From positions 21,643 through 85,642 of the forward strand of contig JBGUXP010000011.1 in NCBI GenBank assembly GCA_045222295.1: a stretch of 64,000 nt of DNA, in the 5' to 3' direction. The notes beneath the pieces are model-generated. The model had not been told where the DNA came from, made no database searches, and worked only from the letters and a program-made list of their open reading frames with translations. The stretch comes from Bacteroidales bacterium. Its GTDB lineage: Bacteria; Bacteroidota; Bacteroidia; Bacteroidales; P3. The translations under genes were made by a program, and so were the position numbers. Of this stretch, positions 1 through 64,000 are shown in pieces. Numbering within the stretch: position 1 is the stretch's first letter; each line of letters begins with the position of its first letter.

Positions 1-1
1 C

Positions 2-145
2 GACTTCGAACCCTCCGACGAAGACCTCCGTGGCATTGAAGAGGAATATCTCGATGCTGAGATACCGCCTCTCGATGCTACCATTCCTGAAGAGGAAATG
101 GCTACCAAGCCCAAGAAACGTGGCCGCAAAAAGAAAACAGAATGA
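2..145 (+). CDS. 3' end of an upstream CDS (last 47 aa, acidic then a KKRGRKKK tail); product not identifiable
   Basis: Frame 2 is open from the window edge to TGA at 143-145, which overlaps the next ATG (ATGA). It is absent from the ORF track because no start lies in the window. Confidence 0.4.
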   Translation, partial: DFEPSDEDLRGIEEEYLDAEIPPLDATIPEEEMATKPKKRGRKKKTE

Positions 146-942
146 ATAAATCAAATAACATAAAACCAATGAAAAATATCGTAAAAGTTCTCTGCCTGAC
201 CGCCATGATAATGTGCGTCGGTGCCACAGTGCAAGCCCAGTCCTATATCCGCCAGTCAATCTACCTGAACGGCAACATCCCCACTGGCAACTTCGGTTCC
301 AGCGCTTCTGAGGGGCCCAACCTCTCGACAATTTTTACCGGCACCACCACCTTCCCAACTTCCGGAGTGCCTCTGACCTATGAACAAATTGGAAAAGATG
401 CTTCTGTCGGTTTCGGCCTTGGATATCGCGTAAGTTACCGTTTCGATGTCGGTGTGGGCGAAGTAGCCCCCTTTATCAATGCCGACTTCCTCTGGAACAC
501 TATCTCGAGCAAATGGCGCGACAAATATAGCGATGCTTACTACAGCGCTCCCACCTATTTCAATATTCCTGTTATGGGAGGTGTGAGTTATATTTATGAC
601 GAACTCCCCTGGAGCGACATCTCGGCTTTTGGCGAGTTCGGCATTGGTTCCGACTTCCTATGGATTACCTCCGAAGGCAAAGGGGACGGCAACGAGCGCT
701 TTGCTTATAAATCCACCTTCGCTTTCGCTTGGATGATAGGCGCCGGTGCCTACTTCGGACAACATGTCAGTGCCGGTATCTACTATTACGGCCTTGGCAA
801 GCACCCCATCGATTATTCCAACAGCACCATGGAGAACAACCTCTATGCCAACGGTCAGGTGAGCGCCAACGATGCCGCCGGCAAGGGTCGCCAACAGCGC
901 ACCGTAGGTTCCATCATGCTCCGCATCGGATTCCACTTCTAA
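142..942 (+). CDS. Outer-membrane beta-barrel protein (porin/OmpA-like barrel family)
   Basis: Signal peptide ending AQ/S, alternating aromatic/Gly beta-strand pattern, C-terminal Phe (RIGFHF) typical of OMPs. Confidence 0.6.
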   Translation: MNKSNNIKPMKNIVKVLCLTAMIMCVGATVQAQSYIRQSIYLNGNIPTGNFGSSASEGPNLSTIFTGTTTFPTSGVPLTYEQIGKDASVGFGLGYRVSYRFDVGVGEVAPFINADFLWNTISSKWRDKYSDAYYSAPTYFNIPVMGGVSYIYDELPWSDISAFGEFGIGSDFLWITSEGKGDGNERFAYKSTFAFAWMIGAGAYFGQHVSAGIYYYGLGKHPIDYSNSTMENNLYANGQVSANDAAGKGRQQRTVGSIMLRIGFHF

Positions 943-953
943 AAGATACGGAT

Positions 954-991
954 AAAAAAAGGGCCCGCTCGATGAGCGGGCCCTTTTTTTT
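954..991. terminator. Bidirectional rho-independent terminator between the OMP gene and serS
   Basis: A-run, 10-bp GC stem GGGCCCGCTC/GAGCGGGCCC, then T-run. Confidence 0.75.
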
Positions 992-1003
992 ATATCTAAG
1001 GGT

Positions 1004-2278
1004 TTAGTCAATCTTATCGAATCCAAGATAGGGGCGCAGGCACTCGGGCATAATGATGCCGTCGGGTGTCTGGTTGTTCTCCAGCAGGGCTGCCACAATG
1101 CGCGGCAGGGCAAGAGCCGAGCCATTGAGGGTGTGGCATAGCTGCATCTTGCCATTCTCGTCCTTGAAACGCAACTTCATGCGGTTGGCTTGGAAGGTCT
1201 CGAAGTTGGATACCGAGCTCACCTCGAGCCAGCGCTTCTGGGCGGCACTCCACACCTCGAAATCGAAGGTCATAGCGGAAGTGAAACTGATATCACCACC
1301 ACAGAGTTTGAGGATATGGTAAGGCAGACCAAGTTTATCCAGCAGTCCGCCGACATGCTTTTTCATCTCCTCGAGCTGCTCGTAGGAGCGGTCGGGATGT
1401 TCGATGACGACAATCTCCACCTTGGAGAACTCGTGTAGACGGTTCAAACCGCGCACATCCTTGCCGTAACTGCCAGCCTCACGACGGAAGCACTCGCTAT
1501 ACCCCACACGCTTGATAGGCAACTGCTTGGGGTCGACCACCTCTCCACGGAAAATGTTAGTGATGGGCACCTCTGCAGTAGGAATCATATAGAAACCATC
1601 CAACGGGATGGCATACATCTGCCCCTCCTTGTCGGGCAGCTGACCGGTACCAAGGCCAGAAGCCTCGTTGACCATCAGCGGCGGCTGAATTTCAACAAAG
1701 CCGGCATTGGCAGCCTCGTTAAGGAAGAAATTGATGAGGGCACGCTGCAGGCGGGCTCCTTTACCCTTGTAGAAGGGAAATCCGGCTCCCGTCACCTTAT
1801 TGCCCAGTTCAAAATCAACGATGTCATACTTGGCGCAGAGGTCCCAGTGAGGCAGTGCATCGGCAGGCAGTTCGGGCTTATGACCGAATTCGGCGACCAC
1901 CAGATTGTCGGCCTCGCTCTTTCCACAGGGCACCGTGATGTGGGGGGCATTGGGAAGAGAAATAAGTTTCTCGTTAAGTTCTTTCTCTGTGGCAGCCTGC
2001 TGCTCTCCCAGCTCCTTTTCATTGGCTTTCAGCTCAGCAGTACGGGCCTTGGCGGCCTCAGCCTCCTCTTTCTTTCCCTGCTTCATCAGCATGCCGATTT
2101 CCTTAGCAATCTTGTTCTGCTCAGCCTTCACAGCATCAGCTTTCACCTGCATAGCACGGCGCTCGGCGTCGAGTTTCAAGATTTCAGCGATACGCTCTTC
2201 GACATTCTGGACATTCTTGATTTTTAGACGGGAAATAATCTCCTCAGTATGATCCTTAATATATTGCAGTTGCAGCAT
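1004..2278 (-). CDS. serS: Seryl-tRNA synthetase
   Basis: 424 aa with an N-terminal coiled-coil arm and class II aaRS core motifs (FRREAGS, GSALA..PR). Confidence 0.97.
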
Positions 2279-2304
2279 AGATGACTACATTTTAAAGAAA
2301 AAAG

Positions 2305-2389
2305 CGGAGAGAGAGGGATTCGAACCCCCGGACCCTCGCAGGTCAACGGTTTTCAAGACCGCCGCAATCGACCGCTCTGCCATCTCTCC
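2305..2389 (-). tRNA. tRNA-Ser (anticodon UGA), long variable arm, no encoded CCA
   Basis: The reverse complement folds as a cloverleaf: acceptor GGAGAGA/TCTCTCC, anticodon loop CTTGAAA, T-loop GGTTCGAATCC. Confidence 0.9.
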
Positions 2390-2391
2390 GA

Positions 2392-2420
2392 TTTAAAAAC
2401 CCTGTCTCAAGGGACAGGGT
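2392..2420 (-). terminator. Rho-independent terminator downstream of rpmE
   Basis: Hairpin CCCTGTC...GACAGGG followed by a T-run on the minus strand. Confidence 0.6.
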
Positions 2421-2465
2421 CTCTAGATCTAAAAATCTAAAACAAATTACTTTCTTTCGTGTTCC

Positions 2466-2726
2466 TTAAGCCTTCTTGGCGTATTTTTTATACTTGTTCA
2501 TGAACTTATCGACGCGGCCAGCGGTGTCAACGAGTTTCAACTTGCCGGTGAAGAAAGGGTGCGAAGTATTCGAGATTTCAAGCTTCACAACGGGATATTC
2601 CTTACCATCGGTATAAGTGACAGTCTCTTTGGTGTTGGCGCAGCTCTTGGTGAGAATCATATTGTCGTTCGACATGTCCTTAAACACCACGAGGCGATAG
2701 TTTTCGGGATGAATTCCTTTTTTCAT
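2466..2726 (-). CDS. rpmE: 50S ribosomal protein L31, type B (non-zinc form)
   Basis: 86 aa starting MKKGIHPENY and containing HPFFTG; no CxxC zinc motif. Confidence 0.93.
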   Translation of the reverse strand: MKKGIHPENYRLVVFKDMSNDNMILTKSCANTKETVTYTDGKEYPVVKLEISNTSHPFFTGKLKLVDTAGRVDKFMNKYKKYAKKA

Positions 2727-2799
2727 TTTCTTACTTTTTGCCGTCTAATCCGTTTATTATTAGACGATTGTTTATAATTCGTTTACTTATTTCGTGCTG

Positions 2800-2807
2800 C
2801 AAAGATA
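2800..2807 (-). promoter_or_regulatory. Bacteroidota -7 box (TATCTTTG) for rpmE
   Basis: TAnnTTTG match on the minus strand, 74 nt upstream of the rpmE ATG. Confidence 0.45.
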
Positions 2808-2905
2808 CAACTTTTTTCTAAACTGGCAAAATATTCTTTCACCGCTCTTAAAAAAAATGTTAAAATTCCTCTCGAAAAACGAAAAAAAGCCTCCAGTCAG
2901 ATTAA

Positions 2906-2996
2906 CACCAACTACCTGATATCCACTTACCAACGCCTTACCAACTCCTACCAAACTCCTACCATGGTAGGAGATGATAGGGGGGTGGTTGGGGAA
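2906..2996. repeat. Intergenic structured repeat, family A, copy 1
   Basis: About 85-90 nt, highly similar to 38922-39020. Shared core: CCACTTACCAA..CCTTACCAACTCCTA.CCAA.CTCCTACCAYGGTAGGAGATGATAGG, with internal hairpin CTCCTACC/GGTAGGAG. Confidence 0.7.
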
Positions 2997-3036
2997 TGAT
3001 AATACTAAAACAGTTTTTTGTCCGTTATGGTGTGGT

Positions 3037-3588
3037 ATGACAAAAACAATTTTTTTGGCTGGCGGGTGTTTTTGGGGCACCCAGCACTATCTGAAACAGA
3101 TTAACGGCGTCCTTGAGACACAGACGGGCTTTGCCAACGGCAACTCGGCAAGCCGCAGCCACAGTGGCGACGGGGGCATTGTGGTGGAGCATCCCACCTA
3201 CGAGCAGGTCTACACCGACCGCACGGGCTATGCCGAGACGGTGCGCGTGGTGTTCGACCCTGAGGTGCTGCCACTGAAGAAGCTCGTGGAGCTCTATTTC
3301 CTCTGCATTGAGCCCACCTCGGTGAACCGGCAGGGGGAAGACGAGGGCACACGCTACCGCACAGGCATCTATTACATTGAGCCTGAGGACAGACTAACAA
3401 TTATGGATGTTTTTCGCGACGTTCAACACGGATATAGCAGTCCGCTAGCCGTGGAAGTGGAGCCTTTGGAGACCTTCGAACCTGCCAACGAGTACCACCA
3501 GAACTACCTAGACAAACACCCCGACGGCTACTGTCATCTACCTGAGGCTCTGTTTGAAATGGCTCGCCGCGCGAATCGTAAAGGCTAA
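3037..3588 (+). CDS. msrA: Peptide-methionine (S)-S-oxide reductase MsrA
   Basis: GGCFWG active-site motif right after the start MTKTIFLAGGCFWG. The longer ORF from 2974 begins inside repeat family A and is not conserved-looking. Confidence 0.9.
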   Translation: MTKTIFLAGGCFWGTQHYLKQINGVLETQTGFANGNSASRSHSGDGGIVVEHPTYEQVYTDRTGYAETVRVVFDPEVLPLKKLVELYFLCIEPTSVNRQGEDEGTRYRTGIYYIEPEDRLTIMDVFRDVQHGYSSPLAVEVEPLETFEPANEYHQNYLDKHPDGYCHLPEALFEMARRANRKG

Positions 3589-3640
3589 AGCCTAAAACTT
3601 AAAGTTTAAAGTTTTTTTCTTGTATATAAAAAAAAGTGCG

Positions 3641-3648
3641 TATCTTTG
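3641..3648 (+). promoter_or_regulatory. -7 box TATCTTTG for tRNA-Leu
   Basis: TAnnTTTG match 20 nt upstream of the tRNA 5' end. Confidence 0.5.
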
Positions 3649-3667
3649 CACGCGTTTTTAACCCAAT

Positions 3668-3749
3668 GCGGATATGGCGTAATCGGTAGCCGCGTCAGAC
3701 TTAGGATCTGGTTCCGAAAGGAGTGGGGGTTCGAGTCCCCCTATCCGCA
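3668..3749 (+). tRNA. tRNA-Leu (anticodon UAG), long variable arm
   Basis: Acceptor GCGGATA/TATCCGC, anticodon loop CTTAGGA, T-loop GGTTCGAGTCC. Confidence 0.9.
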
Positions 3750-3815
3750 CAACTGTTTTTGTGGGTAGTTATGGCATTTAAAAGAAATAACCTGACGAAT
3801 TGGGTGCAGAGGACT

Positions 3816-5117
3816 ATGGAAAGGCATCAAATGCCATCCTCTTTTCACTATTCACTATCCACCCTTTTTCTTTTATTCTTTCTTTTTTTATCCGCGCACG
3901 CGCAGGCGAATTATATATTATTGCCAATGGACGAAGCCCAGAAGAACCACCTGAAAGCCTACGGCGTAGCCTATTGGAGCCTGCAGCGCGAGGTGGAAGT
4001 CACCTGGTTGCTCAACTATCGCGGAGGCACTTTCATGATGAAATATGCCGATGCTATCGAACGCGAATGTAAACTGAGGGGTGTAAGATGCGAGGTGATT
4101 GCCGACGGCCAAAGTAGCGCCATCCTCAGCCACATTGCCGACCCAGGCGTGAACATGGATGCCGTCAAGCTACAGAAAGCACCCAAGATTGCCGTCTACT
4201 CGCCGAAGAACAAATTGCCATGGGACGACGCCGTGACGCTTGTACTCACCTACGCAGAAATACCCTACGATGTGGTGTATGACGAGGAGGTGATGAGCGG
4301 CGTACTACCCACCTATGACTGGCTGCACCTGCACCACGAAGATTTCACCGGCCAATACGGCAAATTTTGGGCCAACTACCGCAGCCAGCAATGGTACATC
4401 GAGGATGTGCGGTTGCAAGAAGCCATGGCAAACAAGCTAGGCTTCAGCAAGGTCAGCCAACTGAAGCTGGCAGTAGCCAAGAAGATACGCGACTTTGTGA
4501 TGGGCGGCGGATTCCTCTTCGCCATGTGCTCGGCTCCTGACAGCTACGACGTGGCGCTAGCTGCCGAAGGGGTGGACATCTGCGACGTGATGTTCGACGG
4601 AGACCCCATGCAGCCCAACGCACAGGAGCTTCTGGATTACAGCAAATGTTTTGCCTTCAAAGACTTCCTCATCAGCCGGAACCCATCGGAATATGAGATT
4701 TCGACCATCGACATCGACGACCGCAGCCGCCAACGCCTAGTGAACGAGAAGAACGATTTCTTCGTACTCTTCGACTTCTCGGCCAAATGGGACTGGATTC
4801 CTACCATGCTGACACAAAACCACACTCGTGTGGTCCACGGCTTCATGGGACAGACAACGGCCTTCCGACGCGAATTGGTAAAGACCAGTTGCGTTATCCT
4901 GGGCGAGAACAAGGAGCTGAACGAGGTGCGCTACCTGCACGGAGACTACGGAAAAGGTACCTGGACCTTCCTCGGTGGGCACGACCCCGAAGACTACCGC
5001 CATTTCATCGGCGACCCTCCCACAGACCTCTCGCTCTACCCCAACTCTCCTGGATACCGACTGATTTTAAACAACATACTATTTCCTGCAGCAAAAAAAG
5101 AAAAACACAAAACATGA
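3816..5117 (+). CDS. Conserved secreted hypothetical protein (from memory, this family is often auto-annotated as asparagine synthetase B-like; function unknown)
   Basis: The ORF from 3723 overlaps tRNA-Leu, so the start is moved to MERHQMPSS.. ahead of a signal peptide (LFFLFLSAHAQA). First gene of a tightly packed 4-gene unit. Confidence 0.6.
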   Translation: MERHQMPSSFHYSLSTLFLLFFLFLSAHAQANYILLPMDEAQKNHLKAYGVAYWSLQREVEVTWLLNYRGGTFMMKYADAIERECKLRGVRCEVIADGQSSAILSHIADPGVNMDAVKLQKAPKIAVYSPKNKLPWDDAVTLVLTYAEIPYDVVYDEEVMSGVLPTYDWLHLHHEDFTGQYGKFWANYRSQQWYIEDVRLQEAMANKLGFSKVSQLKLAVAKKIRDFVMGGGFLFAMCSAPDSYDVALAAEGVDICDVMFDGDPMQPNAQELLDYSKCFAFKDFLISRNPSEYEISTIDIDDRSRQRLVNEKNDFFVLFDFSAKWDWIPTMLTQNHTRVVHGFMGQTTAFRRELVKTSCVILGENKELNEVRYLHGDYGKGTWTFLGGHDPEDYRHFIGDPPTDLSLYPNSPGYRLILNNILFPAAKKEKHKT

Positions 5118-6391
5118 CAAAGAGAATCATAATAGGACTAATAGTCGTAATGGGGTTCATTGGCAACATGGGCCATGCACAAAACGGCACATGGACTGTC
5201 TACAGCACCCGAACGAGTGATATCTGTGGCAACAACATATCAGCCCTTGCCGCTGACAGTCGTGGTGTATGGGCCGGAACCTACCAAGGACTATGCCGAC
5301 TCTCAGGACCTTCATGGCTGGACTACTCGATGTTCAACGAAAAGTTGAAAGACCAGTCGGTAAACTGTCTGATGATTGACAAGCGCGGAGTGCTGTGGAT
5401 TGGCACCGACGACTATGGTGTCATCGAATGGGACGGAACCAATTGGACCGAGCACAACGATGTCACACGACGACTGAAGATGAAATTTGTCAAAGAGATT
5501 GTCATAGACCAAGATGGCCTGACATGGATTGGTGTTACCCTCGGCGGCCTGGTGACCTACGACGGCAACGACTGGGAAAAATATACGCCCAACGACTGCG
5601 GCCTGCTGAGCGATTTCGTGCTTGATCTGGCCGTAGACCGTGCCAACCGTAAATGGATTACCACTAACGCCGGTGTCAGCGTCTTCAACGGCAACCGCTG
5701 GACAAGCTATACCACCGGAAACTCAGGCCTTCCCGACGACATCGTACCCGCCATCGCCATCGACAAGCAGAATGTCAAATGGTTCGGCACCCTCAGTGGT
5801 CTAGCCCGCTACGACGGCCAGCGATGGACTGTATGGAATACCAGCAACAGTCCGCTTCCCAGCGACCAAGTGAACGACATCACCATTGACAAGAACGGTC
5901 TGCTGTGGATAGCCACCAACCATGGTGCCGCCGTGTTTGACGGGATAGACAACTGGGTGGCTTTCACCCCTAAAAACAGCCAAATTCCCGAAGGAAACAT
6001 CTACAAGGTAGCCGTCGACAATAACGGAACCGTGTGGTTCGGTAACGACTCAAAAGGACTAGCCAAGCTCAGCGGTTTCCAGATGCCAAGCCGCGAGGTA
6101 GCCGAAAGTGTCCCTCCGGATAACCGTATAGTCAAGGAGGTTGATGCCCCTGGCCCCGGCGACCAGCATGTGCGCATCAACCCTCACCTTGACGAGGGAT
6201 ATATCACCGTCTCCATTGAGAGTCCATTAGCCAACATCACTTTCATCAATAGCAACGGCAAAGTGGTAAAACGGGTGGAAAACTACACCAACAACCAACA
6301 TATCAAAATCAACCGCCTTCCCAAAGGCATGTATACAGTCTCGGTGAAAACCGAACGTGGCGAAAGAAAAATTAAATTCAATCTGAAATAA
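5114..6391 (+). CDS. Secreted beta-propeller protein (two-component-regulator propeller repeats) with a T9SS C-terminal sorting domain
   Basis: ATGA overlap with the upstream gene; signal peptide; repeated W.GT..GL...DG..W units; C-terminal about 80-aa CTD (GMYTVSVKTERGERKIKFNLK). Confidence 0.7.
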   Translation: MTKRIIIGLIVVMGFIGNMGHAQNGTWTVYSTRTSDICGNNISALAADSRGVWAGTYQGLCRLSGPSWLDYSMFNEKLKDQSVNCLMIDKRGVLWIGTDDYGVIEWDGTNWTEHNDVTRRLKMKFVKEIVIDQDGLTWIGVTLGGLVTYDGNDWEKYTPNDCGLLSDFVLDLAVDRANRKWITTNAGVSVFNGNRWTSYTTGNSGLPDDIVPAIAIDKQNVKWFGTLSGLARYDGQRWTVWNTSNSPLPSDQVNDITIDKNGLLWIATNHGAAVFDGIDNWVAFTPKNSQIPEGNIYKVAVDNNGTVWFGNDSKGLAKLSGFQMPSREVAESVPPDNRIVKEVDAPGPGDQHVRINPHLDEGYITVSIESPLANITFINSNGKVVKRVENYTNNQHIKINRLPKGMYTVSVKTERGERKIKFNLK

Positions 6392-6393
6392 CA

Positions 6394-8445
6394 ATGAAAC
6401 GACTTGTTTTCCTGCTCCTGTGCCTCGCAACCACCTTGGGCATCAATGCCCAGCAGTTGGACCCTGCCAAACGCACCTTCTCGGTGAAAGAGACCTCGCC
6501 TACCGAAGCCGAACTCATCATGACTGTCAAACTCGACAACGGTTGGCACATGTATTCACAACACACCGATGCCAACGGCCCGCTGCCAACCGTATTTGAA
6601 TTCTCACCGTCAAGCGACTACCAGCTCGTGGGCAAGGTTTCCGAACCCAAGCCCCATGAGGAGATGGACGCCATGTTCGGCTGCATTGTCAAGTCGTTTA
6701 GTGGCACGGTGGTCTTCCGCCAGAAAATCAAACGTCTCTCGCAGAAAGACTTCACCGTCAAAGGCATTCTCTCCTACCAGCTCTGCAACGACGGCAGCTG
6801 CATTGCTCCTGAGGACCACGACATGGTCTTCAAGGTGAAAGGAGCCACCGAAGAAGCCGCACCCACCGTCACCGAAGAGACGGTCTCTTCCGAGGAAGCG
6901 GAGAATCAGGAATCCCTAGAACCCACCGAGTCTTTGGAGAAACCAGCAACTCCTGAAACCGCAGAAACCTCTGAGTCCTCCGAAGAGAGCCACCAGAGCC
7001 TGCTGATGATCTTTCTCATCGCCTTGGGTGGCGGCATCCTCACCATGTTCACCCCCTGCGTCTTCCCCATGATACCCATGACCGTCAACTTCTTCATGCG
7101 CGGTGCTGAGAACAAACGCAAAGGCCGTCGCCAGGCTTGGTTCTTTGGCTTCTCCATCGTCTTCCTCTTCGCCGTGTTGGGTGCCATCCTAGCTCTTATT
7201 CTCGGTCCCGAATCGCTCTATGTCATGGGTACCCACTGGATTCCCAATCTCATCTTCTTCGTCATCTTCTTCATCTTCGCCCTGAGTTTCTTCGGGCTCT
7301 TCGAAATAAAGATGCCCGAGAAGTGGGTCAACAGCAGTGACGAGCAGGCCGACAAGGGAGGTCTGCTGGCCCCCTTCTTCATTGCCCTGACCACCGTGCT
7401 GGTAAGCTTCAGCTGCACGGGTCCCATCCTCGGAGCTGCCCTGGTGGGCCTCACCACCTCGAGCACCGACCGCTGGGTATCATTGGTCACCATGCTGGGA
7501 TTCGGCATCGGATTCGCTGCTCCCTTCACCCTCCTGGCCATGTTCCCGCAGTTCCTCAAGAACATGAAGAGCGGCGGCTGGCTCAACACTGTCAAGGTGG
7601 TCTTCGCCTTCCTCGAGCTGGCCTTCGGACTGAAGTTCCTGCAACAGGCCGACCTCTACTGTGGCTGGGGGCTTCTCGACCGCGAAGTCTATCTGGCCCT
7701 CTGGATTGTCATCTTCGCGCTGTTGGGCTTTTACCTCCTTGGCAAACTGCGCTTCAAAGGTGACGACCCCATCGAGCACCTCGGCACCGGCCGACTGATG
7801 CTCGCCATCCTCGACCTGGCCTTTGTAGTCTACATGATTCCTGGCCTTTGGGGTGCCCCCCTCAAGGGCATCTCCGGCTTCATGCCCCCCATGGAGACCC
7901 AGGACTTCAACATCGAAAAGATTGTCTACGAGAACGCAGGTTCCGGTCCTGTCGCCTCTGTCGGCAAGTTGCCTTCCGACCGTAAATATACCGACCAGCT
8001 ACATGCCCCTCTCGGCTATGAGACTTTCTTTGACCTCGACGAGGCCAAAGCATACGCCCGCCAGATAGGCAAGCCCATCTTTGTCGACTTCACAGGAAAG
8101 ACCTGTGCCAACTGCCGCGAGATGGAGCACTACGTGTGGCCCGATACCGAAGTGAAACGCATCCTCAACGAAGACTACGTGATGGTCTCACTCTACTGCG
8201 ACGCCAACACAATCGAACTGCCCGAGAGTGAATGGGTCACCAACGACAAAGGCCGTGTCATCAAGTCGCTCGGACAGAAAAACCTCAACTACCAGAAGAC
8301 TGTCTTCAACATGAACGCTCAACCCTATTACGTGGTCATCGATGCCGACGGCAATGTCCTCACCAAGGAAAATTACAAATACGACCGCGACGTGCAGAAA
8401 TTCGTCAACTGGCTCAATGAAGGAAAACAGAACTTTAAGAAATAA
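6394..8445 (+). CDS. dsbD: Thiol:disulfide interchange protein, DsbD family (N-terminal DsbD-alpha-like domain, CcdA-type membrane core, C-terminal thioredoxin)
   Basis: Signal peptide; TPCVFPMIP and FSCTGPILG membrane motifs; C-terminal FTGKTCANC (CxxC) thioredoxin fold. Confidence 0.85.
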   Translation: MKRLVFLLLCLATTLGINAQQLDPAKRTFSVKETSPTEAELIMTVKLDNGWHMYSQHTDANGPLPTVFEFSPSSDYQLVGKVSEPKPHEEMDAMFGCIVKSFSGTVVFRQKIKRLSQKDFTVKGILSYQLCNDGSCIAPEDHDMVFKVKGATEEAAPTVTEETVSSEEAENQESLEPTESLEKPATPETAETSESSEESHQSLLMIFLIALGGGILTMFTPCVFPMIPMTVNFFMRGAENKRKGRRQAWFFGFSIVFLFAVLGAILALILGPESLYVMGTHWIPNLIFFVIFFIFALSFFGLFEIKMPEKWVNSSDEQADKGGLLAPFFIALTTVLVSFSCTGPILGAALVGLTTSSTDRWVSLVTMLGFGIGFAAPFTLLAMFPQFLKNMKSGGWLNTVKVVFAFLELAFGLKFLQQADLYCGWGLLDREVYLALWIVIFALLGFYLLGKLRFKGDDPIEHLGTGRLMLAILDLAFVVYMIPGLWGAPLKGISGFMPPMETQDFNIEKIVYENAGSGPVASVGKLPSDRKYTDQLHAPLGYETFFDLDEAKAYARQIGKPIFVDFTGKTCANCREMEHYVWPDTEVKRILNEDYVMVSLYCDANTIELPESEWVTNDKGRVIKSLGQKNLNYQKTVFNMNAQPYYVVIDADGNVLTKENYKYDRDVQKFVNWLNEGKQNFKK

Positions 8446-8451
8446 TCCACG

Positions 8452-10296
8452 ATGAAAAGAACCATACTGCTGATAGCCGTTCTCCTCTCTTTTTCAGCTA
8501 ATGCAAACACCGTCAGCCACGAAGAGGCCTCCCTTGTAGCGACACGATTCTGGGACACCCATCATCCCTCCAACAGTGATAGTGTTTATAAACTATCATT
8601 TATCCACATTGCCACATTGCCACACCTTTATATCGCCGACATCAACGGCGGCGAAGGGTTCGTTATCGTAGCTGGCGACGACTGCGTCCGTCCCATCCTT
8701 GCCTACTCTTTCGACTCCCCCTTCCCTCTGGAACTCAATCCTGAATTGCGTTATTGGCTCAATGGTTATGAAGAGCAAATTGCTGATGCCGTCAAGGCCG
8801 ACTACCAGCCTTTCCAACAAGTTGTTGCCGAATGGAGCAATCTCCTCAAGGAGACCGCCCCCATAGTTGCCACTGACATTGCCGACGTGCCTGCCATGCT
8901 TACCACCCGTTGGGACCAAGGCAACCCCTACAACAAATTCTGCCCCTACGACTCCGTCCGAAACGGACGTGCCGTTGTGGGCTGTGTAGCCACAGCCATG
9001 GCTCAGATAATGAAGTTCTGGAACTATCCCGCCTACGGCGAAGGAAGTCTTACCTACCAGCCGACAACAGGCCAACCTCGTTACGATACTATTTTCCCAC
9101 TCCAGTCTGTCGACTTCAGCAATACCACCTATCTTTGGGAATTCATGCCCGACGAATTGGGCTACGGCACATTCTCTTATCAGCGCGACGCCGTGGCCAT
9201 TATCTCCTACCACTGTGGCGTAGCGGTAGAGATGATGTACGGACTCTCTGCTAATGGCGGCAGCTCCGCCTACTCGAGCTGTGGTCCTTGGGCTCAAGCC
9301 TGCGCCACAGAGGCCTTCTGGAGATACTTCAAATACGACACCACTCTTTACTTAAAATATCGCAACAGCTATTCGGACAGCAGTTGGCGTGCCCTCATCG
9401 ACAGTCAGCTCACCCAAGGACAACCCATGTATTATGCTGGCCATGACTCCACGGGCGGGCATGCTTTTGTGCTTGATGGCTCCGACCTCCAAGACCGATA
9501 CCACTTCAACTGGGGCTGGAGTGGCTACGGCGACGGGTTCTACACCATCGATGACCTCGCTCCTCGCTCCGGCGGCGACGGCGGCAACGCAACCTACACC
9601 TTCAACCTAAACCAGGAAGCCATCTTCAACATCCGCCCCCTATACGCTGAGACTTTCGACACTGTCGACTACTACGACACATTATGCAACAGCTCTCAAT
9701 ACCATGACTTCTATGAATATCACCTGCGCGTGACCGAGATGGACACCCTCCTAAGGCATCTCGGAACCTTCTACCGCTACCACCTCAGCGTCGTCGACCA
9801 GAAACGAGTCTTCCTCAACCCCAACATCTCTGGTCAGACTCCAGAAATGTCCTATTTCTGTCCCATTGAAGGCTACACCTTACCTAATTGTACTTTCACC
9901 AACGAGGGCAACATGTTCATCGGCTGGTGCCGCAGCAAAACCGGTGACGATACCATCTATCAGCCCGGCCAGCACATTGACCTCATTACCGGTGCAACAT
10001 TCTTCGCCTTATGGATTGACACCACAAATGCAGGTATTGCCAATATTGAGGCTTCTGAAGAGGTCACCCTTTGGCCCAACCCCACCAGTGGCGAGTTGTA
10101 CATCACCCTAAAAATGGGACATGATGCGCAGGTATTCGTCATCGATGCCACGGGACGAACCGTAATGCGGGAGAACTATCCCAACATGATGGGCGGAAAC
10201 ACCAAAATCTCGCTTCAAAGCCTCCCAAATGGCATCTACACCGTGCAAATCAAGACTGCCATGGGCACCTATAACAAACGAATAATCAAACGATAA
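8452..10296 (+). CDS. Peptidase C10 (streptopain/interpain-like cysteine protease) with an N-terminal Spi-type prodomain, a Listeria-Bacteroides repeat and a T9SS CTD
   Basis: Catalytic Cys motif GCVATAMAQIMKFWNYP; GGHAFVLDG His motif; C-terminal WPNPTSGELYI...GIYTVQIKT sorting domain. Confidence 0.85.
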   Translation: MKRTILLIAVLLSFSANANTVSHEEASLVATRFWDTHHPSNSDSVYKLSFIHIATLPHLYIADINGGEGFVIVAGDDCVRPILAYSFDSPFPLELNPELRYWLNGYEEQIADAVKADYQPFQQVVAEWSNLLKETAPIVATDIADVPAMLTTRWDQGNPYNKFCPYDSVRNGRAVVGCVATAMAQIMKFWNYPAYGEGSLTYQPTTGQPRYDTIFPLQSVDFSNTTYLWEFMPDELGYGTFSYQRDAVAIISYHCGVAVEMMYGLSANGGSSAYSSCGPWAQACATEAFWRYFKYDTTLYLKYRNSYSDSSWRALIDSQLTQGQPMYYAGHDSTGGHAFVLDGSDLQDRYHFNWGWSGYGDGFYTIDDLAPRSGGDGGNATYTFNLNQEAIFNIRPLYAETFDTVDYYDTLCNSSQYHDFYEYHLRVTEMDTLLRHLGTFYRYHLSVVDQKRVFLNPNISGQTPEMSYFCPIEGYTLPNCTFTNEGNMFIGWCRSKTGDDTIYQPGQHIDLITGATFFALWIDTTNAGIANIEASEEVTLWPNPTSGELYITLKMGHDAQVFVIDATGRTVMRENYPNMMGGNTKISLQSLPNGIYTVQIKTAMGTYNKRIIKR

Positions 10297-10339
10297 AAAA
10301 TATTAAAAAGAAAAATTTGGTAGATTCGAAAAATGTTCG

Positions 10340-10347
10340 TACTTTTG
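10340..10347 (+). promoter_or_regulatory. -7 box TACTTTTG upstream of tRNA-Met
   Basis: TAnnTTTG match 72 nt upstream of the tRNA. Confidence 0.45.
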
Positions 10348-10418
10348 CACTCGATTTCACAAAAGAACTTGAGCGCAAGCAAATAAACTTTTAAAGTTCT
10401 TTTGAGGAAATAAGAGAG

Positions 10419-10492
<74 letters not shown>

Positions 10493-10494
10493 TA

Positions 10495-10533
10495 AATCAA
10501 AAGGCCATCCAAACGGATGGCCTTTTGATTTTT
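10495..10533. terminator. Bidirectional terminator (tRNA-Met / pepD)
   Basis: 10-bp stem AAGGCCATCC/GGATGGCCTT flanked by A- and T-runs. Confidence 0.7.
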
Positions 10534-10547
10534 ACTGGTCTATAATT

Positions 10548-12011
10548 CTACTTAAGACGTTTGAGGATTTCGAGGGTCTGGTTCCAGAACATCTCGACAG
10601 TCTTGATTTCGATACGCTCGTCGGGGCTGTGGACACCGCGGAGAGTAGGGCCATAGGAAATCATGTCTATGTTGGGATACTTCTGACCAATGAGACCGCA
10701 CTCGAGGCCGGCATGTATAGCACGAACAACAGGTTCCTTACCATACATCTTCCTGTAGACGTCGACACCCACTTTCAGTACACGGCTGTCAGGGTTGGGG
10801 GTCCAGCCAGGATAACCGTCACCATGCGTCACCTTGGCACCAATGAGGCGGAAGGTAGCCTCTATCTTGGCGGCGGCAGCCATCTTGGCACTCTCCACAC
10901 TACTGCGCTGACTAGTGGCGATATGAATCTTTCCGTCGCGCATCTTGATGGAAGCAAGATTAGTGGAGGTCTCGACAAAGTTCTCAATCTCGCGGCTCAT
11001 AGCCAACACACCGTGGGCACATGCATAGATCACGTTGACAAGTTTCTCCTGGGTCTCTTTATCAATGAATTTTTTGGGCATCTCGACATCGCGGAGTTCA
11101 AACTCCAAACCAGGCTCCGTCGAGCGGAACTCGAATACCATATTTTTTCCCATCTTGGTAACCATTGCCTTGAATGCACGTACGTTGGCTTCGGGCACGG
11201 TGACTACAGCCTCTGCCTCGCGGGCAATGGCATTGCGAAGGTTGCCACCATCGATGGAGACGAGTCGCATGTCATGTTTATAGGTTCCCTCCCAAAGGAT
11301 GCGATTGATAAGCTTGTTGGCGCAGCCAAGACCCTTGTTGATGTCGTCGCCACTATGACCGCCCTTCAGCCCGCTGACATGGAGAAGGAAGGCTTTGTGT
11401 CCCTTAGTGGCAGGCACAAGTTTGTAGTCAATCTCAACCGTGGTATCGATACCACCAGCACAGCCAATGCAGTACTCACCCTCGTCCTCGTCGTCGAAGT
11501 TGAGGAGGATGTCGCTCTTGAGCCAGCTCTTGCTGAGGCCAGCGGCACCAGTGAGACCGGTCTCTTCATCGACGGTGATAAGGGCTTCGAGGGCGGGATG
11601 CTGTAGCTTCTTGTCCTCGAGGATGGCGAGGATAGCAGCCACGCCGATGCCATCGTCGGCACCAAGGGTGGTGCCGTCAGCGGTGAGCCACTCACCGTCT
11701 AGAACTGGCTGGATGGGGTCTTTCATGAAATCGAACTTCTTGGTGCTATTCTTCTCGCAGACCATGTCCATGTGGGCCTGGAGGCAGACCATAGGGCTCT
11801 TCTCAAAGCCCTTGCTGGCGGGCTTGCGAATGAGAACGTTGCCGAGTTTGTCACTCTTAGTCTCGAGACCGTGCTCCTTACCCCAGTTGACGAGGTATGC
11901 CGAGATGCGCTCTTCGTGCTTGGAGGGGCGCGGAATCTGCATGATTTCGCCGAAATAATGCCACACGCGTGCGGGCTTTAAACCTTTTAATATGTCATCC
12001 TGTTTTTTCAT
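10548..12011 (-). CDS. pepD: Aminoacyl-histidine dipeptidase PepD (M20 family)
   Basis: The 487-aa form starts at MKKQDDILKGLKP..VWHYF; motifs HMDMV and GADDGIG. The longer start at 12047 would overlap the upstream gene. Confidence 0.9.
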   Translation of the reverse strand: MKKQDDILKGLKPARVWHYFGEIMQIPRPSKHEERISAYLVNWGKEHGLETKSDKLGNVLIRKPASKGFEKSPMVCLQAHMDMVCEKNSTKKFDFMKDPIQPVLDGEWLTADGTTLGADDGIGVAAILAILEDKKLQHPALEALITVDEETGLTGAAGLSKSWLKSDILLNFDDEDEGEYCIGCAGGIDTTVEIDYKLVPATKGHKAFLLHVSGLKGGHSGDDINKGLGCANKLINRILWEGTYKHDMRLVSIDGGNLRNAIAREAEAVVTVPEANVRAFKAMVTKMGKNMVFEFRSTEPGLEFELRDVEMPKKFIDKETQEKLVNVIYACAHGVLAMSREIENFVETSTNLASIKMRDGKIHIATSQRSSVESAKMAAAAKIEATFRLIGAKVTHGDGYPGWTPNPDSRVLKVGVDVYRKMYGKEPVVRAIHAGLECGLIGQKYPNIDMISYGPTLRGVHSPDERIEIKTVEMFWNQTLEILKRLK

Positions 12012-12031
12012 AACTATTTTTTTATTGTTTT

Positions 12032-12853
12032 TTATTCTATTGAGCAACCCTCGCCAAAGAGGCGCTTGGCATAAGGTGTGAGGGGTACGTGCTTGGAAAG
12101 CCAGAAAATGGGGAGAGTAATTTCTTGTATGCCGCAGCTATAGGGAGTAATTTCATAAAGACCATAGAAGACAGAAATGCCGTTGCGGGCACTGTCGACA
12201 AGAAAGTTGGCTGGCATGGGCATACGGTCTACCTCTTTGAATTCGTCAAAAAGGCACTCATAAGTCTCCTTATTCACCTCGAGTTCTTGAATAGCGTGTG
12301 CTATGGCCTCGCAGAGGAGGTTGGTATCGGTGACGAGGTCGGTCAAATGGACAACGTTGCGCGTCTCCTTGTCGATAGTCAGGTATCGCACCGTGTAGAG
12401 ACCATGTGCCGCTCCAACAGAATAAAGTTCGGTCTTGGCGGCAAAAACAGCCAAGGCGCTGTCCTGTGTGCAACTACCTTCCAAGGAGTAGTAGCTGTAA
12501 GGACGTTCCTCATCGATAGATTTCACTTTCTGCGAATTGCTTTCATCCTCGTAGAACGGATTGGCAAGCCAACCAATCAAAGCCGTTTCCACATCGGCAG
12601 ATGTGCTGTCGTCAAAATAAAGGTACTGCAACTCACGCATAGCCGACGGACTTACCATACCTTCGTCAGGCCATGCCACCGAGTAGGTCATCTTTGTACC
12701 AATGGTATCCAGGTCCATGATGAATGGCTCATCGAAAATCTGCAGATAACACCGGTCACCACTGAGGGTATGGGTGGTAAACTCTTTCGGTTCATGCTTG
12801 CAGCCAGCCAGCAGCATTGCCACCAAGGCGAGGCAAAAAGGCAGACGTTTCAT
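12032..12853 (-). CDS. Lipoprotein, DUF3298/RsiV-PdaC-like domain
   Basis: Lipobox LLAGC; central GAAHG motif resembling the GGAHG signature of DUF3298. Confidence 0.55.
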   Translation of the reverse strand: MKRLPFCLALVAMLLAGCKHEPKEFTTHTLSGDRCYLQIFDEPFIMDLDTIGTKMTYSVAWPDEGMVSPSAMRELQYLYFDDSTSADVETALIGWLANPFYEDESNSQKVKSIDEERPYSYYSLEGSCTQDSALAVFAAKTELYSVGAAHGLYTVRYLTIDKETRNVVHLTDLVTDTNLLCEAIAHAIQELEVNKETYECLFDEFKEVDRMPMPANFLVDSARNGISVFYGLYEITPYSCGIQEITLPIFWLSKHVPLTPYAKRLFGEGCSIE

Positions 12854-13173
12854 TTTTTCTTGTTTTTAGGTTTGGGGTCGGGCAACTCTGCACAGGTAGC
12901 TTTCACCAATGCCGAGAGATAGTCGCGGTCGTCCACATCCTCGATGTAGAAGTAGGGCTTGGCACCGTCGTAAGGCGGACGCATATCCTCTATGCGAAGC
13001 TTCTTGCGACCCGCCTCGGAGGGCTTAAGGTAGAAACCATTGTCGCTGATGAGGCCGAAGATTTTGCCATTGCAATAAATACCATAGTCCCCAAACATCT
13101 TGCGGGCCTCTATCTCCCCTGCCCCACCACACTGGTCAGCGATGTATTGCACAAAGTCTGCCGAGCTCGCCAT
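12850..13173 (-). CDS. TfoX N-terminal domain protein
   Basis: 107 aa; KMFGDYGIYCNGKIFGLI pattern typical of TfoX_N; 4-nt overlap with the downstream gene. Confidence 0.75.
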   Translation of the reverse strand: MASSADFVQYIADQCGGAGEIEARKMFGDYGIYCNGKIFGLISDNGFYLKPSEAGRKKLRIEDMRPPYDGAKPYFYIEDVDDRDYLSALVKATCAELPDPKPKNKKK

Positions 13174-13179
13174 ACCTTT

Positions 13180-16100
13180 TTATTTGAAGTATTCCACGCC
13201 GCTCTCAAAGATGCGCTGGTCGTCGTTTCCAAAGATGTTCATGGCGCTGCCTTTACTTCTACGCTCCGAGTGCCCCATCTTGCCGAGGACACGACCGTCG
13301 GGACTGGTAATACCTTCGATGGCCATGTAGGATCCATTCATGTTGAACTCTTCATCCATGGTAGGCACACCGTCGAAGTTGCAGTACTGGGTGGCTACCT
13401 GACCGTTCTTGAAGAGACGATCGAGCCATTCCTGCGTGGCTACGAAACGGCCCTCGCCGTGCGAGATGGGGATGGTGTAAACACCACCCAACTCGGCACC
13501 GCGCAGCCAGGGGCTGAGGTTGGAGGTGATGCGGGTATAGGCCATCTTGCTTTGGTGACGACCGATGGTATTGAAGGTCAGCGTGGGGGCATCGGCGGCC
13601 TGCGAACGAATCTCACCGTAGGGGACGAGACCCAGTTTCACCAAGGCCTGGAAGCCGTTGCAGATACCCAGCATGAGGCCGTCGCGCTTATTGAGGAGTT
13701 CCATGACCGCATCGGCAATCTTGGCGTTGCGGAAGACGCTGGTGATGAACTTCGCGGAGCCTTCGGGCTCGTCGCCGGCGCTGAAGCCACCGGGTATCAT
13801 GACGATCTGGCTGTTGTTGATGGCCTTGACGTAGGCCTCGACGCTTTCGCGTATCTGCTGGCCGTTCTGGTTGCGGAAGACGATAATCTCGCTCTCGGCA
13901 CCGGCGCGGTTGAAGGCGCGGGCACTGTCGTACTCACAGTTGGTGCCAGGGAAGGCTGGGATGAAGACATGAGGCTTGGCTACCTTGTGGGAGCAGAGGT
14001 GGATATCTTTATAATTAACGGGGTTAATGGGTTGAATGGGTTGAATGGGCGAAGTGCTGCGAGTGGGAAAGACACTTTCGAGGGGTTTCTGCCAAGCAGC
14101 GAGAGCCTCGTTGAGGGCAATCTTCTCTCCACAGCACTCGAAGGCATCCTTGCCGGTCACTTCGCCTATCTCCTTGCAGCGGAACGGTAAGCCAGTGGCA
14201 TTCTCCACCTCGACAACAATCCAGCCGTAGTGTTTGGCGGAAAGATCTTGGCTGGTGGTGAGTTTGACACCGAGATTGTTGCCGAAGGCCATCTTGCTGA
14301 CAGCCTCGATAATGCCACCGAATCCGAGGGCATAAGCACTCTTCACCTGACCGGCCTCAATGGCTTTGCGCAGGGCAGCGTACTGGTTGAGGGCATCCTC
14401 GTAGTCGGGCATGCCGAATTCTTTCTCCTTGATGTCGAGGAGGACGAGTTTATTGCCGGCCTTCTTGAGCTCAGGGGTGACGACATGCTGGAGGTCGCTG
14501 ATGCCCACGGCGAAGGAGCAGAGGGTCGGTGGCACGTCGATATCGTTGAAGGTGCCGGACATGGAGTCTTTTCCGCCGATTGCGGGCAGCTTAAGGCCCA
14601 TCTGTGCATTGTAGGCACCGAGGAGGGCAGCGAAAGGTTCACCCCAACGATAGGGGTCGTTTCCGAGTTTCTTGAAATATTCCTGGAAAGTAAGGCGCAC
14701 ACGGCTGGCATCGCCACCGGCGGCGGCAATCTTAGCCACCGAACTCAGCACGGCGTATACGGCACCGTGGAAGGGGCTCCACGAGGTCTGGTAGGGGTCC
14801 ATGCCGTAGGACATAATGGTAACGGTGTCGCACTTGCCATCAAGCAGCGGCAACTTGCCAATCATGCTCTGGGTAGGCGTGAGCTGGTACTTGCCACCGA
14901 AGGGCATCACCACGCTGCCAGCACCGATACTGCTGTCAAACATCTCGACCAAGCCTTGCTGTGAGCAGACGTTGAGGTCGGAGAGAGTGGAGAGCCACTG
15001 CTCTTTGATGGGTTTGGTGGGTTGAGTGGGTTTAATGGACTGTGTGGGCATCGTCACCTTGACGGTGGTCTCCTGATGGGCGCCGTTGGTGTCGATGAAG
15101 CGGCGGCTGAGGTTGACAATCTCCTTGCCACGCCAGCTTATGACCATGCGGGGTTCCTTGGTGACGGTAGCCACCACAGTAGCTTCGAGGTTCTCTTCGT
15201 CGGCATACTTCAGCATGAGGTCGACATCCTTGGGGTCGACAACGACGGCCATACGCTCTTGGCTCTCGCTGATGGCCAACTCGGTACCATCGAGACCAGC
15301 ATACTTTTTGGGCACACGGTCGAGGTTAATCTGTAGACCGTCAGCCAACTCGCCAATGGCGACGCTAACACCACCGGCACCGAAGTCATTGCATTTCTTG
15401 ATGATATGGGAGACCTCCTCGCGGCGGAAGAGGCGTTGAATCTTGCGCTCGGTGGGGGCATTGCCCTTCTGCACCTCGGCACCGCAAGTGGTCAGGCTCT
15501 TGGTGGTGTGGCTCTTGGAGGCACCCGTGGCGCCTCCTATTCCGTCACGGCCCGTGCGGCCACCCAGCAGGATGATGATGTCACCAGGGTCGGAGGTAAG
15601 ACGCTGCACAGCACGACGAGGTGCGGCGGCGATGACAGCACCAATCTCCATACGCTTGGCCACATAGTTGGGGTGGTATATCTCGTTCACCAAGCCAGTG
15701 GCCAGACCAATCTGGTTGCCGTAGGAGCTGTAGCCGTGGGCGGCGGTGGTGACAATCTTACGCTGGGGCAACTTGCCGGCGAGGGTCTCGTTAAGAGGCT
15801 TTGTGGGGTCGGCAGCACCGGTGACGCGCATGGCCTGGTAGACGTAGGTGCGGCCCGAGAGTGGGTCTCGGATGCAGCCACCGAGGCAGGTGGCGGCACC
15901 ACCGAAAGGCTCAATCTCCGTCGGGTGGTTGTGGGTCTCGTTCTTGAAGTTGATGAGCCACTCCTCCTTGTTGCCGTCGATGACGACGGGTACCACGATG
16001 GAGCAGGCGTTGATCTCGTCGCTGGGCTCTTGGTCATCGAGGATGCCGGCCTTCTTGAGACGTTTGGCGGCAAGGGTTCCGATGTCCATCAGGCAGACGA

Positions 16101-16905
16101 ACCTGTCATTGCGGCCAATGTATTGCTCCTTGTGATCGGCGAGATATTGCTTGAATGTGCCTTCCAACAGCGGACGGTAGTAGCCCTCGTCGAACTTCAC
16201 ATCCTTCAGTTCGGTGGCGAAGGTGGTGTGGCGGCAGTGATCGCTCCAGTAGGTGTCAAGGACGCGAATCTCCGTCATCGTGGGGTCACGGTGCTCTTCG
16301 TCGTGGAAGTAGCGCTGGATATGCTTGAAGTCAGCGAAAGTCATGGCAAGGCCAAGACCGTCGTAGAGCTCTTTCAGCTTGGGTTCGGCCATTGTGGAAA
16401 AGCCATCAAAAACAATCACATCGGCGGGCTCGTCGAAGTGATCTTCGAGGGTGGCAGGCTTAGGTTCATCTGTAACGCGGCTATCCACAGGATTCACACA
16501 ATGCTTGACAACAGCCTGGCGCTGCTCGTCGCTCAGTTTGCCGCTTATGACGTAAGTTGTTGCGCTCTTGATGATAGGCTCTTCAGCATCGTTGAGCAAC
16601 TTGACGCACTGCTCTGCCGAATCGGCACGCTGGTCAAACTGACCAGGAAGATACTCCACCGTAAAGCAGAAATCGTCAGTCTTATGAGGGAACGCCTCCT
16701 CATATACATCGTCCACAGGAGGCTCAGAGAACACCGTTCCCTTGGCCTTCTCATAGGTGCTATCACTCACATTCTCGACATCATAGCGAATGAGCACGCG
16801 CACCTCCTCGGCCTCTATGCCGAGATACTCACTCATTTCTTTCTTTAGCTCTTTAGCCTTCACGGCGTAAGCGGGCTTCTTCTCAACAAAGATTCTTCTT
16901 ACCAT
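13180..16905 (-). CDS. purL: Phosphoribosylformylglycinamidine synthase (single-chain PurL)
   Basis: 1241 aa; FGAM synthase AIRS-like domains plus a C-terminal glutaminase (GICNGFQ). Confidence 0.97.
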   Translation of the reverse strand: MVRRIFVEKKPAYAVKAKELKKEMSEYLGIEAEEVRVLIRYDVENVSDSTYEKAKGTVFSEPPVDDVYEEAFPHKTDDFCFTVEYLPGQFDQRADSAEQCVKLLNDAEEPIIKSATTYVISGKLSDEQRQAVVKHCVNPVDSRVTDEPKPATLEDHFDEPADVIVFDGFSTMAEPKLKELYDGLGLAMTFADFKHIQRYFHDEEHRDPTMTEIRVLDTYWSDHCRHTTFATELKDVKFDEGYYRPLLEGTFKQYLADHKEQYIGRNDRFVCLMDIGTLAAKRLKKAGILDDQEPSDEINACSIVVPVVIDGNKEEWLINFKNETHNHPTEIEPFGGAATCLGGCIRDPLSGRTYVYQAMRVTGAADPTKPLNETLAGKLPQRKIVTTAAHGYSSYGNQIGLATGLVNEIYHPNYVAKRMEIGAVIAAAPRRAVQRLTSDPGDIIILLGGRTGRDGIGGATGASKSHTTKSLTTCGAEVQKGNAPTERKIQRLFRREEVSHIIKKCNDFGAGGVSVAIGELADGLQINLDRVPKKYAGLDGTELAISESQERMAVVVDPKDVDLMLKYADEENLEATVVATVTKEPRMVISWRGKEIVNLSRRFIDTNGAHQETTVKVTMPTQSIKPTQPTKPIKEQWLSTLSDLNVCSQQGLVEMFDSSIGAGSVVMPFGGKYQLTPTQSMIGKLPLLDGKCDTVTIMSYGMDPYQTSWSPFHGAVYAVLSSVAKIAAAGGDASRVRLTFQEYFKKLGNDPYRWGEPFAALLGAYNAQMGLKLPAIGGKDSMSGTFNDIDVPPTLCSFAVGISDLQHVVTPELKKAGNKLVLLDIKEKEFGMPDYEDALNQYAALRKAIEAGQVKSAYALGFGGIIEAVSKMAFGNNLGVKLTTSQDLSAKHYGWIVVEVENATGLPFRCKEIGEVTGKDAFECCGEKIALNEALAAWQKPLESVFPTRSTSPIQPIQPINPVNYKDIHLCSHKVAKPHVFIPAFPGTNCEYDSARAFNRAGAESEIIVFRNQNGQQIRESVEAYVKAINNSQIVMIPGGFSAGDEPEGSAKFITSVFRNAKIADAVMELLNKRDGLMLGICNGFQALVKLGLVPYGEIRSQAADAPTLTFNTIGRHQSKMAYTRITSNLSPWLRGAELGGVYTIPISHGEGRFVATQEWLDRLFKNGQVATQYCNFDGVPTMDEEFNMNGSYMAIEGITSPDGRVLGKMGHSERRSKGSAMNIFGNDDQRIFESGVEYFK
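14014..14049. repeat. 9-nt tandem repeat (NTTRAAYGGG x4) in-frame in purL
   Basis: ATTAACGGG GTTAATGGG TTGAATGGG TTGAATGGG. Encodes PIQPIQPINPVN on the gene strand, ahead of the glutaminase domain. Confidence 0.8.
15004..15048. repeat. 9-nt tandem repeat (TTTRRTGGG-like x5) in-frame in purL
   Basis: TTTGATGGG TTTGGTGGG TTGAGTGGG TTTAATGGA CTGTGTGGG. Encodes PTQSIKPTQPTKPIK. Confidence 0.8.
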
Positions 16906-16930
16906 ATCTCTTGATTTCTAATTTCTAAAT

Positions 16931-17578
16931 TTATGATTTCCGAGTGGAATCCACTTCAATAAAATTCTCAGGATGCTTAGCCATCTCTTTTTTGAAGAGG
17001 CTGCGTATCGCAAGGATATCGGCCTCAGCATCATCGGTGGTCCAGAAGGCCTCGCCGATATGCACCTCACGCTTGCCGAAATCAAGGAAAGCCGGCACAA
17101 TGGGCACATTAGCCTGATGCGCAATCTCCCAGAAGCCTCGTTTCCAACGCTTAGTAGCCTTACGTGTACCTTCGGGAGTAATAGCAATAGCCAATCCCTC
17201 CCCTTTGGCAAACTCACGAACGGCGGTACCAATCATGTCATTATGACGGTTGCCACGGTCGATGGCAATGCAGCCTAAACGGCGCAAAACACCCCCCAAC
17301 GGCCAACGAAAATACTCTTTTTTGATAAAGATTTTCCCATTAACCCCCAAACTCCACAAATAGGCTGTACCAACCAAATAATCAGCCGCAGAAGTATGCG
17401 GTGCCGTTGCAAAAACACAGCGTTCCAGTTCAGGTCTGGACCCCTTCTCTGGCAGGATAAACTTCCATCCGCCCAGTTTCACGATTGCAATCCAAATCCG
17501 TTTCATATCGGCTGCAAAATTACGATTTTTTTCGCGAATATAATAAATATTTTTTTCCACCACCTGTTGAATATTCAT
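16931..17578 (-). CDS. 1-acyl-sn-glycerol-3-phosphate acyltransferase family protein
   Basis: HTSAADY (HX4D) and PEGTR motifs. Start chosen at MNIQQV; the MKRIWIAI start is also possible. Confidence 0.8.
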   Translation of the reverse strand: MNIQQVVEKNIYYIREKNRNFAADMKRIWIAIVKLGGWKFILPEKGSRPELERCVFATAPHTSAADYLVGTAYLWSLGVNGKIFIKKEYFRWPLGGVLRRLGCIAIDRGNRHNDMIGTAVREFAKGEGLAIAITPEGTRKATKRWKRGFWEIAHQANVPIVPAFLDFGKREVHIGEAFWTTDDAEADILAIRSLFKKEMAKHPENFIEVDSTRKS

Positions 17579-17586
17579 TTTTTTCG

Positions 17587-17594
17587 TATCTTTG
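17587..17594 (+). promoter_or_regulatory. -7 box TATCTTTG for the 17628 gene
   Basis: TAnnTTTG match 34 nt upstream of the ATG. Confidence 0.5.
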
Positions 17595-17627
17595 CACCGC
17601 AAAAAGCAACAAAATCCAGATAGATAT

Positions 17628-18494
17628 ATGAAACTCAATATTACCAAACCGCCAAAGGTCAATATGAGCGGCAACGGCAACGGCTTCTGGAAACAGCTGG
17701 GCATGCTCGTTCTTGGCACCACCATTTCGTTAGTGTTCACCGTTGTAGCATCCAAGTTGGTCGAGAACCACCAACGCGCCAAGGACCGCTACCTCTCGGC
17801 GATGATGGTGATGAGCAACATCGAACAATTTGCCCGCCTGATGGACTATTATGCGGAATTCTTGGCCTCGACCGACAGCGTCTGCACGTGGCTACTCAGC
17901 AAGCCCATAGAAGAGTTGGAATTACTACCCGAAAAGGAACTGACGGACCTTATTTACCAGGCTATCCCCTCATTTTGGGTAACCTACGACAAATCAACGG
18001 AACGCATCTTTTCCAACAACATCGACACATGGAAAAATATGGGGAACGTTCAGTTTATTGACAATGTGGGAAAATGTTTTTCTAGCATGAACTCGACCGA
18101 GGAATATTGGAACGATTATTCAAACGAAGTATTAAAGGCTCAGGATTATATCTTAGAGCATCCCGATGAATTTGAGGGCAGTTCCAGTCGCATAAAAATG
18201 CTTCGTAATGCAAAAATAAGGCAGCACATGAAGAATTCTCACACCGACATGCTTTGGTTTGCATATACGGCGGCCTACATACGACACCTCAACAGTAAAA
18301 ACATGGCAGCCATCGGCATTAGCAAACAGGAGGTGATGGATTATACCGACAATCGAAATATTGACCCTAACGTCTCAGAGGATATTCCCAACAAGAACGA
18401 TTACAATACCCCTCGCATCAATCCCGCTAACCTGACATCCTCCACCTTTAAGGCCCTCGACGCTCACCTCGACAGTATAGTACAACATAAATAA
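17628..18494 (+). CDS. Hypothetical membrane-anchored protein
   Basis: Start MKLNITK lies downstream of the -7 box; one N-terminal TM helix (LGMLVLGTTISLVFTVVASKL); lower GC than neighbours; no motif recognised. Confidence 0.55.
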   Translation: MKLNITKPPKVNMSGNGNGFWKQLGMLVLGTTISLVFTVVASKLVENHQRAKDRYLSAMMVMSNIEQFARLMDYYAEFLASTDSVCTWLLSKPIEELELLPEKELTDLIYQAIPSFWVTYDKSTERIFSNNIDTWKNMGNVQFIDNVGKCFSSMNSTEEYWNDYSNEVLKAQDYILEHPDEFEGSSSRIKMLRNAKIRQHMKNSHTDMLWFAYTAAYIRHLNSKNMAAIGISKQEVMDYTDNRNIDPNVSEDIPNKNDYNTPRINPANLTSSTFKALDAHLDSIVQHK

Positions 18495-18503
18495 CAACAC
18501 AAT

Positions 18504-19928
18504 ATGACAAAGAAGTATTTAGCATTAGCCCTTGGCACCATGCTCGTCTGCGGTGGCGCTATGGCTCAGAAGAAACAGACTGCACAACAGGACAATGGCG
18601 GCATCACTCCTGAAATGATGCAGCAGATGAAAAAAGGATTCGGCGGCAACGCCAGCGACAAGGCGCTGCGCAACATCATGGTCAACAATGCCCCCAACAA
18701 GCTGGCCATGAACTATGAGAACACCACCAAGTTCGACTCGCACTTCTCGAACCGCGTGGAGAGCAAGGCCGTAACCGACCAGAAGAGCAGCGGTCGCTGC
18801 TGGATGTTCACCGGCATGAACGTGCTGCGCAACCAGGCCATCCGCAAGCATAACCTGCCCGACAACTTCCAGTTCTCGCAGGCCTACCTTTTCTTCTATG
18901 ATCAGCTGGAGAAGAGCAACCTCTTCCTTCAGGCCATGATCGACACCTACAAGAAGTCCATGACCGACCAGGAGGTGGAATGGCTCTTCAAGAACCCCAT
19001 CGGCGATGGCGGCCAGTTCACCGGCGTGGCCAACCTCATCGACAAATACGGACTTGTGCCCAGCGACGTGATGCCCGAAACCTACAACACCAACAACACC
19101 TCTAGCATCAGCAACCTGTTGGCCCTCAAGCTCCGCGAGGATGGCCTCCAGCTGCGCGAGATGGCCGCTCAGAAGGGCATGTCCCCCACCAAGCTGCAGG
19201 CCAAGAAGACCGAGATGCTCGGCACCATCTACCGCATGCTGGCCCTCACCTTCGGCGAGCCTCCCGCACAGTTCACCTGGCAGCAGAAGAACGCCAAGGG
19301 CGAGATAGTGGAGACCGCCACCTACACTCCCAAGGAGTTCTACGAGAAGTTCGCCAAGACCGATTTTTCCAAGTACTACATGGTGATGAACGACCCCACC
19401 CGCGAGTACTACAAAGTGTACGAGATTCAGTACGACCGCCACGTCTACGACGGCCAGAACTGGCGCTACCTCAACCTGCCCATGGAGGACATCGCCCCCA
19501 TGTGCATTGCCTCAATCAAAGACAGCACCATGATGTACTTCAGCTGCGACGTGGGAAAATTCCTCAACCGCGACAACGGCCTGATGGACATGAACAATTA
19601 CGACTACGAGAGTCTTATGGGCACCACCTTCGGCATGGATAAGAAGCAGCGCGTGGCCACCTTCGCCAGCGGCTCCTCGCACGCCATGACCCTCTGCGCC
19701 GTCGACCTCGACAAGGACGGCAAGCCCGTGAAGTGGATGGTTGAGAACAGCTGGGGCCCCAACTACGGCTGGCAGGGCAACCTCATCATGACCAACGACT
19801 GGTTCAACGAGTACATGTTCCGCGTCGTCCTCGAGGAGAAATATATCCCCACCAACATCCGCGCCATGATGGACCAGAAACCCATCATGCTCCCCGCCTG
19901 GGACCCGATGTTTTCCCCGGAGGAATAG
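18504..19928 (+). CDS. pepC: Aminopeptidase C / bleomycin hydrolase-like C1B cysteine peptidase, with a signal peptide
   Basis: QKSSGRCWMF catalytic Cys motif; HAMTLCAV; VENSWG. Confidence 0.9.
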   Translation: MTKKYLALALGTMLVCGGAMAQKKQTAQQDNGGITPEMMQQMKKGFGGNASDKALRNIMVNNAPNKLAMNYENTTKFDSHFSNRVESKAVTDQKSSGRCWMFTGMNVLRNQAIRKHNLPDNFQFSQAYLFFYDQLEKSNLFLQAMIDTYKKSMTDQEVEWLFKNPIGDGGQFTGVANLIDKYGLVPSDVMPETYNTNNTSSISNLLALKLREDGLQLREMAAQKGMSPTKLQAKKTEMLGTIYRMLALTFGEPPAQFTWQQKNAKGEIVETATYTPKEFYEKFAKTDFSKYYMVMNDPTREYYKVYEIQYDRHVYDGQNWRYLNLPMEDIAPMCIASIKDSTMMYFSCDVGKFLNRDNGLMDMNNYDYESLMGTTFGMDKKQRVATFASGSSHAMTLCAVDLDKDGKPVKWMVENSWGPNYGWQGNLIMTNDWFNEYMFRVVLEEKYIPTNIRAMMDQKPIMLPAWDPMFSPEE

Positions 19929-19953
19929 GCCTGTTCTTTGCGTCCTACAATAT

Positions 19954-19988
19954 AAAAGCCGAGACCTATAAATAGTCTCGGCTTTTTG
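19954..19988 (+). terminator. Rho-independent terminator after pepC
   Basis: Stem AAGCCGAGAC/GTCTCGGCTT followed by a T-run. Confidence 0.7.
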
Positions 19989-20008
19989 TATCGATGAATG
20001 CTCACATA

Positions 20009-20902
20009 TTACATTTCATTGCTTCCCAAAAAAGATATTCTGCGTAATGGTAGCATATTCTTATCCTCATCTGACATCTTGTTATAGTATTGTTGCCACA
20101 GAGTGATAAATTCATCTCCATCTATCAATTTTACATATTCTTTACTGGTGATGGCTTCTTGCTTTGCAGCAGGAGAGAATGTCCCTGAAGTTACAAACAA
20201 CCCGATGTCTCCATCACGTAAAATACCCACTAGACTTCTGATTTCTTTTACTCCAATAGGATTATCTGGATAATGTTTTACTTGGACCTTAATTCTCGGC
20301 GTTTTCGCCCCAAGGGGATCAACATATGCAATCACATCTATACCACCATCTCTACCTCGAGGAGCGATGAACGGAGTATGATAGTCCATTGCACGAAGTA
20401 GTGCTGCTACAAGATCTTGAAATTCGTAAGCGTTTTTCTTCCGAATGTAATCTCTGATACCAGATAGAGCCTGTTCCTCTAATTCTTCCAAATTGATGAT
20501 ATTTTCTTTTATTTCTTCATCGGGAATCACATCGTCAATTTCCTTTTGAGGTTGTTCTGAACGCCATTTTCGATAAGCCGCATTAGCAATTTCCAACATC
20601 TTTTCTGCTCCCAACTTCGTCATAGCTACCTCTCCGTCAGTGGTAATGTACCAAACTGAGTTTTTCTTAATAAGATACCCTGCCTTACAGTAATCCACTG
20701 ACGTAAATTGCATAATACTATGCCATCGCACATTTGTAGCAGATGTGATTTCAAGTTCCCATGGGGAGAACGAAACTCTTTTCTCAACCTCTTCTTTTAT
20801 GTTTTTTGCAGGTAGACCTCCTCCGTTTTCTTTGATGGCTTGTAATGCAGCAAACATAGTCTTCGCTGCCGATAAAAACGATTTTGATTTTGTCTTTTCC
20901 AT
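20009..20902 (-). CDS. mrr: Mrr-type restriction endonuclease (type IV; Mrr_N winged helix plus Mrr_cat PD-(D/E)xK)
   Basis: C-terminal half has ..GRDGGIDVIAY..(x)..IKVQVKHY.., the Mrr catalytic D..D/E-x-K pattern; strongly AT-rich relative to the flanks. Confidence 0.85.
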   Translation of the reverse strand: MEKTKSKSFLSAAKTMFAALQAIKENGGGLPAKNIKEEVEKRVSFSPWELEITSATNVRWHSIMQFTSVDYCKAGYLIKKNSVWYITTDGEVAMTKLGAEKMLEIANAAYRKWRSEQPQKEIDDVIPDEEIKENIINLEELEEQALSGIRDYIRKKNAYEFQDLVAALLRAMDYHTPFIAPRGRDGGIDVIAYVDPLGAKTPRIKVQVKHYPDNPIGVKEIRSLVGILRDGDIGLFVTSGTFSPAAKQEAITSKEYVKLIDGDEFITLWQQYYNKMSDEDKNMLPLRRISFLGSNEM

Positions 20903-20924
20903 AAAGTCGGATTTCTTTCGACTG

Positions 20925-20932
20925 CAAAATTA
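20925..20932 (-). promoter_or_regulatory. -7 box TAATTTTG for mrr
   Basis: TAnnTTTG match on the minus strand, 23 nt upstream of the ATG. Confidence 0.45.
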
Positions 20933-20994
20933 CGCAAACTTTCTTGTCCTGCCAAATTTATTTTCTATTGGTCGACATTACCATACTTATTGTA

Positions 20995-21028
20995 TAAAAA
21001 AATCAGCCGTGGGAGTGCTCCCACGGCT
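20995..21028 (-). terminator. Terminator of the 21056-21664 gene
   Basis: Stem AGCCGTGGGA/TCCCACGGCT followed by a T-run on the minus strand. Confidence 0.65.
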
Positions 21029-21055
21029 AAACATATCTAAGCGAGGTCAATGTAG

Positions 21056-21664
21056 CTATTCATCGCGTTTGGTCTTGAACCACTCGACGAACTTGGGCAG
21101 GTCGTCGAGTGGCTGGAAGCCGGCTTTGAAAGGCTCGGCGGGTACAGGGACAGTCTCCATGTAGCCAATGAGGGTGGCACAATCGAACTCACCCATTAGA
21201 GCCTCGAGCGTCACATAGACTCCCACCTGGAAGTCCTCATCCTGACGCTGGCCGTCTTCAACGGCGATGCGGAGACCCAGCATTTCGGGTTCCTCCTCAC
21301 ATTCCAGCTGCTGAAAATACATCTTTCGGGTATCAAAGATCATCTTGTCGAAGCGCACCTTCAGCTCGGTGCCCATGGGTTGTTTGAAAGCCACAAACTC
21401 CCACCAATCGAGGTCGGGAGCGTTGTCGACAAGCTCCACGACATAGCGGAAGAGGTCGGTATCGCCCTCGGCGGTGAAAGTGAGGGTACGGCCGTTGGCT
21501 GTGGCATCACCTATCTCGTAGGTGAGGCCGTCACAGTATTTGGTCAGTTGGTACTGCAGGGCGTTCTCCAACTGCTCGCGCTGCTTGTCCTCAAGGTCAC
21601 CCATGGAGACCAGTTCTTCGTTATGGTCAACAAACCACTTCCAAAAATTCTCTACTTTTTCCAT
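21056..21664 (-). CDS. Hypothetical acidic cytoplasmic protein
   Basis: 202-aa ORF with native-like GC and its own terminator; no motif recognised. Confidence 0.6.
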   Translation of the reverse strand: MEKVENFWKWFVDHNEELVSMGDLEDKQREQLENALQYQLTKYCDGLTYEIGDATANGRTLTFTAEGDTDLFRYVVELVDNAPDLDWWEFVAFKQPMGTELKVRFDKMIFDTRKMYFQQLECEEEPEMLGLRIAVEDGQRQDEDFQVGVYVTLEALMGEFDCATLIGYMETVPVPAEPFKAGFQPLDDLPKFVEWFKTKRDE

Positions 21665-21676
21665 ATTCTTTTTTTT

Positions 21677-21740
21677 CTCAATCAGAACTAAAAGAACAAA
21701 AAGAGATTTTTCTGATAGTTCTGATGGTTCTGATTGGGGA
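21677..21740. repeat. Intergenic repeat, family B, copy 1 (TCAATCAGAACTAAAAGAAC core plus 3 x TTCTGATNG)
   Basis: Shares a 20-nt core with 43268-43289. CAATCAGAAC/GTTCTGATTG are inverted ends. A 9-nt tandem repeat lies at 21710-21736. Confidence 0.7.
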
Positions 21741-22859
21741 TTAAATTATTATTGCCTCGGGTTCTAACTGAACGCCGAATTTATCTTTCACATCTTGTTG
21801 TATTGCTTGCGCGAGAGCCACCACCTCGCCGCCTGAGCAGCCACCGGCATTGTATAGCACCAGCGCATTTTGGGGCCACACCCCTGCCCTACCTTGCGTG
21901 CGTCCCTTCCATCCCGCACGGTCGATAAGCCAGCCTGCAGAAAGCTTATATCCGTTACACACTCCTCCACCCTTCGGGTTCCCCTCCCCTAACTTAGGGG
22001 AGGAACTGTTGCCGCAACCACAACTATCCAACTGTTCCCCTAAGTTAGGGGAGCAGTCAACACAACGTGTTGACTGAGGATTGTGTACCCCGTGGGCCTC
22101 GGGCATATCGGGATATTCTTGCTTGATACGGAGGTATGTCGATTCTTCCACCACGGGATTTTTAAAGAAACTGCCTGCAGAGCCATGCTCCTCGGGTTTC
22201 GGGAGCTTTCCCCAACGGAGGTCGATGATGGCATCGCGAAACTGCTGCGCCGTGGCGTGGGGCAGTCCTTCAAGTGCCTTGTAGCTTAGATTACGAACGA
22301 ACGTGCGGCTGAGACGGAATGACACCCTTAGAATCAAGTAGCGACCCGGCTGTTCCTTGAACATCGACTGGCGGTAAGCAAAACGGCAGTCGGCATTGCT
22401 GAACGAGCAGCGACGATGCTCCACGAGGTCGTAGGCTTCCACACGCTCGATAAAATCCTTGGCTTCGGCACCGTATGCACCCACGTTCTGCACTGCCGAC
22501 GCGCCCACGGTGCCGGGAATGGCCGAGAGGTTCTCCAGGCCATAGAAACCTTGGTCGAGCGTCCACTGCACCAAGTCGTCCATCACCATGCCGCCCCAGG
22601 CGGAAATTGTTGATAGTTGGTAGTTGATAGTTGGTAGTTGATAGTTACGACCAAGCGTTATGACGGTGCCGTCATAATCCTTGGTGAACACCATGTTACT
22701 GCCGCCACCAAGAATCAACATCCTCACTTCATCCTCCCTCTCCGAGGGGGGCAGGGTGTTTACATCCTCCTCATTCTCAATCACCACCAGTCGGCGTGCC
22801 TTGACGTCGATACCGAAGGTGCAGAAGTCCTTCAACGAAATATCTTCGTAAATCTTCAT
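21741..22859 (-). CDS. murB: UDP-N-acetylenolpyruvoylglucosamine reductase MurB, carrying repeat-derived in-frame insertions
   Basis: FAD-binding N-terminus (LILGGGSN), GSFFKNP, C-terminal SAGWLID and NALVLYN motifs. The 372 aa looks longer than I would expect for a MurB because of the inserts. Confidence 0.93.
   Translation of the reverse strand: MKIYEDISLKDFCTFGIDVKARRLVVIENEEDVNTLPPSEREDEVRMLILGGGSNMVFTKDYDGTVITLGRNYQLPTINYQLSTISAWGGMVMDDLVQWTLDQGFYGLENLSAIPGTVGASAVQNVGAYGAEAKDFIERVEAYDLVEHRRCSFSNADCRFAYRQSMFKEQPGRYLILRVSFRLSRTFVRNLSYKALEGLPHATAQQFRDAIIDLRWGKLPKPEEHGSAGSFFKNPVVEESTYLRIKQEYPDMPEAHGVHNPQSTRCVDCSPNLGEQLDSCGCGNSSSPKLGEGNPKGGGVCNGYKLSAGWLIDRAGWKGRTQGRAGVWPQNALVLYNAGGCSGGEVVALAQAIQQDVKDKFGVQLEPEAIII
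21981..22076. repeat. Palindromic element, family C, copy in murB (two CCCCTAASTTAGGGG palindromes plus a GTCAACAC hairpin)
   Basis: CTCCCCTAACTTAGGGGAG at 21984-22002; TCCCCTAAGTTAGGGGA at 22036-22052; GTCAACACAACGTGTTGAC at 22056-22074. The same termini occur at 42879-42955. Confidence 0.85.
22607..22648. repeat. Heptanucleotide tandem repeat (TAGTTGR x6) in-frame in murB
   Basis: TTGTTGA TAGTTGG TAGTTGA TAGTTGG TAGTTGA TAGTTAC, 42 nt in total. Encodes NYQLPTINYQLSTI. Confidence 0.85.
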
Positions 22860-24286
22860 TTGTCGTTTTCTTTGGGTCCCATTTCCTTGCGTGGACGGCG
22901 TTCCTTGGGGACATAGTCCATACGGAAGACTTGGCGATGGGTCAACAATAATATGGCGCTGAGTACAGCACCCAGCACATCACAGATAGCGCAGGCCTGC
23001 CATACTCCAGTCACGCCATCGCCATCATTGAAATCGAGCAAAAGACTCGGCAAAATGAGCGACAGCGGAATAAGGAAGATGACCTGTCGCGAGAGGCTGG
23101 TCACGATGGCTATCCACGGCTGGTCTATCGATTGGAAGAGCTGCGAGTTGGTCACCGTGAATGCAATCAACGGGCAGAAGACCAACAGATAGCGTAATGC
23201 CGGTGCGCCCATGGTGAGAATTTCAGGTTCTGAATTGAAGAATCCGATGATGGTTCGCGGAAAGATGAGTGCCATCGCCATTCCAATGATGCCTATGAGA
23301 ACACATATCTTCATTGTAAGGAGATAGACCTCCCGCAAGCGGTCGTTGCGACGGGCGCCGTAGTTATAGCCCGCGATGGGCTGCATGGCCTGACAGAGGC
23401 CCAGCAGTACCATAAAGACTAACCCCATGAATGAATTGGCAGCACCATACACCGTCATCGCATCGTCACCTCCGAAACGAATAAGCTGACGATTGAGTAC
23501 AGCCACCACAGCGAAAGCAGCGAAGTTCATCGAGAAAGGACTGATACCGATGGCCAAAATATTGCGGAAGATGTAGAATTTGGGAGCCCACGCGTGACGT
23601 TTAAATCGGATGAACGAATGAGGCTGCACAAAATGGAGCACCGCTACCGCAGCCGATGCCGCCATCGAGATGGTCGTGGCCCATGCGGCCCCCTTCATAC
23701 CCCACCCCATCTCACAGATGAAGAGGTAGTCGAGCAGGATGTTCAGCACTGCACCGCCTACCATAATCCACATACCCTTCATCGGGTAACCGGAAGAGCG
23801 TATGAGTCCTACCAAGTTGAAAGTTACCGTCAGAAGGAACATTCCGGGCAGCACGATATACATGTACTCACAAGCCGCGTCGAGTACCGACGACGAAGCA
23901 CCATCGGCGAAAAGATTCATAATGGGGTGCATCCAAAGGTAACCACCCACGACAAAGATAACACCGAAGAGGAAAGTCAGCAACATACTGTTGCCTAATA
24001 TCTTCTCCGCCCAGCGAACATCCTTGCGTCCCAGCACAATACTCATGCGGGCACTCGAACCGGCACCCACTAGCGAACCGAAGGCATGGATAATGTTCAT
24101 CAGCGGGAACGTGATGGTCAACGCCGCCAACAGCATCTTTCCATCACCGATACTATTACCCAAAAAGATTCGGTCGACAATATTGTATATCGATGTCACC
24201 ACCTGGCTTGCCACTGCAGGCAGCGCATACTGCCACAGCAACTTACCCATGGGCTTGGTTTCCAGTTCGCGAATGTCGTTATCCAT
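22856..24286 (-). CDS. MATE family efflux transporter
   Basis: 476 aa, 12 TM segments, N-terminal LLWQYALPAV..IYNIVDRIFLG pattern. Confidence 0.9.
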   Translation of the reverse strand: MDNDIRELETKPMGKLLWQYALPAVASQVVTSIYNIVDRIFLGNSIGDGKMLLAALTITFPLMNIIHAFGSLVGAGSSARMSIVLGRKDVRWAEKILGNSMLLTFLFGVIFVVGGYLWMHPIMNLFADGASSSVLDAACEYMYIVLPGMFLLTVTFNLVGLIRSSGYPMKGMWIMVGGAVLNILLDYLFICEMGWGMKGAAWATTISMAASAAVAVLHFVQPHSFIRFKRHAWAPKFYIFRNILAIGISPFSMNFAAFAVVAVLNRQLIRFGGDDAMTVYGAANSFMGLVFMVLLGLCQAMQPIAGYNYGARRNDRLREVYLLTMKICVLIGIIGMAMALIFPRTIIGFFNSEPEILTMGAPALRYLLVFCPLIAFTVTNSQLFQSIDQPWIAIVTSLSRQVIFLIPLSLILPSLLLDFNDGDGVTGVWQACAICDVLGAVLSAILLLTHRQVFRMDYVPKERRPRKEMGPKENDK

Positions 24287-24321
24287 CTTTCCAAGTAGTT
24301 AAGTAGACTGTAGATAAGTAG

Positions 24322-25539
24322 TTATGACAATACCCTCTTTATCTTGTTTTGAAGCGCCGTAATAGCATTGTAGGCGATGAGACCGTTGGCCAACTCAAGG
24401 CTGCGCTCATCAACCATCAGGTTAGGACGGTGGAGGTTCGAGAAGGGTGTTCCTGGCTCGTGGATGCCGATACGGAAATAGCACGACGGTATTTTCTGTC
24501 CGAAGAAAGCAAAGTCTTCTGCTGTCATGCGAAGGTCGAGCCACTCGACATTTTCCTCACCAAGGTACGCGCAAGCATTGTCATGCACCTGCTGGGTACA
24601 GTCGTCATCATTGATAACAGGAGGATAACCATAGTCGATAAAGAGGTCGCATTCGGCGCCCATAGCCTCGGCAACACCACAGCTAATCTTGCGAATACGC
24701 TCATGAGCATCGAGACGCCACTGAGGGTCAAAAGTGCGGATAATACCCTCCATCTTCACCGTGTCGGGAATGATGTTGGTACGGCCGCCCTCTTCCTGTA
24801 TTTTCCCAATGGTGAGCACCGTGGGCATCATGGGAGCAGCGTTGCGAGAGACCACCTGCTGCAGAGCGATGACAATATGGCTAGCCACCACGATGGGGTC
24901 GACGCTAAGATGAGGGGTAGCTCCGTGACCACCCTTGCCTTTTACCGTCCAATAGAGTTCATCGGTGGAGGCCATATAACGGCCCTTCTTCATCCCCACC
25001 TTGCCGAAGTCCATTTCCGGCAGACAATGGAAAGAGTAAATCTCGTTGGGCATCACCTCATCGAAGAGGCCATCCTCCATCATCATGCGAGCACCGCCAG
25101 GGTATTTCTCCTCGCTGGGCTCAAAGATGAACATCAGGCTGCCGTGCAGTTGATCTTTCAGTTGGATGAGAATCTTGATGGCACCCAGCAGCGAACAGGT
25201 ATGCATGTCATGTCCGCAGGCGTGCATAACGCCGGGATTCTCGCTAGCAAAAGGCAAACCCGTGCATTCTGTGATGGGCAGTGCGTCGTAGTCCGAACGC
25301 AATGCCACACAATAGCTGTCGGAATCGACACCACCGCGCAACATGGCCATCACGCCAGTCTTGCCGATACCGGTCTTGGGCTGCAGACCCATCTCACGCA
25401 GTCGTTCTGCCACGAACTCCATCGTGCCGTACTCCTCCTGAGAGAGGTCCGGGTGCCGATGCATCCAGCGTCGCCACTCGATGACCTCCTCCCGTTGTGC
25501 GTGAGCCAACTGTTTGATTTTATCTATCAGGTTCTCCAT
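24322..25539 (-). CDS. M20D family amidohydrolase (N-acyl-amino acid amidohydrolase/hippuricase-like)
   Basis: HACGHD motif, WRRWMHRHPDLS N-terminus, M20 dimerisation insert. Confidence 0.88.
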   Translation of the reverse strand: MENLIDKIKQLAHAQREEVIEWRRWMHRHPDLSQEEYGTMEFVAERLREMGLQPKTGIGKTGVMAMLRGGVDSDSYCVALRSDYDALPITECTGLPFASENPGVMHACGHDMHTCSLLGAIKILIQLKDQLHGSLMFIFEPSEEKYPGGARMMMEDGLFDEVMPNEIYSFHCLPEMDFGKVGMKKGRYMASTDELYWTVKGKGGHGATPHLSVDPIVVASHIVIALQQVVSRNAAPMMPTVLTIGKIQEEGGRTNIIPDTVKMEGIIRTFDPQWRLDAHERIRKISCGVAEAMGAECDLFIDYGYPPVINDDDCTQQVHDNACAYLGEENVEWLDLRMTAEDFAFFGQKIPSCYFRIGIHEPGTPFSNLHRPNLMVDERSLELANGLIAYNAITALQNKIKRVLS

Positions 25540-28500
25540 CAGGCTTTCTTGATACTAATGATGGTATTCTGCCCGTCAAGGAGTTCGATGGGTGTGCCAT
25601 CCTTCACCTCGGGAACGAGGGTCAGCGAGGTACAGAGGGTCTCGGAACAGATGTAGTCGCGGTGACGCTCCACAGCGGCATTCCATTCGCCGCCCTGCAG
25701 TTCGACAACGATGCGGTCGGTGACCTCAAAGCCCTCCTTACGGATATTCTGGATGCGGTTCACCAGCTCGCGAGCGATACCTTCGTCGATGAGCTCGGGG
25801 CTAAGCTGTATGTCGAGAGCCACGGTGAGCGAGCCATCGTTGGCCACCACCCACCCGGGGATGTCCTGCGTGGCGATCTCCACATCGGTAAGCAGAACCT
25901 CGCAGTCCTGACCTTCGACGCTGACCATGCAACGGCCCTCAGCCTCGAGGGCGTTGATCTGCTGCTGGTCAAAAGCCATGATGGCGGCACCAAGAGCCTT
26001 CATCACCTTGCCATAGCGGGGACCAAGAGTCTTGAAATTAGGTTTAATCTTCTTCACCAGCAGGTCGTTGTCGGCAGCAAGGAACTCCACCTCCTTGACG
26101 TTGAGCTCGGAGCAGATGAGGTGCTGCACACGCTCAATCTGGGCTTTCATGGCTTCGTCACGGACAGGAATGACAATCTTCTGCAACGGCTGACGTACGC
26201 GGAGGTTGCTCTTCTTACGCAGACCCAGCACCATAGAACAGACCTTCTGAGCCAGTTGCATACGCTCCTCAAGGGCTTTGTCAATCATCTCCTCATGCAC
26301 TTCGGGGAAGCCGAGATGGTGCACCGACTCGACATTGTGGCGTTTGGTGACAGCATTGAGGTCGAGGAACATTCGCTCGCTGAAGAAAGGAGCGATGGGA
26401 GCCATGAGGCGGCTGAGGGTCTCGAGGCAGGTATAGAGTGTCTGATAAGCACTCTTCTTATCGTCGGTAATCTCACCACGCCAGAAACGACGACGGCAGA
26501 GACGCACATACCAGTTGCTAAGGTAGGCATCCACGAAAGTGCTGATGGCACGACCGGCACGCGTAGGCTCATAGTCCTCCATGGCATCGCCGACAGTCTT
26601 TACCAGCGTATTGAGCTCAGAGAGAATCCAGCGGTCAATCTCGGGTCGATCTTTAATTGCAATGTCGGCTTGACTATAGTCGAAACCATCAAGGTTGGCA
26701 TAGAGGGCAAAGAAGCTATAGGTGTTGTAGAGTGTGCCGAAGAGCTTTCTCCTCACCTCGTCGACACCTTCGACGTCGAACTTCAGGTTGTCCCACGGCT
26801 GGCTGTTGGTAATCATATACCAGCGGGTAGCATCAGGGCCGTATTTAGCGAGAGTCTCGAAGGGGTCGACGGCGTTTCCGAGGCGCTTCGACATCTTGTT
26901 ACCGTTCTTGTCGAGCACCAATCCGTTACTGATGACGTTCTTGAAGGCCACACTGTCGAAGCACATGGTGCCGATGGCGTGGAGCGTGTAGAACCAACCA
27001 CGGGTCTGGTCGACACCTTCGGCGATGAAGTCAGCCGGGAACTCGGTGGCCTTGAGCTCTTCACCCATGTAGTGAATCTGGGCGTAGGGCATGGCGCCGC
27101 TGTCGAACCACACGTCGATGAGGTCGGGCTCGCGGCGCATGGGCTTACCACTGTCGCTGACGAGCACCACATTGTCGATATAGGGACGGTGCAGGTCGAA
27201 GTCCTTGTAGTCACCAGAGTATGGGTTCTCCTTCATCAAGCCGGCCTTGATGGCTTTCTCGATTTCGGCGCTGAGTTCCTTCACGCTGCCGATGCACTTT
27301 TCCTCCTTGCCATCCTCGGTGCGCCAGATGGGCAGCGGGGTGCCCCAGTAGCGGGAGCGGCTGAGGTTCCAGTCGACGATATTCTCCAGCCAGTTGCCGA
27401 AACGGCCGCTACCGGTGGCTTCGGGCTTCCAGTTGATGGTCTTGTTGAGCTCTATCATGCGCTCCTTGAGGGCGGTGGTTCGGATAAACCAGCTGTCGAG
27501 GGGATAGTAGAGCACGGGCTTGTCGGTACGCCAGCAGTGGGGATAGCTGTGGGTGTGTTTCTCGCTCTTGAATAGTTTCTTCTGTTCCTTGAGCATGATA
27601 ACCAACTCCACATCAAGGCTCATATCCTTCTCACCCTTGGTGGGGTCGTAGGCGTTCTTGACGAACTTGCCGGCATGCTGGCTGTAGAGCGCCACATTGA
27701 CGTTGGCTTTCACCCATTCGGGGTCGAGTTCCTCAATGGGAGCAAAGCGGCCCTGCTTGTCAACCATGGGCATCTGCTTGCCATCGCGGTCGAAGAGCAG
27801 CAGGTCACCAATGCCGGCCTTCTTGGCCACACGGGCATCGTCGGCGCCAAAGGTAGGTGCGATATGCACGATACCGGTACCGTCCTCAGTGGTGACATAG
27901 TCGCCCAAGATGATACGGAAACTTCCCTTGTCACTCACCTCAGTAGGTTTCACCCAAGGAATAAGCTGTTCATAGTGCAGACCTTCCAGGTCTTTACCCT
28001 TGCACTCGCCGACAATCTTATACTCCGGCGACTTGCCCTCGGGGAACATCGAGCCCACCAGCGGCTTGGCCATGATAATGCGGCAGGGCTCCTCGGTATA
28101 GGGATGAGTGGTCTCCAGCAACACATAGTCGATATTGGGTCCCACGCAGAGGGCAGTATTGCTGGGAAGAGTCCACGGAGTGGTAGTCCACGCGATAGCG
28201 TAGGTAGTCATGTCGGATTTTCCGGAGAATCCAGACACTCCAGAAAGTCCGGACGTGATACGGAACATCGCCACGCAGGTGGTATCCTTCACGTCGCGGT
28301 AGCAGCCAGGCATATTGAGCTCATGGCTCGAAAGACCGGTGCCAGCAGCGGGGCTGTAGGGCTGGATGGTGTAGCCCTTATAAAGCAGACCCTTATCGTA
28401 GAGCTTCTTTAGCAGGAACCAAAGAGTCTCGATATACTCGTTATTGAAAGTGATATAGGGGTTCTTGAGGTCAACCCAGTAGCCCATCACGCGTGTCAGC

Positions 28501-28898
28501 TCGTCCCACAGATCCTTGTATTTCAACACCTCAGTACGACAGGCATGGTTATATTCGTCAACACTAATCTTCTTGCCAATATCCTCCTTGGTGATGCCGA
28601 GATTCTTCTCCACGCCCAGCTCCACAGGCAGACCGTGAGTGTCCCAGCCGGCCTTGCGGTCGACGAAATAACCCTTCTGCGCCTTATAACGGCAGAAGAC
28701 ATCCTTGATGGTGCGAGCCATCACGTGGTGGATGCCTGGCTTGCCGTTGGCACTCGGGGGGCCATCATAGAACACATAGGCGGGATGCCCTTCGGCCAGT
28801 TTCTGTCCCTTCTCAAAAGTCTCATTCTCCTCCCAGTAACGGCGGATGTCGGTGCCAATCTGGGTCAAATTAAGCTGCTTATACTCGTTATATGCCAT
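25539..28898 (-). CDS. ileS: Isoleucyl-tRNA synthetase (type 2)
   Basis: 1119 aa; HIGH-type PSANGKPGIHH motif and KMSKRLGN motif. Confidence 0.97.
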   Translation of the reverse strand: MAYNEYKQLNLTQIGTDIRRYWEENETFEKGQKLAEGHPAYVFYDGPPSANGKPGIHHVMARTIKDVFCRYKAQKGYFVDRKAGWDTHGLPVELGVEKNLGITKEDIGKKISVDEYNHACRTEVLKYKDLWDELTRVMGYWVDLKNPYITFNNEYIETLWFLLKKLYDKGLLYKGYTIQPYSPAAGTGLSSHELNMPGCYRDVKDTTCVAMFRITSGLSGVSGFSGKSDMTTYAIAWTTTPWTLPSNTALCVGPNIDYVLLETTHPYTEEPCRIIMAKPLVGSMFPEGKSPEYKIVGECKGKDLEGLHYEQLIPWVKPTEVSDKGSFRIILGDYVTTEDGTGIVHIAPTFGADDARVAKKAGIGDLLLFDRDGKQMPMVDKQGRFAPIEELDPEWVKANVNVALYSQHAGKFVKNAYDPTKGEKDMSLDVELVIMLKEQKKLFKSEKHTHSYPHCWRTDKPVLYYPLDSWFIRTTALKERMIELNKTINWKPEATGSGRFGNWLENIVDWNLSRSRYWGTPLPIWRTEDGKEEKCIGSVKELSAEIEKAIKAGLMKENPYSGDYKDFDLHRPYIDNVVLVSDSGKPMRREPDLIDVWFDSGAMPYAQIHYMGEELKATEFPADFIAEGVDQTRGWFYTLHAIGTMCFDSVAFKNVISNGLVLDKNGNKMSKRLGNAVDPFETLAKYGPDATRWYMITNSQPWDNLKFDVEGVDEVRRKLFGTLYNTYSFFALYANLDGFDYSQADIAIKDRPEIDRWILSELNTLVKTVGDAMEDYEPTRAGRAISTFVDAYLSNWYVRLCRRRFWRGEITDDKKSAYQTLYTCLETLSRLMAPIAPFFSERMFLDLNAVTKRHNVESVHHLGFPEVHEEMIDKALEERMQLAQKVCSMVLGLRKKSNLRVRQPLQKIVIPVRDEAMKAQIERVQHLICSELNVKEVEFLAADNDLLVKKIKPNFKTLGPRYGKVMKALGAAIMAFDQQQINALEAEGRCMVSVEGQDCEVLLTDVEIATQDIPGWVVANDGSLTVALDIQLSPELIDEGIARELVNRIQNIRKEGFEVTDRIVVELQGGEWNAAVERHRDYICSETLCTSLTLVPEVKDGTPIELLDGQNTIISIKKA
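28213..28257. repeat. 9-nt tandem repeat (CCRGANNNT-like x5) in-frame in ileS
   Basis: TCGGATTTT CCGGAGAAT CCAGACACT CCAGAAAGT CCGGACGTG. Encodes SGLSGVSGFSGKS. Confidence 0.75.
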
Positions 28899-28964
28899 AT
28901 TATATATATATTATTTATTCATACACAAAGCGTTGGCAAAAAAGAAAACCAACAAATTAAATAG

Positions 28965-28972
28965 CAAAGATA
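28965..28972 (-). promoter_or_regulatory. -7 box TATCTTTG for ileS
   Basis: TAnnTTTG match on the minus strand, 67 nt upstream of the ATG. Confidence 0.45.
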
Positions 28973-28999
28973 CGAAAAATATCTCTAACAGAGACAAAA

Positions 29000-29039
29000 A
29001 AACATAAAAAAAACCTCCCTGGTTCGCAAACCAAGGAGG
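29000..29039 (-). terminator. Terminator after the rpmG-DUF4295 unit
   Basis: Stem CCTCCCTGG/CCAAGGAGG followed by a T-run on the minus strand. Confidence 0.65.
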
Positions 29040-29085
29040 CCAAAACAAAAGCGTATGAAAAAAATTATTATCCTTTTCTCTGGAA

Positions 29086-29241
29086 TTATTTCTTTTTCAG
29101 GTACTCCTGCACATTGTCAGAGGGGACAATCTCCTCGGAGAACATGTAAGCGTTGGTCTTGGGAGAACGTACCATGCGAATCACTTTTGCAAAACTCTTA
29201 CCAGAAGAGGTTTTCAGGGTAGCAACAACTTTCTTTGCCAT
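29086..29241 (-). CDS. DUF4295 family small protein (51 aa)
   Basis: Translation MAKKVVATLKTSSGKSFAKVIRMVRSPKTNAYMFSEEIVPSDNVQEYLKKK. It sits just downstream of rpmG, as is usual in Bacteroidota. It is below the ORF-track size cutoff. Confidence 0.7.
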   Translation of the reverse strand: MAKKVVATLKTSSGKSFAKVIRMVRSPKTNAYMFSEEIVPSDNVQEYLKKK

Positions 29242-29263
29242 AGTTTATTTCTCCTTATATATT

Positions 29264-29452
29264 TTACTTGATTTCTTTGTGAACGGTCATTTTTTTCAAG
29301 AAGGGGTTGTATTTCTTGAGCTCCAAACGCTCAGGAGTATTCTTCTTGTTCTTGGTGGTGATGTAACGGCTCATGCCGGGGACACCGCTAGCTTTCTGTT
29401 CTGTGCATTCAAGGATCACCTGGACCCGTGCGTCTTTATTTTTCTTTGCCAT
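29264..29452 (-). CDS. rpmG: 50S ribosomal protein L33
   Basis: 62 aa, [36 protein letters not shown]. Confidence 0.93.
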
Positions 29453-29540
29453 GACTTAATTGTTTTCAATTTTCATAACTGACTGAATTCCATGAAAGAA
29501 AGAGCATCACAATCATTTCACTGGCCATTCAAATCGGTTG

Positions 29541-29548
29541 CAAAAATA
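29541..29548 (-). promoter_or_regulatory. -7 box TATTTTTG for rpmG
   Basis: TAnnTTTG match on the minus strand, 89 nt upstream. Confidence 0.4.
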
Positions 29549-29662
29549 CGAACATTTTTGAAACTGACAAAAAAAAATTCAAAAAACCTCTTTTTTTTCT
29601 TCTTTCAACCCTCCTCTAAGATTCAATTTCACCCGCATTCCACAACATTGGTTTTCATATAG

Positions 29663-29730
29663 TTAATATGTTGTTCTTATGTTGTTCTTTAGATTAAATC
29701 ATAAGAACAACATAAGAACAACATTATATC
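29663..29730. repeat. Intergenic palindromic repeat, family D, copy 1
   Basis: (ATGTTGTTCTT)x2, a 13-nt loop, then (AAGAACAACAT)x2: 22-nt perfect arms. Near-identical copy at 51170-51237. Confidence 0.85.
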
Positions 29731-29829
29731 AGTATTGGAAATGAGCAACTTAAGGACACCTTATTCATTGCATACAGGAAGATTTCCAGGTTGAATGAAA
29801 ATGTTTGCGCACAAATGTAAAAAATAATG

Positions 29830-29837
29830 TATATTTG
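29830..29837 (+). promoter_or_regulatory. -7 box TATATTTG for pfkA
   Basis: TAnnTTTG match 98 nt upstream. Confidence 0.4.
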
Positions 29838-29934
29838 TAACTTACAACAATAAGCATTGAAAACCAATAACTAGTTATCCCACAACACGATAAATAAACA
29901 TTGAAACACTAACATAGGAAAGGAAATCCCGAAT

Positions 29935-31035
29935 ATGGCACTGAAAAGAGTGATGGTACTTACCGGCGGCGGCGACTGTCCTGGACTGAACGCCGTCATC
30001 CGCGGCATTGTAAAACGCGCCTCGCAGGCAGGCGACTGGGAGGTCATCGGCTGCATCGAATCGTTCAACGGTGTACTACGCGAGCCGACGGAGATTGTGG
30101 AGCTCACGGAGAAGACCGTCGAAGGTCTTCAGATTCAAGGCGGCACCATTCTTGGCACCACCAACAAGGGCGGCCCCTTTGCCTGGCCGGTGAAGAACAA
30201 CGACGGCAGCTGGACCACCGTGGACCGCAGCGACGAGATGCTACGCAAACTCCAGTATATGGGCGTGGATGCCGTCATCAACATCGGCGGCGACGGCAGC
30301 CAGCGCATCTCGCTGGGGCTGGCCAAGAAAGGTCTGAAAATCGTGGGAGTTCCCAAGACCATTGACAACGACCTGTCGATGACCGACTACACCTTCGGCT
30401 TCCAGACGGCTGTGCAGATTTGCACCGATGCCATCGACAAACTGGTCACCACGGCAGCCAGCCACAACCGCGTGTTTATCCTCGAGGTGATGGGACGCGA
30501 CGCGGGATGGATAGCGCTGCACAGCGCCATCGCCGGCGGCGCCGACATATGTCTCATCCCCGAAATACCCTACGACATCAACAAGGTCAAAGCCAAGATA
30601 GAGCAGCGCTACAACAAGCGCCGTGGCTACTGCATCATCGTCGTTGCCGAAGGTGCTGTGGCCAAGGGCGGCAGCGTGGTGGGAAGCATCACCGGAGAGG
30701 TGGGCTACCAGCATGTGAAACTCGGCGGCGTGGGCGAACAACTGGCCGCCGACCTCAAGGCTACGGGCGTGGAGCACGACATACGCTACACCATCCTCGG
30801 ACACCTGCAGCGCGGTGGCACTCCCATCGCTTTCGACCGCGTACTGGCTACCGAGTTCGGCGTCCGCGCCATGGAGTTTGTCATGGAGGGTCGCTTCGGC
30901 CAGATGGTTGCCTACCACCACCCCGACATTGTTGGAATTCCTCTCGAAGAAGCTGTGCGTGAGCAGAATCTCGTGGCTCCCGACAGCCGCTTAGTCCATA
31001 CCGCCAAGGGCGTGGGTATCGAGTTTGGTGATTAA
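29935..31035 (+). CDS. pfkA: 6-phosphofructokinase
   Basis: LTGGGDCPGLNAVIRG, GGDGS and PKTIDND motifs. Confidence 0.92.
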   Translation: MALKRVMVLTGGGDCPGLNAVIRGIVKRASQAGDWEVIGCIESFNGVLREPTEIVELTEKTVEGLQIQGGTILGTTNKGGPFAWPVKNNDGSWTTVDRSDEMLRKLQYMGVDAVINIGGDGSQRISLGLAKKGLKIVGVPKTIDNDLSMTDYTFGFQTAVQICTDAIDKLVTTAASHNRVFILEVMGRDAGWIALHSAIAGGADICLIPEIPYDINKVKAKIEQRYNKRRGYCIIVVAEGAVAKGGSVVGSITGEVGYQHVKLGGVGEQLAADLKATGVEHDIRYTILGHLQRGGTPIAFDRVLATEFGVRAMEFVMEGRFGQMVAYHHPDIVGIPLEEAVREQNLVAPDSRLVHTAKGVGIEFGD

Positions 31036-31063
31036 ATATTTAATGTATAAACATAATTAAGAA

Positions 31064-31894
31064 ATGAGAAAAACCGGATTGTTGCTAGCCATGACTATCG
31101 TAGCCATGACCGCCGTGTCGTGCGTCACCAAGAAAGAAGAACCCAAAACACTGGTGCTCTATTATTCGCTGACTGGAAACACCAAATTGGTGGCCGAGGA
31201 GATTGCTTCGCAACTCGGTGCCGACATCGAGGAAATTGTCTGTGTGAACCCCTATGACACCAACTTCCAAGCCTGTATCCAGCGTTGCCTTCTGGATCGC
31301 GAGGCCAGTACCGTTACTGAAATCAAACCTGTGAAAGCCGACCTCACAAAGTACGACATCATCTTCATCGGCTATCCCGTGTGGTTCGGCACCTACGCCC
31401 CGCCAATAGCCACCTTCTTGACCAACAACAACCTCAGTGGCAAGAAGATTGTCCCCTTCTGCACCTTCGGTAGCGGTGGACTTGAATCGAGCGTGAATGA
31501 CATAGCTGCCGCACAACCTAACGCCGAGGTGCTGGCAGGCTACGGTGTCCGTGCCGCTCGCCTCGAAGCCATGCCGAAAGAGGTGAACCAATTCTTGATT
31601 GCCAACGGATTCCTCGAAGGTGACTACACTGCTCCTGCCGACTTCCCCGAGCAGCATGAGGTGAATGCCGACGAGGCCGCCATCTTCGATGCCGCCGTCG
31701 GCGGCTACCCGATGCTACACGCCAAAGCCGTGCGTGTTGCCTCCCGCACCCTGCCCAACGGAACCGAATACCTCTTCACCGCTGAGGACATGCCCCGCGA
31801 GGACAAAGCCGATATGCCTCCCGCCGGCGAGTTGCAGGTCTATGTCACCGTCATCGACGGCCAAGCACCCGTCTTCACCAGGGTAGTTCGATAG
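31064..31894 (+). CDS. Flavodoxin-like lipoprotein with a C-terminal extra domain
   Basis: Lipobox (AVSC); LVLYYSLTGNTK flavodoxin FMN-loop motif. Confidence 0.7.
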   Translation: MRKTGLLLAMTIVAMTAVSCVTKKEEPKTLVLYYSLTGNTKLVAEEIASQLGADIEEIVCVNPYDTNFQACIQRCLLDREASTVTEIKPVKADLTKYDIIFIGYPVWFGTYAPPIATFLTNNNLSGKKIVPFCTFGSGGLESSVNDIAAAQPNAEVLAGYGVRAARLEAMPKEVNQFLIANGFLEGDYTAPADFPEQHEVNADEAAIFDAAVGGYPMLHAKAVRVASRTLPNGTEYLFTAEDMPREDKADMPPAGELQVYVTVIDGQAPVFTRVVR

Positions 31895-31913
31895 ACTATT
31901 TCCTCCCAAGCAA

Positions 31914-31952
31914 AATGCCTCCGCACAGTTTTTCAATGCGGAGGCATATTTT
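31914..31952 (+). terminator. Rho-independent terminator
   Basis: Stem ATGCCTCCGCA/TGCGGAGGCAT followed by a T-rich tract. Confidence 0.7.
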
Positions 31953-32002
31953 GTTTATGTCAAAAATATATTAAAAACACTTTGCAGAAGCATTTTTTTT
32001 TG

Positions 32003-32010
32003 TATCTTTG
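32003..32010 (+). promoter_or_regulatory. -7 box TATCTTTG for purH-mreB
   Basis: TAnnTTTG match 86 nt upstream of purH. Confidence 0.5.
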
Positions 32011-32095
32011 CAACTGCAAGCACTGGACAATATGCCACGCAAATGGTATATTGTCAGTGGTTTGTATAATTACATTGTATATAACTTAATAATAA

Positions 32096-33625
32096 ATGGA
32101 ACCTAAACGTATAAAATCAGCCCTCATCTCGGTCTTTTACAAAGACGGCCTTGAGGACATCGTTAAAGCACTCGACGCACAAGGTGTGACTATCTACAGC
32201 ACCGGCGGCACACAGAAATTCATCGAAGAACTGGGCATCAAGCCCGTCGCCGTAGAGAGTCTTACCGGCTATCCCTCCATCCTCGGAGGTCGTGTAAAGA
32301 CGTTGCATCCCAAGGTATTTGGTGGTATCCTAGCCCGTCGCGACAACCAAGGCGACAATAAGCAGTTGACCCAATACGAGATACCGGAGATTGACCTAGT
32401 GATTGTGGATCTCTACCCCTTTGAACAGACCGTTGCCAGCGGTGCCTCGGAGCAGGACATCATCGAGAAGATTGACATCGGAGGCATCAGCCTCATCCGT
32501 GGCGCTGCCAAGAACTATAACGATGTGGTCATAGTGCCCGCCGTGGACTACTACAAGGAGTTCCTGCAGCTCTACACCGAGCAGCAGGGCTGCACCACAT
32601 TGGAACAGCGCCGCCGCTTCGCTGCCTATGCCTTCAATGTGAGCTCACACTACGACACCGCTATCTTCAACCATTTCAACGAGAGCGAGCAGATACCCGT
32701 CTTCAAGCAGAGCTGCAAGCACGGCGAGGTGCTCCGCTACGGTGAGAACCCCCATCAGAAAGGTGTCTTCTACGGCAATATTGAAGACTGTTTCGACAAA
32801 CTCAACGGCAAGGAGATCAGCTATAACAACCTCGGTGACATCGATGCCGCCTGCAGCCTCATCGACGACTTCGAGGGACAGACAGCTTTTGCCATCCTCA
32901 AACACAACAACGCTTGCGGCTTGGCCGTGCGCCCCACCCTGCTGGAAGCTTGGAAGGACGCCCTCGCCGGCGACCCTGTCAGCGCTTTCGGTGGTGTGCT
33001 CATATGCAACCAAAAGGTGACAAAAGAGGTGGCCGACGAGATGCACAAGATTTTCTTTGAGGTCTGCATCGCTCCCGACTATGACGATGACGCCCTCGAG
33101 GTGCTGCGTGGCAAGAAAAACCGCATCATCCTGCGTCGCAAAGGCTTCAAGATGGCCGACCCGATGTTCCGCTCGGTGCTCAACGGGGTGCTGGTACAAG
33201 ATCGCGACAGTGTCGTTCCCACTGCGGCCGACATGCAGAAGAGTGTCACCTCCACTGCCATCACCGCAGCACAAGCTGAGGATCTGGCTTTTGCCACCAT
33301 CCTCGTCAAACATACCAAGAGTAATGCCATCGTGCTGGCCAAAGGCCGTCAGCTCTACGCCAGCGGCACAGGCCAGACGAGCCGCGTCGACGCCCTGCGT
33401 CAAGCTATCGCCAAAGCCAAGAGTTTCGGCTTCGACCTGAACGGTGCCGTGATGGCCAGCGATGCTTTCTTCCCCTTCCCCGACTGCGTGGAGATTGCCC
33501 ATGAGTCCGGCATCGTGGCTGTTGCCCATCCTGGCGGCTCCATCCACGATCAGGATTCTATCGACTATTGCGAGAAAAACAAGATGGGTATGGCCATCAC
33601 CGGAAAACGTCATTTTAAACACTAA
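32096..33625 (+). CDS. purH: Bifunctional AICAR transformylase / IMP cyclohydrolase
   Basis: 509 aa; MGS-like N-terminus (ALISVFYKDGL), GGILARR, C-terminal HPGGSIHD..KRHFKH. Confidence 0.97.
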   Translation: MEPKRIKSALISVFYKDGLEDIVKALDAQGVTIYSTGGTQKFIEELGIKPVAVESLTGYPSILGGRVKTLHPKVFGGILARRDNQGDNKQLTQYEIPEIDLVIVDLYPFEQTVASGASEQDIIEKIDIGGISLIRGAAKNYNDVVIVPAVDYYKEFLQLYTEQQGCTTLEQRRRFAAYAFNVSSHYDTAIFNHFNESEQIPVFKQSCKHGEVLRYGENPHQKGVFYGNIEDCFDKLNGKEISYNNLGDIDAACSLIDDFEGQTAFAILKHNNACGLAVRPTLLEAWKDALAGDPVSAFGGVLICNQKVTKEVADEMHKIFFEVCIAPDYDDDALEVLRGKKNRIILRRKGFKMADPMFRSVLNGVLVQDRDSVVPTAADMQKSVTSTAITAAQAEDLAFATILVKHTKSNAIVLAKGRQLYASGTGQTSRVDALRQAIAKAKSFGFDLNGAVMASDAFFPFPDCVEIAHESGIVAVAHPGGSIHDQDSIDYCEKNKMGMAITGKRHFKH

Positions 33626-33631
33626 TCACCC

Positions 33632-34657
33632 ATGGGACTTTTATCATTCTTCAACCGTGAAGTAGCAATGGACCTTGGCACTGCCAACTCCATCGTGATA
33701 TATAACGACCAGGTTGTCATCGACGAGCCTTCCATCGTCGCCTACGACCGCAACAACAACAAGATTATCGCCGTCGGCAAGGAAGCCCAGCGCATGGACG
33801 GCCGTACCGACAACAAGAATATCGAGACCGTGCGTCCGCTGCGCGGAGGTGTCATTGCCGACTTCGAGATGGCCCAGCACCTCATCCGCGAACTCATCGG
33901 CATGACCAATGTCAACCGTTCGTTCCTGCCGCCGTCGCTCCGCATGGTCATCTGCATCCCCAGCGGCATCACCAATGTCGAAGAGCGCGCCGTGCGCGAA
34001 AGCGCCGAGCAGGCGGGTGCCAAAGAGATTCGTATGATTCACGAGCCCATGGCCGCCGCCATCGGTATCGGTATCGACGTGCTGCAGCCGGAAGGCCACA
34101 TGGTGGTAGACATCGGAGGTGGTACCGCCGAGATTGCCGTCATCTCGCTAGGTGGCATCGTGTGCAACAACTCCATCCGCGTGGCTGGTGACGTATTCAA
34201 CGACAATGTGGTGGACTACATGAAACGCCAGCACAACATGGTTATCGGCGTACGCATGGCCGAAAAGGTAAAGATTGCTGTCGGCGCCGCTGTCAGCGAG
34301 CTCCAAGATCCTCCCGAGGACTTCCGTACCTTGGGCCGCGACCTCCTCACTGGTCTTCCCAAGGAAATCAGTGTCAACTACAAGGAGATTGCCCACGCCC
34401 TCGACCGCTCCATCGCCCAGATTGAGCAGGCCATCCTCGATACCCTCGCCGCCACACCTCCAGAGCTGGCCGCCGATATCTACAAGACCGGCATCTATCT
34501 AGCCGGCGGTGGTGCCCTGCTGCGCGGACTCGACCAGCGTGTCAGCAGCAAGACCAAACTGCAAGTCCACATCGCCGACGACCCCCTGCGTGCCGTCGCC
34601 CGTGGTACCGGCATTGCCCTCAAGAACTTTAACAAGTTCTCCTTCCTCATCCGATAA
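33632..34657 (+). CDS. mreB: Rod shape-determining protein MreB
   Basis: MGLLSFF..DLGTANS, actin-fold phosphate motifs, DIGGGT. Confidence 0.96.
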   Translation: MGLLSFFNREVAMDLGTANSIVIYNDQVVIDEPSIVAYDRNNNKIIAVGKEAQRMDGRTDNKNIETVRPLRGGVIADFEMAQHLIRELIGMTNVNRSFLPPSLRMVICIPSGITNVEERAVRESAEQAGAKEIRMIHEPMAAAIGIGIDVLQPEGHMVVDIGGGTAEIAVISLGGIVCNNSIRVAGDVFNDNVVDYMKRQHNMVIGVRMAEKVKIAVGAAVSELQDPPEDFRTLGRDLLTGLPKEISVNYKEIAHALDRSIAQIEQAILDTLAATPPELAADIYKTGIYLAGGGALLRGLDQRVSSKTKLQVHIADDPLRAVARGTGIALKNFNKFSFLIR

Positions 34658-34673
34658 CTGAGGACATATAAAA

Positions 34674-34710
34674 AGAAGGCGGCAGCATCCAATGATGCTG
34701 CCGCCTTCTT
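34674..34710. terminator. Bidirectional terminator (mreB / dacB)
   Basis: 16-bp stem AGAAGGCGGCAGCATC/GATGCTGCCGCCTTCT with flanking A- and T-runs. Confidence 0.8.
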
Positions 34711-34727
34711 TTTATATTATTACATTA

Positions 34728-36182
34728 TTAATAGATTGCGACAATCTTCTGAAGAATCTTGTTAAGTTTCTCGCCAACAACTGAAGAAGAGGCCTCATGG
34801 CCATTACTGATGATGGTAAAAGCCAGTCGGTCACCGTTAGAAGCATCTATGTAGCCCGCATAAGCCTTGACTCCTTCCATTGTACCGGTCTTCACACTCA
34901 CCGTCATGCCGGCGGGGAGGGAGGAAAGAAGATTCTTGGCAGTGCCGCTCTCTCCCACCTTCGCCAACGAGCGTAGGAAATCGTTGAAGAACGATTCCTT
35001 GCTGATGGCCATAAGATAACGGCAGACGAAATCAGCCGTTACCTTATTCTGCTGCGAGAGCCCGCTGCCATCAACAATCTTGACACCACCAAGGTCCAAC
35101 TTCTTCTCGCGGAAGTAATCGGACACCATCTTGGCGCCATTGGCGAAAGTACCCTTGCCGAATTTCTTGTAGCCAAGGTACTTGAAGATAGATTCAGCAT
35201 AAATATTGTTACTGGTAAGATTGGTATACTGTGCAAGGGTGTAATAGTCACTGCTGTAGTAGTCAAGCACAATACGCAGGCTGTCGGGCTGAGAGTAAAC
35301 CTGCATGGAGTTTGACGAAATGCTGACACCATGGGTGCGGAGATAGAGTGCGAAGAGGTCGGCACACTGCTTAGCCGGATTGGGAAGTGCACCACGCACG
35401 GGAAATTCCTTCTTGCCCAGTGGCACCGTGCCACGGTAGAGGCGCTCGCTGGCAGTAGGGCCGCCATAAATAGTCACATTGTCGCCCGATCCCTCGGGAC
35501 CCGTGGTCACCTCGCAAGTTCCTAGAACATTGATATTCTTCGGTGAGACCCTGGCGGCCGTGGCGGGATAGCCAAGCTTAGTACTAGGATTGAAGTAAAC
35601 GAAATACATGTTTTCGTGGAAGTTGAGTCCACTGACACCGGCGCCATAATAGTTGCCCACATCACCCCACAACCAACTGTCGTGGAGAGGCTGCTCATCG
35701 AACACTCCCACATGATAGCAAATGCGGCCGTCGACACGGCGGATACCCTTCTTCTTCAAAGCTCTTGTCCATCCGTCGAAGAGCGAGTCGGGAGTGGTCT
35801 GTCGGTAACGGTAGGAACCCAGCATGGGGTCACCGCCTCCGATGATATAGATATTTCCGTGAAGCACTCCCTCGCGGTCAATCTCGCCACGAATACCTAA
35901 TTTCGTAGTAAAACGGAAATCACTTCCCAAACGGGCAAAGGCCGTTCCTGTGGTAAATAGCTTAACCACCGAACCTGGAGTCATAGATACTTGCGAATTG
36001 TAGCTGTATACCTCCTGACCCTTGGTCACATTGTACACACACACCGAGAGCATGCCATGTTGCATACCATTCTCGCGATGGATATTAAGGATCGTCTTTT
36101 CAAGGTCGGCCACTTGCTGGGCCCTGGCTCCAAAAGTGACTAGAATGGCAATAGTCAAAACAATCAATCGTTTCATAGTCAT
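34728..36182 (-). CDS. dacB: D-alanyl-D-alanine carboxypeptidase/endopeptidase (PBP4, peptidase S13)
   Basis: Signal peptide; PGSVVKL (SxxK) motif; VDGSGLS; KTGT. Confidence 0.88.
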
Positions 36183-36778
36183 TTTAGTGTTTCGTTAATA
36201 CTCTCAATATTGTCTAACAAGGCCTCACGCCCCACGCCCGTGAGCGATGACGTGAGGAACATCGGCGGCAACTCGTCCCACATCTCCAACAGTACCTTTT
36301 TCATGGCCTTGATATTGGCCATTACCTCACGCTGCTTCTCCTTATCAGTTTTGGTGAAGACTATCGACAGCGGCACGCCATTGGTGCCGAGGAAGGTGAT
36401 AAACTCAATATCAATTTTCTGAGGCGGAATGCGACTGTCTATCAACACATAGACATTGGTAAGCGCCTCGCGGTGGAGGAAATAGTCGCGCATCATGGTA
36501 CCCCATTTCTCACGCGAAGTCTTCGAGGTGCGGGCAAAACCATAGCCCGGAAGGTCGACGAGATACCACTCATTGTTTATCAGAAAATGATTGATAAGTT
36601 GCGTCTTGCCAGGACGTCCAGAGGTCTTTGCCAGACCCTTGACACCTGTCAGCATATTGATGAGCGACGATTTGCCCACATTACTGCGACCAATGAAGGC
36701 ATACTCCGGACGGCCATCCGAAGGACACTTCTTGTAGTTAGGACTACTGATACTGAACACTGCGCTACTTATCTTCAT
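36179..36778 (-). CDS. engB: Ribosome biogenesis GTP-binding protein YihA/EngB
   Basis: [13 protein letters not shown]-loop, DLPGYG, TKTDK. Confidence 0.92.
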
Positions 36779-36784
36779 ACCCTG

Positions 36785-37903
36785 CTACTTGCGGTTTGCT
36801 CGTTTCATCTTCTTCAACTCCTGCTTCAACTCTGTTTGCTTCTTTTTCAGCGTCTTGAGCTCTTTCATTGTCTCCAGTTCCTCCAGGCTGCGCTGCTTCC
36901 ACCAGGGCAACAACTTCATATTGATGCTGAATAGGCGACGGCGGTCGAGCTTCTGGTTGCGATTCTGATAGCTGTCAATATAGCGCTTGTGTTTATCTGG
37001 ATACAAGTCACTGAGTGTGATAAGGATGCCCGTGTCGCTAGTTCCCACCAGATGGTGGTTGGGGCAGGTGCCGAAGGAACGCATCGAGGGCGTGAGGTTC
37101 ATATAGGCATTGACAAGTGGCGGCACGGTACAACCACGCTCACGCACAGCACGAAGCAGTATCTGATAGTCTTCCTTGTAGTTGCGACCATTGAAGAGTT
37201 GCACCAACTCGTTGTAGTCGCTCTCGATATTTATCCTCTCGTAGGGCCACACCAGGCCATCTCGGTCGGGGAAATGCTTCTGGTAGAAAAAGAGAATTAG
37301 GTCGCGAGCCTTCTTGTCGAGATCGCCATACATGGTGATTTTCCCAAAGAAATAGCGCGTCTCTGGAATTTCAAGTATCAGGCAACCAAGGCCGTCCCAT
37401 AGGTTATCGAGGCTATAGAGGCCCTTGCGGAGGTTGTTGCTCGGCTGGTAAGCGGGCTGCACAAAAGCACGCCCAAGTTCTACGGTATAAGGGAGATACT
37501 CGTTTATAAACTGCTCGCTGAACTGGTATTGGTCGGCCGTTGGAGTGACAATGGAGCCATCCTCGCGGCGCAGCATATTGGTACCATGGATAAAACGGTA
37601 GGCCCCTACAATCTCCTCGTCCTCAGGACTCCAGACAAAGAGTTGCTTGCAGCAATAGGGATCCTCCATGGTGTCGTATTGGTCGATATCCAGTTCCTTG
37701 CCTGTGCCACCGCCATCAACGGCGAAACTCAGCTCACGCAGACGCCCAATCTCACGCATGATGTTGGGTGAGAGGTGCGCCGTGGTAACATAAATTTCCT
37801 TGTTTCCAAAATTACTTTTACGCAGGAAATGCTTCTGCTTCAATTCCTTCTTAATCAGCTCGCGGTCGACGGGCGGGGCTATATACGATAAATCCATATT
37901 CAA
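36785..37903 (-). CDS. glsB: N-acyl amino acid synthase (GNAT/hemolysin-like), glycine-lipid GlsB-like, with a basic coiled-coil C-terminal tail
   Basis: Acetyltransf_5-like core adjacent to a lysophospholipid acyltransferase, matching the Bacteroides gls pair as I recall it. The last about 50 aa are Lys/Glu-rich. Confidence 0.7.
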   Translation of the reverse strand: MNMDLSYIAPPVDRELIKKELKQKHFLRKSNFGNKEIYVTTAHLSPNIMREIGRLRELSFAVDGGGTGKELDIDQYDTMEDPYCCKQLFVWSPEDEEIVGAYRFIHGTNMLRREDGSIVTPTADQYQFSEQFINEYLPYTVELGRAFVQPAYQPSNNLRKGLYSLDNLWDGLGCLILEIPETRYFFGKITMYGDLDKKARDLILFFYQKHFPDRDGLVWPYERINIESDYNELVQLFNGRNYKEDYQILLRAVRERGCTVPPLVNAYMNLTPSMRSFGTCPNHHLVGTSDTGILITLSDLYPDKHKRYIDSYQNRNQKLDRRRLFSINMKLLPWWKQRSLEELETMKELKTLKKKQTELKQELKKMKRANRK

Positions 37904-37913
37904 AAATCAAAGT

Positions 37914-38762
37914 TCAAAATTCAAAACTGGCATCAGGGTTATCCTTCAGCTTGTAGACATGCTCTCTCATCAGCGCGGCCCATTCGGCGGCAGTGTGGCG
38001 ACTATCAAATGTTACATAGGAGATGGGCTTGCCAAAAGTAATAGAGAAGGTCTTGCCTCGCTGGGCAAACATCTCGGCTGGCAACATAGCCATCTCGTAG
38101 CTAAACTTGATTCCCAGCCGTTTGCGTATATTCGCCACCGTGTAGAAGAGGTTACGGTTGCGGGCGTCAGTGTAGACGGGAATGATATCACGATGGTATT
38201 TCACAGCCTTCTTGATGAAAGTGGGATGCCACTCTAGGTCCTTAATCTCGCCCTTCTGGCGACGCGAGGCGGCACCCGAGGGATAAAACAACAGGATATT
38301 GTCGCCGGCAAAAGCCTCCTCAAGATTAGCCAACGTCTTGGTTCTGTTTACCTTGTTGATGGGAACGAACAGCTCGCGCAGCCCCGGCAGGTAGAGCAGG
38401 AAGTCGGTCACCGGAAAGACAATGTCCTTGCGTTTGCGCCCCACGGCACCCATCAGCGCCAAGCCGTCGGGGCCTCCAAGGGGATGGTTGCCCACCACCA
38501 AGGGACTGCCGTCGGCAGGAACATGCTCCAATCCGCTGATTTTCACATCAAGACCAAGATTCCAAGGCTCCTTGCCCTCGGTAAAACCATAGACGAAGTC
38601 GAGCCCGAACAGGTCGCGGTCCTTGTAGATGGTCTCGTTGATTTCGTCAATATGCAGCAACCGTTCGGCCCATTTCAGCACCAAACGAGGCACCTTGACA
38701 CCTTTGTCGGACAAAATCTTCTGCAGGTCAATATAGTTTTCCGTAATAACCGCCTGTTCCAT
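37914..38762 (-). CDS. glsA: Lysophospholipid acyltransferase family protein (GlsA-like O-acyltransferase)
   Basis: GNHPLGGPDG (HX4D variant) and YPSGAASRR motifs; paired with the upstream N-acyltransferase. Confidence 0.7.
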   Translation of the reverse strand: MEQAVITENYIDLQKILSDKGVKVPRLVLKWAERLLHIDEINETIYKDRDLFGLDFVYGFTEGKEPWNLGLDVKISGLEHVPADGSPLVVGNHPLGGPDGLALMGAVGRKRKDIVFPVTDFLLYLPGLRELFVPINKVNRTKTLANLEEAFAGDNILLFYPSGAASRRQKGEIKDLEWHPTFIKKAVKYHRDIIPVYTDARNRNLFYTVANIRKRLGIKFSYEMAMLPAEMFAQRGKTFSITFGKPISYVTFDSRHTAAEWAALMREHVYKLKDNPDASFEF

Positions 38763-38792
38763 CTGTGTTTTTCCTCCTTCTATTCAAACTGC

Positions 38793-38800
38793 AAAGATAC
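38793..38800 (-). promoter_or_regulatory. -7 box TATCTTTG for the glsA-glsB-engB-dacB unit
   Basis: TAnnTTTG match on the minus strand, 31 nt upstream of the ATG. Confidence 0.5.
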
Positions 38801-38921
38801 AACTTTTTTTTATTATAGGAACAATATTTTTAACATTTGCTCCAGCCCAAGTCCGGTTTTAACATAAAAACCGTTAAAAGAGAACCTGAAAACCATCCAA
38901 AAACACCTAAAATGCTCTATA

Positions 38922-39020
38922 CCACAACTGGCTGATAACCACTTACCAAGCCCTTACCAACTCCTAACCAACTCCTACCACGGTAGGAGATGATAGGGTG
39001 TTGGTAAGCCGATGGTTGGT
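38922..39020. repeat. Intergenic structured repeat, family A, copy 2
   Basis: Aligns over about 90 nt with 2906-2996, in the same orientation, again just upstream of a plus-strand gene. Confidence 0.7.
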
Positions 39021-39072
39021 TTATCGGGCTTTTAACATATTATGTTTTTTTTGCCATGTCGCAAAAAAATCG

Positions 39073-39080
39073 TACTTTTG
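39073..39080 (+). promoter_or_regulatory. -7 box TACTTTTG for cstA
   Basis: TAnnTTTG match 23 nt upstream of the ATG at 39103. Confidence 0.5.
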
Positions 39081-39102
39081 CAGCGTTTTTTTACATAGTA
39101 TT

Positions 39103-40575
39103 ATGATTACTTTTATCACCTCAGTTGTATTGCTCCTATTAGGCTACTGGCTCTATTCCAAACTGATAGAGCGTATCATCGGTGTCAACCCCGAGCGTGT
39201 CACACCCGCCGTGGCGCACCCCGACGGGGTCGACTATGTGCCGATGAAACCCTGGCGCATCTTCCTCATCCAGTTCCTCAACATCGCCGGCGTAGGACCG
39301 ATTATCGGAGCTGTCATGGGTGCCCAGTTCGGCACCGCCTCGTTCCTCTGGATTGTATTCGGATGCATCTTCGCCGGTGCAGTGCACGATTTCATTGCGG
39401 GCTTTATTTCTATCCGCCAGGACGGCGCCTCGCTGCCCGAAATCCACGGCAAATACCTGGGCAATGGCATGAAACAGTTCATGCGCGGCTTCACAGTAAT
39501 TCTGATGATTCTCGTCGGCGCCGTGTTTGTCAACACCCCCGCCACCCTGCTCACTCAGGACATTTTCGTTCCCGAAGGGCTCCGTCATCTGGACCACAAC
39601 GTGATACAGTATTTCTGGGTCATCCTTATCTTTATCTACTATCTGCTAGCCACCATGTTGCCTATCGACAAGATTATCGGCAAAATATACCCTGTTTTTG
39701 GCATTCTGTTGCTGGCCATGGCCGTGGCATTGGTAGTAGCCTTCGTGGTCTACCAGGTGCCACTGCGTGAGGTATGGGAAGGTTTGGAGAACAGCCATCC
39801 ACTGGCTGCCACCAACCCCATCTTCCCCATGATGTTCATTTCCATTGCCTGCGGTGCCATCAGCGGTTTCCATGCCACACAGAGTCCTTTGATGGCACGC
39901 TGTATGGTGAACGAAATGCAAGCCCGCCCCATCTTCTATGGTGCCATGATTGCCGAGGGTATCGTGGCCCTCATCTGGGCCGCTGCCGCCGCCTATTTCT
40001 TCCACGACCATCCCGAGATTTGTTTCGGCAAGAGCGGTGCCGCCATGGTGGGTGTCATCGCCAACCAGTGGTTCCCGTCCATCATCGCCTTCATCACCAT
40101 CCTCGGTGTGGTCAGTGCCGCCGTCACCAGTGGCGACACAGCTCTGCGCTCGGCGCGCCTCATCGTGGCCGACTTTATGCATGTCAACCAAAAGCCCATC
40201 ATGAAACGCCTCTATGTAGCTCTGCCAGTATTCATCCTCGCCGCCGCCCTGCTGGTCTTCTCGCTGGTCGACAATGAAGGCTTTCAGGTCATCTGGCGCT
40301 ACTTCTCGTGGGCCAATCAATTCCTTGCCATGGTCACCCTCTGGGCTGTCACCGTCTTCCTCGCTAAACTCCTGCCCGGAAAGGCTTGGTACTGGATCAC
40401 TCTCGTTCCATCCCTGTTCATGAGCATGGTAACCATCAGCTTCCTCATGGTGGCACAAGGAGAAGGCCTCGGCAGTATCCTCCCCCACCCCGTGGGCTAC
40501 GCCATCGCAGCTGCCATCACCCTCGCCCTCGGCGTGCTCTTCTTCGTGCGCATAAAGAAAAACACAATAAAATAA
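39103..40575 (+). CDS. cstA: Carbon starvation protein CstA family transporter
   Basis: Start MITFITSVVLLLLGYWLYS; FLIQFLNIAGVGPIIGAV signature; multi-TM. The ORF extension from 38998 lies in repeat A and upstream of the promoter box. Confidence 0.9.
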   Translation: MITFITSVVLLLLGYWLYSKLIERIIGVNPERVTPAVAHPDGVDYVPMKPWRIFLIQFLNIAGVGPIIGAVMGAQFGTASFLWIVFGCIFAGAVHDFIAGFISIRQDGASLPEIHGKYLGNGMKQFMRGFTVILMILVGAVFVNTPATLLTQDIFVPEGLRHLDHNVIQYFWVILIFIYYLLATMLPIDKIIGKIYPVFGILLLAMAVALVVAFVVYQVPLREVWEGLENSHPLAATNPIFPMMFISIACGAISGFHATQSPLMARCMVNEMQARPIFYGAMIAEGIVALIWAAAAAYFFHDHPEICFGKSGAAMVGVIANQWFPSIIAFITILGVVSAAVTSGDTALRSARLIVADFMHVNQKPIMKRLYVALPVFILAAALLVFSLVDNEGFQVIWRYFSWANQFLAMVTLWAVTVFLAKLLPGKAWYWITLVPSLFMSMVTISFLMVAQGEGLGSILPHPVGYAIAAAITLALGVLFFVRIKKNTIK

Positions 40576-40606
40576 CCATTTCGCCGTTTATTTTCAAAAA
40601 AAGTTG

Positions 40607-40614
40607 TACTTTTG
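40607..40614 (+). promoter_or_regulatory. -7 box TACTTTTG
   Basis: TAnnTTTG match 22 nt upstream of the ATG at 40636. Confidence 0.5.
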
Positions 40615-40635
40615 CATTTTGAAAACAATAAAAAA

Positions 40636-41466
40636 ATGAAGAAAAATATCGCACTCATGCTGGTCCTGCTCGTTGCAGGAACGGCCTTTGCAGCAAGTCA
40701 CAAGCCCCGCAAGAACTCACGCACCGAGATGGGTATCCACGGCAACGCCCTGTATGTGATTGAATACACCTACAATCTTCACAGCGGTGCCAACGGTGGC
40801 CGCCAACTCATCTGCATCGACAGCATTACCTTCGACAAGCGCGGCAACTTTGCCGACAAGTTCCGCACCAAAGCCAACGACTATACCTGGTACAGCTATT
40901 ATTTTGACGTCAACGGTTATAGCCTTGGCTGGAACGAATACAACAAAGAGAAGATGCTCACCGGCCGCACTGCCTACCTCAACGACAAGGATGGTAACCG
41001 CATCGAGCGCACCGTCTATCTTGGCAACCAGATGACCAAGAAGGAAAGTTCTAAATTCGTCAGCGGCCTGATGATGGAGGAACAGAGTTTTGACCAGGAC
41101 GGCCAAATGACTGAGTTGCGGAAGTACAAATACGACCAGAAGGGCAACTGCACCGAGATTGAGTTCTACAACCGCGACGGCGACCTCATGCAGCACTACC
41201 TCTACAAGTACGATGCCCGTGGCAACCGCATCGAGTGGGACTTCTACGATGCCGATGAGTTCCTCTCTGCAAAAACGACCTATTATTATGATGACCACGA
41301 CAATGTGATAGAAATCTCCTCATTCAACTATGACGAGCACCTCAACTGGAAGCACAGCTACGTCTACGAATACGACGAGGACGACAACTGGGTCCGCCAG
41401 ACCATCTACCGCAACAATGTCCCCTACCAGGTCATCGAGCGCGAAATCGCCTTCCCTGCCAATTAA
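40636..41466 (+). CDS. Secreted protein with YD/RHS-like repeats
   Basis: Signal peptide MKKNIALMLVLLVAGTAFA; repeated YxYDxxGNxIE..Y units. Confidence 0.6.
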   Translation: MKKNIALMLVLLVAGTAFAASHKPRKNSRTEMGIHGNALYVIEYTYNLHSGANGGRQLICIDSITFDKRGNFADKFRTKANDYTWYSYYFDVNGYSLGWNEYNKEKMLTGRTAYLNDKDGNRIERTVYLGNQMTKKESSKFVSGLMMEEQSFDQDGQMTELRKYKYDQKGNCTEIEFYNRDGDLMQHYLYKYDARGNRIEWDFYDADEFLSAKTTYYYDDHDNVIEISSFNYDEHLNWKHSYVYEYDEDDNWVRQTIYRNNVPYQVIEREIAFPAN

Positions 41467-41472
41467 AACAGC

Positions 41473-42420
41473 ATGAAATATTTGCCCATTCTTCTGTGCC
41501 TGCTCTTCTCTCTTGGAGGGCAGGCACAGGGTTGTTTAAAGGGCACTGTCACTGATGCCAAGACCGGTGAGCCGCTGCCGTTTGCCAACGTCACCGTCTT
41601 CCAAGACGGAAAGCAGGTGCATGGTGGCGTAACCGACTGGGATGGCATCTTCACCATCAAGCCGCTTGCGGCCGGTAACTACGACGTGACAGTAAATACC
41701 GTAGGATATCAGCCATACAAAAGAGAAGGTGTCAGAATACTAGCCTCAGGATTCACCCTTTGGGAAATAAGCCTGAATCCCACGTCCACTCATCTTGAGG
41801 ATATCTCATCCTACGAAGATTCAATCTACAAACATTTTTATGGCCATGCCCGGCGGGAGCCGCAAATGCTGCCTTTGGTAGAATACGTGATTGTGGACAG
41901 CGGCTTGGCACAGATGCTCGACCGCGTCGTCGAGGGCAAGGAGAATACCTATTTCTGGAGCACTGAGTCCATGGAACCCAAGCCCAGCCCGGCAGGCACC
42001 ACGTTCGACCTCTATTTGTTCACGACACCCGCCATTGACACCACCTGGGATTCTGTGCAGGGCGATTACAACTACCTTTATATGCTCTATCGCGACGACC
42101 CGACGCTTCCGCGTCCCTTGATAGAGCGGGCTCCACAGTTCTCGTTCGATAGCACAACGACCTGCATGAGTGTCACCGAGACCTACTATCCGCAGTCTTT
42201 TGTCGATGCCGAGGGCTTCGTCAGATACCGAGAATGTGTCTTCTTCCTCATCTACCCACCTGTGGAGGCAACGGATGCATACATCCGAAAAACCGACCGA
42301 TTGGAGTTCTTCCTACAGAAAGATCCTCCTCTCGCCGCCCGTCATGACCCACCGACGTGGATCTACACCATGCAGCAAGGCCACTGGTATCGCTGGATGG
42401 AACTCCCAAACGGTTGGTAA
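41473..42420 (+). CDS. Secreted protein with an N-terminal carboxypeptidase-regulatory-like (CarbopepD_reg) domain
   Basis: Signal peptide; G.V.D..TGEPLPFANV......G..TD.DG.F.I....G.Y pattern. Confidence 0.6.
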   Translation: MKYLPILLCLLFSLGGQAQGCLKGTVTDAKTGEPLPFANVTVFQDGKQVHGGVTDWDGIFTIKPLAAGNYDVTVNTVGYQPYKREGVRILASGFTLWEISLNPTSTHLEDISSYEDSIYKHFYGHARREPQMLPLVEYVIVDSGLAQMLDRVVEGKENTYFWSTESMEPKPSPAGTTFDLYLFTTPAIDTTWDSVQGDYNYLYMLYRDDPTLPRPLIERAPQFSFDSTTTCMSVTETYYPQSFVDAEGFVRYRECVFFLIYPPVEATDAYIRKTDRLEFFLQKDPPLAARHDPPTWIYTMQQGHWYRWMELPNGW

Positions 42421-42422
42421 TC

Positions 42423-43226
42423 TTAAAACAAGGCTAACTGGCGTACGCCAGATTGGCAGTGCGATTGATACGGACACTCATACGGAGTCAGGCAATGCTG
42501 ACCCGTGGGGGTGTCCGGTTCGTTTATGGCGAGGGCTATCGCCTTCATGGTGGCGATGTTCTTCTCTATCTCGTCGTGCTGGGCTTGCAATGCTTCGGTG
42601 AGGTCTTCTGTGATGAAGCCGCCGACGGGGTTGGCGTAGACGACGCAGAAGGAGTGTATCTCGCGGCAATGTGATATGATATAGTGCTGCAACGCAGCGT
42701 CGCGGCGGTATGTCTTGCTGAGGGCAGTGCCGCTCTTCACCTCGTAGATGTCCAATGTCCCGTCTTCGCGTTGGCGGACCACATCGGCCAGCACCAACAC
42801 TTCGTCATGGAGAAATCCTGCTTCAAAGAGGGTGACTGGTGTGGCACACTCCTCCACCACCGCTTCGCGGCGGTCCCCCTCCCCTAACTTAGGGGAGGAG
42901 CCAAGACAGTTATCTGCAAGGACTTTCTTCAGCTCTCCCCCTAAGTTAGGGGGAGTACCCCGCAGGGGGGAGGGAGTGTGTAACCTGTCAAGAAGCTGCG
43001 CCGTGCGCTCGGGGTACGCATCCACATTTCTCTTCAGCTCAGCGGAGATATCGATGCCGTCAGGGAAGGTAGCTTTGAATGCGTATTCGAACTCGCGGCC
43101 ACGGTCGAACCGCAGCATCTGCTCACGCGTGTATTTTGCCAACCGCGGGTTGTGGACATCGAGCCACAACGCTCTGTCGCACTGGAGGCCACGGATATAC
43201 TTGCTCTTGCTCAACAGATGGCTCAT
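42423..43226 (-). CDS. DUF2779 / Cas4-RecB-like PD-(D/E)xK nuclease family protein (short form) carrying a palindromic in-frame insert
   Basis: N-terminal LSKSKYIRGLQCDRALWL signature; C-terminal Cys cluster C..YECPYQSHC. Confidence 0.65.
   Translation of the reverse strand: MSHLLSKSKYIRGLQCDRALWLDVHNPRLAKYTREQMLRFDRGREFEYAFKATFPDGIDISAELKRNVDAYPERTAQLLDRLHTPSPLRGTPPNLGGELKKVLADNCLGSSPKLGEGDRREAVVEECATPVTLFEAGFLHDEVLVLADVVRQREDGTLDIYEVKSGTALSKTYRRDAALQHYIISHCREIHSFCVVYANPVGGFITEDLTEALQAQHDEIEKNIATMKAIALAINEPDTPTGQHCLTPYECPYQSHCQSGVRQLALF
42878..42970. repeat. Palindromic element, family C, copy in the DUF2779 gene
   Basis: CTCCCCTAACTTAGGGGAG at 42879-42897; CTCCCCCTAAGTTAGGGGGAG at 42934-42955; CCCCGCAGGGG hairpin at 42958-42968. 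Confidence 0.85.
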
Positions 43227-43240
43227 TCTCTCAGTTTTTA

Positions 43241-43340
43241 TCTCAACAGAACTATCATTTTTTTATTTCAATCAGAACTAAAAGAACTATCAGAACCAAT
43301 CGTCTAATTCTTTTTGTTCTTTTCGTTCTAATTGAGATTA
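43241..43340. repeat. Intergenic repeat, family B, copy 2 (inverted-repeat form)
   Basis: TCAATCAGAACTAAAAGAAC ... GTTCTTTTCGTTCTAATTGAGA are inverted arms. The 20-nt core is identical to 21679-21698. Confidence 0.7.
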
Positions 43341-43898
43341 TTGTTTATTCTGCTTGAGCTTCAAGAACAGTTCTTCTGTGGAGTCCACCGCGTGGAGCGA
43401 GGCCTCGCCACCGGCACGGACGAAGCCCATCTGGTTCATCTGGCGGAGCTGCTCGAGGAAGGGGTTGAAGAAGCCGTCGAGGTTTAATAAATACATGGGC
43501 TTATCTATCTGCTTGAGCTGATTAGCCACCATAACCTCCAGCACTTCGTCGAGGGTGCCGATGCCGCCGGGGAGGGCCACGAAGGCGTCGCTGCGGGCGA
43601 TGATGTATTCCTTGCGCTCGGCCATGCTGCGGACGCGGACGAGCTCGGTGACGGGCTGCGAGTTGATAATCTCCTCGCTGAAGAGCGTGGGGATGACGCC
43701 CACGACGTGGCCGCCCTCTTGGAGCGCGGCACCACTGACGGCGCCCATCAAACCAAGGTTGCTGCCGCCATAGATGAGCGTGTGTTCCTCCTCGGCGAGG
43801 CGGCGGCCGAGGGTCTCGGCTTCTTTAGTGATGCGACTGTCGCCCGGCAGGGCGGAGGCACAGAAGACTGCTATGTTCATGCTATTCTTTGTTGTCAT
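43338..43898 (-). CDS. LOG family protein (TIGR00730; cytokinin riboside 5'-monophosphate phosphoribohydrolase-like)
   Basis: GGSNLGLMG and PGGIGTLDE motifs. The start may be MNIAVF at 43880. Confidence 0.88.
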   Translation of the reverse strand: MTTKNSMNIAVFCASALPGDSRITKEAETLGRRLAEEEHTLIYGGSNLGLMGAVSGAALQEGGHVVGVIPTLFSEEIINSQPVTELVRVRSMAERKEYIIARSDAFVALPGGIGTLDEVLEVMVANQLKQIDKPMYLLNLDGFFNPFLEQLRQMNQMGFVRAGGEASLHAVDSTEELFLKLKQNKQ

Positions 43899-43998
43899 AT
43901 TTTTTTAACGCACCACTGTAGGATTTATTGCCCCTGGCAGGCAATATCTACGACGATTTGTCGTTATACGATACAGAAAACTAAAACATCGAACGATA

Positions 43999-44754
43999 AT
44001 GAACAAGACTGTATTGATTACCGGCGCGACGAGCGGCATCGGCCTCGGCTGCGCCAGAAAATTCGCCGCCAACGGCGACCGTCTCATCCTCACCGGCCGC
44101 AACGCCCAGCGCTTGGAGGAAATCCACCAAGAGCTCACCGCCAAGGGCACCGAGGTGCTGACAATCCTCTTCGACGTGCGCGACCGCGCGAAGGCTACCG
44201 AGTGCATCAATAACCTGCCCACCGAGTGGAAGGACATCGACGTGCTGGTCAACAACGCCGGCCTCGCCCTCGGCCTCGAACCCGAGTACGAAGGCAGCTA
44301 CGACGACTGGGACACCATGGTGGACACCAACATCAAGGGTCTGTTGACCATGACCCGTCTCGTGGTGCCGGGCATGGTGAAGCGCGACCGTGGCCACATC
44401 ATCAACATCGGCTCCGTGGCTGGCGACGCCGCATACGCCAACGGCAACGTCTACTGCGCCACCAAGGCTGCCGTGAAGACTATCACCGACGGACTGCGCC
44501 TCGATGTGGCCAATACCGCCATCCGCGTCACCAACCTCAAGCCCGGCCTTGTGGAGACCAACTTCAGCAACACGCGCTTCCACGGCGACACCGAGCGCGC
44601 CGCCAACGTCTACAAGGGCATCAAGCCCCTCACCGGCGACGACATCGCCGACGTGGCTGTCTACGCCTCCAACGCCCCCGCCCATGTGCAGGTGGCCGAG
44701 GTGCTCATCCTCGCCACGCATCAAGGCAGCGGCAGCGTTATTGTCCGCAAGTAA
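43999..44754 (+). CDS. SDR family NAD(P)-dependent oxidoreductase (YdfG-like)
   Basis: TGATSGIG Rossmann motif, NNAG, YCATK catalytic motif. Confidence 0.9.
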   Translation: MNKTVLITGATSGIGLGCARKFAANGDRLILTGRNAQRLEEIHQELTAKGTEVLTILFDVRDRAKATECINNLPTEWKDIDVLVNNAGLALGLEPEYEGSYDDWDTMVDTNIKGLLTMTRLVVPGMVKRDRGHIINIGSVAGDAAYANGNVYCATKAAVKTITDGLRLDVANTAIRVTNLKPGLVETNFSNTRFHGDTERAANVYKGIKPLTGDDIADVAVYASNAPAHVQVAEVLILATHQGSGSVIVRK

Positions 44755-44773
44755 ACGCCCTCCAGTAAAAGTC

Positions 44774-44810
44774 AACCGGCTACCATCCGAAAGGGTGGCA
44801 GCCGGTTTTG
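44774..44810 (+). terminator. Rho-independent terminator after the SDR gene
   Basis: Stem AACCGGCTACCA/GGTGGCAGCCGGTT followed by TTTG. Confidence 0.7.
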
Positions 44811-44812
44811 TA

Positions 44813-44875
44813 TTATGCGTGGGTGTTGCGGCTGTCGCCCGGCAATCCGGAGCCGCAAAAGACTGCTATGTTCAT
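44813..44875 (-). pseudogene. Truncated 5' remnant of a second LOG-family gene (20 codons)
   Basis: Encodes MNIAVFCGSGLPGDSRNTHA*. By eye about 80% nucleotide identity to the 5' end of the intact LOG gene (43830-43880). ATGA-coupled to the upstream ORF. Confidence 0.55.
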
Positions 44876-45438
44876 TGCTTTTCTTTATCTGATGTTGCTG
44901 GAATAATCCATTTGGGGTCTATACGGTTCGTGTCTCTATAATACCAACAAAGACCATCAAGCCCATCGGCTTTCATTGGTTGACATTCCACTATTTTTGT
45001 TGATATTTTAACACCATCGACTTCCCAATATGGGATATATTCTCCATGACCGACTATAGGACAACATCCATTTCCAAATGTCAGATCAAACAGGTATTTT
45101 TTTCCTTTCTTAATAATAGTTCCATCGCATAGACGGCCAGAATCAAAACTGACAATCTGCATCTCAACCTTTTTGTCACGATAATCTTTGCCGTACAGTA
45201 TTTCTAATTGTTGGTCGTATGTGGTATCTGCGAGCTCAATCGTTATAACATAATAACTACTTTCACCCACATGATATGCTTTGCTGATATCTGTCACCTT
45301 GCATTTCACTTCAAACCTCCATGGTTTGACCTCATTCCTCATGTCGGATTCAATGACAATCAAGGGTGAATCGCTCTGTGCCACGGCACTGGCGGCGAGG
45401 GCGAGGAGGGCGGCGCATAGGAGCAGAATCTTCTTCAT
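44872..45438 (-). CDS. Hypothetical secreted protein (AT-rich cassette)
   Basis: Start at MKKILLLCAALLALAASAVAQ (signal peptide); markedly lower GC than the flanks; no motif recognised. Confidence 0.55.
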   Translation of the reverse strand: MKKILLLCAALLALAASAVAQSDSPLIVIESDMRNEVKPWRFEVKCKVTDISKAYHVGESSYYVITIELADTTYDQQLEILYGKDYRDKKVEMQIVSFDSGRLCDGTIIKKGKKYLFDLTFGNGCCPIVGHGEYIPYWEVDGVKISTKIVECQPMKADGLDGLCWYYRDTNRIDPKWIIPATSDKEKQ

Positions 45439-45494
45439 TGTCTGTCTGGGTTTATTGTTTCGGTGCAATTTGTTGTCTCGTTTTTGTATTTTTA

Positions 45495-45762
45495 CCGCGC
45501 ATCGTTGCAAAACCGTGTTGCAGAGCTGCAAAATGGCCGCGCACAGGTGCGGAGGGCATTACACGGCTGAAAAACGACCGCGCATATATGCGGAGCGGAT
45601 TACACGGCTGCAAATTGACCTCGCATATATGCGGGGCGCGTTGCACGGCTGTTTCATGGTTGCGCACCGGTGCGCGGTGGCGTTGCAGTGCTGTCAATGC
45701 TCCCCGCACAGGTGCGGGGAGCATTACATGAGCCGTTTCGTGGCCTCGCAGCGGTGCGGAGG
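45495..45762. repeat. Tandem array of 7 degenerate 41-42-nt units, each with a GC-rich hairpin
   Basis: Hairpin cores (CCGCGCA-N4-TGCGG-like) start at 45495, 45537, 45578, 45619, 45660, 45702 and 45744. The inter-hairpin segment is semi-conserved (GCATTACACGGCTG...). Confidence 0.8.
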
Positions 45763-46974
45763 CTACTTCTTCCAGCGCTTAAGCTGGGGGAAGTATTGCA
45801 GGAGCTGCTGGCGGTACTCGTCGGCGGTGAGGTGCTGGTTGGTGTTTTTGTTGAACTCGTCGACGAACTGGACGCAGCAGTCGACCATCTGCTCCATGGT
45901 GCACTCCTGGGTGAAGTGGCCGTCGGCGAAGCAGTACTTGCAGTAGTCGGGATTGTCGCTCACCACCTCGTCGGTCAGCGGCATGCCGCAGCTCTGACAG
46001 TAGCGCTGTTTGGGGGCGCCGGGCTTGCGCTGCAGGACGGCGTAGACCTTAGCCATGATGTCGGCGGCGCGGAGGTGGTAGTTGGTGAGCATCTCGTCGG
46101 GGGTGCCGCTCTCGCCGAAGCGGTCGTCGACGGCGACGTACTCCATGGGCGTGGGGCAGCGGAGGGCAAGCGTCTGGGCGATGCTGTCGCCGAGGCCGCC
46201 GTTGAAGAGGTGCTCCTCGCAGGTGACGACGGCGCCGGTCTTGCGGGCGCTGGCCACGACGGCCTCCACGTCGAGCGGCTTGATGGTGTGGATGTTGATG
46301 ACTTCGCAGCTGATGCCTACCTTCTCGAGCATCTCGGCGGCCTGCAGGGCTTCCCACACGAGGTGGCCGCAGGCGAAGAGGGTCACGTCGCGACCCTCGC
46401 TCAGCAGCTGGGCTTTGCCGATTTCGAACTTCTCGCCTTCCGGCAGGAAGCAGGGCATCTTGGAGCGGCCGAGGCGGAGGTAGACGGGACCGACGTGCTC
46501 GGCGGCGGCCAGCGTGGCGGCCTTGGCCTGGTTGTAGTCGGCAGGCACCAGCACGGTCATGTTGGGCAGCACCTTCATGAGGGCGATGTCCTCCATGGTC
46601 TGGTGCGTGGCGCCGTCCTCACCGAGGGAGATGCCGGCGTGCGAGCCGCAGATTTTCACGTTCTTGTTGCTGTAGCACACCACCTGGCGTATCTGGTCGT
46701 AGACGCGGCCGGTGACGAACTCGGCGAAGCCCCCGATGAAGGGCACCTTGCCGCAGAGCGAGAGGCCGGCGGCGATGCCGACCATATTGGCCTCGGCGAT
46801 GCCGCACTGGATGAAGCGCTCGGGGAACTCCTTGGCGAAGCCGTCCATCTTGACGCTGCCTTTCACGTCGGCGCTCAGGGCGACGACATTCTCATTCTTG
46901 CGGCCAGCCTCTACCAGGCCCTCGCCCATGCCGGCGCGCAACTCTTTGCTTGATTTGATTTCGTAGTGGGTCAT
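45763..46974 (-). CDS. Transketolase C-terminal-section protein (Pyr-binding plus C-terminal domains) fused to a C-terminal zinc-ribbon domain
   Basis: FIQCGIAEANMVG and GEDGATHQ motifs. The extra about 85 aa carries CQSCGMPL...CKYC. Confidence 0.85.
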   Translation of the reverse strand: MTHYEIKSSKELRAGMGEGLVEAGRKNENVVALSADVKGSVKMDGFAKEFPERFIQCGIAEANMVGIAAGLSLCGKVPFIGGFAEFVTGRVYDQIRQVVCYSNKNVKICGSHAGISLGEDGATHQTMEDIALMKVLPNMTVLVPADYNQAKAATLAAAEHVGPVYLRLGRSKMPCFLPEGEKFEIGKAQLLSEGRDVTLFACGHLVWEALQAAEMLEKVGISCEVINIHTIKPLDVEAVVASARKTGAVVTCEEHLFNGGLGDSIAQTLALRCPTPMEYVAVDDRFGESGTPDEMLTNYHLRAADIMAKVYAVLQRKPGAPKQRYCQSCGMPLTDEVVSDNPDYCKYCFADGHFTQECTMEQMVDCCVQFVDEFNKNTNQHLTADEYRQQLLQYFPQLKRWKK

Positions 46975-47012
46975 TGTTATTTGTTTTTGATTATTATTGT
47001 CTATTTTTTATT

Positions 47013-47121
47013 GGGGTTAATGGGCTTAATGGGTTTAATGGGCGCTGACGCATGATGGCTATTGCCCAAATCGCCCATTAGACCCATTAAACCCATTTTG
47101 CCCATTCTGCCCATTAAACCC
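47013..47121. repeat. Inverted pair of 9-nt repeat tracts (AATGGGNTT family)
   Basis: Left arm GGGGTTAATGGGCTTAATGGGTTTAATGGGCG at 47013-47044 is intergenic. The right arm at 47072-47121 is its imperfect reverse complement and encodes the C-terminal GFNGQNGQNGFNGSNGR tail of the next gene. Confidence 0.8.
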
Positions 47122-47673
47122 ATGACTATCTCTGTAGGCTTTCCTCGCCCTGTACATCTCCTCTTTTATCCCTCCGTTCTCGAGGAAATTCCTCTTCTGC
47201 CACTCGATAAGTCCTTTTATCAGCACGTCGCACTGGTGTATCAGCGTGATGGCGATGTTGGCGATTGTCTCGTCCGAGCGGTCTTTTATCTTCTCGCGGT
47301 ACACTGCCGAGTCGAGGTGCCGCTTGCAGAACTCCCGCGTCTGGACGCAGCGTGGGTCATTGTACGGCCACTGCTCCAGACCTCTCACACGAAGGTAGTC
47401 CTCATAGTCCAGCAGAAGCTCGTGCAGCGAGGCACGGTTGACGTTGGTCAGCTTCAGCTCCATCTCCTTCGAGGTGATGCCGTCGATGTTGCCCTCGGCA
47501 AGGTTCTGCTTGCCGCTCCGTGCCGCCTGCACCATCTGGTCTATCGTGCGGTCTCCTTTCACCAAGAACTTATTGGCAAAATAATAGGTCACGTCGTAGA
47601 CACACTCCGCTTTCTGGAATGCCTTCAACGTCCTGTAGTTGTTATCTTGCCGTATAAAGTCCCTGTCGGTCAT
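47059..47673 (-). CDS. Four-helix-bundle (23S rRNA IVS / Avd-like) family protein with suffix domain and repeat-encoded tail
   Basis: N-terminal ..YRTLKAFQKAECVYDVTYYF..K.DRTIDQMVQAARSGKQNLAEG pattern. Confidence 0.7.
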   Translation of the reverse strand: MTDRDFIRQDNNYRTLKAFQKAECVYDVTYYFANKFLVKGDRTIDQMVQAARSGKQNLAEGNIDGITSKEMELKLTNVNRASLHELLLDYEDYLRVRGLEQWPYNDPRCVQTREFCKRHLDSAVYREKIKDRSDETIANIAITLIHQCDVLIKGLIEWQKRNFLENGGIKEEMYRARKAYRDSHGFNGQNGQNGFNGSNGRFGQ

Positions 47674-47676
47674 TGG

Positions 47677-48336
47677 TTATTTCTCTATAACAATCATTCG
47701 GTCTTTGGCTGTGGTCGTCGGGGCGGTCACGACAGAGAAGCATCCGTCGTCGTCCCTGAAGTCGGAGTGCTCGCGGAGGTAGTCGGCATAGAACGAGGTG
47801 CGAACTACAAACCAGCTACTGTCTGACTCAGGCGAGGGTTTCTCGCGTGTGACAGGAATATAGTTGTTGGTGTCTACCGCCAGGCAGAAGGGGACGCCCT
47901 CCATACGGCTGCGGCTGTCGATGGGGTGAGCTGTGCTGAAGAGGCTCACCACCTCCTTGTACATCCCTTTCTCATAAGGCAGATTGCAATGGTGAATCAG
48001 CTCGCGAGGGATGCCCATGTCCATCATATCGCCGACCACCTCTTCCCAATGGGCGGAGTCAACGATGTCCTCGACGATGAGGTAGTAGATGCGCCACAGC
48101 GAGGTGTCCATTGCGTTGACAGCCGCCTTCGTTTCCTCGTTCATCTGGCGGCATCCATAGCAGTAGGGACTGGTGAAGATGAGGGCGCGGTAGTGTGTGG
48201 TGTCCTGAGCGATGGCAGTCAGTTCCTCCATTCCGAAAGAGCCTTCCGGTACATACAGAGGTGCCTTGGTTTCGTGCTTGCAGCCTACAAGGAGCAGCAT
48301 GGTTGTCATTATAAAAAAGATTCTTTTCATGCTCAA
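47677..48336 (-). CDS. Lipoprotein, possibly thioredoxin-like (CYGC)
   Basis: Lipobox LLVGC; FTSPYCYGC motif; 4-nt overlap with the upstream vWA gene. Confidence 0.5.
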   Translation of the reverse strand: MSMKRIFFIMTTMLLLVGCKHETKAPLYVPEGSFGMEELTAIAQDTTHYRALIFTSPYCYGCRQMNEETKAAVNAMDTSLWRIYYLIVEDIVDSAHWEEVVGDMMDMGIPRELIHHCNLPYEKGMYKEVVSLFSTAHPIDSRSRMEGVPFCLAVDTNNYIPVTREKPSPESDSSWFVVRTSFYADYLREHSDFRDDDGCFSVVTAPTTTAKDRMIVIEK

Positions 48337-49682
48337 AACTGTATCTTGGTGGTCTGTGAACTTTCTATCACGAAGCGTTTTGTCTGGACTTTGTCGTATT
48401 TGGTGGCGTTCTGGGGGTGGAGGACGAGCTCGTATTGGCCGGGTTGCAATAATAACCTCTCGCCGGCGGTGCTGGGGTTGAGGTCGGTGGCGAACTCCAC
48501 CTGGCCGTCTCTTAATCTAAAGATGGCGCCGGTGGTAATGCCCTTGGGCTTGCTGAGGATGAGCATGCCGGGCATGGGCACCGAGAGCTCGGTGGCGGCG
48601 TTGCCACGCACCTCGACATTCCGCAGAGTGGTGACGGGCAATGTCTGCACCTCCACATCATAGCGACCAGCAAGGTACTGCCCCGTCTCACCAATAGTCT
48701 GCGCCGCCACACGGTCGCCGCCACGGCGCACAATAACATCCACGTTGGGCTGTTGCCATTGCGGACGCTTGCCACCATACTGCACCTTCAACGTCCCCTC
48801 GCTGACAGTAATATCGACATTATTCACACGGTCGACCGAAAATCGCATGGCTTCTCGGCGCAATGGAGGGTGGGTAAAAACGGTCATATCATAGGTCACC
48901 AGCGGGTCGAGTAGTAGCGTGTCGAGTCGCAACTTGGCGTCAACGCTGTAAATGGTGTTTTGGCGGATGACACCCGTACGATGGTCATAGAATGCCACAG
49001 GATGTTCAGTCTCATAGATTTCGCCGTCGGCACCCAACACATTGAGCACAACCTTGGCCTTCTTGCCACTAAGACGGAAGATATTGTTGAGAGTCTTGGC
49101 GAACTCCTCCTCGTGCGGCACCAAGAAGAGGCTCCCAGCGCAGTCGGCATGATGAAAGGCGCCACCTCCGATACCCAAAACGAAAGTCTGTACCACGACC
49201 CCACTCAGCTGCACCTGCCGCGCCACGTCGCATATCTCGGCGTCGCAGTCGTCCATACCATCAGTGATGATAAGAATGATGTTACGGGAAGAGCCCGTGG
49301 CGGGGAAATCGCTTAAGGCATCGGTCAATGCCTCGGCCGCCAGACATCCGCCCTGTGGCACAAGGGTCTTAATCTTGCTCTGCAATTGATAGATATTGTC
49401 GGTACCAAAGGGTACTTCCAGGCGCGTGGAGAACTGATTCTTGTTCATATGGCCGAACACGCGCAACGCCACCTCGACATCGTGCTGTTGCGAGATGCTG
49501 TCGAGAAACGACAGCAGCACCTGCTGCGTAACCTTTATCTTGCTATTGCTCTGCCAGTGGTCCCACATCGAATTGGAGCAGTCCATGATAAGCAACAAGC
49601 GAGTCTTCTCAGGCCTCTGTCCCTGTGCCACTCCAGCCAACAATAACAATAATATTATGAACAGTCTGCGCATTTTAGACAT
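48333..49682 (-). CDS. Secreted von Willebrand factor type A domain protein
   Basis: Signal peptide; MIDAS DCSNS motif; ILITDGMDD. Confidence 0.8.
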   Translation of the reverse strand: MSKMRRLFIILLLLLAGVAQGQRPEKTRLLLIMDCSNSMWDHWQSNSKIKVTQQVLLSFLDSISQQHDVEVALRVFGHMNKNQFSTRLEVPFGTDNIYQLQSKIKTLVPQGGCLAAEALTDALSDFPATGSSRNIILIITDGMDDCDAEICDVARQVQLSGVVVQTFVLGIGGGAFHHADCAGSLFLVPHEEEFAKTLNNIFRLSGKKAKVVLNVLGADGEIYETEHPVAFYDHRTGVIRQNTIYSVDAKLRLDTLLLDPLVTYDMTVFTHPPLRREAMRFSVDRVNNVDITVSEGTLKVQYGGKRPQWQQPNVDVIVRRGGDRVAAQTIGETGQYLAGRYDVEVQTLPVTTLRNVEVRGNAATELSVPMPGMLILSKPKGITTGAIFRLRDGQVEFATDLNPSTAGERLLLQPGQYELVLHPQNATKYDKVQTKRFVIESSQTTKIQF

Positions 49683-49696
49683 AATAATTCAAAATG

Positions 49697-49704
49697 CAAA
49701 GATA
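49697..49704 (-). promoter_or_regulatory. -7 box TATCTTTG for the vWA operon
   Basis: TAnnTTTG match on the minus strand, 15 nt upstream of the ATG (very short leader). Confidence 0.4.
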
Positions 49705-49774
49705 CAAATAATCGCCGACATGACAAAATAAAACACAGCCGAAAAATAAATTTCCCCATGTCGTGAAAAGTTCG

Positions 49775-49782
49775 TATCTTTG
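49775..49782 (+). promoter_or_regulatory. -7 box TATCTTTG for the C1 peptidase gene
   Basis: TAnnTTTG match 47 nt upstream of the ATG. Confidence 0.5.
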
Positions 49783-49828
49783 CATCGCATTTTATGCGTA
49801 AAACAAATAATAATTTAACAATAAATCA

Positions 49829-51085
49829 ATGAAAAAAGCATTCCTATTCCTTGGCGCTGTTGCCATCTGCGCCAGCTCTGTGTTCGCACAGGAAGAGAAG
49901 AAAGAGGACGAGGGCTACAAGTTCGACACCATCAAGATGTTGCCCATCACCTCCGTAAAAAACCAGAACAACGCCGGCACCTGCTGGAGCTACAGCGGCA
50001 TCGCTTTCCTCGAGAGCGAGCTGCTCCGCATGGGCAAGGGCGAGTACGACCTCAGCGAGATGTACGTGGTCGAGAAGACCTACAACGACCGCGCCTACGC
50101 CGCCGTGCGTACCCATGGTGACGTCTCCTTCAGCCAGGGCGGTGCCTTCAACGATGTCATCTACTGCCTTCGCAACTACGGCATGGTGCCCGACGAAATC
50201 ATGCCTGCCGGCAAGATGTATGGTGACACCCTCAGCAACCACACCGAACTCAGCGCCCTCACCGACGTGATGGTCGAGGCCATCGCCAAGGGCAAACTGA
50301 AGAAACTCCAGATGAGCCCCGACGGCCAGCCCCTGTGGCAGAAGGCTATCGCCGCTGTCCATGAGACCTACCTCGGACCCATCCCCGAGAAGTTCAAATA
50401 CAACGGCAAGGAGTACACCCCGAAGAGTTTCGGCGAGAGCCTCGGCCTCAACCCCGACGACTACGTCTCCATCACCAGCTACACTCACCATCCCTTCTAC
50501 GAGCAATTCGTCATCGAAATTCAGGACAACTGGCGCTGGGGTCTGAGCTGGAACCTGCCCCTCGACGAGATGATGGAGGTCTTTGACTATGCCATCGAGA
50601 ACGGCTACACCATCGCCTGGGGCGCCGACGTCAGCGAGCCCGGCTTCCGCTACAGCCGTAAGGGCTTCGCCGTCCTGCCCGCCACCGAGGCCCCGAAGGC
50701 CGGCGTGGGCAGCGACCAGGCCAAGTGGAGCGGCATGAAAGCCGGCGAGATTGCCGACGAGGCCGCCAAGCACCCCACGCCCCAACGTTGGGTGACCCAG
50801 GAGGAGCGCCAGCAGGCCTATGACAACTGGGAGACCACCGACGACCACGGCATGCTGATTTTCGGCACCGCCAAGGACCAGATGGGCAACGAGTACTACA
50901 TGGTGAAGAACAGCTGGGGCCTGTACAACGGCGAGTTCGGCGGCAACTTCTTCTGCAGCAAGGCATTTGTCCGCTACAAAACCATGAACATCGTGGTCCA
51001 CAAGGACGCCATCCCCGCCCACATCAAGGCTAAACTCGGCATCGAAGACAAGAGCGCCAACACCAAGAAAGGTAAAAAGAAATAA
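49829..51085 (+). CDS. C1 family cysteine peptidase (aminopeptidase C-like paralog) with a signal peptide
   Basis: QNNAGTCWSYSG catalytic Cys motif; HGMLIFG; KNSWG. Confidence 0.88.
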   Translation: MKKAFLFLGAVAICASSVFAQEEKKEDEGYKFDTIKMLPITSVKNQNNAGTCWSYSGIAFLESELLRMGKGEYDLSEMYVVEKTYNDRAYAAVRTHGDVSFSQGGAFNDVIYCLRNYGMVPDEIMPAGKMYGDTLSNHTELSALTDVMVEAIAKGKLKKLQMSPDGQPLWQKAIAAVHETYLGPIPEKFKYNGKEYTPKSFGESLGLNPDDYVSITSYTHHPFYEQFVIEIQDNWRWGLSWNLPLDEMMEVFDYAIENGYTIAWGADVSEPGFRYSRKGFAVLPATEAPKAGVGSDQAKWSGMKAGEIADEAAKHPTPQRWVTQEERQQAYDNWETTDDHGMLIFGTAKDQMGNEYYMVKNSWGLYNGEFGGNFFCSKAFVRYKTMNIVVHKDAIPAHIKAKLGIEDKSANTKKGKKK

Positions 51086-51101
51086 TCAATTCTTCAACCC
51101 A

Positions 51102-51139
51102 AAAGCCGGTTTCCGCACAAGCAGAAACCGGCTTTTTTT
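51102..51139 (+). terminator. Rho-independent terminator
   Basis: Stem AAGCCGGTTTC/GAAACCGGCTT followed by a T-run. Confidence 0.75.
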
Positions 51140-51169
51140 GTTCTATCTGGTAAGCTGATTTCCATTTTA

Positions 51170-51237
51170 TTAATATGTTGTTCTTATGTTGTTCTTTAGA
51201 TTTATTCATAAGAACAACATAAGAACAACATACTATC
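51170..51237. repeat. Intergenic palindromic repeat, family D, copy 2
   Basis: Arms identical to 29663-29730; only the loop and flanks differ. Confidence 0.85.
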
Positions 51238-51314
51238 AATATGAAAAATAGGCTTTTAGGTGGCACTTTTATTGATTTTGTATTGCAACGGGGTGATATT
51301 CTGGATTTTTTGTG

Positions 51315-51322
51315 TATTTTTG
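51315..51322 (+). promoter_or_regulatory. -7 box TATTTTTG
   Basis: TAnnTTTG match 20 nt upstream of the ATG at 51342. Confidence 0.5.
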
Positions 51323-51341
51323 CAGTCGAGAACAACCACTG

Positions 51342-52487
51342 ATGAAAAAGAAGCTTTCCATACTATTACTATTGATTTCCATATCTTTAGGGATTATGGC
51401 GCAGGAGGATTGTCCCCTCCCCGAAAGGAAAAAGCTCAACGCCAAGGAGCGCCGCGAGATGCAGGAGTACTTGGATGCACTGGTGAATGACTGGAAAAAA
51501 ATTGTCGTTTCGGGCCATGACCCTCGACTGACATTTATCGACATAGACAAAAAGCACATCGTTGTCAACGTGGATTACGACCTCGACGACAGCGCCGCCG
51601 CCAAGATGGAGACACTGCAATCATGGCCACGTGTAGCGGCATTGTTCGATGCCACAAAACACCTGAGCGACATCTTCGGCTTGTTGGCCTCTCTGGGTTA
51701 CGAAGTAGCGTTGAGTGTTTCTTTCCGTCCGAACGGAGAAATCTTTTTCTTCTCCTATGACAACGAAACCCTGCGTCGCATCATGATGCTGGAGAACGTG
51801 ACGTCGGCAACGATATACAACGTTGTCACCGAAACAAAGAAAAACATTCCCTTCGAATTCGACGACAGTGTGATATGTACCGGCACAAGCTACTGCAACC
51901 ATCTGTGGTCTATCCAACTGCACTCTCTTGTTAATATGGACCCAATTACCGACGCACGTACCGAATGGATGGTCTACCTCAGCAATCTTATTGAGCAGAA
52001 AGAGTATCTCCATTACATCGGCATGGACAGCAGCACAGCCCGGTTTGTCATCGTTCAAGACGGAGTAAAGGACACAATGATATTCGAGTATAGCCCTGCA
52101 CAGCTGCTTGGGGAGACACCCACGATGGACATTGACCATGTGGGTAGGTATATGGCCCAGACCATCAACCGCTCTCTACCCATGGAATTGCCGAATGGGG
52201 ACGGAACCTTTGAGAGTTGCACGTATGACCCATCGCTGAGTGTTCTTGTATTCAATTATCTGATGAGCGAACTGTCCATTCTCAACAATGAAGGGAAAGA
52301 AGTGCAGATTAAACCCTTCTTGCTGAATGTCATGATGAACGCTCCCGACGGACAGGAGTTTTTCTCCTCACTAATTGAATTGGGGCTGGGTCTTGAGTTG
52401 CGTATGCAGAGCCGCACGACGCGCCGCACCACGACTTTCACCTACACTGCCGATGAATTGCGTATTTATATGTTTGAACAACAATAA
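51342..52487 (+). CDS. Hypothetical secreted protein
   Basis: Start MKKKLSILLLLISISLGIMAQ (signal peptide) after the -7 box; lower GC; no motif recognised. Confidence 0.55.
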   Translation: MKKKLSILLLLISISLGIMAQEDCPLPERKKLNAKERREMQEYLDALVNDWKKIVVSGHDPRLTFIDIDKKHIVVNVDYDLDDSAAAKMETLQSWPRVAALFDATKHLSDIFGLLASLGYEVALSVSFRPNGEIFFFSYDNETLRRIMMLENVTSATIYNVVTETKKNIPFEFDDSVICTGTSYCNHLWSIQLHSLVNMDPITDARTEWMVYLSNLIEQKEYLHYIGMDSSTARFVIVQDGVKDTMIFEYSPAQLLGETPTMDIDHVGRYMAQTINRSLPMELPNGDGTFESCTYDPSLSVLVFNYLMSELSILNNEGKEVQIKPFLLNVMMNAPDGQEFFSSLIELGLGLELRMQSRTTRRTTTFTYTADELRIYMFEQQ

Positions 52488-52490
52488 GCC

Positions 52491-54170
52491 ATGCGAATCC
52501 TGCTCATTACACCGCCACTCACGCAGTTGAACACCCCCTATCCTGCTACAGCCTACCTCAAGGGGTACTACGCCACACAGGGGCATACAGTACGACAGGT
52601 CGACCTCGGAATCGAGGTGGTCGACCGCGTGCTGTCGCGGGAGTTCCTTGCGGGCATCGGCCTCGTGGAACAGGCGCGGCTGATAGAACCCGTCAAGCGG
52701 TTCCTCCGTGGGCAGGACGACACACTGGGCCCTCGAATTGCCAATAGGAGTTTGCTGCCGGAAGGCAATCGTTTCGAGCAATTGGATGAGGACAATATGG
52801 AATGGTCCTTCGGCGTCAGCGGCACCACCGACAAGGCGCAGCACCTGGCCACATTATTTATAGAGGACTTCGCCGACCACATCCGCGAGCACGTCGATCC
52901 CCACTTCGACCTCGTGCGCTACGCCGAGTACCTCAGCAACGACGCCCCCACCTTCGACCCCCTCTACGCCGAGCTGCAGCAGGAGCCGTCGGCCATCGAC
53001 CGACTGATGCTCGGCCTCCTCGAAGAGTGTGTGTCGGGGTTTGCCCCCGACCGCGTTTGTCTCACGGTCCCTTTCCCCGGCTGCCTGTATGGGGCTTTGC
53101 GTTGCGGCCAATGGCTCAAGGCCCACACCACCGCCACCGTTGAGATAGGCGGTGGATTTCCCAACACCGAATGGCGCCAGCTGAGTGACCAGCGTATCTA
53201 TGAGTTCTGCGACGAGGTGGTGATTGACGGGTGCAAAGAGGCTGACCAATACTGCCCCGATTTCAGCGATTTACCATTGGACAAATACCTCTCGCTCACA
53301 GAGATGACCAACCCCATGCACCGCCTGTGGAACCAGGGTCGGTGGAACAAGATGGTGATGGCCCACGGCTGCTACTGGCACCGCTGCGCCTTCTGCGACA
53401 CCTCGCTCGACTATATCGGCAACTACCGCGCCCCCAAGGCCGCCACCGTGGTCGACCACATGGAGCGCGTCATGGCACAGACGGGCCGCACGGGCTTCCA
53501 CTTCGTCGACGAGGCGTTGCCGCCCAAGCTGCTGCGCGAGGTGGCCGAAGAGATACTGCGGCGCGGCCTCGCCGTCAGTTTCTGGGGCAACATACGCTTC
53601 GAGAAAGCCTACACCGCCGAGCTTTGCGACCTGCTGGCCGAGGCCGGCATGGTGGCTGTGAGCGGTGGCTTGGAGGTGGCCTCCGACCGCCTGCTGAAAC
53701 TCATCGACAAGGGCGTCACCATCCAGCAGACCGTCGATGCCTGCCGCCACCTGCGCGACGCCGGCATCATGGTGCACACCTACCTCATGTACGGCTTCCC
53801 CACCGAGACGCTCCAGGAGACCGTCGACGCCCTCGAGATCGTCCGCCGCATGTTCGACGAAGGCATCGTCCAAAGCGCCTTCTGGCACCGCTATGCCATG
53901 ACTTGCCACTCGCCTTCTGGCCTCAACCCCGAAGCCTACGGCGCCCGCCGCACCACCCTCGAGCCGAACCCCTTCTGCAACAACGAGGTCGACTGGGAGC
54001 CGGTGGATGGGGCCAATGGGGCTAATGGGTTTACTGGGCATTTCCCTTATGATATCGATGCCGTCGGTGCCGCCCTGCGGCTGGCCACCTATAACTACAT
54101 GAACGGGCTGGGTTTAGACCAGCCCGTCCGCAGTTGGTTCCCCATACGGGTACCGAAACCATCAAAATAA
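52491..54170 (+). CDS. B12-binding-domain radical SAM protein
   Basis: N-terminal Rossmann-like MRILLITPP; radical SAM CxxxCxxC as CYWHRCAFC; starts 3 nt after the upstream stop. Confidence 0.85.
   Translation: MRILLITPPLTQLNTPYPATAYLKGYYATQGHTVRQVDLGIEVVDRVLSREFLAGIGLVEQARLIEPVKRFLRGQDDTLGPRIANRSLLPEGNRFEQLDEDNMEWSFGVSGTTDKAQHLATLFIEDFADHIREHVDPHFDLVRYAEYLSNDAPTFDPLYAELQQEPSAIDRLMLGLLEECVSGFAPDRVCLTVPFPGCLYGALRCGQWLKAHTTATVEIGGGFPNTEWRQLSDQRIYEFCDEVVIDGCKEADQYCPDFSDLPLDKYLSLTEMTNPMHRLWNQGRWNKMVMAHGCYWHRCAFCDTSLDYIGNYRAPKAATVVDHMERVMAQTGRTGFHFVDEALPPKLLREVAEEILRRGLAVSFWGNIRFEKAYTAELCDLLAEAGMVAVSGGLEVASDRLLKLIDKGVTIQQTVDACRHLRDAGIMVHTYLMYGFPTETLQETVDALEIVRRMFDEGIVQSAFWHRYAMTCHSPSGLNPEAYGARRTTLEPNPFCNNEVDWEPVDGANGANGFTGHFPYDIDAVGAALRLATYNYMNGLGLDQPVRSWFPIRVPKPSK
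54003..54038. repeat. 9-nt tandem repeat (NNNAATGGG x4) in-frame in the radical SAM gene
   Basis: GTGGATGGG GCCAATGGG GCTAATGGG TTTACTGGG. Encodes VDGANGANGFTG. Confidence 0.75.
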
Positions 54171-54178
54171 TAAAAATG

Positions 54179-54195
54179 CCGGCAATATGCCGGCG
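54179..54195 (-). terminator. Weak terminator hairpin downstream of the MgtC-family gene
   Basis: GCCGGC-AATAT-GCCGGC followed by a T-rich run on the minus strand. Confidence 0.4.
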
Positions 54196-54205
54196 AGCCT
54201 TCTAG

Positions 54206-54682
54206 CTATCGAGCGATATCCTCGTCGTCTTTGGGTTCTCCATGGCGGAGATTCTTGATGTAGAGTTCAATACTCTTCAACCCCCAGTTGATGAGGATGA
54301 TGACAGCGACAGCCACGATGGCCTCGCGCCACATGCCATAGCCGCAGAGGCAACCCACGGCGGCTGAGCACCAGATGGTGGCAGCCGAGGAAAGGCCGTG
54401 GATGGTAAGTCCGTTCTTCATGATGACACCAGCACCAAGGAATCCAATACCAGTAACAACCTGAGATAGAACACGGAGATTGTCATTATTCACAGGGCCA
54501 CCAGCAGCAGTGGCACCCATAATAACACTTTCGCTTATAAGAATAAATATACAGGCACCCACGGCCACAAGTGAATTGGTAGTGAGCCCAGCCTGACGCT
54601 GCTTAAGTTCGCGCTGAGTTCCGATGATGATGCCGGCGATGAGGGCGCAAGCAAGGCGGAAAATAAAGACTTCGATGGGCAT
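54206..54682 (-). CDS. MgtC/SapB family membrane protein
   Basis: 158 aa; RLACALIAGIIIGTQRE..AGLTTN signature. Confidence 0.85.
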   Translation of the reverse strand: MPIEVFIFRLACALIAGIIIGTQRELKQRQAGLTTNSLVAVGACIFILISESVIMGATAAGGPVNNDNLRVLSQVVTGIGFLGAGVIMKNGLTIHGLSSAATIWCSAAVGCLCGYGMWREAIVAVAVIILINWGLKSIELYIKNLRHGEPKDDEDIAR

Positions 54683-54718
54683 GATGGGGTGAATGGGTTT
54701 AATTGGTTAACTGGCTTT
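54683..54718. repeat. 9-nt tandem repeat tract (AATGGGTTT family) between the MgtC-family gene and rsmI
   Basis: GATGGGGTG AATGGGTTT AATTGGTTA ACTGGCTTT; spans the rsmI stop codon. Confidence 0.65.
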
Positions 54719-55381
54719 CCCGGCGAGGATGACGACAATCTCACCCTTGACCTCTTTCTGCTGGAAGTGGGCGAGTACCTCGGCGAGGGTGCCGCGAGCA
54801 GTCTCTGCGTGGAGCTTGCTGATTTCGCGGCTGACGGAGACCGGGCGCTCGTTGCCGAGAACGGCGATGAGTTCTTCCAGCAGTTTGACGAGGCGATAGG
54901 GGCTCTCGTATATAACCATTGTGCGTTCCTCGTCAGCGAGAGCCTTGATGGCCGTCTGGCGACCTTTTTTGTGCGGCAGGAAGCCGAGAAACGTGAATCG
55001 GTCGCAGGGGAGTCCGCTGTCGATGAGTGCCGGCACAAAGGCCGTAGCTCCCGGCAGGCATTCCACCTCGATACCTTCTTTCACAGCTTCGCGCACCAGC
55101 AAGAATCCCGGGTCGCTGATGCCAGGAGTTCCGGCATCGGTGACCACGGCAATGGTGGTGCCGCCCTTCAGTCGCTCGACGAGCCCCGCCACCGTCTGGT
55201 GCTCGTTGAAGATATGGTAACTCTGCAACGGGGTGTCAATACCGTAGTGTTGCAGTAGCACACGGCTGGTGCGGGTGTCCTCGGCAAGGATAAGGTCGAC
55301 AGACTTGAGAACCTCGACGCCACGAAATGTCATGTCGCCGAGGTTCCCAACGGGTGTCGGTACTAGGTACAATTTAGACAT
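54707..55381 (-). CDS. rsmI: 16S rRNA (cytidine1402-2'-O)-methyltransferase RsmI
   Basis: Start MSKLYLVPTPVGNLGDMT; LAEDTR motif. The start overlaps the yebC-family stop (TAATG). Confidence 0.92.
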   Translation of the reverse strand: MSKLYLVPTPVGNLGDMTFRGVEVLKSVDLILAEDTRTSRVLLQHYGIDTPLQSYHIFNEHQTVAGLVERLKGGTTIAVVTDAGTPGISDPGFLLVREAVKEGIEVECLPGATAFVPALIDSGLPCDRFTFLGFLPHKKGRQTAIKALADEERTMVIYESPYRLVKLLEELIAVLGNERPVSVSREISKLHAETARGTLAEVLAHFQQKEVKGEIVVILAGKAS

Positions 55382-56121
55382 TATTCTTCCTCGAAGTCGT
55401 CGGGGATTTCCATGTCGTGGTAGACGTTGGTCACATCGTCGTCCTCCTCGAGGATACCGATGACCTTCATCACTTTGCGGATGGTCTCGGTGTCGACCTG
55501 ACGGAGGGTGTTGGGAATGCGCTGCAGTTCGGCGCTCTCGCACTCGATGCCCTTCTGCTCAAGCATCTTGACCATGTTGCCGAAGTCCTCGTAGGCGGTG
55601 TAGAGGGTCAGGTACTCGTCGTCGGCCTCCATCTCTTCCAGACCGCCGTCGATAAGTTCCATCTCCAGCTCGTCGACATCCATCTCAGGCTTACGGGGCA
55701 CCACAAAGACACCCTTGCGAGTGAAGAGGAAGGCGAGGCTGCCGTTGGTCTCTAACGTGCCACCGTTCTTGTTCATGATGGCTTTCACGTTGGCAACGGT
55801 GCGGTTGTTGTTGTCGGAAAGGGCCTCAATAAAGAGGGCGATACCGTGACTGACGTGGCACTCGAAGGTGAGTTCCTGCATCTGGGCAGCATCCTTGTCG
55901 TTGGCTTTGTTGATGGAACGCTGCAGGGTGTCCTTAGGCATGTTGCAGCCACGGGCATTCTGCACGAGCAGACGCAGACGGGGGTTGCTGTCGGGGTCGG
56001 GACCGCCTTCGCGCACGGCGATGGTGACCTGCTTCAGAATGTTACTCCACTGTTTCGAGCGCTTGGCATCAGCGGCGCCTTTTGCTCTCTTAATCTTTGA
56101 CCATTTGTTGTGTCCTGACAT
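55381..56121 (-). CDS. YebC/PmpR family DNA-binding transcriptional regulator
   Basis: MSGHNKWSKIKR..K N-terminus, 246 aa. Confidence 0.93.
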   Translation of the reverse strand: MSGHNKWSKIKRAKGAADAKRSKQWSNILKQVTIAVREGGPDPDSNPRLRLLVQNARGCNMPKDTLQRSINKANDKDAAQMQELTFECHVSHGIALFIEALSDNNNRTVANVKAIMNKNGGTLETNGSLAFLFTRKGVFVVPRKPEMDVDELEMELIDGGLEEMEADDEYLTLYTAYEDFGNMVKMLEQKGIECESAELQRIPNTLRQVDTETIRKVMKVIGILEEDDDVTNVYHDMEIPDDFEEE

Positions 56122-56150
56122 AATAAATTAGTATTTAGTTTATATTTTGT

Positions 56151-56834
56151 TTAATTGATTTTCCATTGAATATAGGTTATCGGCATACCCTTCTCGAGGA
56201 ACATCCGCTCATAGAAGGTCTGCGTCAGCTTGGCCTCAGCGAGTGATGAGTGATGAGTGATGAGTGATGAGTCGTTGTATAAATCGTTGGTGCTAACAAT
56301 TACCTCCACATTGCGGGTAGGCAGCACCTCGTTGAGGGTATAGTCATACAGCTCCTGGCTGTCGGTCTTGAGGTGCATCGTGCTGCCTGGGGCAAGGAAG
56401 TGGGCATAGGTGTCGAGGAAACGGGGCGATGTGAGACGCTTGTTGGGTTTCTTCAGCTGCGGGTCGCAGAAGGTAATCCATATCTCGCTCACCTCGCCTT
56501 CGGCAAAGAAACGGTCGATGAGTTCGATGCGTGTGCGGATGAACGCTACGTTCTTCATCTGCTCCTCGTTGCTGGTCTTGGCTCCGCGCCAGAGGCGAGC
56601 CCCTTTGATGTCGACCCCGATATAGTTGCGCTCGGGATGGATACGGGCCAATGCAATGGTGTAATCGCCCTTGCCGCACCCCAACTCCAACGTGATGGGA
56701 TTGTCGTTTCCGAACTGCTCACACCAACGGCCTCTCAATGCAAACCCATCCTTTTCCAGTTGGTCAAAACCCACCTGAAAGAGGTTGGGGAACGTGAGGT
56801 TCTCCGCGAATCGTTGCAGTTTGTGATGGCCCAT
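56151..56834 (-). CDS. trmB: tRNA (guanine46-N7)-methyltransferase TrmB
   Basis: LELGCGKGDY SAM motif; FCDPQ(L)KK motif. Confidence 0.9.
   Translation of the reverse strand: MGHHKLQRFAENLTFPNLFQVGFDQLEKDGFALRGRWCEQFGNDNPITLELGCGKGDYTIALARIHPERNYIGVDIKGARLWRGAKTSNEEQMKNVAFIRTRIELIDRFFAEGEVSEIWITFCDPQLKKPNKRLTSPRFLDTYAHFLAPGSTMHLKTDSQELYDYTLNEVLPTRNVEVIVSTNDLYNDSSLITHHSSLAEAKLTQTFYERMFLEKGMPITYIQWKIN
56241..56272. repeat. Heptanucleotide tandem repeat (GAGTGAT x4.5) inside trmB
   Basis: GAGTGAT x4 plus GAGT. Encodes SSLITHHSSL near the C-terminus. Confidence 0.85.
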
Positions 56835-56839
56835 AAATT

Positions 56840-58594
56840 CTACAACTGTTTAATTACGATATCACCATCGTACCAACTCTTGATATGATTATATAAAGCC
56901 TCGGCCTTAGTGCGCGTCGATGCACTGCCCATACTTACATAATACATATCGTTCTTCTCGATGATGTAAGCATCGCAACCCAACTCATGCAGGCGAGCAG
57001 ACATCCTGACCGCAGTAGCCTTGTTGAGGTAGAAGCCGGCGATGATATCAAAACCCTGCTTACTATCTTTTCCCATATAGACCGACAATTGTTCCTCCTT
57101 ATCGTTTCTCTTATTCAAGGCAGAACGCTCGGATTCCTTCACCTGCTGCACTTCAGCGGCAGTATACTGCGGAGCACTGGGCTGAAGATCCAGCTCATCT
57201 ACCAACTGCTCAAGGATACCATTCAAAAGGGTTGTATTCATGAGTTCACCCTGAACTGTGTGACGCACAACGTTGGCGTAGTAGCGTTTCAGCCAAGGCT
57301 CGGCATGGTTGTACATATAATCGTCGTAAGGGACGAAACGCTGCACAGCGAAACGTGGGCCAAGCAACTGTCCCATCCGTTCTTCAATGTATTGACGCAC
57401 ACGATCCATCATTGGAACCCTGGCGGCACTATAGTTGCATGAAGTCAAGAAATTGCTGATATATTCCGTCATATTGGCACATACAATATCGCTGTTGAGC
57501 GCCATTTCACGGTCAGTGTATTCTATCAGGTCGGGATTGTAAGTCAAAGCATTGTCGGCTGGTACATCAAGATGGTTGGCATTCTTGACCACTTCGGCGG
57601 CAGGCGCTTCTTTAACACGCTGGCCCTGGTACCAATATTTCATATAAAGAAATGCCAATGCGGCGACAACCAGCAGAAGCAGTAATATCCACAGCACTCT
57701 CTTGAAACCACGTCCTTTCTTCTTGCCTTCCTTCTTCTTGCAGGCAGCCTCTTTCTTGGCAGCCTCACGTTCCTCAAGTTTATTGCGAAGCTTGCGCTCT
57801 TTCTCGGTCTTGGCCTCCAACTTGATACGTTCTTTCTCTGCCTTAGCCTCCGCTTTGAGGCGCTCTTTCTCAGCCTTGGCTTCCGCCTTACGGTGAGCCT
57901 TTGTTTCCTTCGGAAGTTCCTCTAACTGCTTGATGCTCTCTTTCCACTCCTCTGACACAGTCTGGTTTTCCATTACAGGCTCGGGCTCAGGTTCTGCAGT
58001 GGGGGCAGGAGTCGGTTCGGGTTCAGGTTCGGACTCTGGCATAGGTTCGGGCACGGGTTCAGGCTCTGGTGCAGGTGCAGGCTCAGGCACGGGTTGGGGT
58101 TCAGGCACCGGCTCAGCATCTACCGTTTTCACTTCAGGCTCGGCCTCAAACTGAGCAAACGGATCCTCACTATTACTATGGTCGTAGGTCTTCACCTCCT
58201 CCAAGGGTGTCTCATTGCCGTTGCCAGCATCGATGACCACGCCTTCGGCCATCTCAAAACCATACTTATCTCCTCTTTGGGTGATAGCGCCCAAGTTCTC
58301 CAGACGATGTTCACCGGTAAGTTTCAGTTTATCCTTGAGGGCATCGAGGTAATTGCGCCACATCTGACGGGCGATGTCCTCACTCACACAATCGCGTTGT
58401 GCGATAATTTTGACAATACTCTCGTCGCCAGTGGTAGCCTCGCTGTAAACGATACTGCGGGTGGCCGGATAGTAGATTCTCGTCACCGGATCATGGTGGG
58501 GCGCCTGCTCCACGCTGTCAAATCTTCCGATTCCGGGCAGCTCTACCATCTGTCCGTTTTGCAACAATTCAACGATTAAATCGGTTATATTCAT
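56840..58594 (-). CDS. HU-like N-terminal domain / SPOR C-terminal domain protein with a Pro/Glu-rich linker and one TM segment
   Basis: N-terminal LPGIGRF HU-CCDC81-like pattern; PEPxP low-complexity region; [10 protein letters not shown] repeats; C-terminal SPOR-like GFDIIAGFY...YYVSMG. Confidence 0.7.
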
Positions 58595-58601
58595 AATGAT
58601 A

Positions 58602-59375
58602 CTATTTTTTTTCGTTCATCTTTTTTAGTTCTCTCTCGGCAGCCTCGAGATCTTCAGGAGTGTCAATACCGATATTAGCCGCCGCCGTCTCTCGCACAGC
58701 AATAGTATATCCCGCCTCAAGCCAGCGCAGCTGCTCCAGTTTTTCACTGGTCTCCAACTCACTCTGTGGCAACGCACACACCTCGGCAAGAGTAGTGCTA
58801 CGGAAGGCATAAATGCCTACATGTTTGAAATAACGCCCTTCTTGAAGCCACTCACTCTCCTCCACCCCACGGCGATAAGGGATAGGCTGACGACTGAAAT
58901 AGAGTGCCTTGCCATCTTCTGCACATACCACCTTCACATTATTGGGAGAGAAAAGTTCCTCACTGCTAACAATGGAGGTCTTCAACGTAGCAATATCGAC
59001 CGAAGGACTCGAGAAACATGATACCAGCAATTGTAGTTGGGAAGGTTTCACAAAAGGCTCATCACCCTGCAAGTTAATCACCACGTCGTAATGATTTTCC
59101 TCTTTTTCCAATGTCCGTACCACCTCGCCACAACGGTCGGTACCACTGCGATGCTCCGTAGAAGTCATCATCACACTGCCTTTACCGAAGGTCTCCTCCA
59201 CATGAGAGAAGATGTGCTCGTCGTCAGTAGCCACCACCGCGGCATCAATGCCAGGGGTATTGGCAGCCACGCTATAAGCATAGTCGATGATAGGCTTGCC
59301 ACCCAGCAGAGCCAATGGCTTGCCAGGGAATCGTGTCGAAGCATAACGTGCAGGAATAACGGCCAGTACTTTCAT
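58602..59375 (-). CDS. kdsB: 3-deoxy-manno-octulosonate cytidylyltransferase (CMP-KDO synthetase)
   Basis: Start [21 protein letters not shown]; NLQGDEP motif. Confidence 0.92.
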
Positions 59376-59382
59376 CTTCTCT

Positions 59383-60006
59383 CTATTCTTCGTTGCCGAA
59401 AAGGCTATTGAATTCTGCGTCAATCTTGTTAATTATCCATCCCAAATCCTCGCGGCTCTCTACAAAGTCGTGCTCGTCGGTGTCCACCACCAACATCTTG
59501 CCCTCGTAACCAGAGGCCCAATTCTCGTAGCGGCTATTGAGGTTGGTAAGATAATCCAAACGGATGCTGCTCTCATACTCACGACCGCGCTTCTGGATGT
59601 GACGTATGAGTGTCGGCACGTCGCCGCGCACATAAATCAGGAGGTCGGGCTTGGGAAGCAGCGAATAGGTCATCTCGAAAAGCTTGGTGTAGGTGGTCAG
59701 GTCGCGTGTGGTCATCAGGCCCATGCTCTGCAAGTTAGGAGCAAAAATATATGCGTCATCATAGAGCGAGCGATCGCGGATAAAACTCTCTCCAGAAGCC
59801 TGTAACTCAGCCAACTGTTTTGTATTGGCATACAGCGAATGCACCATCATATTGAACGACCAGCGGCGCATATCCTCATAGAAGCTGTTGAGGTAGGGAT
59901 TCTCCTCCGTCGGTCCATAGACTGCCTTATAGCCATAATGCTTCGACAAAAGCTTGGTAAGTTCTGTCTTTCCTGCTCCGATATTTCCCGAGATTGCTAT
60001 CTGCAT
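59383..60006 (-). CDS. Deoxynucleoside kinase
   Basis: P-loop ISGNIGAGKT; DRS(L)YDD motif. Confidence 0.88.
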   Translation of the reverse strand: MQIAISGNIGAGKTELTKLLSKHYGYKAVYGPTEENPYLNSFYEDMRRWSFNMMVHSLYANTKQLAELQASGESFIRDRSLYDDAYIFAPNLQSMGLMTTRDLTTYTKLFEMTYSLLPKPDLLIYVRGDVPTLIRHIQKRGREYESSIRLDYLTNLNSRYENWASGYEGKMLVVDTDEHDFVESREDLGWIINKIDAEFNSLFGNEE

Positions 60007-60087
60007 ACTATTTTTTTAGTGCCACATAATTCTCTTTTTATTGATATAGAATTATATGGCAGCATTAAACCATTTATTTTAAGAATG

Positions 60088-60095
60088 CAAATATA
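60088..60095 (-). promoter_or_regulatory. -7 box TATATTTG for the long minus-strand operon (deoxynucleoside kinase to rsmI)
   Basis: TAnnTTTG match on the minus strand, 82 nt upstream of the ATG. Confidence 0.4.
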
Positions 60096-60126
60096 CGTAT
60101 TTTTTTTATAAATGAAAAAAAAAGCG

Positions 60127-60134
60127 TACTTTTG
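60127..60134 (+). promoter_or_regulatory. -7 box TACTTTTG for nadC
   Basis: TAnnTTTG match 65 nt upstream of the ATG. Confidence 0.5.
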
Positions 60135-60198
60135 CATACGGATAAGAGGTCTTCCCCTTCTCCAAATATTGTATTAACCATCATACAAACAGATTCTT

Positions 60199-61044
60199 AT
60201 GAAGAATATCGACAATCTGGACACCCTCATCAAAATGGCCCTCAGCGAGGACATCGGAGACGGCGACCACTCCACCCTTGCCTGCATTCCTACAACGGCA
60301 ACCGGAATCGCCAAAATGGTAGCCAAACAAGATGGCATCCTCTGTGGTTCCGAAGTGGGCGAACGTGTCTTCAAACTCGTCGATAACAACCTCAAGGTCT
60401 GCCTCCTAAAGCACGACGGCGAGTCCATTACCAGAGGCGATATCGTAATGACCATCGAGGGACCTTCGGGCTCCATCCTCACCGCCGAGCGTACCGCCCT
60501 CAACTTCATGCAGCGTCTCTCCGGCATTGCCACCGAGACCCACCGCATGGTCAGTATGCTCAACGGTCTACACACCCAGCTCCTCGACACCCGCAAGACG
60601 ACTCCCAATATGCGTCTTCTCGAGAAGTATGCCGTAGCTTGTGGTGGCGGCACCAACCACCGCATCGGTCTCTACGACATGGTTATGCTCAAGGACAATC
60701 ATATCGACTTCGCTGGCGGTATCGAGGCCGCCATCGACCGCACTCGCGACTACTTGAAAGCCAACAAAAAAGACCTCAAGATAGAAATCGAAGTGCGCAA
60801 TCTCGACGAGCTCCAACGCGTGCTCGACCACGGCGGTGTGAATCGCATCATGCTCGACAACTTCGACACCGCAACCCTCCGCGAGGCGGTGAAACGTATC
60901 GATGGAAAATACGAGACCGAAGCCAGCGGCGGCATCACCGACGAGACCCTCCGCGCCTATGCCGAAACTGGTGTCGACTTCATCTCTGTCGGCGCCCTTA
61001 CCCATCATATCAAAAGCTTAGACCTTTCACTCGTCAAGAAATGA
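60199..61044 (+). CDS. nadC: Nicotinate-nucleotide diphosphorylase (quinolinate phosphoribosyltransferase)
   Basis: ALSEDIGDGDHS, TAERTALNF and LDTRKTTP motifs. Confidence 0.95.
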   Translation: MKNIDNLDTLIKMALSEDIGDGDHSTLACIPTTATGIAKMVAKQDGILCGSEVGERVFKLVDNNLKVCLLKHDGESITRGDIVMTIEGPSGSILTAERTALNFMQRLSGIATETHRMVSMLNGLHTQLLDTRKTTPNMRLLEKYAVACGGGTNHRIGLYDMVMLKDNHIDFAGGIEAAIDRTRDYLKANKKDLKIEIEVRNLDELQRVLDHGGVNRIMLDNFDTATLREAVKRIDGKYETEASGGITDETLRAYAETGVDFISVGALTHHIKSLDLSLVKK

Positions 61045-62099
61045 GTCAACTGAAAGTCTGGACACGAATGCTTCGCATGAAGGCCAAGATGTTCGGCCGC
61101 CACCTGCTATACAAGCGGAAGGTGCGTCAGGTACTCTACTTCGCCTACAACGTGCCGTTTCCAGGAGGGAAAGGTGTCCCCATCTACCATGTGCTCAGCT
61201 ACTTCCTCATAAGTTCTCTAGGGGGAGGTTCTATTCCGCAGAGAGCCAAAGGACTAGCCTACTCATTTCTGGCAGCCCTTCCTCCTTTGCTGATTTTTTT
61301 CTTCTCCCTTGTGGCCTACTTCCCTGTTGACGGCGTGCAGGACGAACTCCTCAACGGTATGGGGGGCATCGTGCCCGATAAAATTCTCGGCCCACTGACC
61401 AACACTGTCAACGACATCATGGGTCACCGCCACTCAACACTGCTCTCTATCGGATTTATTGGTTCCATTCTACTGGCAGCCAACGGAATGAACGGATTCA
61501 TTCTCTCTCTGAATTTCGCCAACAAAAGCCTTGAGAAACGTCCCTTCTTGCAACGCTTCCTCATCTGTATGGCTCTGGTATTCTTCATGTATCTGCTCAT
61601 TGTACTGGTCATATGCCTGATTATCGGTCATAAGCAACTGCTACACCTCATCTTTAGCCAAGGTTGGCTGTCAGACACCAAAGCCAATACCCTGTTGTTC
61701 AACATCGGTCGCTGGGTTCTGCTATCTTTGGCCACACTCTTAGGCGTTGCACTTATCTACTATTGGGCACCGGTAAAAAAACAACGTGTGGGATTCTTCT
61801 CGCCCGGAGCACTGTTGTCCACCGGCATGTTCTTTGTGTTGACCTGGGGATTTGGTGTGTATATCAACAACTTCAGCCGCTACAACCTCCTCTACGGCTC
61901 CATCGGAACCCTACTGCTACTGATGCTCTGGATTTATTTCAGCTGCATCGTGCTGCTGGTAGGCTACGAGCTGAATATCAGCATCTACAATGGCACACTA
62001 CGTGGCAAGAACCGCGTAGCCAAACGCGAATTGAAAGACAGAATACAAATTTTCAAAGATGATAATACAAAAGAATCACGGGAAAGTGGTGCCCAATGA
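61041..62099 (+). CDS. YihY/BrkB family membrane protein
   Basis: ATGA-coupled start at MSQLKVW; multi-TM; LLLMLWIYFSCIVLLVGYELN signature. Confidence 0.85.
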   Translation: MSQLKVWTRMLRMKAKMFGRHLLYKRKVRQVLYFAYNVPFPGGKGVPIYHVLSYFLISSLGGGSIPQRAKGLAYSFLAALPPLLIFFFSLVAYFPVDGVQDELLNGMGGIVPDKILGPLTNTVNDIMGHRHSTLLSIGFIGSILLAANGMNGFILSLNFANKSLEKRPFLQRFLICMALVFFMYLLIVLVICLIIGHKQLLHLIFSQGWLSDTKANTLLFNIGRWVLLSLATLLGVALIYYWAPVKKQRVGFFSPGALLSTGMFFVLTWGFGVYINNFSRYNLLYGSIGTLLLLMLWIYFSCIVLLVGYELNISIYNGTLRGKNRVAKRELKDRIQIFKDDNTKESRESGAQ

Positions 62100-62124
62100 G
62101 AGCACCCCAAAGGAGAAATTCAAG

Positions 62125-63279
62125 ATGATCGCCAAGACGATGGTCAACCTCGAAGAAGTGCTGGCCGACGAGTTGCGCGAGATGGGTGCCGAGAATATCA
62201 AAGTTGGTGCCCGTGCCGTGGAGTTTGAGGGCGACATGCGCCTGCTCTACCGCGCCAACTACTGTTGCCGCACCGCCCTGGCCATCCTGAAGCCCTTCGC
62301 CGAGTTCGATGCAAACAACGACCAAGAGCTTTACGACCAGGTATACAAAATCCGTTGGGAGAAAATCCTCGACGTCGACGGGACCTTCATGATCGACTCC
62401 ACTACCTCCGGCGAGGTATTCACCCACAGCTATTATGCCGCTCTCAAGACCAAAGATGCCATTGTCGACCGCTTCCGCCGCAACTTCGGCAAGCGCCCCA
62501 ATATCGATACCGAACAACCCGACTATAAATTCAATTTGCATATCCGAGACAATCATGTCACCCTGCTGATGAATGCCTCTGGCGACTCGCTCCATAAGCG
62601 CGGTTACCGCCAAGGTGTGGGCATAGCCCCCATCAATGAGGTCCTCGCCGCCGGTCTCATCAAGCTCGCCGGATGGAAAAGCGACACCAATTTCTACGAC
62701 CCCATGTGCGGCTCCGGCACCCTGCTCATCGAAGCTGCCATGATGGCCAACAACATCCCCGCACAGTATTACCGCAACCGCTTTGGTTTCATGCGTTGGA
62801 AAGAGTTCAATCTGGGAGAGTGGAAGAGTGTGAAGAACGAGGAAGACAGAAAAATCGGAGCCGGCGACTTTGACTGTGAAATCTGGGGAAATGACATCGA
62901 CGAGCAGGTCATCCAACAGTGCGAGAAGAATCTCGAATACACCAAACTGCACAAGGACGTGATGCTACATATCGGCGACTTTGCCGAGCAGGACCCGCCC
63001 GAAGGCAAAACATTGATAGTCACCAACCCGCCCTATGGCGAGCGCATCAAAGTCGAAGACCTCAATGCCCTCTACACCCAGTTGGGAGATACCTTCAAGC
63101 AGAAATATGGTAAAGATTGCGACGTGTGGCTCATCACCAGCGACTTCGAGGCGATGAAGCACATCGGGCTCCATCCTTCCAAGAAAATCCCCGTGCAAAA
63201 CGGATCCCTCGACTGCCGCTTCCTCCACTTCGAACTCTACGACGGGTCGAAAAAAACTAAATATCAAACAGAGGAATAA
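62125..63279 (+). CDS. THUMP-domain class I SAM-dependent RNA methyltransferase (RlmL/YpsC-like)
   Basis: MIAKTMVNLEEVLADEL THUMP N-terminus; DPMCGSGT and TNPPYGER motifs. The start could be further upstream (62059). Confidence 0.85.
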   Translation: MIAKTMVNLEEVLADELREMGAENIKVGARAVEFEGDMRLLYRANYCCRTALAILKPFAEFDANNDQELYDQVYKIRWEKILDVDGTFMIDSTTSGEVFTHSYYAALKTKDAIVDRFRRNFGKRPNIDTEQPDYKFNLHIRDNHVTLLMNASGDSLHKRGYRQGVGIAPINEVLAAGLIKLAGWKSDTNFYDPMCGSGTLLIEAAMMANNIPAQYYRNRFGFMRWKEFNLGEWKSVKNEEDRKIGAGDFDCEIWGNDIDEQVIQQCEKNLEYTKLHKDVMLHIGDFAEQDPPEGKTLIVTNPPYGERIKVEDLNALYTQLGDTFKQKYGKDCDVWLITSDFEAMKHIGLHPSKKIPVQNGSLDCRFLHFELYDGSKKTKYQTEE

Positions 63280-63280
63280 A

Positions 63281-63366
63281 CCCCGTAGGGGTGACAGAAC
63301 TTAGCCGGGGGCAAAAGCCCCCGGTAGCTGTTTCCGAACTGTATTAGAGCCCCGTAGGGGCGACAG
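63281..63366. repeat. Structured intergenic element: two direct CCCCGTAGGGGYGACAG units flanking a CCGGGGGC-AAAA-GCCCCCGG hairpin
   Basis: Direct repeats at 63281-63297 and 63350-63366; 8-bp GC hairpin at 63305-63324. Confidence 0.7.
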
Positions 63367-63369
63367 GAA

Positions 63370-64000
63370 ATGTTGGATAGTTCCCAAATAAAACAGTGGG
63401 CTCTCGAGGTGGGCTTCGATGCCTGCGGCGTAGCCCGCGCCGATGCACTCACCGACGAGGAATATCCTCTGCGAGAGTGGCTTGCCCGCGGATGGCATGG
63501 AGACCTAAGCTACATGGAGCGCAACATCGAGAAGCGTATGGATCCGCGGCTGCTCGTCGAGGGTGCCAAAAGTGTCATCTGTGTGGTGAGTGCCTACCCT
63601 CCCCCCGTTCCCTCCCCACGAGAGGAGTGGTTAGAAGATCCAGGGTGGGACGGCGTTGCCGCCTACGCCCGCACCCGCGAATACCATAGGGATATCAAGC
63701 AAATGCTCTTCGCCTTGCGGGAGAAACTGGGTATCGAAGGGAAATGCTGTTGCGACACCGTGCCCATCAGCGACAAGCACTGGGCCACCCGCGCCGGACT
63801 CGGCTGGATTGGCCGCCACACCCTCCTCGTCACCCCCCGATGGGGTTCATGGGTCAACCTTGGCGAAATCGTCACCACAGAAGAATGTTCTGAATACTCC
63901 GATTATTCTGAATACTCCGAATACTCTGATTTCTGCGCCAAGTGCGGCCTTTGCGTCGCCGCCTGCCCCAACCACGCCCTCGCCTCCGACGGTCCCCCAA
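63370..64000 (+). CDS. queG: Epoxyqueuosine reductase QueG (5' part; continues past the window)
   Basis: Open from the ATG at 63370 to the window end; ..AAYAR.REYH.., GLGWIGRHTLL, ferredoxin CAKCGLCVAACP. It is absent from the ORF track because no stop lies in the window. Confidence 0.88.
   Translation, partial: MLDSSQIKQWALEVGFDACGVARADALTDEEYPLREWLARGWHGDLSYMERNIEKRMDPRLLVEGAKSVICVVSAYPPPVPSPREEWLEDPGWDGVAAYARTREYHRDIKQMLFALREKLGIEGKCCCDTVPISDKHWATRAGLGWIGRHTLLVTPRWGSWVNLGEIVTTEECSEYSDYSEYSEYSDFCAKCGLCVAACPNHALASDGPP
63889..63930. repeat. 9-nt tandem repeat (TCYGAWTAY x4.7) in-frame in queG
   Basis: TCTGAATAC TCCGATTAT TCTGAATAC TCCGAATAC TCTGAT. Encodes SEYSDYSEYSEYSD immediately before the 4Fe-4S Cys motif. 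Confidence 0.8.

Follow-up and report, generated by a model that had tools for sequence, protein, structure and literature searches.

An in-frame palindromic repeat in murB belongs to a widespread, apparently undescribed repeat family of Bacteroidales associated with DUF559 genes

Introduction

Within the stretch of Bacteroidales DNA analysed here (the window, 64,000 nt), the minus-strand gene murB holds palindromic DNA inside its open reading frame. This raises the question of what the segment is and how an essential gene comes to carry it. A first-pass annotation of the window claimed a pair of palindromes in murB and another pair in an unrelated gene, and proposed a selfish repeat analogous to the Rickettsia palindromic elements (RPEs). 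Here we describe the anatomy of the murB segment, its distribution, its relationship to DUF559 genes and the explanations that may account for it.

Results

The murB palindromes form the core of a larger element

The window was searched for palindromes with up to 2 mismatches, using 100 shuffled windows as a control. CCCCTAASTTAGGGG matched four times, as two pairs, compared to 0.05 matches expected by chance, and none of the 100 shuffled windows reached four; beyond these four palindromes, no further match with up to 2 mismatches was found in the window. All four lie in murB and the second gene where they had been claimed, and the translations quoted for the two minus-strand ORFs (21741-22859 and 42423-43226) are correct. 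Within murB, palindrome 2 is indeed the reverse-complement version of palindrome 1, and the third hairpin said to follow the pair is found at 22054-22076, with arms CAGTCAACAC and GTGTTGACTG. The extent originally given for the segment, 21981-22076, proved too small, as outer repeats TACACACTCCTC and GAGGATTGTGTA bound 21956-22087. Each palindrome pair in the window is the core of such a larger element, the features of which are as follows.

21741-22859, minus strand: murB, UDP-N-acetylenolpyruvoylglucosamine reductase, 372 aa; Pfam FAD_binding_4 and MurB_C
21956-22087, minus strand: complete family-A element, in frame in murB; 132 nt, 44 codons; peptide VHNPQSTRCVDCSPNLGEQLDSCGCGNSSSPKLGEGNPKGGGVC
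21956-21967, plus strand: terminal inverted repeat, first arm, TACACACTCCTC
21969-21979, plus strand: variable GC hairpin module, A-CCC-TTC-GGG-T, read from the sequence
21983-22003, plus strand: palindrome 1, CCTCCCCTAACTTAGGGGAGG; core 21986-22000
22004-22030, plus strand: inter-palindrome spacer; core-to-core offset 51 nt (17 codons)
22031-22057, plus strand: palindrome 2, ACTGTTCCCCTAAGTTAGGGGAGCAGT; core 22037-22051; reverse complement of palindrome 1
22054-22076, plus strand: second hairpin module, CAGTCAACAC-AAC-GTGTTGACTG
22076-22087, plus strand: terminal inverted repeat, other arm, GAGGATTGTGTA; one mismatch to the consensus
42423-43226, minus strand: Cas4/RecB-like PD-(D/E)XK nuclease family gene; 267 aa here, typically 221 aa
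42844-42981, minus strand: second complete family-A element, in frame; 138 nt, 46 codons; peptide HTPSPLRGTPPNLGGELKKVLADNCLGSSPKLGEGDRREAVVEEC
42878-42898, plus strand: palindrome 1, second copy; core 42881-42895
42935-42955, plus strand: palindrome 2, second copy; core 42938-42952; core-to-core offset 57 nt (19 codons)

From end to end, the element consists of a terminal inverted repeat, a GC hairpin, a palindrome, a spacer, a second palindrome, a further hairpin and the opposing inverted repeat. The limits of the murB element agree with those of 22 aligned copies at unrelated loci, and its modules recur elsewhere: the GC hairpin at 21969-21979 is a member of a class of covarying linker hairpins, the second hairpin is of a type (CAGTCA...TGACTG) found in many other copies, and the consensus end ACACACTCCTC is common to other Prevotellaceae-type copies. 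With up to 1 mismatch, the terminal-repeat end matched 6 times in the window, compared to 1.08 matches expected. In its predicted fold (z = -8.8), the murB element forms a three-arm junction, with the terminal repeats closing it.

The insert is absent from typical MurB orthologues and turns over among close strains

The window MurB is collinear with solved MurB structures (PDB 4JAY/7ORZ, E = 3.6e-75), and its residues 253-303 face a 9-residue connection in the solved structure of P. aeruginosa MurB. A typical MurB orthologue is 321 aa long, has a 5-residue linker where the insert sits and lacks the element peptide. A look-up of contigs with P0001, which is 99% identical to the window MurB, found the insert in at least 9 independently assembled contigs, and this murB allele is carried by assembly GCA_045113655.1. 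In a close relative (L113) with ~97% identical flanking DNA, the same breakpoints enclose a different, 85-nt palindromic insert; alleles at this site turn over among close strains. Within the species, 3-4 of 130 sites differ inside the element compared to 2-6 of 989 outside it, and the murB copy therefore looks to be decaying, with mismatches accumulating in its stems. At the position of the other arm of its terminal repeat, strains L199-L203 have ACACACTCC, i.e. the consensus base.

An AlphaFold model of MurB, made from a 58-sequence alignment and poor overall (mean pLDDT 56.7), serves for the contrast between insert and flanks only, with pLDDT values of 28-34 over residues 260-300 compared to 86-96 on the flanks. 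From the frame filter described below, we infer that in both host genes of the window the element is translated, giving a surface loop that is rich in Gly, Pro and Ser and probably disordered. The inserted peptide would be without a function of its own.

A second copy lies in a Cas4-like nuclease gene

The second element is bounded by outer inverted repeats GCACACTCCTCC and GGAGGGAGTGTGT at 42844-42981, and the z score of its predicted RNA fold is -5.5. Its host gene was assigned to the nuclease family from homologue lengths and alignment, the Pfam Cas_Cas4 match being weak on the insert-free orthologue P0210 (E = 3.5e-4; 21.1 bits compared to a cutoff of 22.7 bits). Orthologues differ at this site: in some it is empty, and in others it carries half an element, a decayed one or a nested insert. 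In two orthologues (L006 and L054), identity reaches 99-100% over the element modules, compared to 67-70% in the spacer and 74-77% in the coding sequence on either side (54-57% at third positions). Because the genome loci were chosen by exact palindrome pairs, ascertainment fixed 30 of the 102 module positions called 'conserved'. Conservation is mixed: the Cas4-like copy is kept across species, and the murB copy looks to be decaying within one.

The two copies in the window had been described as sharing both orientation and reading frame. The former is uninformative, because the pair CCCCTAACTTAGGGG ... CCCCTAAGTTAGGGG is its own reverse complement and reads PNLG...PKLG from either strand. The latter is forced: on either strand, stop codons in the palindrome close two of the three frames, as the first-pass annotation had noted, and since only one frame per strand is free of stops, a surviving in-gene copy has no other choice.

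Intragenic copies of the repeat family keep the reading frame

We scanned one-genome-per-species representatives, and all counts in this section come from the matches listed. Palindrome pairs were found at no fewer than 112 loci, mostly in Prevotella, Alistipes, Rikenellaceae and Muribaculaceae, and also in Tidjanibacter and the isolate genome of Segatella buccae ATCC 33574; most of these loci are from metagenome-assembled genomes. A pair was scored as intragenic when it lay inside an open frame of at least 180 codons. Among the matches listed, 58 of 126 pairs (46%) were intragenic, and all 58 were in frame with spacings divisible by three, whereas the spacings of the other 68 were distributed 18/22/28 over residues 0/1/2 modulo 3. 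Spacers differ in length and sequence among copies and are a multiple of three in intragenic copies only. The 53 host ORFs among the matches listed match 75 Pfam families; the same element is present in intergenic DNA as well. In-frame palindromic repeats occur on a large scale inside essential and housekeeping genes, among them murB, ABC transporters, sigma factors and radical SAM enzymes. Because of the stop codons in the palindrome and the GC-rich remainder of the element, survival within a gene would require a single open frame, a length that keeps the frame and a loop tolerating ~45 extra residues. Both murB and the Cas4-like gene would accommodate the element in this way, with the element read through and translated. 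Removal of the segment at the RNA level, as an intervening sequence, was rejected, since excision gives no reason for intragenic copies to be in frame and stop-free.

The elements have a total length of 91-163 nt, terminal inverted repeats of 11-12 nt and no coding capacity. Family A ends in ACACACTCCTC, or in ACAGACCCCTCC in Rikenellaceae, and the ends of a related, shorter family, B, are the palindrome itself. Elements cluster and nest within one another, and single halves occur. No target-site duplication was visible, and no target motif could be defined, at 22 family-A and 24 family-B junctions aligned without a near-identical empty site; in the closest alternative murB allele (L113) a different element occupies the site, and in the empty Cas4-like site (L115) the junction has diverged too far. 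Viral contigs in IMG/VR held no copy of the element, and a phage vector was dropped for this reason. No Rfam family matched the element, even at E values up to 10. Taken together, these findings describe a repeat family of rumen and gut Bacteroidales that is large and apparently has not been described before.

Hairpin stems vary between copies while pairing is retained

Hairpins of at least 4 bp are formed by 84 of 114 distinct linkers. Within the 21-nt linker class, 79 of 90 cells pair compared to 37 of 90 in a slid control, with GC, CG and TA swaps. Since the stems vary between copies but stay paired, these results indicate that it is the structure of the nucleic acid, and not the encoded peptide, that is under constraint. 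In predicted folds, the two palindromes of an element pair together. Selection is not required for apparent hairpin 'covariation', which can also result when template switching within a strand restores palindromes.

DUF559 genes are flanked by element ends

ORFs found between palindromes belong to Pfam DUF559 (E = 3e-30), a very large family that to our knowledge has no assigned function. Cassette proteins scored 104.7 and 86.8 bits against PF04480 (gathering score, 20.6 bits), the cassette profile matches PDB 3HRL (E = 1.9e-23), and the motif IELDG...H is invariant in the A7 set of DUF559 proteins. The flanking of these small (Vsr-like) endonuclease genes by element ends is new here. Among the listed genome loci, all 7 DUF559 genes have palindromes on both sides, within 28-290 nt. 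Of the close DUF559 homologues found independently from the protein side, 9 of 9 are flanked by exact inverted repeats of 22-30 nt, within 18-171 nt; 8 of these share a 30-nt end made up of the palindrome plus GGGGGTCTG, with slight variation around the consensus AGCCCCCTAAGTTAGGGGGTTGGGGGTCTG, and L123 has the 22-nt TTAGGGGGTTGGGGGTCTGAAC as its exact repeat. The ends of the cassettes equal those of the short family-B element, and since DUF559 genes are flanked by these same ends, the short elements look like gene-less derivatives of the cassettes.

One cassette (L046) has ACACACTCCTC-type halves like the window copies, and remoter DUF559 clades have variant palindromes of their own, as at L140, at L183 and at no fewer than 21 other loci. 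The Alistipes cassettes lack clean boundaries, having a half element upstream and a full doublet downstream. No DUF559 gene lies within the 64-kb window. The DUF559 gene may also be a passenger, or a target that the repeats prefer, and not the engine that moves them.

Discussion

The best explanation for these observations as a whole, which we hold at a probability of roughly 0.7, is a modular, palindromic, non-autonomous repeat that is filtered by frame within genes and linked to DUF559. The murB segment would be one copy of this repeat, which is, or recently was, mobile and is widespread in Bacteroidales. Either half of the element runs from a terminal repeat, ACACACTCCTC or in Rikenellaceae ACAGACCCCTCC, through a short GC hairpin to the palindrome CCCCTAASTTAGGGG, and two halves face each other over a free spacer. 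The short elements would have arisen by internal deletion from a ~0.45-0.6-kb cassette that codes for an endonuclease of the DUF559 family (Vsr-like, PD-(D/E)XK). As for how the element moves, we infer that the nuclease may recognise or nick the hairpin or palindrome, which might be extruded as single-stranded DNA, and that this would drive the copying, gene conversion or replacement of elements in trans. The proposal made in the first-pass annotation, a selfish in-frame palindromic repeat analogous to the RPEs, is supported by these results; neither of the two outcomes it named against itself, MurB orthologues sharing the peptide or a motif without further copies and frame bias, was found. 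It was nonetheless incomplete: neither the outer repeats and modular hairpins nor the shorter family and the DUF559 link had been recognised.

A broader reading, to which we give somewhat less than even odds, is that DUF559 proteins are the engines of an unrecognised class of small selfish elements (~0.45-0.6 kb) that spawn gene-less derivatives. Each DUF559 element would be bounded by palindrome-bearing inverted ends, and in Bacteroidales the derivatives would be built for translation from either strand and would therefore colonise loops of essential proteins. Vsr-like nicking of mismatched or extruded palindromes could lead to nuclease-driven gene conversion, which could explain how in-gene copies stay sequence-perfect as the host gene diverges.

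The repeats might instead be mobilised by another enzyme (a REP-associated tyrosine transposase, an IS-encoded transposase or host recombination), with DUF559 as a landing site or passenger. In the literature searched, no transposition, nicking or DNA binding is described for DUF559 proteins, so that no biochemical role in mobility is on record there; the clustering and nesting of elements means that any small gene in a repeat-rich spot could become flanked, and the Alistipes cassettes lack clean bounds. We nevertheless consider this alternative unlikely, given that the protein-side association holds in 9 of 9 cases with near-identical inverted ends adjoining the ORF, that the palindrome variant shifts with the DUF559 clade, and that the family-B element corresponds to cassette ends minus the gene. 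Moreover, no transposase-like ORF recurred in the 22 palindrome-bounded intervals inspected, and the REP tags GTAG and CGTC are absent at the ends. Host co-option, in which a three-arm hairpin in mRNA or DNA is kept because it tunes translation speed, mRNA stability or replication, would fit the very stable predicted folds, the conservation of the Cas4-like modules far beyond the surrounding coding sequence and the compensatory changes that preserve pairing. It is harder to reconcile with an element that sits in dozens of unrelated genes and in intergenic DNA, is missing from most orthologues and, in a close strain, has an unrelated insert in its place. Together with the stem mismatches accumulating in the murB copy and the lack of an Rfam match or of a terminator-like site in the gene's orientation, these observations make co-option improbable.

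The recurrence of PNLGG and PKLGE peptides in many predicted proteins might suggest a genuine protein module, a linker or motif selected as peptide and spread by domain shuffling, with the DNA palindromes incidental. We regard this as very unlikely, since identical DNA occurs outside genes at untranslatable spacings, third codon positions are invariant, and the hairpin-encoded peptides vary freely (HTPSPLRGTP, HSSVSKADSS, LLSQPQAAAS) while base pairing is kept. AlphaFold likewise predicts no structure for the insert, and the 47-aa peptide yielded only 8 weak matches in an exhaustive search of 1.84 billion representatives and no scorable candidates in a word-indexed protein search. That most loci come from metagenome-assembled genomes also raises the matter of assembly or sequencing artefacts such as hairpin chimeras. 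Artefacts would not respect reading frames, however, and with the murB insert present in the independently assembled contigs noted above, and the element in isolate S. buccae ATCC 33574 and in assemblies from many laboratories, the chance of this is negligible.

The modular repeat favoured here has several implications. In-frame 'protein-coding palindromes' have so far been treated as a Rickettsia peculiarity, and a 2024 review regarded such insertion as only 'conceivable' in other prokaryotes (PMC10969869), whereas here it occurs on a large scale in abundant rumen and gut Bacteroidales. The element is a source of rapid loop-level protein variation between strains, and a trap for annotation, homology modelling and strain typing. 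A concrete, testable function is offered for the DUF559 family, and the link to the element may explain why DUF559 genes have been flagged as 'programmed inversion' targets (PMC9881135). As Segatella and Prevotella are cultivable, they provide a tractable system in which to ask how such elements move.

Comparison with known systems

Bacterial MITEs (Correia/NEMIS, ERIC, BOX, QMITE) have been reviewed, and occasional in-frame fusions are known (PMC10969869). The Bacteroidales element resembles them in its terminal inverted repeats, its lack of coding capacity and its apparent parent-to-deletion-derivative relationship. It differs in that the putative parent encodes a DUF559 endonuclease, with no known transposase activity, rather than a DDE transposase, in that no target-site duplication was seen at the aligned junctions, and in having ends made of perfect palindromes plus hairpins. 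REP/REPIN-RAYT systems consist of short GC-rich hairpins arranged as inverted doublets in high copy, some inside genes, together with a repeat-flanked small gene (PMC3116915, PMC3733652). An inverted hairpin doublet folding into a longer stem is likewise present here. In contrast to REPs, the ends of the Bacteroidales element have no GTAG or CGTC tetranucleotide, its intragenic fraction is far higher, and in the palindrome-bounded intervals and loci searched the flanked gene is a PD-(D/E)XK DUF559 gene, not an IS200/IS605-like Y1 transposase (Y1_Tnp).

DUF559 has been placed in one clade with Vsr and the catalytic domain of I-Bth0305I (PDB 3R3P), in the EDxHD family (PMC3424549, PMC9403480). 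As with homing endonucleases, the fold of DUF559 and I-Bth0305I can serve a selfish mobile gene. However, the DUF559 gene is free-standing between palindromic ends rather than within an intron or intein, and classical homing targets one cognate allele rather than hundreds of unrelated sites. Fungal mitochondria harbour mobile GC clusters and double-hairpin elements that are short, GC-rich and palindromic or double-hairpin in form, insert in frame in coding regions and occur near mobile endonuclease ORFs; they differ in residing in organelle genomes and in being unrelated in sequence. PINSR, the 'Prevotella-lineage-specific repeat' of P. intermedia, is a different element without inverted repeats. 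Our literature searches on encoded peptides, on RPE-like or in-frame MITEs in Bacteroidetes and on DUF559 with palindromes found no description of the present element.

The closest likeness is to the RPEs, which, as far as the accounts drawn on here describe them, are palindromic repeats of ~100-150 bp in several families, with unrelated housekeeping genes holding a large share of the copies in frame (Ogata et al. 2000 Science, 2002 Genome Res; PMC10969869, PMC3733652). On the same accounts, ~43% of RPE-1 copies are intragenic, compared to 46% here among the matches listed, and both systems add peptide at tolerated positions and comprise several families (PMC10969869, PMC3733652). The Bacteroidales element, too, is a palindromic repeat of about this size (130-160 nt) with many in-frame copies in unrelated ORFs. 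Compared by description, its hosts are free-living gut and rumen Bacteroidales rather than obligate intracellular Alphaproteobacteria, and it is assembled from a perfect palindrome of 15 nt, covarying hairpins and terminal repeats. The DUF559 cassette is a candidate for its protein-coding parent, while we know of none for the RPEs. Membership in the RPE family by descent is implausible because the host belongs to Bacteroidales, and the comparison supports the view that the Bacteroidales element is an analogue of the RPEs rather than one of them.

Palindrome core and element anatomy

There are exactly four copies of the palindrome core CCCCTAASTTAGGGG in the 64-kb window (21986, 22037, 42881 and 42938), against a chance expectation of 0.05; none of 100 shuffles yielded four copies, and no further match with up to 2 mismatches was found in the window. 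These are the four palindromes reported by the first-pass annotation, whose quoted sequences and translations proved correct when re-read from the window sequence. Its statement that the two loci share an orientation is without meaning for the core, because the palindrome pair is its own reverse complement. The shared reading frame it noted is real, yet unavoidable for any surviving intragenic copy, because only one frame per strand is free of stop codons. Alignment of the two host loci revealed similarity reaching well past the palindromes.

Host genes and element copies in the window
21741-22859, minus strand: murB, host of the first palindrome pair, 372 aa, Pfam FAD_binding_4 and MurB_C
21956-22087, 132 nt: murB copy of the element, outer inverted repeats TACACACTCCTC ... 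GAGGATTGTGTA
42423-43226, minus strand: second host ORF, Cas4/RecB-like family, 267 aa (typical family length 221 aa)
42844-42981, 138 nt: second copy of the element, outer inverted repeats GCACACTCCTCC ... GGAGGGAGTGTGT

Inside these repeats, both copies have two palindromes separated by a spacer, palindrome 2 being the reverse complement of palindrome 1; a short GC hairpin precedes palindrome 1, and a second hairpin follows palindrome 2. The hairpin sequences differ between the copies. As a single strand, each copy is predicted to form a three-arm junction closed by the terminal repeats (fold z-score -8.8 with DNA parameters for the murB copy and -5.5 with RNA parameters for the second).

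Other features were seen in the window. Another palindromic family, in which ATGTTGTTCTT occurs twice and is followed by its inverse, has two copies, at 29657-29735 and 51159-51247; both are probably intergenic, since no open frame covers the first and only a 110-codon one the second. A third repeat type, at 47007-47123, has three copies of TTAATGGGN opposed to its inverse, with a 40-nt loop between them, and is also probably intergenic, with only a 54-codon open frame spanning it. Positions 63279-63324 (minus strand) match the Rfam Acido-Lenti-1 RNA at 43.5 bits (gathering score 37), in an apparently Prevotella-like genome.

Distribution and reading frame

We searched GTDB representatives, one genome for each species, for pairs of palindromes separated by 20-50 nt. 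The motif, which the first-pass annotation had taken for a repeat, recurs beyond the window at no fewer than 112 loci. Those listed are mostly from rumen and gut assemblies (Prevotella, Prevotellaceae, Alistipes, Tidjanibacter, Rikenellaceae, Muribaculaceae, Bacteroidaceae and Bacteroidales), and one isolate, Segatella buccae ATCC 33574, is among them. The sole pair outside the Bacteroidales among the matches listed, in a Lysobacterales MAG (L098:5607-5685), is of the C..C type in a different context. No palindrome pairs were found in IMG/VR viral contigs.

The listed loci and the window together hold at least 126 pairs, and 58 of these 126 lie in open frames of at least 180 codons, here termed intragenic. 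Every one of the 58 has a spacing divisible by three and uses the CCT-AAS-TTA-GGG frame; spacings of the other 68 show no bias (18, 22 and 28 for residues 0, 1 and 2 modulo 3). Random 70-nt windows from the same loci fall within such frames in 86% of cases, versus 46% for the pairs, which are therefore under-represented in genes, although far more mildly than ordinary extragenic repeats. Among the loci listed, 53 host ORFs match 75 Pfam families, including ABC transporters, CNNM/CorC, TonB-dependent receptors, radical SAM enzymes, ECF sigma factors, AcrB, CobQ, alanine racemase and adenylosuccinate lyase. At one locus (L082:33-182, plus strand), tandem 45-nt palindrome units (SDPQPPNLGGNxNAG) open a 1110-codon frame.

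Allele turnover in murB

Typical MurB relatives (321 aa, with DMPDAH-RSDNG-YKLSAGW at the site) lack the ~45 extra residues present here, where the first-pass annotation had suspected an insertion. Alignment to solved P. aeruginosa MurB (PDB 4JAY/7ORZ) splits into query residues 2-252 and 304-369, so that residues 253-303 face a 9-residue connection (residues 260-268). An AlphaFold model, a poor one overall (mean pLDDT 56.7), gives residues 260-300 a pLDDT of 28-34 without secondary structure, and the flanks 86-96.

In locus L113, the DNA flanking the murB insert is ~97% identical to the window, and the source genome appears to encode a second protein identical to the window's. The palindromic element in its murB, 85 nt long and unrelated to that of the window, has the form GTTGATAAGTTGA.../...TCAACTTATCAAC and lies between the same breakpoints, after GGGGT and before TAYAAGCTT, indicating that the loop is a hot spot of insertion or replacement. 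This insert (L113:3750-3860; peptide NVDKLNVDKL..NVSTYQHINVSTY) fills exactly the site of the window element. Elsewhere the loop holds only an CCCCCCTCAAGGGGGG hairpin (L117) or only the first 22 nt of the element (L118), and the window-type allele is present in at least nine independently assembled contigs. Compared with five loci of the same species (L199-L203), the murB copy differs at 3-4 of 130 positions inside the element and at 2-6 of 989 outside, the changes weakening the terminal repeat and hairpin stems. Also within murB, at 22605-22646 (minus strand), six tandem heptanucleotides (AACTAYC) encode NYQLPTINYQLSTI; orthologues have other sequences there, likewise periodic at 7 nt.

Insertion stages and conservation in the Cas4-like gene

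The second host can be assigned to the Cas4/RecB-like family only weakly (an insert-free member matches Pfam Cas_Cas4 at E = 3.5e-4, under the gathering score). Its orthologues display every stage from an empty site to a nested insert.

Stages at the Cas4-like site (P numbers, homologous proteins)
Empty site: P0159, P0161, P0210; LLDKE-EEIDLFEAGF
Full element: window and others; sequence as in the window
Solitary left half: P0180, P0190, P0194, P0213; HTPSPLRGTPPNLGGEL-VLFEAGF
Decayed palindromes: P0200, P0201, P0234; perfection of the palindromes lost
Nested insert: P0153, P0202; 15 aa (LPGPAGDTACDRSGA)

The nested insert lies exactly at the centre of palindrome 2, which suggests that the palindromes are themselves targets for further insertions. 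A second hypervariable loop of this family (alignment A5, columns 243-295; window protein ...VVYANPVGGFITE...) holds repetitive inserts that differ by species, e.g. GVNGANGQGGQDG or AGETPAHPNYAGETPAHPG.

Nucleotide identity of the window Cas4-like gene to orthologues of other species (L006, L054)
Flanking coding sequence: 74-77%; third positions 54-57%
Spacer: 67-70%
Element modules: 99-100% over 102 nt, 30 of them fixed by the search design and 72 free

Similarity of the spacers argues for a single old insertion, in which case selection, or conversion from other copies, must have kept the modules unchanged. In murB the trend is reversed; thus, individual copies appear to be either maintained or decaying.

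Two families and their hairpin modules

One palindrome is common to two architectures. Family A, the window type, has a central spacer flanked on each side by a palindrome, then a hairpin and, outermost, a terminal repeat. In Prevotellaceae-type genomes its end reads ACACACTCCTC; in Alistipes and Rikenellaceae it reads ACAGACCCCTCC. Spacers of its intergenic copies are AT-rich and can have any length. Family B, which is shorter, reads Pal(G)-GAC-AGGGGTCTGAAC...loop...TTCAGACCCCC-AA-Pal(C), with Pal standing for the palindrome, and encodes SPKLGDDRGLNK..SDPQPPNLGG. Pal(G)..Pal(C) doublets are intragenic in 24 of 30 cases, and family B-type units also form tandem arrays between genes.

The hairpin modules are variable in sequence and constant in shape. 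Among 180 half elements we counted 114 distinct linkers, 84 of which form a hairpin of at least 4 bp. In the 21-nt class (18 distinct), 79 of 90 stem cells are paired, with GC, CG and TA as alternatives at stem positions; a one-base shift of the partner reduces this to 37 of 90. The 19-nt class gave 50 of 56 against 25 of 56. The encoded peptides vary freely (HTPSPLRGTP, HSSVSKADSS, LLSQPQAAAS). Since pairing is kept while sequences and peptides vary, the constraint acts on nucleic-acid structure, but palindromes can also be restored in the absence of selection, by template switching inside a hairpin.

DUF559 genes between element ends

We screened genome loci for intervals of 400-3000 nt between two palindromes. 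Six of 22 contain a small ORF of one family, Pfam DUF559 (PF04480; 104.7 and 86.8 bits versus a 20.6-bit cutoff). By tblastn, the 112 listed loci and the window yielded seven DUF559 genes, none in the window itself, and all seven have palindromes on both sides within 28-290 nt. Because these loci had been picked for their palindromes, we also worked from the protein side, scanning metagenomes with a DUF559 alignment (80 loci). All nine close homologues (65-98% identity) bear exact inverted repeats of 22-30 nt within 18-171 nt on both sides. In eight, the repeat is a 30-nt palindrome-plus-GGGGGTCTG end (consensus AGCCCCCTAAGTTAGGGGGTTGGGGGTCTG, with small variants); in the ninth (L123) it is the 22-nt TTAGGGGGTTGGGGGTCTGAAC. 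The cassettes are ~450-600 bp long, wedged between host genes, and run end, 10 to 100 nt, ORF of ~354-366 nt, ~20 nt, end. Their ends are those of family B, which is the cassette structure minus the gene.

More distant homologues share the architecture with palindromes of their own, such as CCCCTCCTAACTTAGGAGGGG in L140 and TTCCCCTAAAACAGGGGAA in the human-gut contig L183. Among the 68 others, at least 21 carry exact inverted repeats no shorter than 14 nt in their 350-nt flanks (chance of one repeat ~5e-4 by our own estimate). DUF559 genes from soil, marine and other habitats (among L119-L198) often have G/C-rich inverted repeats of their own, with palindromes in them, on both sides, e.g. CCCCTCCTTGAAAAGGAGGGG and CCCCCTTCGGAACGAAGGGGG, so the association may be general, well past the Bacteroidales.

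In a Muribaculaceae locus (L046), a DUF559 gene lies between ACACACTCCTC-type halves resembling those of the window, and the whole array (L046:1865-3889, minus strand) is open in one 674-codon frame. This ORF runs through several half elements, the DUF559 domain, further elements and a 370-aa domain of unknown function, and is either a real fusion or a read-through allowed by the stop-free repeats.

The DUF559 profile matches the structural-genomics entry 3HRL (E = 1.9e-23), and VSR, DUF559 and the I-Bth0305I homing-endonuclease domain have been placed in one PD-(D/E)XK clade (PMC3424549; PMC9403480). 'DUF559 domain-containing protein' is reported to be enriched (odds ratio 14.3) among predicted programmed-inversion targets (PMC9881135), which fits genes flanked by inverted repeats.

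Proposed mechanism and comparison with known systems

Taken together, the element is a modular palindromic repeat with very many copies across the Bacteroidales; its intragenic copies always preserve frame and lie in variable loops of real genes, its alleles turn over between close strains, and DUF559 genes bear the same ends. We propose that the short elements arose from the DUF559 cassette as non-autonomous derivatives, and that the nuclease, acting on a palindrome or hairpin, would cause elements to be copied, converted or replaced. Selection would then filter insertions, leaving in-frame, stop-free, loop-located copies, which may be translated as disordered loops without a function of their own. 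We hold it very probable that this is a selfish, coding-compatible and translated repeat; that DUF559 is the engine of its movement is tentative, at slightly under even odds. To the combined statement, in which the engine is the inferred step, we assign a probability of about 0.72. Repetition, frame preservation and insert-free MurB orthologues thus support the RPE-like, in-frame reading of the first-pass annotation, and that finding opened onto something larger. The family extends protein-coding palindromic repeats and could credibly lead to a new class of mobile element associated with an endonuclease. No description of the family or of the DUF559-palindrome link was found in the literature searchable, which covers few subscription journals, and an earlier description is possible.

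The element resembles MITEs in its inverted ends and proposed parent-derivative relation, but neither a target-site duplication nor a transposase was found when sought. It shares with REP/REPIN-RAYT systems the doublet logic and a single gene flanked by its repeats, but of the two defining features tested, the GTAG/CGTC tag is absent from its ends and the recurrent flanked gene is not a Y1 transposase. Rickettsia palindromic elements come closest in behaviour, with similar size, a similar intragenic share and in-frame survival; they differ in phylum, and we set the element beside them by behaviour, with no claim of membership.

Follow-up and report, generated by a model that had tools for sequence, protein, structure and literature searches.

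A palindromic repeat of two inverted units, apparently inserted in frame and read through in genes of ruminant-gut Bacteroidales

Two short palindromes inside a nuclease gene of a Bacteroidales bacterium are the inner parts of a single 138-nt element, in which two inverted units surround a variable spacer. Our reading, to which we give a probability of about 0.8, is that this element is a non-autonomous, modular palindromic repeat made of two inverted units of ~50 nt, inserted into genes and read through there. The window, meaning the whole 64,000-nt stretch of DNA that was analyzed, holds the nuclease copy (copy B) and a second copy in murB (copy A; Table 1). The family is multi-copy in many ruminant-gut Bacteroidales genomes, where it occurs as solo units, as doublets, and as mixed doublets.

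A preliminary description of this DNA had placed palindromes at 42879-42897 and 42934-42955, followed by a hairpin, all within the 42423-43226 coding sequence. The first position is exact; the second palindrome is present, with its true start one base further on, at 42935; and the hairpin, CCCCGCAGGGG, does follow at 42958-42968. The coding sequence is indeed an ORF, on the minus strand and 267 aa long, that reads ..TPPNLGGELKKVLADNCLGSSPKLGEGDRR.. across the palindromes. Four copies of the motif CCCCTAASTTAGGGG are present in the window (21986, 22037, 42881, 42938), compared with 0.05 expected, and none of 100 shuffles reached four. Within one element, the palindromes are mutual reverse complements (centre AACTT versus AAGTT). 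Thus, one unit is present twice in the element, in inverted orientation. A single unit of ~50 nt comprises ACACACTCC, a small GC hairpin, and CTCCCCTAACTTAGGGGAG.

Read along the minus strand from 42981 to 42844, copy B runs ACACACTCC, hairpin 1, palindrome 1, spacer, palindrome 2, hairpin 2, GGAGTGTGC, a plan that matches 22 doublets of other genomes among the matches listed. Its extent was set by alignment with insert-free and half alleles, and 138 nt is the difference between 267 and 221 aa. The ACACACTCC block is invariant, or nearly so, in 37 aligned units, and the loop of hairpin 1 is TGC in copy B versus TTC in orthologues. Peptides predicted from the open frame of copy B include HTPSPLRGTPPNLGGE and SSPKLGEGDR. 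Folded as RNA, the 138 nt reach a predicted -82 kcal/mol (z = -6.9), and folded as single-stranded DNA, -41 kcal/mol (z = -6.1). The minimum-energy fold of both RNA and DNA is a long, branched hairpin in which the two palindromes are base-paired to each other, as are the two termini. A search of the whole window with Rfam at gathering thresholds gave no match at the element; at E<=10 on the element alone, the best match was RAGATH-24, with 16.9 bits versus the 45.3 required. No terminator-like T-run is present at the element.

Table 1. Positions in the window of the two element copies, the parts of copy B, and the host genes.
Feature	Positions	Strand	Remarks
Complete element, copy B	42844..42981	-	138 nt = 46 codons, in frame, sense to nuclease gene
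Left terminal inverted repeat ACACACTCC	42973..42981	-	complementary to 42844-42852
Hairpin 1, CCCC-TGC-GGGG (CCCCGCAGGGG)	42958..42968	-	shape conserved, sequence variable; compensatory changes across copies
Palindrome 1, CTCCCCCTAACTTAGGGGGAG on minus strand (CTCCCCCTAAGTTAGGGGGAG as forward letters)	42935..42955	-	translated PPNLGGE
Variable spacer, 37 nt	42898..42934	-	translated LKKVLADNCLGS
Palindrome 2, CTCCCCTAAGTTAGGGGAG on minus strand (CTCCCCTAACTTAGGGGAG as forward letters)	42879..42897	-	translated SPKLGE
Hairpin 2, ACCGCCGC-GAA-GCGGTGGT	42856..42874	-	read from sequence; in RNA and DNA folds
Right terminal inverted repeat GGAGTGTGC (consensus GGAGTGTGT)	42844..42852	-	
Host gene of copy B, stand-alone nuclease, Cas4-family PD-(D/E)xK by predicted fold, 267 aa	42423..43226	-	insert at residues ~82-128
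Element copy A, 130 nt	21957..22086	+	antisense to murB, in frame; right terminus degenerate (GGATTGTGT)
murB (UDP-N-acetylmuramate dehydrogenase), host of copy A, 372 aa	21741..22859	-	Pfam FAD_binding_4 + MurB_C

Copies A and B follow one plan in opposite orientation, with different hairpin sequences and with spacers of 32 nt (A) and 37 nt (B). A repeat finder and pairwise alignment show that the two copies have more in common than the ~20-nt palindromes to which the preliminary description had confined their likeness. Specifically, their ends are also alike and resemble terminal inverted repeats (GTTACACACTCC ... GGAKTGTG), and in both copies a small hairpin separates each end from its palindrome. 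The idea of conserved ends around a variable interior was essentially right, except that the ends are ACACACTCC and GGAGTGTGT, lying 30-45 nt outside the palindromes. In MurB, residues 253-303 stand where P. aeruginosa MurB (7orz) has a 9-residue loop. Copy A is missing from MurB orthologues of 321-327 aa, and an orthologue at 89% identity has a different repeat in the same place. We note other repeats in murB: the window gene has a AACTATCAACTACC tandem repeat at ~22600-22650 (residues 72-86), translated NYQLPTINYQLSTIS, and the orthologues P0122, P0128, P0189, and P0226 have unrelated repeat-derived inserts in the DMP(D/E)AH-YKLSAGW loop.

Scanning one genome per species with the pattern CACACTCC-N10-40-CCCCTAACTTAGGGG returned at least 112 stretches, from ~40 genomes among the matches listed. 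Nearly all of the matches listed come from Bacteroidales MAGs of the ruminant gut, and the taxa among them include Alistipes, Tidjanibacter, Muribaculaceae, Prevotellaceae, Bacteroides, Phocaeicola, and Ca. Limimorpha; a few odd taxon labels are probably the result of mis-binning or chance. The viral contigs scanned for the unit gave no match. Searching proteins with the insert peptide (50 aa) yielded a single candidate, and hence is unfit as a census. We found no description of the element in the literature, including in searches with the raw DNA and peptide strings.

Among the matches listed, 150 elements have at most one mismatch per block, and they divide into 128 solo units and 22 doublets. 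An early suggestion that each palindrome is an independent insertion captures part of this picture, in that the single-palindrome unit is the commoner form and half-element alleles exist at the nuclease site, but the two palindromes of copy B belong to one element. The motif AGGAGYTG continues the unit past the palindrome. A sister unit (ACACACGCCCCC, hairpin, CCCCCTCTAACTTAGAGGGGG) makes mixed doublets with the main unit, and some elements possess both termini but one palindrome. Across 37 distinct 44-nt units, 94.8% of hairpin 1 cells are paired, and 57 double-change cells compare with 19 in shuffles; none of 500 shuffles was as high, and slid controls pair in 42-58% of cells. Roughly half of the hairpin loops are TNC triloops. 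Beside some copies, termini (GGAGGAGTGTGT or ACACACTCC) are repeated in tandem two or three times (L051 ~1190-1240, L059 ~6370-6440, L043 5510-5530), which suggests nested insertion or slippage at element ends.

The host of copy B appears, by its predicted fold, to be a Cas4-family nuclease. The top Foldseek matches of its model are Cas4 8d3l (E 9e-5), SSO0001, Pcal_0546, ACE1, AdnAB, and Exo5. Four cysteines are invariant, one N-terminal (C16) and three C-terminal (C245, C251, C257), an arrangement that agrees with the pattern of Cas4 and other PD-(D/E)xK nucleases with an Fe-S cluster. Because TIGR00372 (cas4) scores 20 bits (E 4e-4), under its 65-bit cut-off, the assignment is made at the family level only and is not to CRISPR Cas4. 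The DUF2779 label first given to the protein finds no support: Pfam gave no match for the window nuclease at E<=0.01, nor for insert-free orthologues even at E<=10, and NCBIfam did not bear the label out either. The protein had also been thought short at 267 aa. It instead exceeds its insert-free orthologues by 46 aa, the majority of the best 120 homologues being 220-221 aa.

In the AlphaFold2 model of the nuclease, core blocks have pLDDT of 84-96. Residues 83-127, which sit between helix 68-79 and strand 131-140, have pLDDT <50 and no secondary structure. We infer, solely from intact frames in many lineages, that the ribosome reads through copy B to produce a 46-residue, Pro/Gly/Ser-rich disordered loop and that the protein stays functional. 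One could suppose that the protein possesses this segment natively, as a lineage-specific feature, and that its DNA palindromes are incidental, given that the frame is kept in 31 full-insert orthologues. We consider this idea barely credible: the same DNA occurs both ways round in unrelated genes and is mostly intergenic, the insert is predicted to be disordered, and, as described next, insert-free alleles exist at 98% core identity. The segment is likewise not conserved at the protein level in distant homologues.

The preliminary description had proposed comparison with insert-free orthologues and inspection of the element borders for target-site duplications. We took the best 120 homologues of the nuclease, and the site was classifiable in 109. 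Insert-free alleles number 67, with a loop of 5-10 residues (KEEEID, KGDGVA, LRPCSAANTV); the full insert is present in 31, half of it (IHTPSPLRGTPPNLGGEL) in 10, and an insert of unrelated sequence in 1. Excising exactly 138 nt of copy B in silico gives a loop equal in length to that of insert-free alleles. The alleles indicate that modules at this site have been deleted, swapped, or nested. In particular, the right halves of some full inserts read ELAAPCGLTEEC or EGVPEGRGRV in place of EGDRREAVVEEC, the left halves of some read HTPQSGTRPDSSPNLG, and nested and decayed versions of the insert also occur, the palindromes being decayed in some orthologues (P0063, P0064, P0097, P0099). We also observed that the insert-free P0023 allele (L004, gene 3254-3931, loop LRPCSAANTV) has a short hairpin without mismatches, TTGCGGCCGTGCTCGGCCGCAA, precisely where the element sits in filled alleles; it may be a footprint or another kind of mini-palindrome.

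Filled and empty alleles are interleaved, and thus incongruent, in the protein-core tree. The closest filled/empty pair among the best 120 homologues has 98% core identity. At the DNA level, this pair (L124/L125) is 90-100% identical over most of the gene, and the difference consists of the element plus diverged flank, ~15 nt on the left and ~45 nt on the right. These same flanks travel with the element in other backgrounds. Because the element is accompanied by its flanks, the filled allele, together with ~15 nt and ~45 nt of diverged flanking DNA, has moved between related lineages by homologous recombination. This is also why no clean empty site or target-site duplication can be read from the filled/empty pair; no duplication is visible at the borders.

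We note a second variable site in the nuclease orthologues (alignment columns ~244-300, after ..FSIVY), where some carry NGADGVNGSNG, derived from a 9-nt repeat, and others carry AGETPAHP-type and SDLSDQSD-type repeat peptides. With repeat inserts at both variable sites, this small gene has two hotspots for in-frame repeat insertion.

Among the matches listed, long open frames hold 40 of 150 elements (27%), compared with 71% of random intervals. Thus, the family is depleted in genes, yet common there. Pfam domains are present in 9 of 10 host ORFs tested. The hosts include PriA, UvrD, an ABC-F ATPase, a radical SAM protein, an Eco57I-type methylase, BcrAD/BadFG, and SBP_bac_5; RadA (recognized from its translation, unscored) and a membrane protein were seen separately. 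Coding solo units among the matches listed are sense in 16 cases and antisense in 13.

Each palindrome contains TAA or TAG in two of the three frames per strand, leaving one stop-free frame per strand. As a consequence, the peptide of the element is always ..SPNLGE.. or ..SPKLGE.., and only open-frame insertions with spacing divisible by 3 survive within genes. All 11 coding doublets indeed have a palindrome spacing divisible by 3, while non-coding doublets are distributed 5/4/2 over the three residues. Statistically, then, the in-frame state is not inherent in the element but is a survival filter that selection on the host gene imposes. The notion of an element "designed" to be translatable was considered and rejected, as non-coding doublets do not keep multiple-of-3 spacing.

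Frame keeping also bears on the proposal that the element is removed in the manner of an intron or intein, so that the mature nuclease lacks the 46 residues. While the termini can pair, which would bring the flanks together, removal before translation would make it unnecessary for coding copies to be always open and, unlike non-coding copies, to keep spacing divisible by 3. Known self-splicing introns are far larger than 138 nt. The introns and ribozymes of Rfam gave no match, and inspection of the peptide revealed no intein motifs. We regard removal as very improbable.

The modules within the element are conserved to a degree that the surrounding gene is not. Among five orthologous filled nuclease alleles, nucleotide identity is 71-83% over all positions of the gene core and 50-70% at its third codon positions, compared with 98-100% in the left module (49 nt), 93-100% in the right module (56 nt), and 43-92% in the spacer. 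The sole left-module difference falls in a hairpin loop. Third positions are identical in all 36 module codons, where ~54% identity is expected, which counts further against a native protein segment. A radical SAM gene compared between two genomes likewise has a conserved right module, and its left part has been replaced by another type. Frozen modules alongside a spacer that drifts as fast as the gene are unlike what is expected of a dead selfish insert. Module identity could arise from structural constraint, gene conversion, or repeated replacement. Between two paralogues in one genome (L030/L056), the right module differs more than it does between orthologues of different genomes. This divergence speaks against simple homogenization among the copies of one genome and allows for a role that is structural or at the level of the host.

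Such a role would be played by host-exapted DNA or RNA modules, for example protein-binding palindromes or mRNA hairpins that function in stability, pausing, or recombination; purifying selection would keep the modules, and coding copies would be tolerated or useful. Orthologous modules that are 93-100% identical next to a drifting spacer and nearly saturated host synonymous sites fit this proposal, as do the confinement of left-module change to a hairpin loop and the very stable predicted fold (z -6 to -7). Nonetheless, most orthologues do without the insert, the palindromes have decayed in the four orthologues named above, copies lie in both orientations relative to transcription, and genes hold fewer copies than random positions would. 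An Rfam family and a T-run are also absent. Exaptation of this sort strikes us as improbable.

More tentatively, and still with considerable doubt, we suggest that the modules, rather than being passive debris, constitute an actively maintained, long-lived, REPIN-like replicator population of rumen Bacteroidales that resides partly inside essential genes and exchanges modules. The suggestion draws on modules being held at 93-100% identity at orthologous sites while synonymous sites saturate. If it is true, either an enzyme dedicated to maintenance or mobilization would exist, or the hairpins would serve the host at the level of DNA or mRNA.

With respect to mobilization, several properties recall a classical MITE, that is, a deletion derivative of an IS, moved cut-and-paste by a DDE transposase that binds ACACACTCC/GGAGTGTGT, with solo units as decay products. 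All exact doublets have 9-nt terminal inverted repeats (ACACACTCC ... GGAGTGTGT, 8-9 of 9 positions), and the elements are 120-180 nt long, multi-copy, and without coding capacity. Moreover, two different genes of one genome (L030, L056) carry the same combination of left and right modules, which implies that the doublet can move as a whole. Against these points, 17-18 doublets lack flanking target-site duplications, and no strong target motif is visible beyond a faint preference for T at -2 and G at -1. Among the matches listed, one-ended solo units are ~6 times as numerous as doublets, and beside the terminus it is hairpin shape, rather than sequence, that is conserved. A search of 926 kb of sequence for terminus pairs 0.4-4 kb apart revealed no autonomous element bearing these termini, and the intervals examined were ordinary genes. 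We deem a classical MITE unlikely, although it deserves serious consideration.

The predominance of one-ended units, the lack of a duplication, and the conservation of hairpin shape favor a single-strand mechanism like that of REP/RAYT. We therefore prefer, at somewhat less than even odds, a mobilizer that recognizes hairpins in single-stranded DNA (REP/RAYT- or IS200/IS605-like) over DDE cut-and-paste. Searches by tblastn, with an approximate IS200 TnpA query and then with the L017 Y1 protein, found no unit-flanked gene for a mobilizing enzyme. They yielded one real Y1 gene, that of L017, and one spurious match in an ABC transporter. Two units are found 290 nt away from the L017 Y1_Tnp gene (PF01797, E 2.8e-18), which is bracketed by a different hairpin repeat. 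No transposase was found in the dense L074 cluster, nor in L055, where two copies flank a 2169-codon ORF. As a separate observation, L017 is a Prevotellaceae MAG in which the IS200-like Y1_Tnp gene (149 aa, 1321-1767) and the hairpin repeat CCCCAGGTTTCGGCGCATTACTGCGCCAAACCTGGGG (1085-1240 and 2180-2240) together look like a REP/RAYT-type arrangement.

We envision that the single-stranded element can fold into one long, branched, REPIN-like hairpin, and that a candidate enzyme acting in trans may perhaps be responsible for its primary mobilization. Copy B lies in the region of the nuclease gene encoding a variable loop, and the insert would be translated as an extra loop that the fold tolerates. 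Within genes, open-frame insertions with spacing divisible by 3 are kept and others lost. Once established, the filled allele has spread among related lineages by homologous recombination.

In its behavior, the element is reminiscent of the Rickettsia palindromic elements. These are reportedly palindromic repeats of 100-150 nt that reside between genes or in frame inside many genes, essential ones included; they are said to lack coding capacity and to add a peptide segment that the fold tolerates. To our knowledge, they have no transposase. The element described here is likewise palindromic and in frame in diverse genes (MurB, Cas4-like nuclease, PriA, UvrD, RadA, ABC-F, radical SAM). The likeness is one of behavior only, as no sequence relationship is apparent by eye. 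Unlike the Rickettsia elements, moreover, it inhabits free-living gut Bacteroidales, not reduced intracellular genomes. It is also built from a pair of inverted units, each of which can occur singly, with a hairpin that covaries and modules that can be interchanged.

A further comparison is with REP, REPIN, and BIME sequences with RAYT (Y1) transposases (Nunvar 2010; Bertels & Rainey 2011; Ton-Hoang 2012; survey PMC3733652), of which REPs are extragenic by definition. Our element shares with REP/REPIN a short palindromic unit that exists as singlets (128) and as inverted doublets (22) forming a long hairpin, a mosaic combination of unit types, high copy number, and strong unit conservation. 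It differs from REP in having 27% of copies in open frames, in lacking a GTAG or CGTC tag (its units end in ACACACTCC and AGGAGYTG), in possessing a second, variable hairpin and a ACACACTCC terminus, and in the lack of a flanked RAYT gene in the sequence searched. Bacterial MITEs include the Correia elements of Neisseria, ERIC/IRU of enterobacteria, and Nezha of cyanobacteria (census PMC11602168). Like these, the element has terminal inverted repeats and a size of 100-200 nt and is non-autonomous, multi-copy, and occasionally intragenic; unlike these, it has no target-site duplication, no parent IS that we could find, mostly one-ended copies, and no copies on the viral contigs scanned. Because it departs from REP in location and tag and from classical MITEs in target-site duplication, we file it in neither: it belongs to the broad REPIN/MITE/RPE-like kind, not to any named family. 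By analogy, it resembles RPEs in behavior, REPINs and BIMEs in architecture, and MITEs in termini.

We also note other repeats in the window. A 9-nt tandem repeat family, (K)TNAATGGG, occurs at 14006-14060, 15005-15050, 47008-47118, 54004-54040, and 54663-54726, as well as in the L006 gene at 343-1065; two of its arrays lie within one 1245-codon minus-strand open frame, and this repeat is also the source of NGADGVNGSNG at the second variable site of the nuclease orthologues, where NG(V/A)DG is the repeated motif. At 45497-45765, six tandem units of 41-42 nt each have a CCGCGCACAGGTGCGGAGG-type hairpin (family D2), an arrangement presumably akin to that of MITEs with minisatellites, of which BrickBuilt of Porphyromonas gingivalis is an example. 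A 94-nt repeat at 29649-29742 and 51156-51249 (86% identical) has an internal palindrome on ATGTTGTTCTTATGTTGTTCTT, and both copies are apparently intergenic. An 81-nt repeat at 2909-2989 and 38925-39016 (88% identical) is CCAAC-rich and ends in the palindrome CTCCTACCATGGTAGGAG. Short repeats of the AGAACTAAAAGAAC type at 21676-21704 and 43268-43337 are intergenic and adjoin both element-bearing genes, with a 29-nt inverted match of 93%. Finally, an Acido-Lenti-1 RNA of Rfam, at 63279-63324 on the minus strand, scores 43.5 bits versus a gathering threshold of 37, in what is apparently a Bacteroidales genome.

Selfish DNA residing in protein-coding genes, a phenomenon for which Rickettsia is the best-known case, would with this element extend to gut Bacteroidales, which are abundant and free-living. 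Its copies in MurB, PriA, UvrD, RadA, and the Cas4-like nuclease are natural experiments on loops that tolerate 15-50 extra residues. For rumen MAGs, the practical consequences are inflated protein lengths, spurious small ORFs, and homology-based annotation that such inserts can misdirect. What most deserves further attention is the conservation of the modules: frozen modules set against a drifting spacer and gene provide a testable handle on whether REPIN-like repeats are kept up by an enzyme, by gene conversion, or by a benefit to the host.

Follow-up and report, generated by a model that had tools for sequence, protein, structure and literature searches.

What is a pair of tracts built from one 9-nt unit, facing each other across the end of a gene, doing at 47013-47121 of this 64-kb window (the window being the whole stretch of DNA analysed, 64,000 nucleotides), and how did tracts of the same family come to lie, in both orientations, in unlinked genes and spacers around it? 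Is the pair primarily a signal in RNA, a mobile element, a by-product of selection on protein sequence, or one product of a mutational process that is at work across a whole lineage?

The hairpin at 47 kb

The coordinates, sequences and translated tail that the original prediction gave for the pair are all exact. On the plus strand, 47013-47044 (the downstream arm) reads GGGGTTAATGGGCTTAATGGGTTTAATGGGCG and 47072-47121 (the coding arm), 27 nt further on, reads CGCCCATTAGACCCATTAAACCCATTTTGCCCATTCTGCCCATTAAACCC; the coding arm translates as ...GFNGQNGQNGFNGSNGRFGQ* in ORF 47059-47673(-), whose product has the C-terminus ...DSHGFNGQNGQNGFNGSNGRFGQ. The locus is laid out as follows.

45763..46974, minus strand: gene for the C-terminal half of transketolase, with a zinc ribbon; a downstream neighbour conserved in all orthologous loci
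46975..47007, minus strand: A-rich unstructured leader running from the hairpin to the ATG of the downstream gene, AAUAAAAAAUAGACAAUAAUAAUCAAAAACAAAUAACA-AUG, without a U-run
47008..47043, minus strand: downstream (intergenic) arm of the hairpin; sense strand CGCCCATTAAACCCATTAAGCCCATTAACCCCAAT, ~3.5 units of CCCATTNNN
47044..47073, minus strand: loop, or imperfect apical region, of the hairpin, holding the TAG stop (47059-47061) of the four-helix-bundle gene
47074..47124, minus strand: coding arm of the hairpin; sense strand (NNNAATGGG) x ~6, encoding the C-terminal tail HGFNGQNGQNGFNGSNG
47059..47673, minus strand: gene for a four-helix-bundle suffix-domain protein of 204 aa (NCBIfam TIGR04258, 76.6 bits against the curated cutoff of 40)

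The inverted pair is a real stem-loop that spans the stop codon of the four-helix-bundle gene. A repeat finder applied to 46900-47900 recovers arms of 33-36 nt that are 83-85% complementary, and TRF assigns period 9 to both arms (4.0 and 5.6 copies) as well as to a tract at 14 kb (3.3 copies). A long stem-loop had been suspected here, and RNA structure prediction bears this out: the sense-strand RNA 46990-47135 folds at -57 kcal/mol (z = -6.58), and none of 200 shuffled sequences folds as well.

A chance origin of the AATGGG tracts is rejected by two measures. The pattern AATGGGN3AATGGG has 9 matches in the 64-kb window against 0.04 expected, a count that none of 100 shuffles reaches, and when all hexamers in the window are ranked by recurrence at spacing 9, AATGGG/CCCATT comes first, with the most loci; the recurrence that had been noticed for the 9-mer is thus far above chance. 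Exact recurrences of hexamers of any sequence are also most numerous at spacing 9 among spacings 6-15 (95, against 21-25 at spacings 8, 10 and 13). The designation of this site as a hub is unsupported: nothing marks 47013-47121 as the hub or source of the other sites.

The genes on either side are a stable pair. The four-helix-bundle gene ends 84 nt from the transketolase C-terminal-half gene, and the two lie together in every related contig examined, even where the upstream neighbours differ; assembly GCA_045221095.1 carries an identical locus. Beyond its membership in TIGR04258, the four-helix-bundle protein has a sub-threshold match to PF05635 (17.8 bits against 33.8, E = 0.004) and its family profile matches PDB 2gsc (XCC0516; E = 3.7e-4), so that, judged by these profile matches, it appears to be a remote relative of the 23S rRNA-IVS/S23p-type proteins. 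Tripeptide-periodic tails occur in 18 of 94 diverse members (counted in that family alone). An exclusive tie of the arrays to four-helix-bundle genes is rejected, only 3 of the 120 listed public loci with the pattern (see below) adjoining such a gene. A collagen-like reading of the Gly-X-Asn tail was likewise set aside, the match to Collagen being weak (E = 0.056), the tail too short and the family not trimeric.

Other arrays in the window

The AATGGG family comprises six arrays at five sites in the 64 kb. The 9 matches to AATGGGN3AATGGG are confined to three of these (14 kb, 47 kb and 54.0 kb); the other two hold degenerate copies that are found by a looser scan and by TRF. All the other sites that had been claimed for the family (purL twice, the radical-SAM gene and the rsmI/mgtC junction) are present, and its dispersal on both strands is evident in the window. 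Two further pairs of inverted tracts share the period and not the core.

14017..14049, minus strand: tract in purL, in frame, aa 953-962, reading PIQPIQPINP and placed in the linker that precedes the GATase domain; varies in orthologues
15004..15033, minus strand: degenerate tract in purL, in frame, aa 625-634 (KPTQPTKPIK), in register with conserved ATGCCCACA (MPT); replaced in orthologues by KDL, QAS, PEK, NEE or QNT tracts
54006..54038, plus strand: tract in a B12/radical-SAM gene, in frame (DGANGANGFTG); an insertion relative to relatives
54674..54706, minus strand: tract at the junction of a TP_methylase (rsmI-like) gene and the MgtC gene, TAA CCAATTAAA CCCATTCAC CCCATCATG CCCATCGAA, in register with the MgtC start codon
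21681..21740, no strand assigned: first copy of CAGAAC/GTTCTG period-9 inverted tracts, between two co-directional genes
43266..43335, no strand assigned: second copy of CAGAAC/GTTCTG period-9 inverted tracts, its opening TCAATCAGAACTAAAAGAAC common to the copy at 21681

The coding copies of the AATGGG unit read NGx (AAT-GGG-NNN) or PIx (CCC-ATT-NNN) according to orientation, both registers being stop-free, and within ORFs the 9-nt units of these arrays are read in stop-free registers only. The earlier remark that the 9-mer carries a TAA stop in one frame of each strand, which the coding copies avoid, accordingly stands for the registers of the coding copies; as to the stop itself, it must be narrowed to those units that have a T-rich spacer (TTAATGGG), where alone TAA is present. 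The window also contains two hairpins of 62 nt, at 29664-29727 and 51171-51234, each arm of which consists of two 11-nt units; they are near-identical, which implies that some tandem-arm hairpins are copied as units. The two other hairpin families of the window have no copies in the 227 loci examined.

Unit number and turnover among relatives

The copy number of the arms was compared among relatives, and the VNTR behaviour that had been proposed for the tracts is seen in both protein and DNA. The 120 closest homologues of the four-helix-bundle protein (90-96% identity) are 196-212 aa long; their tails past the conserved AYR motif range from 15 to 31 residues, mostly in 3-residue steps, and consist of 3-8 xNG units. 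The DNA of eight distinct orthologous loci shows the same three parts throughout: a coding arm of 4-8 units, a loop in which the stop codon lies, and a downstream arm of 1-4 units that follows the pattern CGCCCATT(AAACCCAT[TA])nAACCCC. Changes of tail length in whole 3-residue steps, together with variation of both arms in units, amount to VNTR behaviour.

The stem can fold at all eight loci, at -21 to -63 kcal/mol, with z-scores of -6 to -9 in most of the orthologues and the stop codon between the arms in every one. (A technical note: the orthologous stems were compared by fold energy rather than by covariation because periodic arms pair in several registers.) The smallest, at locus L018, is down to ~13 bp (-21 kcal/mol, z = -1.7). 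Two more distant genomes (L036 and L117) keep the same layout, and in L036 an ORF runs through both arms (NGFNG...PIKPNQPIQPIK). Retention of the layout in the eight orthologues and in these two genomes, with unit numbers varying, indicates that the stem-loop is old at this site and that both of its arms are VNTR-like. A periodic stem tolerates shifts of register, and either arm can therefore be resized without loss of pairing.

Turnover is seen at the other sites. In relatives of purL at 66-89% identity, the best of them from a Prevotella sp., both linker positions are kept and the tripeptide-periodic tracts that fill them differ. Linker 1 reads KDLKDTKDFRD, QASQVSQSSQ, PEVPEKPEKPE, PIKPIQPTK, KNEELRIKNEE or QNTPNNQNTP in different orthologues, its length being kept while its content changes; linker 2 reads PINPIKSINP, PITPIAPIAP or DLKDLKDSKDLKDFKD, and in six orthologues it has inserts ~20 aa longer that read as both arms of a hairpin (e.g., VESEKSKVE...LSTFNFQLSTS). 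One in-frame purL hairpin is built from 7-nt units. The linkers of homologues at 61% identity or less are non-periodic. Linker 1 arrays keep the register of the conserved codons that flank them: ATGCCCACA (MPT) for arrays of CCCAY units, AAAGACCTC (KDL) for arrays of KDL units.

At the rsmI/mgtC junction, for which 80 relatives of the MgtC gene from metagenomes were compared (66-94% identity), the commonest state is that of overlapping genes with no spacer. AATGGG/CCCATT is found there only in the window and in two of the relatives, L146 (3 units) and L148 (1-2 units), with degenerate traces at two other loci; the arrays that other lineages have at this junction are of CTCATAACT (up to 8 or more units), AACCTTAAA or TTTTTCATT. 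The array at the start of mgtC keeps an exact 9-nt register with ATGCCCATC of the gene itself, and the units of the array decay with distance from the start, a combination that is the signature of local amplification. The site of the radical-SAM tract reads DWEP(G)-HFPYD in relatives, with no tract; in two relatives a GC-rich palindrome stands in frame at this place, in one copy or in three.

The purL, radical-SAM and rsmI/mgtC tracts thus appear, on comparison of orthologous sequences, to be lineage-specific, close relatives having other repeat families or none, and at none of these three sites are they the ancient linker, invariant in all relatives, that would have been at odds with the original prediction. 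More generally, the aligned relatives show arrays that evidently gain and lose whole units between close relatives and that come and go at orthologous sites, and the arrays are confined to sequence that tolerates change: gene spacers, C-terminal tails and inter-domain linkers.

Distribution of the arrays

A scan of public species genomes for (AATGGGN3)x3 returned at least 120 loci with at least 123 arrays. Among the matches listed, 49 of the 123 arrays are the DNA of GroEL GGM tails (GGAATGGGY...ATGATGTAA after LTTEAMIA), and these tails explain all of the cross-phylum spread among those matches; an apparent conservation of the AATGGG motif across phyla is accordingly an artefact. (GroEL (GGM)n tail DNA, GGAATGGGYGGAATGGGY, fits the AATGGGN3 pattern, but it is read in another frame (G-G-M), serves another function and has a different phylogenetic spread; the copies in the window belong to unrelated genes and are read as NGx or PIx, so that GroEL is a confounder of the search and not a relative.) At least 35 of the listed loci are from Bacteroidales (Prevotellaceae, Muribaculaceae, Alistipes, Tidjanibacter). 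Among the Bacteroidales arrays listed, 18 of 37 fall outside any ORF of at least 90 aa and ~10 of 37 are read in frame, as NGx or PIx, within long ORFs, one in-frame array of the list constituting an 83-aa insert in a protein of 1146 aa. With a strict 15-mer criterion, an inverted partner is clear for four of the listed Bacteroidales arrays; reading of the flanks suggests several more.

The listed Bacteroidales loci also hold many arrays for which the scan did not select, with periods of 9/18/27 and 7/14/21 and with recurring families (TAAGGACTT, TTCTGATTA, TTCGGAGTA, GGGTTTAAA). In the set of loci anchored on the MgtC gene, periods of 7, 11 and 14 are as common as 9, so the generating process is not specific for 9 nt; inside ORFs, the only survivors are arrays of 9-nt units and hairpins with a total length divisible by 3. 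The class to which the 47-kb pair belongs can therefore be described as one of arrays in which units of 7, 9 or 11 nt follow head to tail; often two such arrays converge and are able to pair.

Origin of the arrays

The reading that we favour, at a probability of roughly 0.6, is that long-unit SSRs form a lineage-wide class in rumen/gut Prevotella-like Bacteroidales, resized by slippage and provided with inverted partners by template switching, and that the 47-kb pair is one of its loci. Slipped-strand mispairing would add and remove units, starting from local 9-mers such as ATGCCCATC, and fold-back template switching would probably create the inverted partner and maintain its complementarity. 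If the hairpin at 47 kb has a role at all, it would most likely be that of a REP-like intercistronic RNA stem-loop, protecting the 3' end of the upstream cistron or acting as a processing or insulating element. The original prediction had argued from the recurrence of one motif at unlinked loci and on both strands that simple local slippage could not be the explanation. That argument is weakened: the mgtC-start and purL linker 1 arrays sit in register with local seeds, and local amplification consequently explains much. Slippage alone nevertheless leaves two things unaccounted for: 1) a small set of unit families turns up again and again, at unlinked loci and in different genomes; 2) the termini GGGGTT...AATGGGCG are common to the purL and intergenic arrays. 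Given these two observations and the 62-nt hairpins that have been copied, the probability of a templated or mobile origin is low but not negligible.

Might the inverted pair instead be mainly a signal, selected at the level of RNA, in the four-helix-bundle/transketolase-C transcript, with the repeats merely providing the stem? Such a signal could be a terminator, a site of RNase III/E processing or a stabiliser of the mRNA. This reading is a serious contender, if rather an unlikely one. Persistence of the hairpin in all eight orthologues and in L036 and L117 despite turnover of its units, and the strongly negative z-scores in most of the orthologues, are what such a signal would predict, and the three intergenic hairpins between co-directional genes (at 47, 21.7 and 43.3 kb) all have the order stop, hairpin, A-rich leader, ATG, never with a U-run. 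The related arrays of Xanthomonas, discussed below, lie on average 28 nt after the upstream ORF (PMC4692102). Termination, which had been suggested as a possible function of the stem-loop, does not hold up: the locus has the stem of an intrinsic terminator, but its loop or apical region measures 27-40 nt, the 3' flank, CCCCAAUAAAAAAUAGACAAUAAUAAU, is an A-rich leader up to the next ATG rather than a U-run, and a terminator scan of the locus finds no terminator-like site. The stem is therefore not a canonical terminator, and that candidate is rejected. Rfam has no family at 47 kb, only a sub-threshold miRNA-hairpin look-alike. The reduced stem of L018 also sits poorly with selection for an RNA signal, as does the occurrence of arrays singly and within essential ORFs, where termination would do harm.

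A second possibility is that the pair at 47 kb and the tracts in purL and the radical-SAM gene are separate insertions, some of them in frame, of a small non-autonomous mobile or templated element of the kind of the Rickettsia palindromic elements (RPEs), MITEs or REPs. This is unlikely, with some room left for it. Its best evidence is the resemblance between the purL array at 14013-14051 and the intergenic arm at 47006-47044, which are identical at 29 of 32 positions, the shared termini included; one can add that the radical-SAM and rsmI/mgtC tracts are clean insertions relative to relatives, that some purL orthologues hold both hairpin arms in frame as ~20 extra amino acids, that near-identical 62-nt tandem-arm hairpins occupy two loci, and that RPEs provide a precedent for palindromic insertions in frame. 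Against it, the arrays have no fixed length, forming a continuum from 1 to 28 units, and neither target-site duplications nor terminal repeats outside the arrays are seen (by repeat finder in 46900-47900, by eye at the other four sites); this variable length and the lack of direct-repeat flanks, at the same sites and by the same means, set them apart from MITEs. Also against it, units at the edges decay gradually, arrays are in register with conserved codons of the host gene, and the length of purL linker 1 stays constant while its content changes.

A bolder variant, which we regard as quite improbable, is a clade-specific templating process (fold-back or ectopic template-switch repair, or something retroelement-like) that would write hairpin-forming arrays of a few families into unconstrained Prevotellaceae DNA, and in frame even into PurL; it might conceivably be helped by the abundant Avd/S23p-like four-helix-bundle proteins, whose genes often end in such arrays.

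The G-rich strand, (GGG-N6)n, could form G-quadruplexes, and the arrays would then be G4 regulatory elements like those proposed for the heptamers of Xanthomonas and Nostoc. A candidate G4 motif is indeed present in the sequence of the arrays at 14017, 47010 and 54006, each of which has exactly four G3-4 tracts with 5-6-nt loops (the minimal G3+N1-7 motif), and in the coding arm, which has six or seven G tracts; most Xanthomonas arrays likewise have four units (PMC4692102). We nonetheless judge this very unlikely: the co-occurring CAGAAC, CTCATAACT, AAGGACTTT and GAATACTCC families have the same anatomy without G tracts, and an inverted partner would compete through duplex formation.

Finally, convergence at the level of protein, with NGx and PIx repeats selected as flexible tails and linkers and the likeness of the DNA a by-product, is hardly credible: the coding copies are indeed situated in linkers and tails, in frames free of stops, and the tail is Gly-X-Y-like with its weak Collagen match (E = 0.056), but half of the arrays (among the matches listed) are non-coding, which by itself largely refutes the idea, the downstream arm of the hairpin is intergenic, one and the same DNA reads NGx in one orientation and PIx in the other, and close relatives have chemically unrelated KDL, NEE and QAS tracts at the same purL linker.

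Relation to known repeats

The arrays have the attributes of long-unit SSRs (tandem units of 5-11 nt with a core, here AATGGG; dispersal beyond chance, here in 64 kb; variation among relatives), and they are a nine-base, coding-compatible variant of known bacterial long-unit repeats.

Two kinds of palindrome invite comparison. REP/BIME elements of enterobacteria are conserved imperfect palindromes of 20-40 nt, fixed in length, non-periodic and strictly extragenic, lying between cistrons or 3' of co-directional genes and tied to RAYT transposases; their RNA stem-loops are not terminators by themselves. The 47-kb hairpin is like them in its palindromy and intercistronic position, whereas their fixed length, non-periodicity and extragenic restriction are not seen here. 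RPEs are discrete palindromic elements of 100-150 bp with a consensus, found in frame in genes and adding peptide to essential proteins. In-frame occupancy and the hairpins with both arms in purL orthologues recall them; the present tracts, however, are arrays of variable unit number, from 9 nt up, without discrete length or consensus.

The closest documented analogue is the GGGAATC repeat of Xanthomonas, of which there are ~186 dispersed head-to-tail arrays per genome, with 2-26 units; 70-75 convergent inverted pairs are able to form stem-loops (Rehm et al. 2015, PMC4692102). Those arrays are mostly intergenic, just 3' of an ORF and between co-directional genes; their units are heterogeneous with a conserved G-rich core, and their presence at a given gene is not conserved between sister species (PMC4692102). 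Dispersal, convergent pairs, position 3' of an ORF and non-conservation are common to both systems. In the arrays described here, by contrast, the unit is 9 nt and not 7, the core is AATGGG, the hosts are Bacteroidales, and several unrelated families coexist. It is the length of 9 rather than 7 nt that allows arrays to persist in frame within ORFs as tripeptide repeats.

Next in rank as analogues come the STRR heptamers of cyanobacteria and the TAACTGA repeats of Beggiatoaceae, Cyanobacteria and some Bacteroidetes, which belong with Mrazek's "long SSRs" (MacGregor 2015, PMC4679880). The likeness lies in a lineage-restricted excess of intergenic tandem units of 5-11 nt, strain-specific and of unknown origin (PMC4679880). 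TAACTGA repeats differ in being mostly direct, just upstream of start codons, and rarely inverted (PMC4679880); in-frame coding copies are not a feature of STRR or TAACTGA repeats, unlike the AATGGG arrays. No description of 9-nt arrays in Bacteroidales, Bacteroides and Prevotella included, was found in the literature.

Significance

If the behaviour seen at these loci is general, rapid indel variation in Prevotellaceae of the rumen and gut would have in these arrays a major source that has not so far been described. Through them, protein tails and linkers change size in frame, even in PurL; intergenic spacers come into being and are erased; and long RNA or DNA stem-loops arise between cistrons. 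The arrays also have practical consequences, yielding spurious "tripeptide-repeat" ORFs (MGL, PIx, KDL and similar) and breaking short-read assemblies, and they could serve as VNTR markers for strain typing. Should the templating process considered above prove to be real, it would constitute an RPE-like selfish or mutational system that is forever creating peptide linkers, tails and RNA stem-loops. By virtue of a period of 9 nt, the class can in any event be thought of as a natural experiment, in which the dynamics of non-coding repeats spill over into coding sequence.

Inverted tract pairs and hairpins between genes

The AATGGG tracts are not alone: pairs with a CAGAAC/GTTCTG core constitute a second family of period-9 inverted tracts in the window.

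21681-21740: CAGAAC/GTTCTG-core period-9 inverted tract pair, copy 1, between MurB and a 202-aa ORF, co-directional
43266-43335: CAGAAC/GTTCTG-core period-9 inverted tract pair, copy 2, between a LOG-like gene and a 267-aa ORF, co-directional

The two copies share a common opening, TCAATCAGAACTAAAAGAAC, and beyond each pair lies an A-rich leader, then an ATG.

Hairpins of another construction are also found twice:

29664-29727: 62-nt hairpin with arms of 11-nt units, ~210 nt upstream of the phosphofructokinase gene
51171-51234: 62-nt hairpin with arms of 11-nt units, ~80 nt upstream of an unassigned 391-aa ORF

Each arm consists of two tandem 11-nt units (ATGTTGTTCTT / AAGAACAACAT), and the two hairpins are nearly identical, the loop being the main difference between them. 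A search for further copies in the other 227 loci found none. The pair represents either a dispersed element or an operator common to the two sites.

Repeats within and beside coding sequence

Other repeats of the window lie in, or close to, reading frames:

45525-45651: 41-nt unit x 3.1 (81% matches), a short way downstream of the transketolase-C gene
57794-57889: 33-nt unit x 2.9 (76% matches), inside ORF 56840-58594(-)
63883-63929: in-frame period-9/18 tract, GAATACTCY, in an ORF that continues past the window end; peptide SEYSDYSEYSEYSDF

The 33-nt unit generates an 11-residue protein repeat, and the GAATACTCY unit family also fills purL linker 1 of a relative, L143 (CAGAATACT CGGAATAAT). 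Linker 2 of the same L143 orthologue holds a complete in-frame hairpin, loop and both arms, built of 7-nt units (GGAAAGC... / CTTTCAA x4); hairpins of this kind, which add ~20 residues to PurL, recur in P0274, P0278, P0283, P0284 and P0287.

Every 41-nt unit holds a GC-rich palindrome (CGCGCATATATGCGG / GCGCACAGGTGCG). An in-frame GC-rich palindrome (CCCCTCCCTGCAGGGAGGGG...) is found in the radical-SAM gene of two related loci (opposite strand, downstream of the match), once in L147 and three times in L149, at the exact position of the window's AATGGG tract; each copy contributes the peptide PCREGMKDGKQQPSPPYREG. A similar palindrome adjoins an array in a third locus, L034.

Long arrays and periodic tails in relatives

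Long arrays occur in other Bacteroidales:

L120, ~5034-5293 (Bacteroidaceae MAG RGIG6733): AATGGG-type array of 28 units, inside a 1146-aa ORF
L067, 6018-6226 (Bacteroidales RUG153): 24-unit GGGTTTAAA array with inverted AACCTCTTT partner

The first, which encodes an 83-aa NGx insert, is the longest coding copy of the AATGGG type among the matches listed; the second is intergenic, in a region very dense in repeats, with more arrays (27-nt period) within 1.3 kb.

Tripeptide-periodic C-terminal tails are present in 18 of 94 diverse four-helix-bundle-suffix proteins (P0121-P0270; counted within this family alone). Their unit types are many (xNG, PTx, PIx, SDR, GSS, EDG), and several of the tails are read-through of both hairpin arms.
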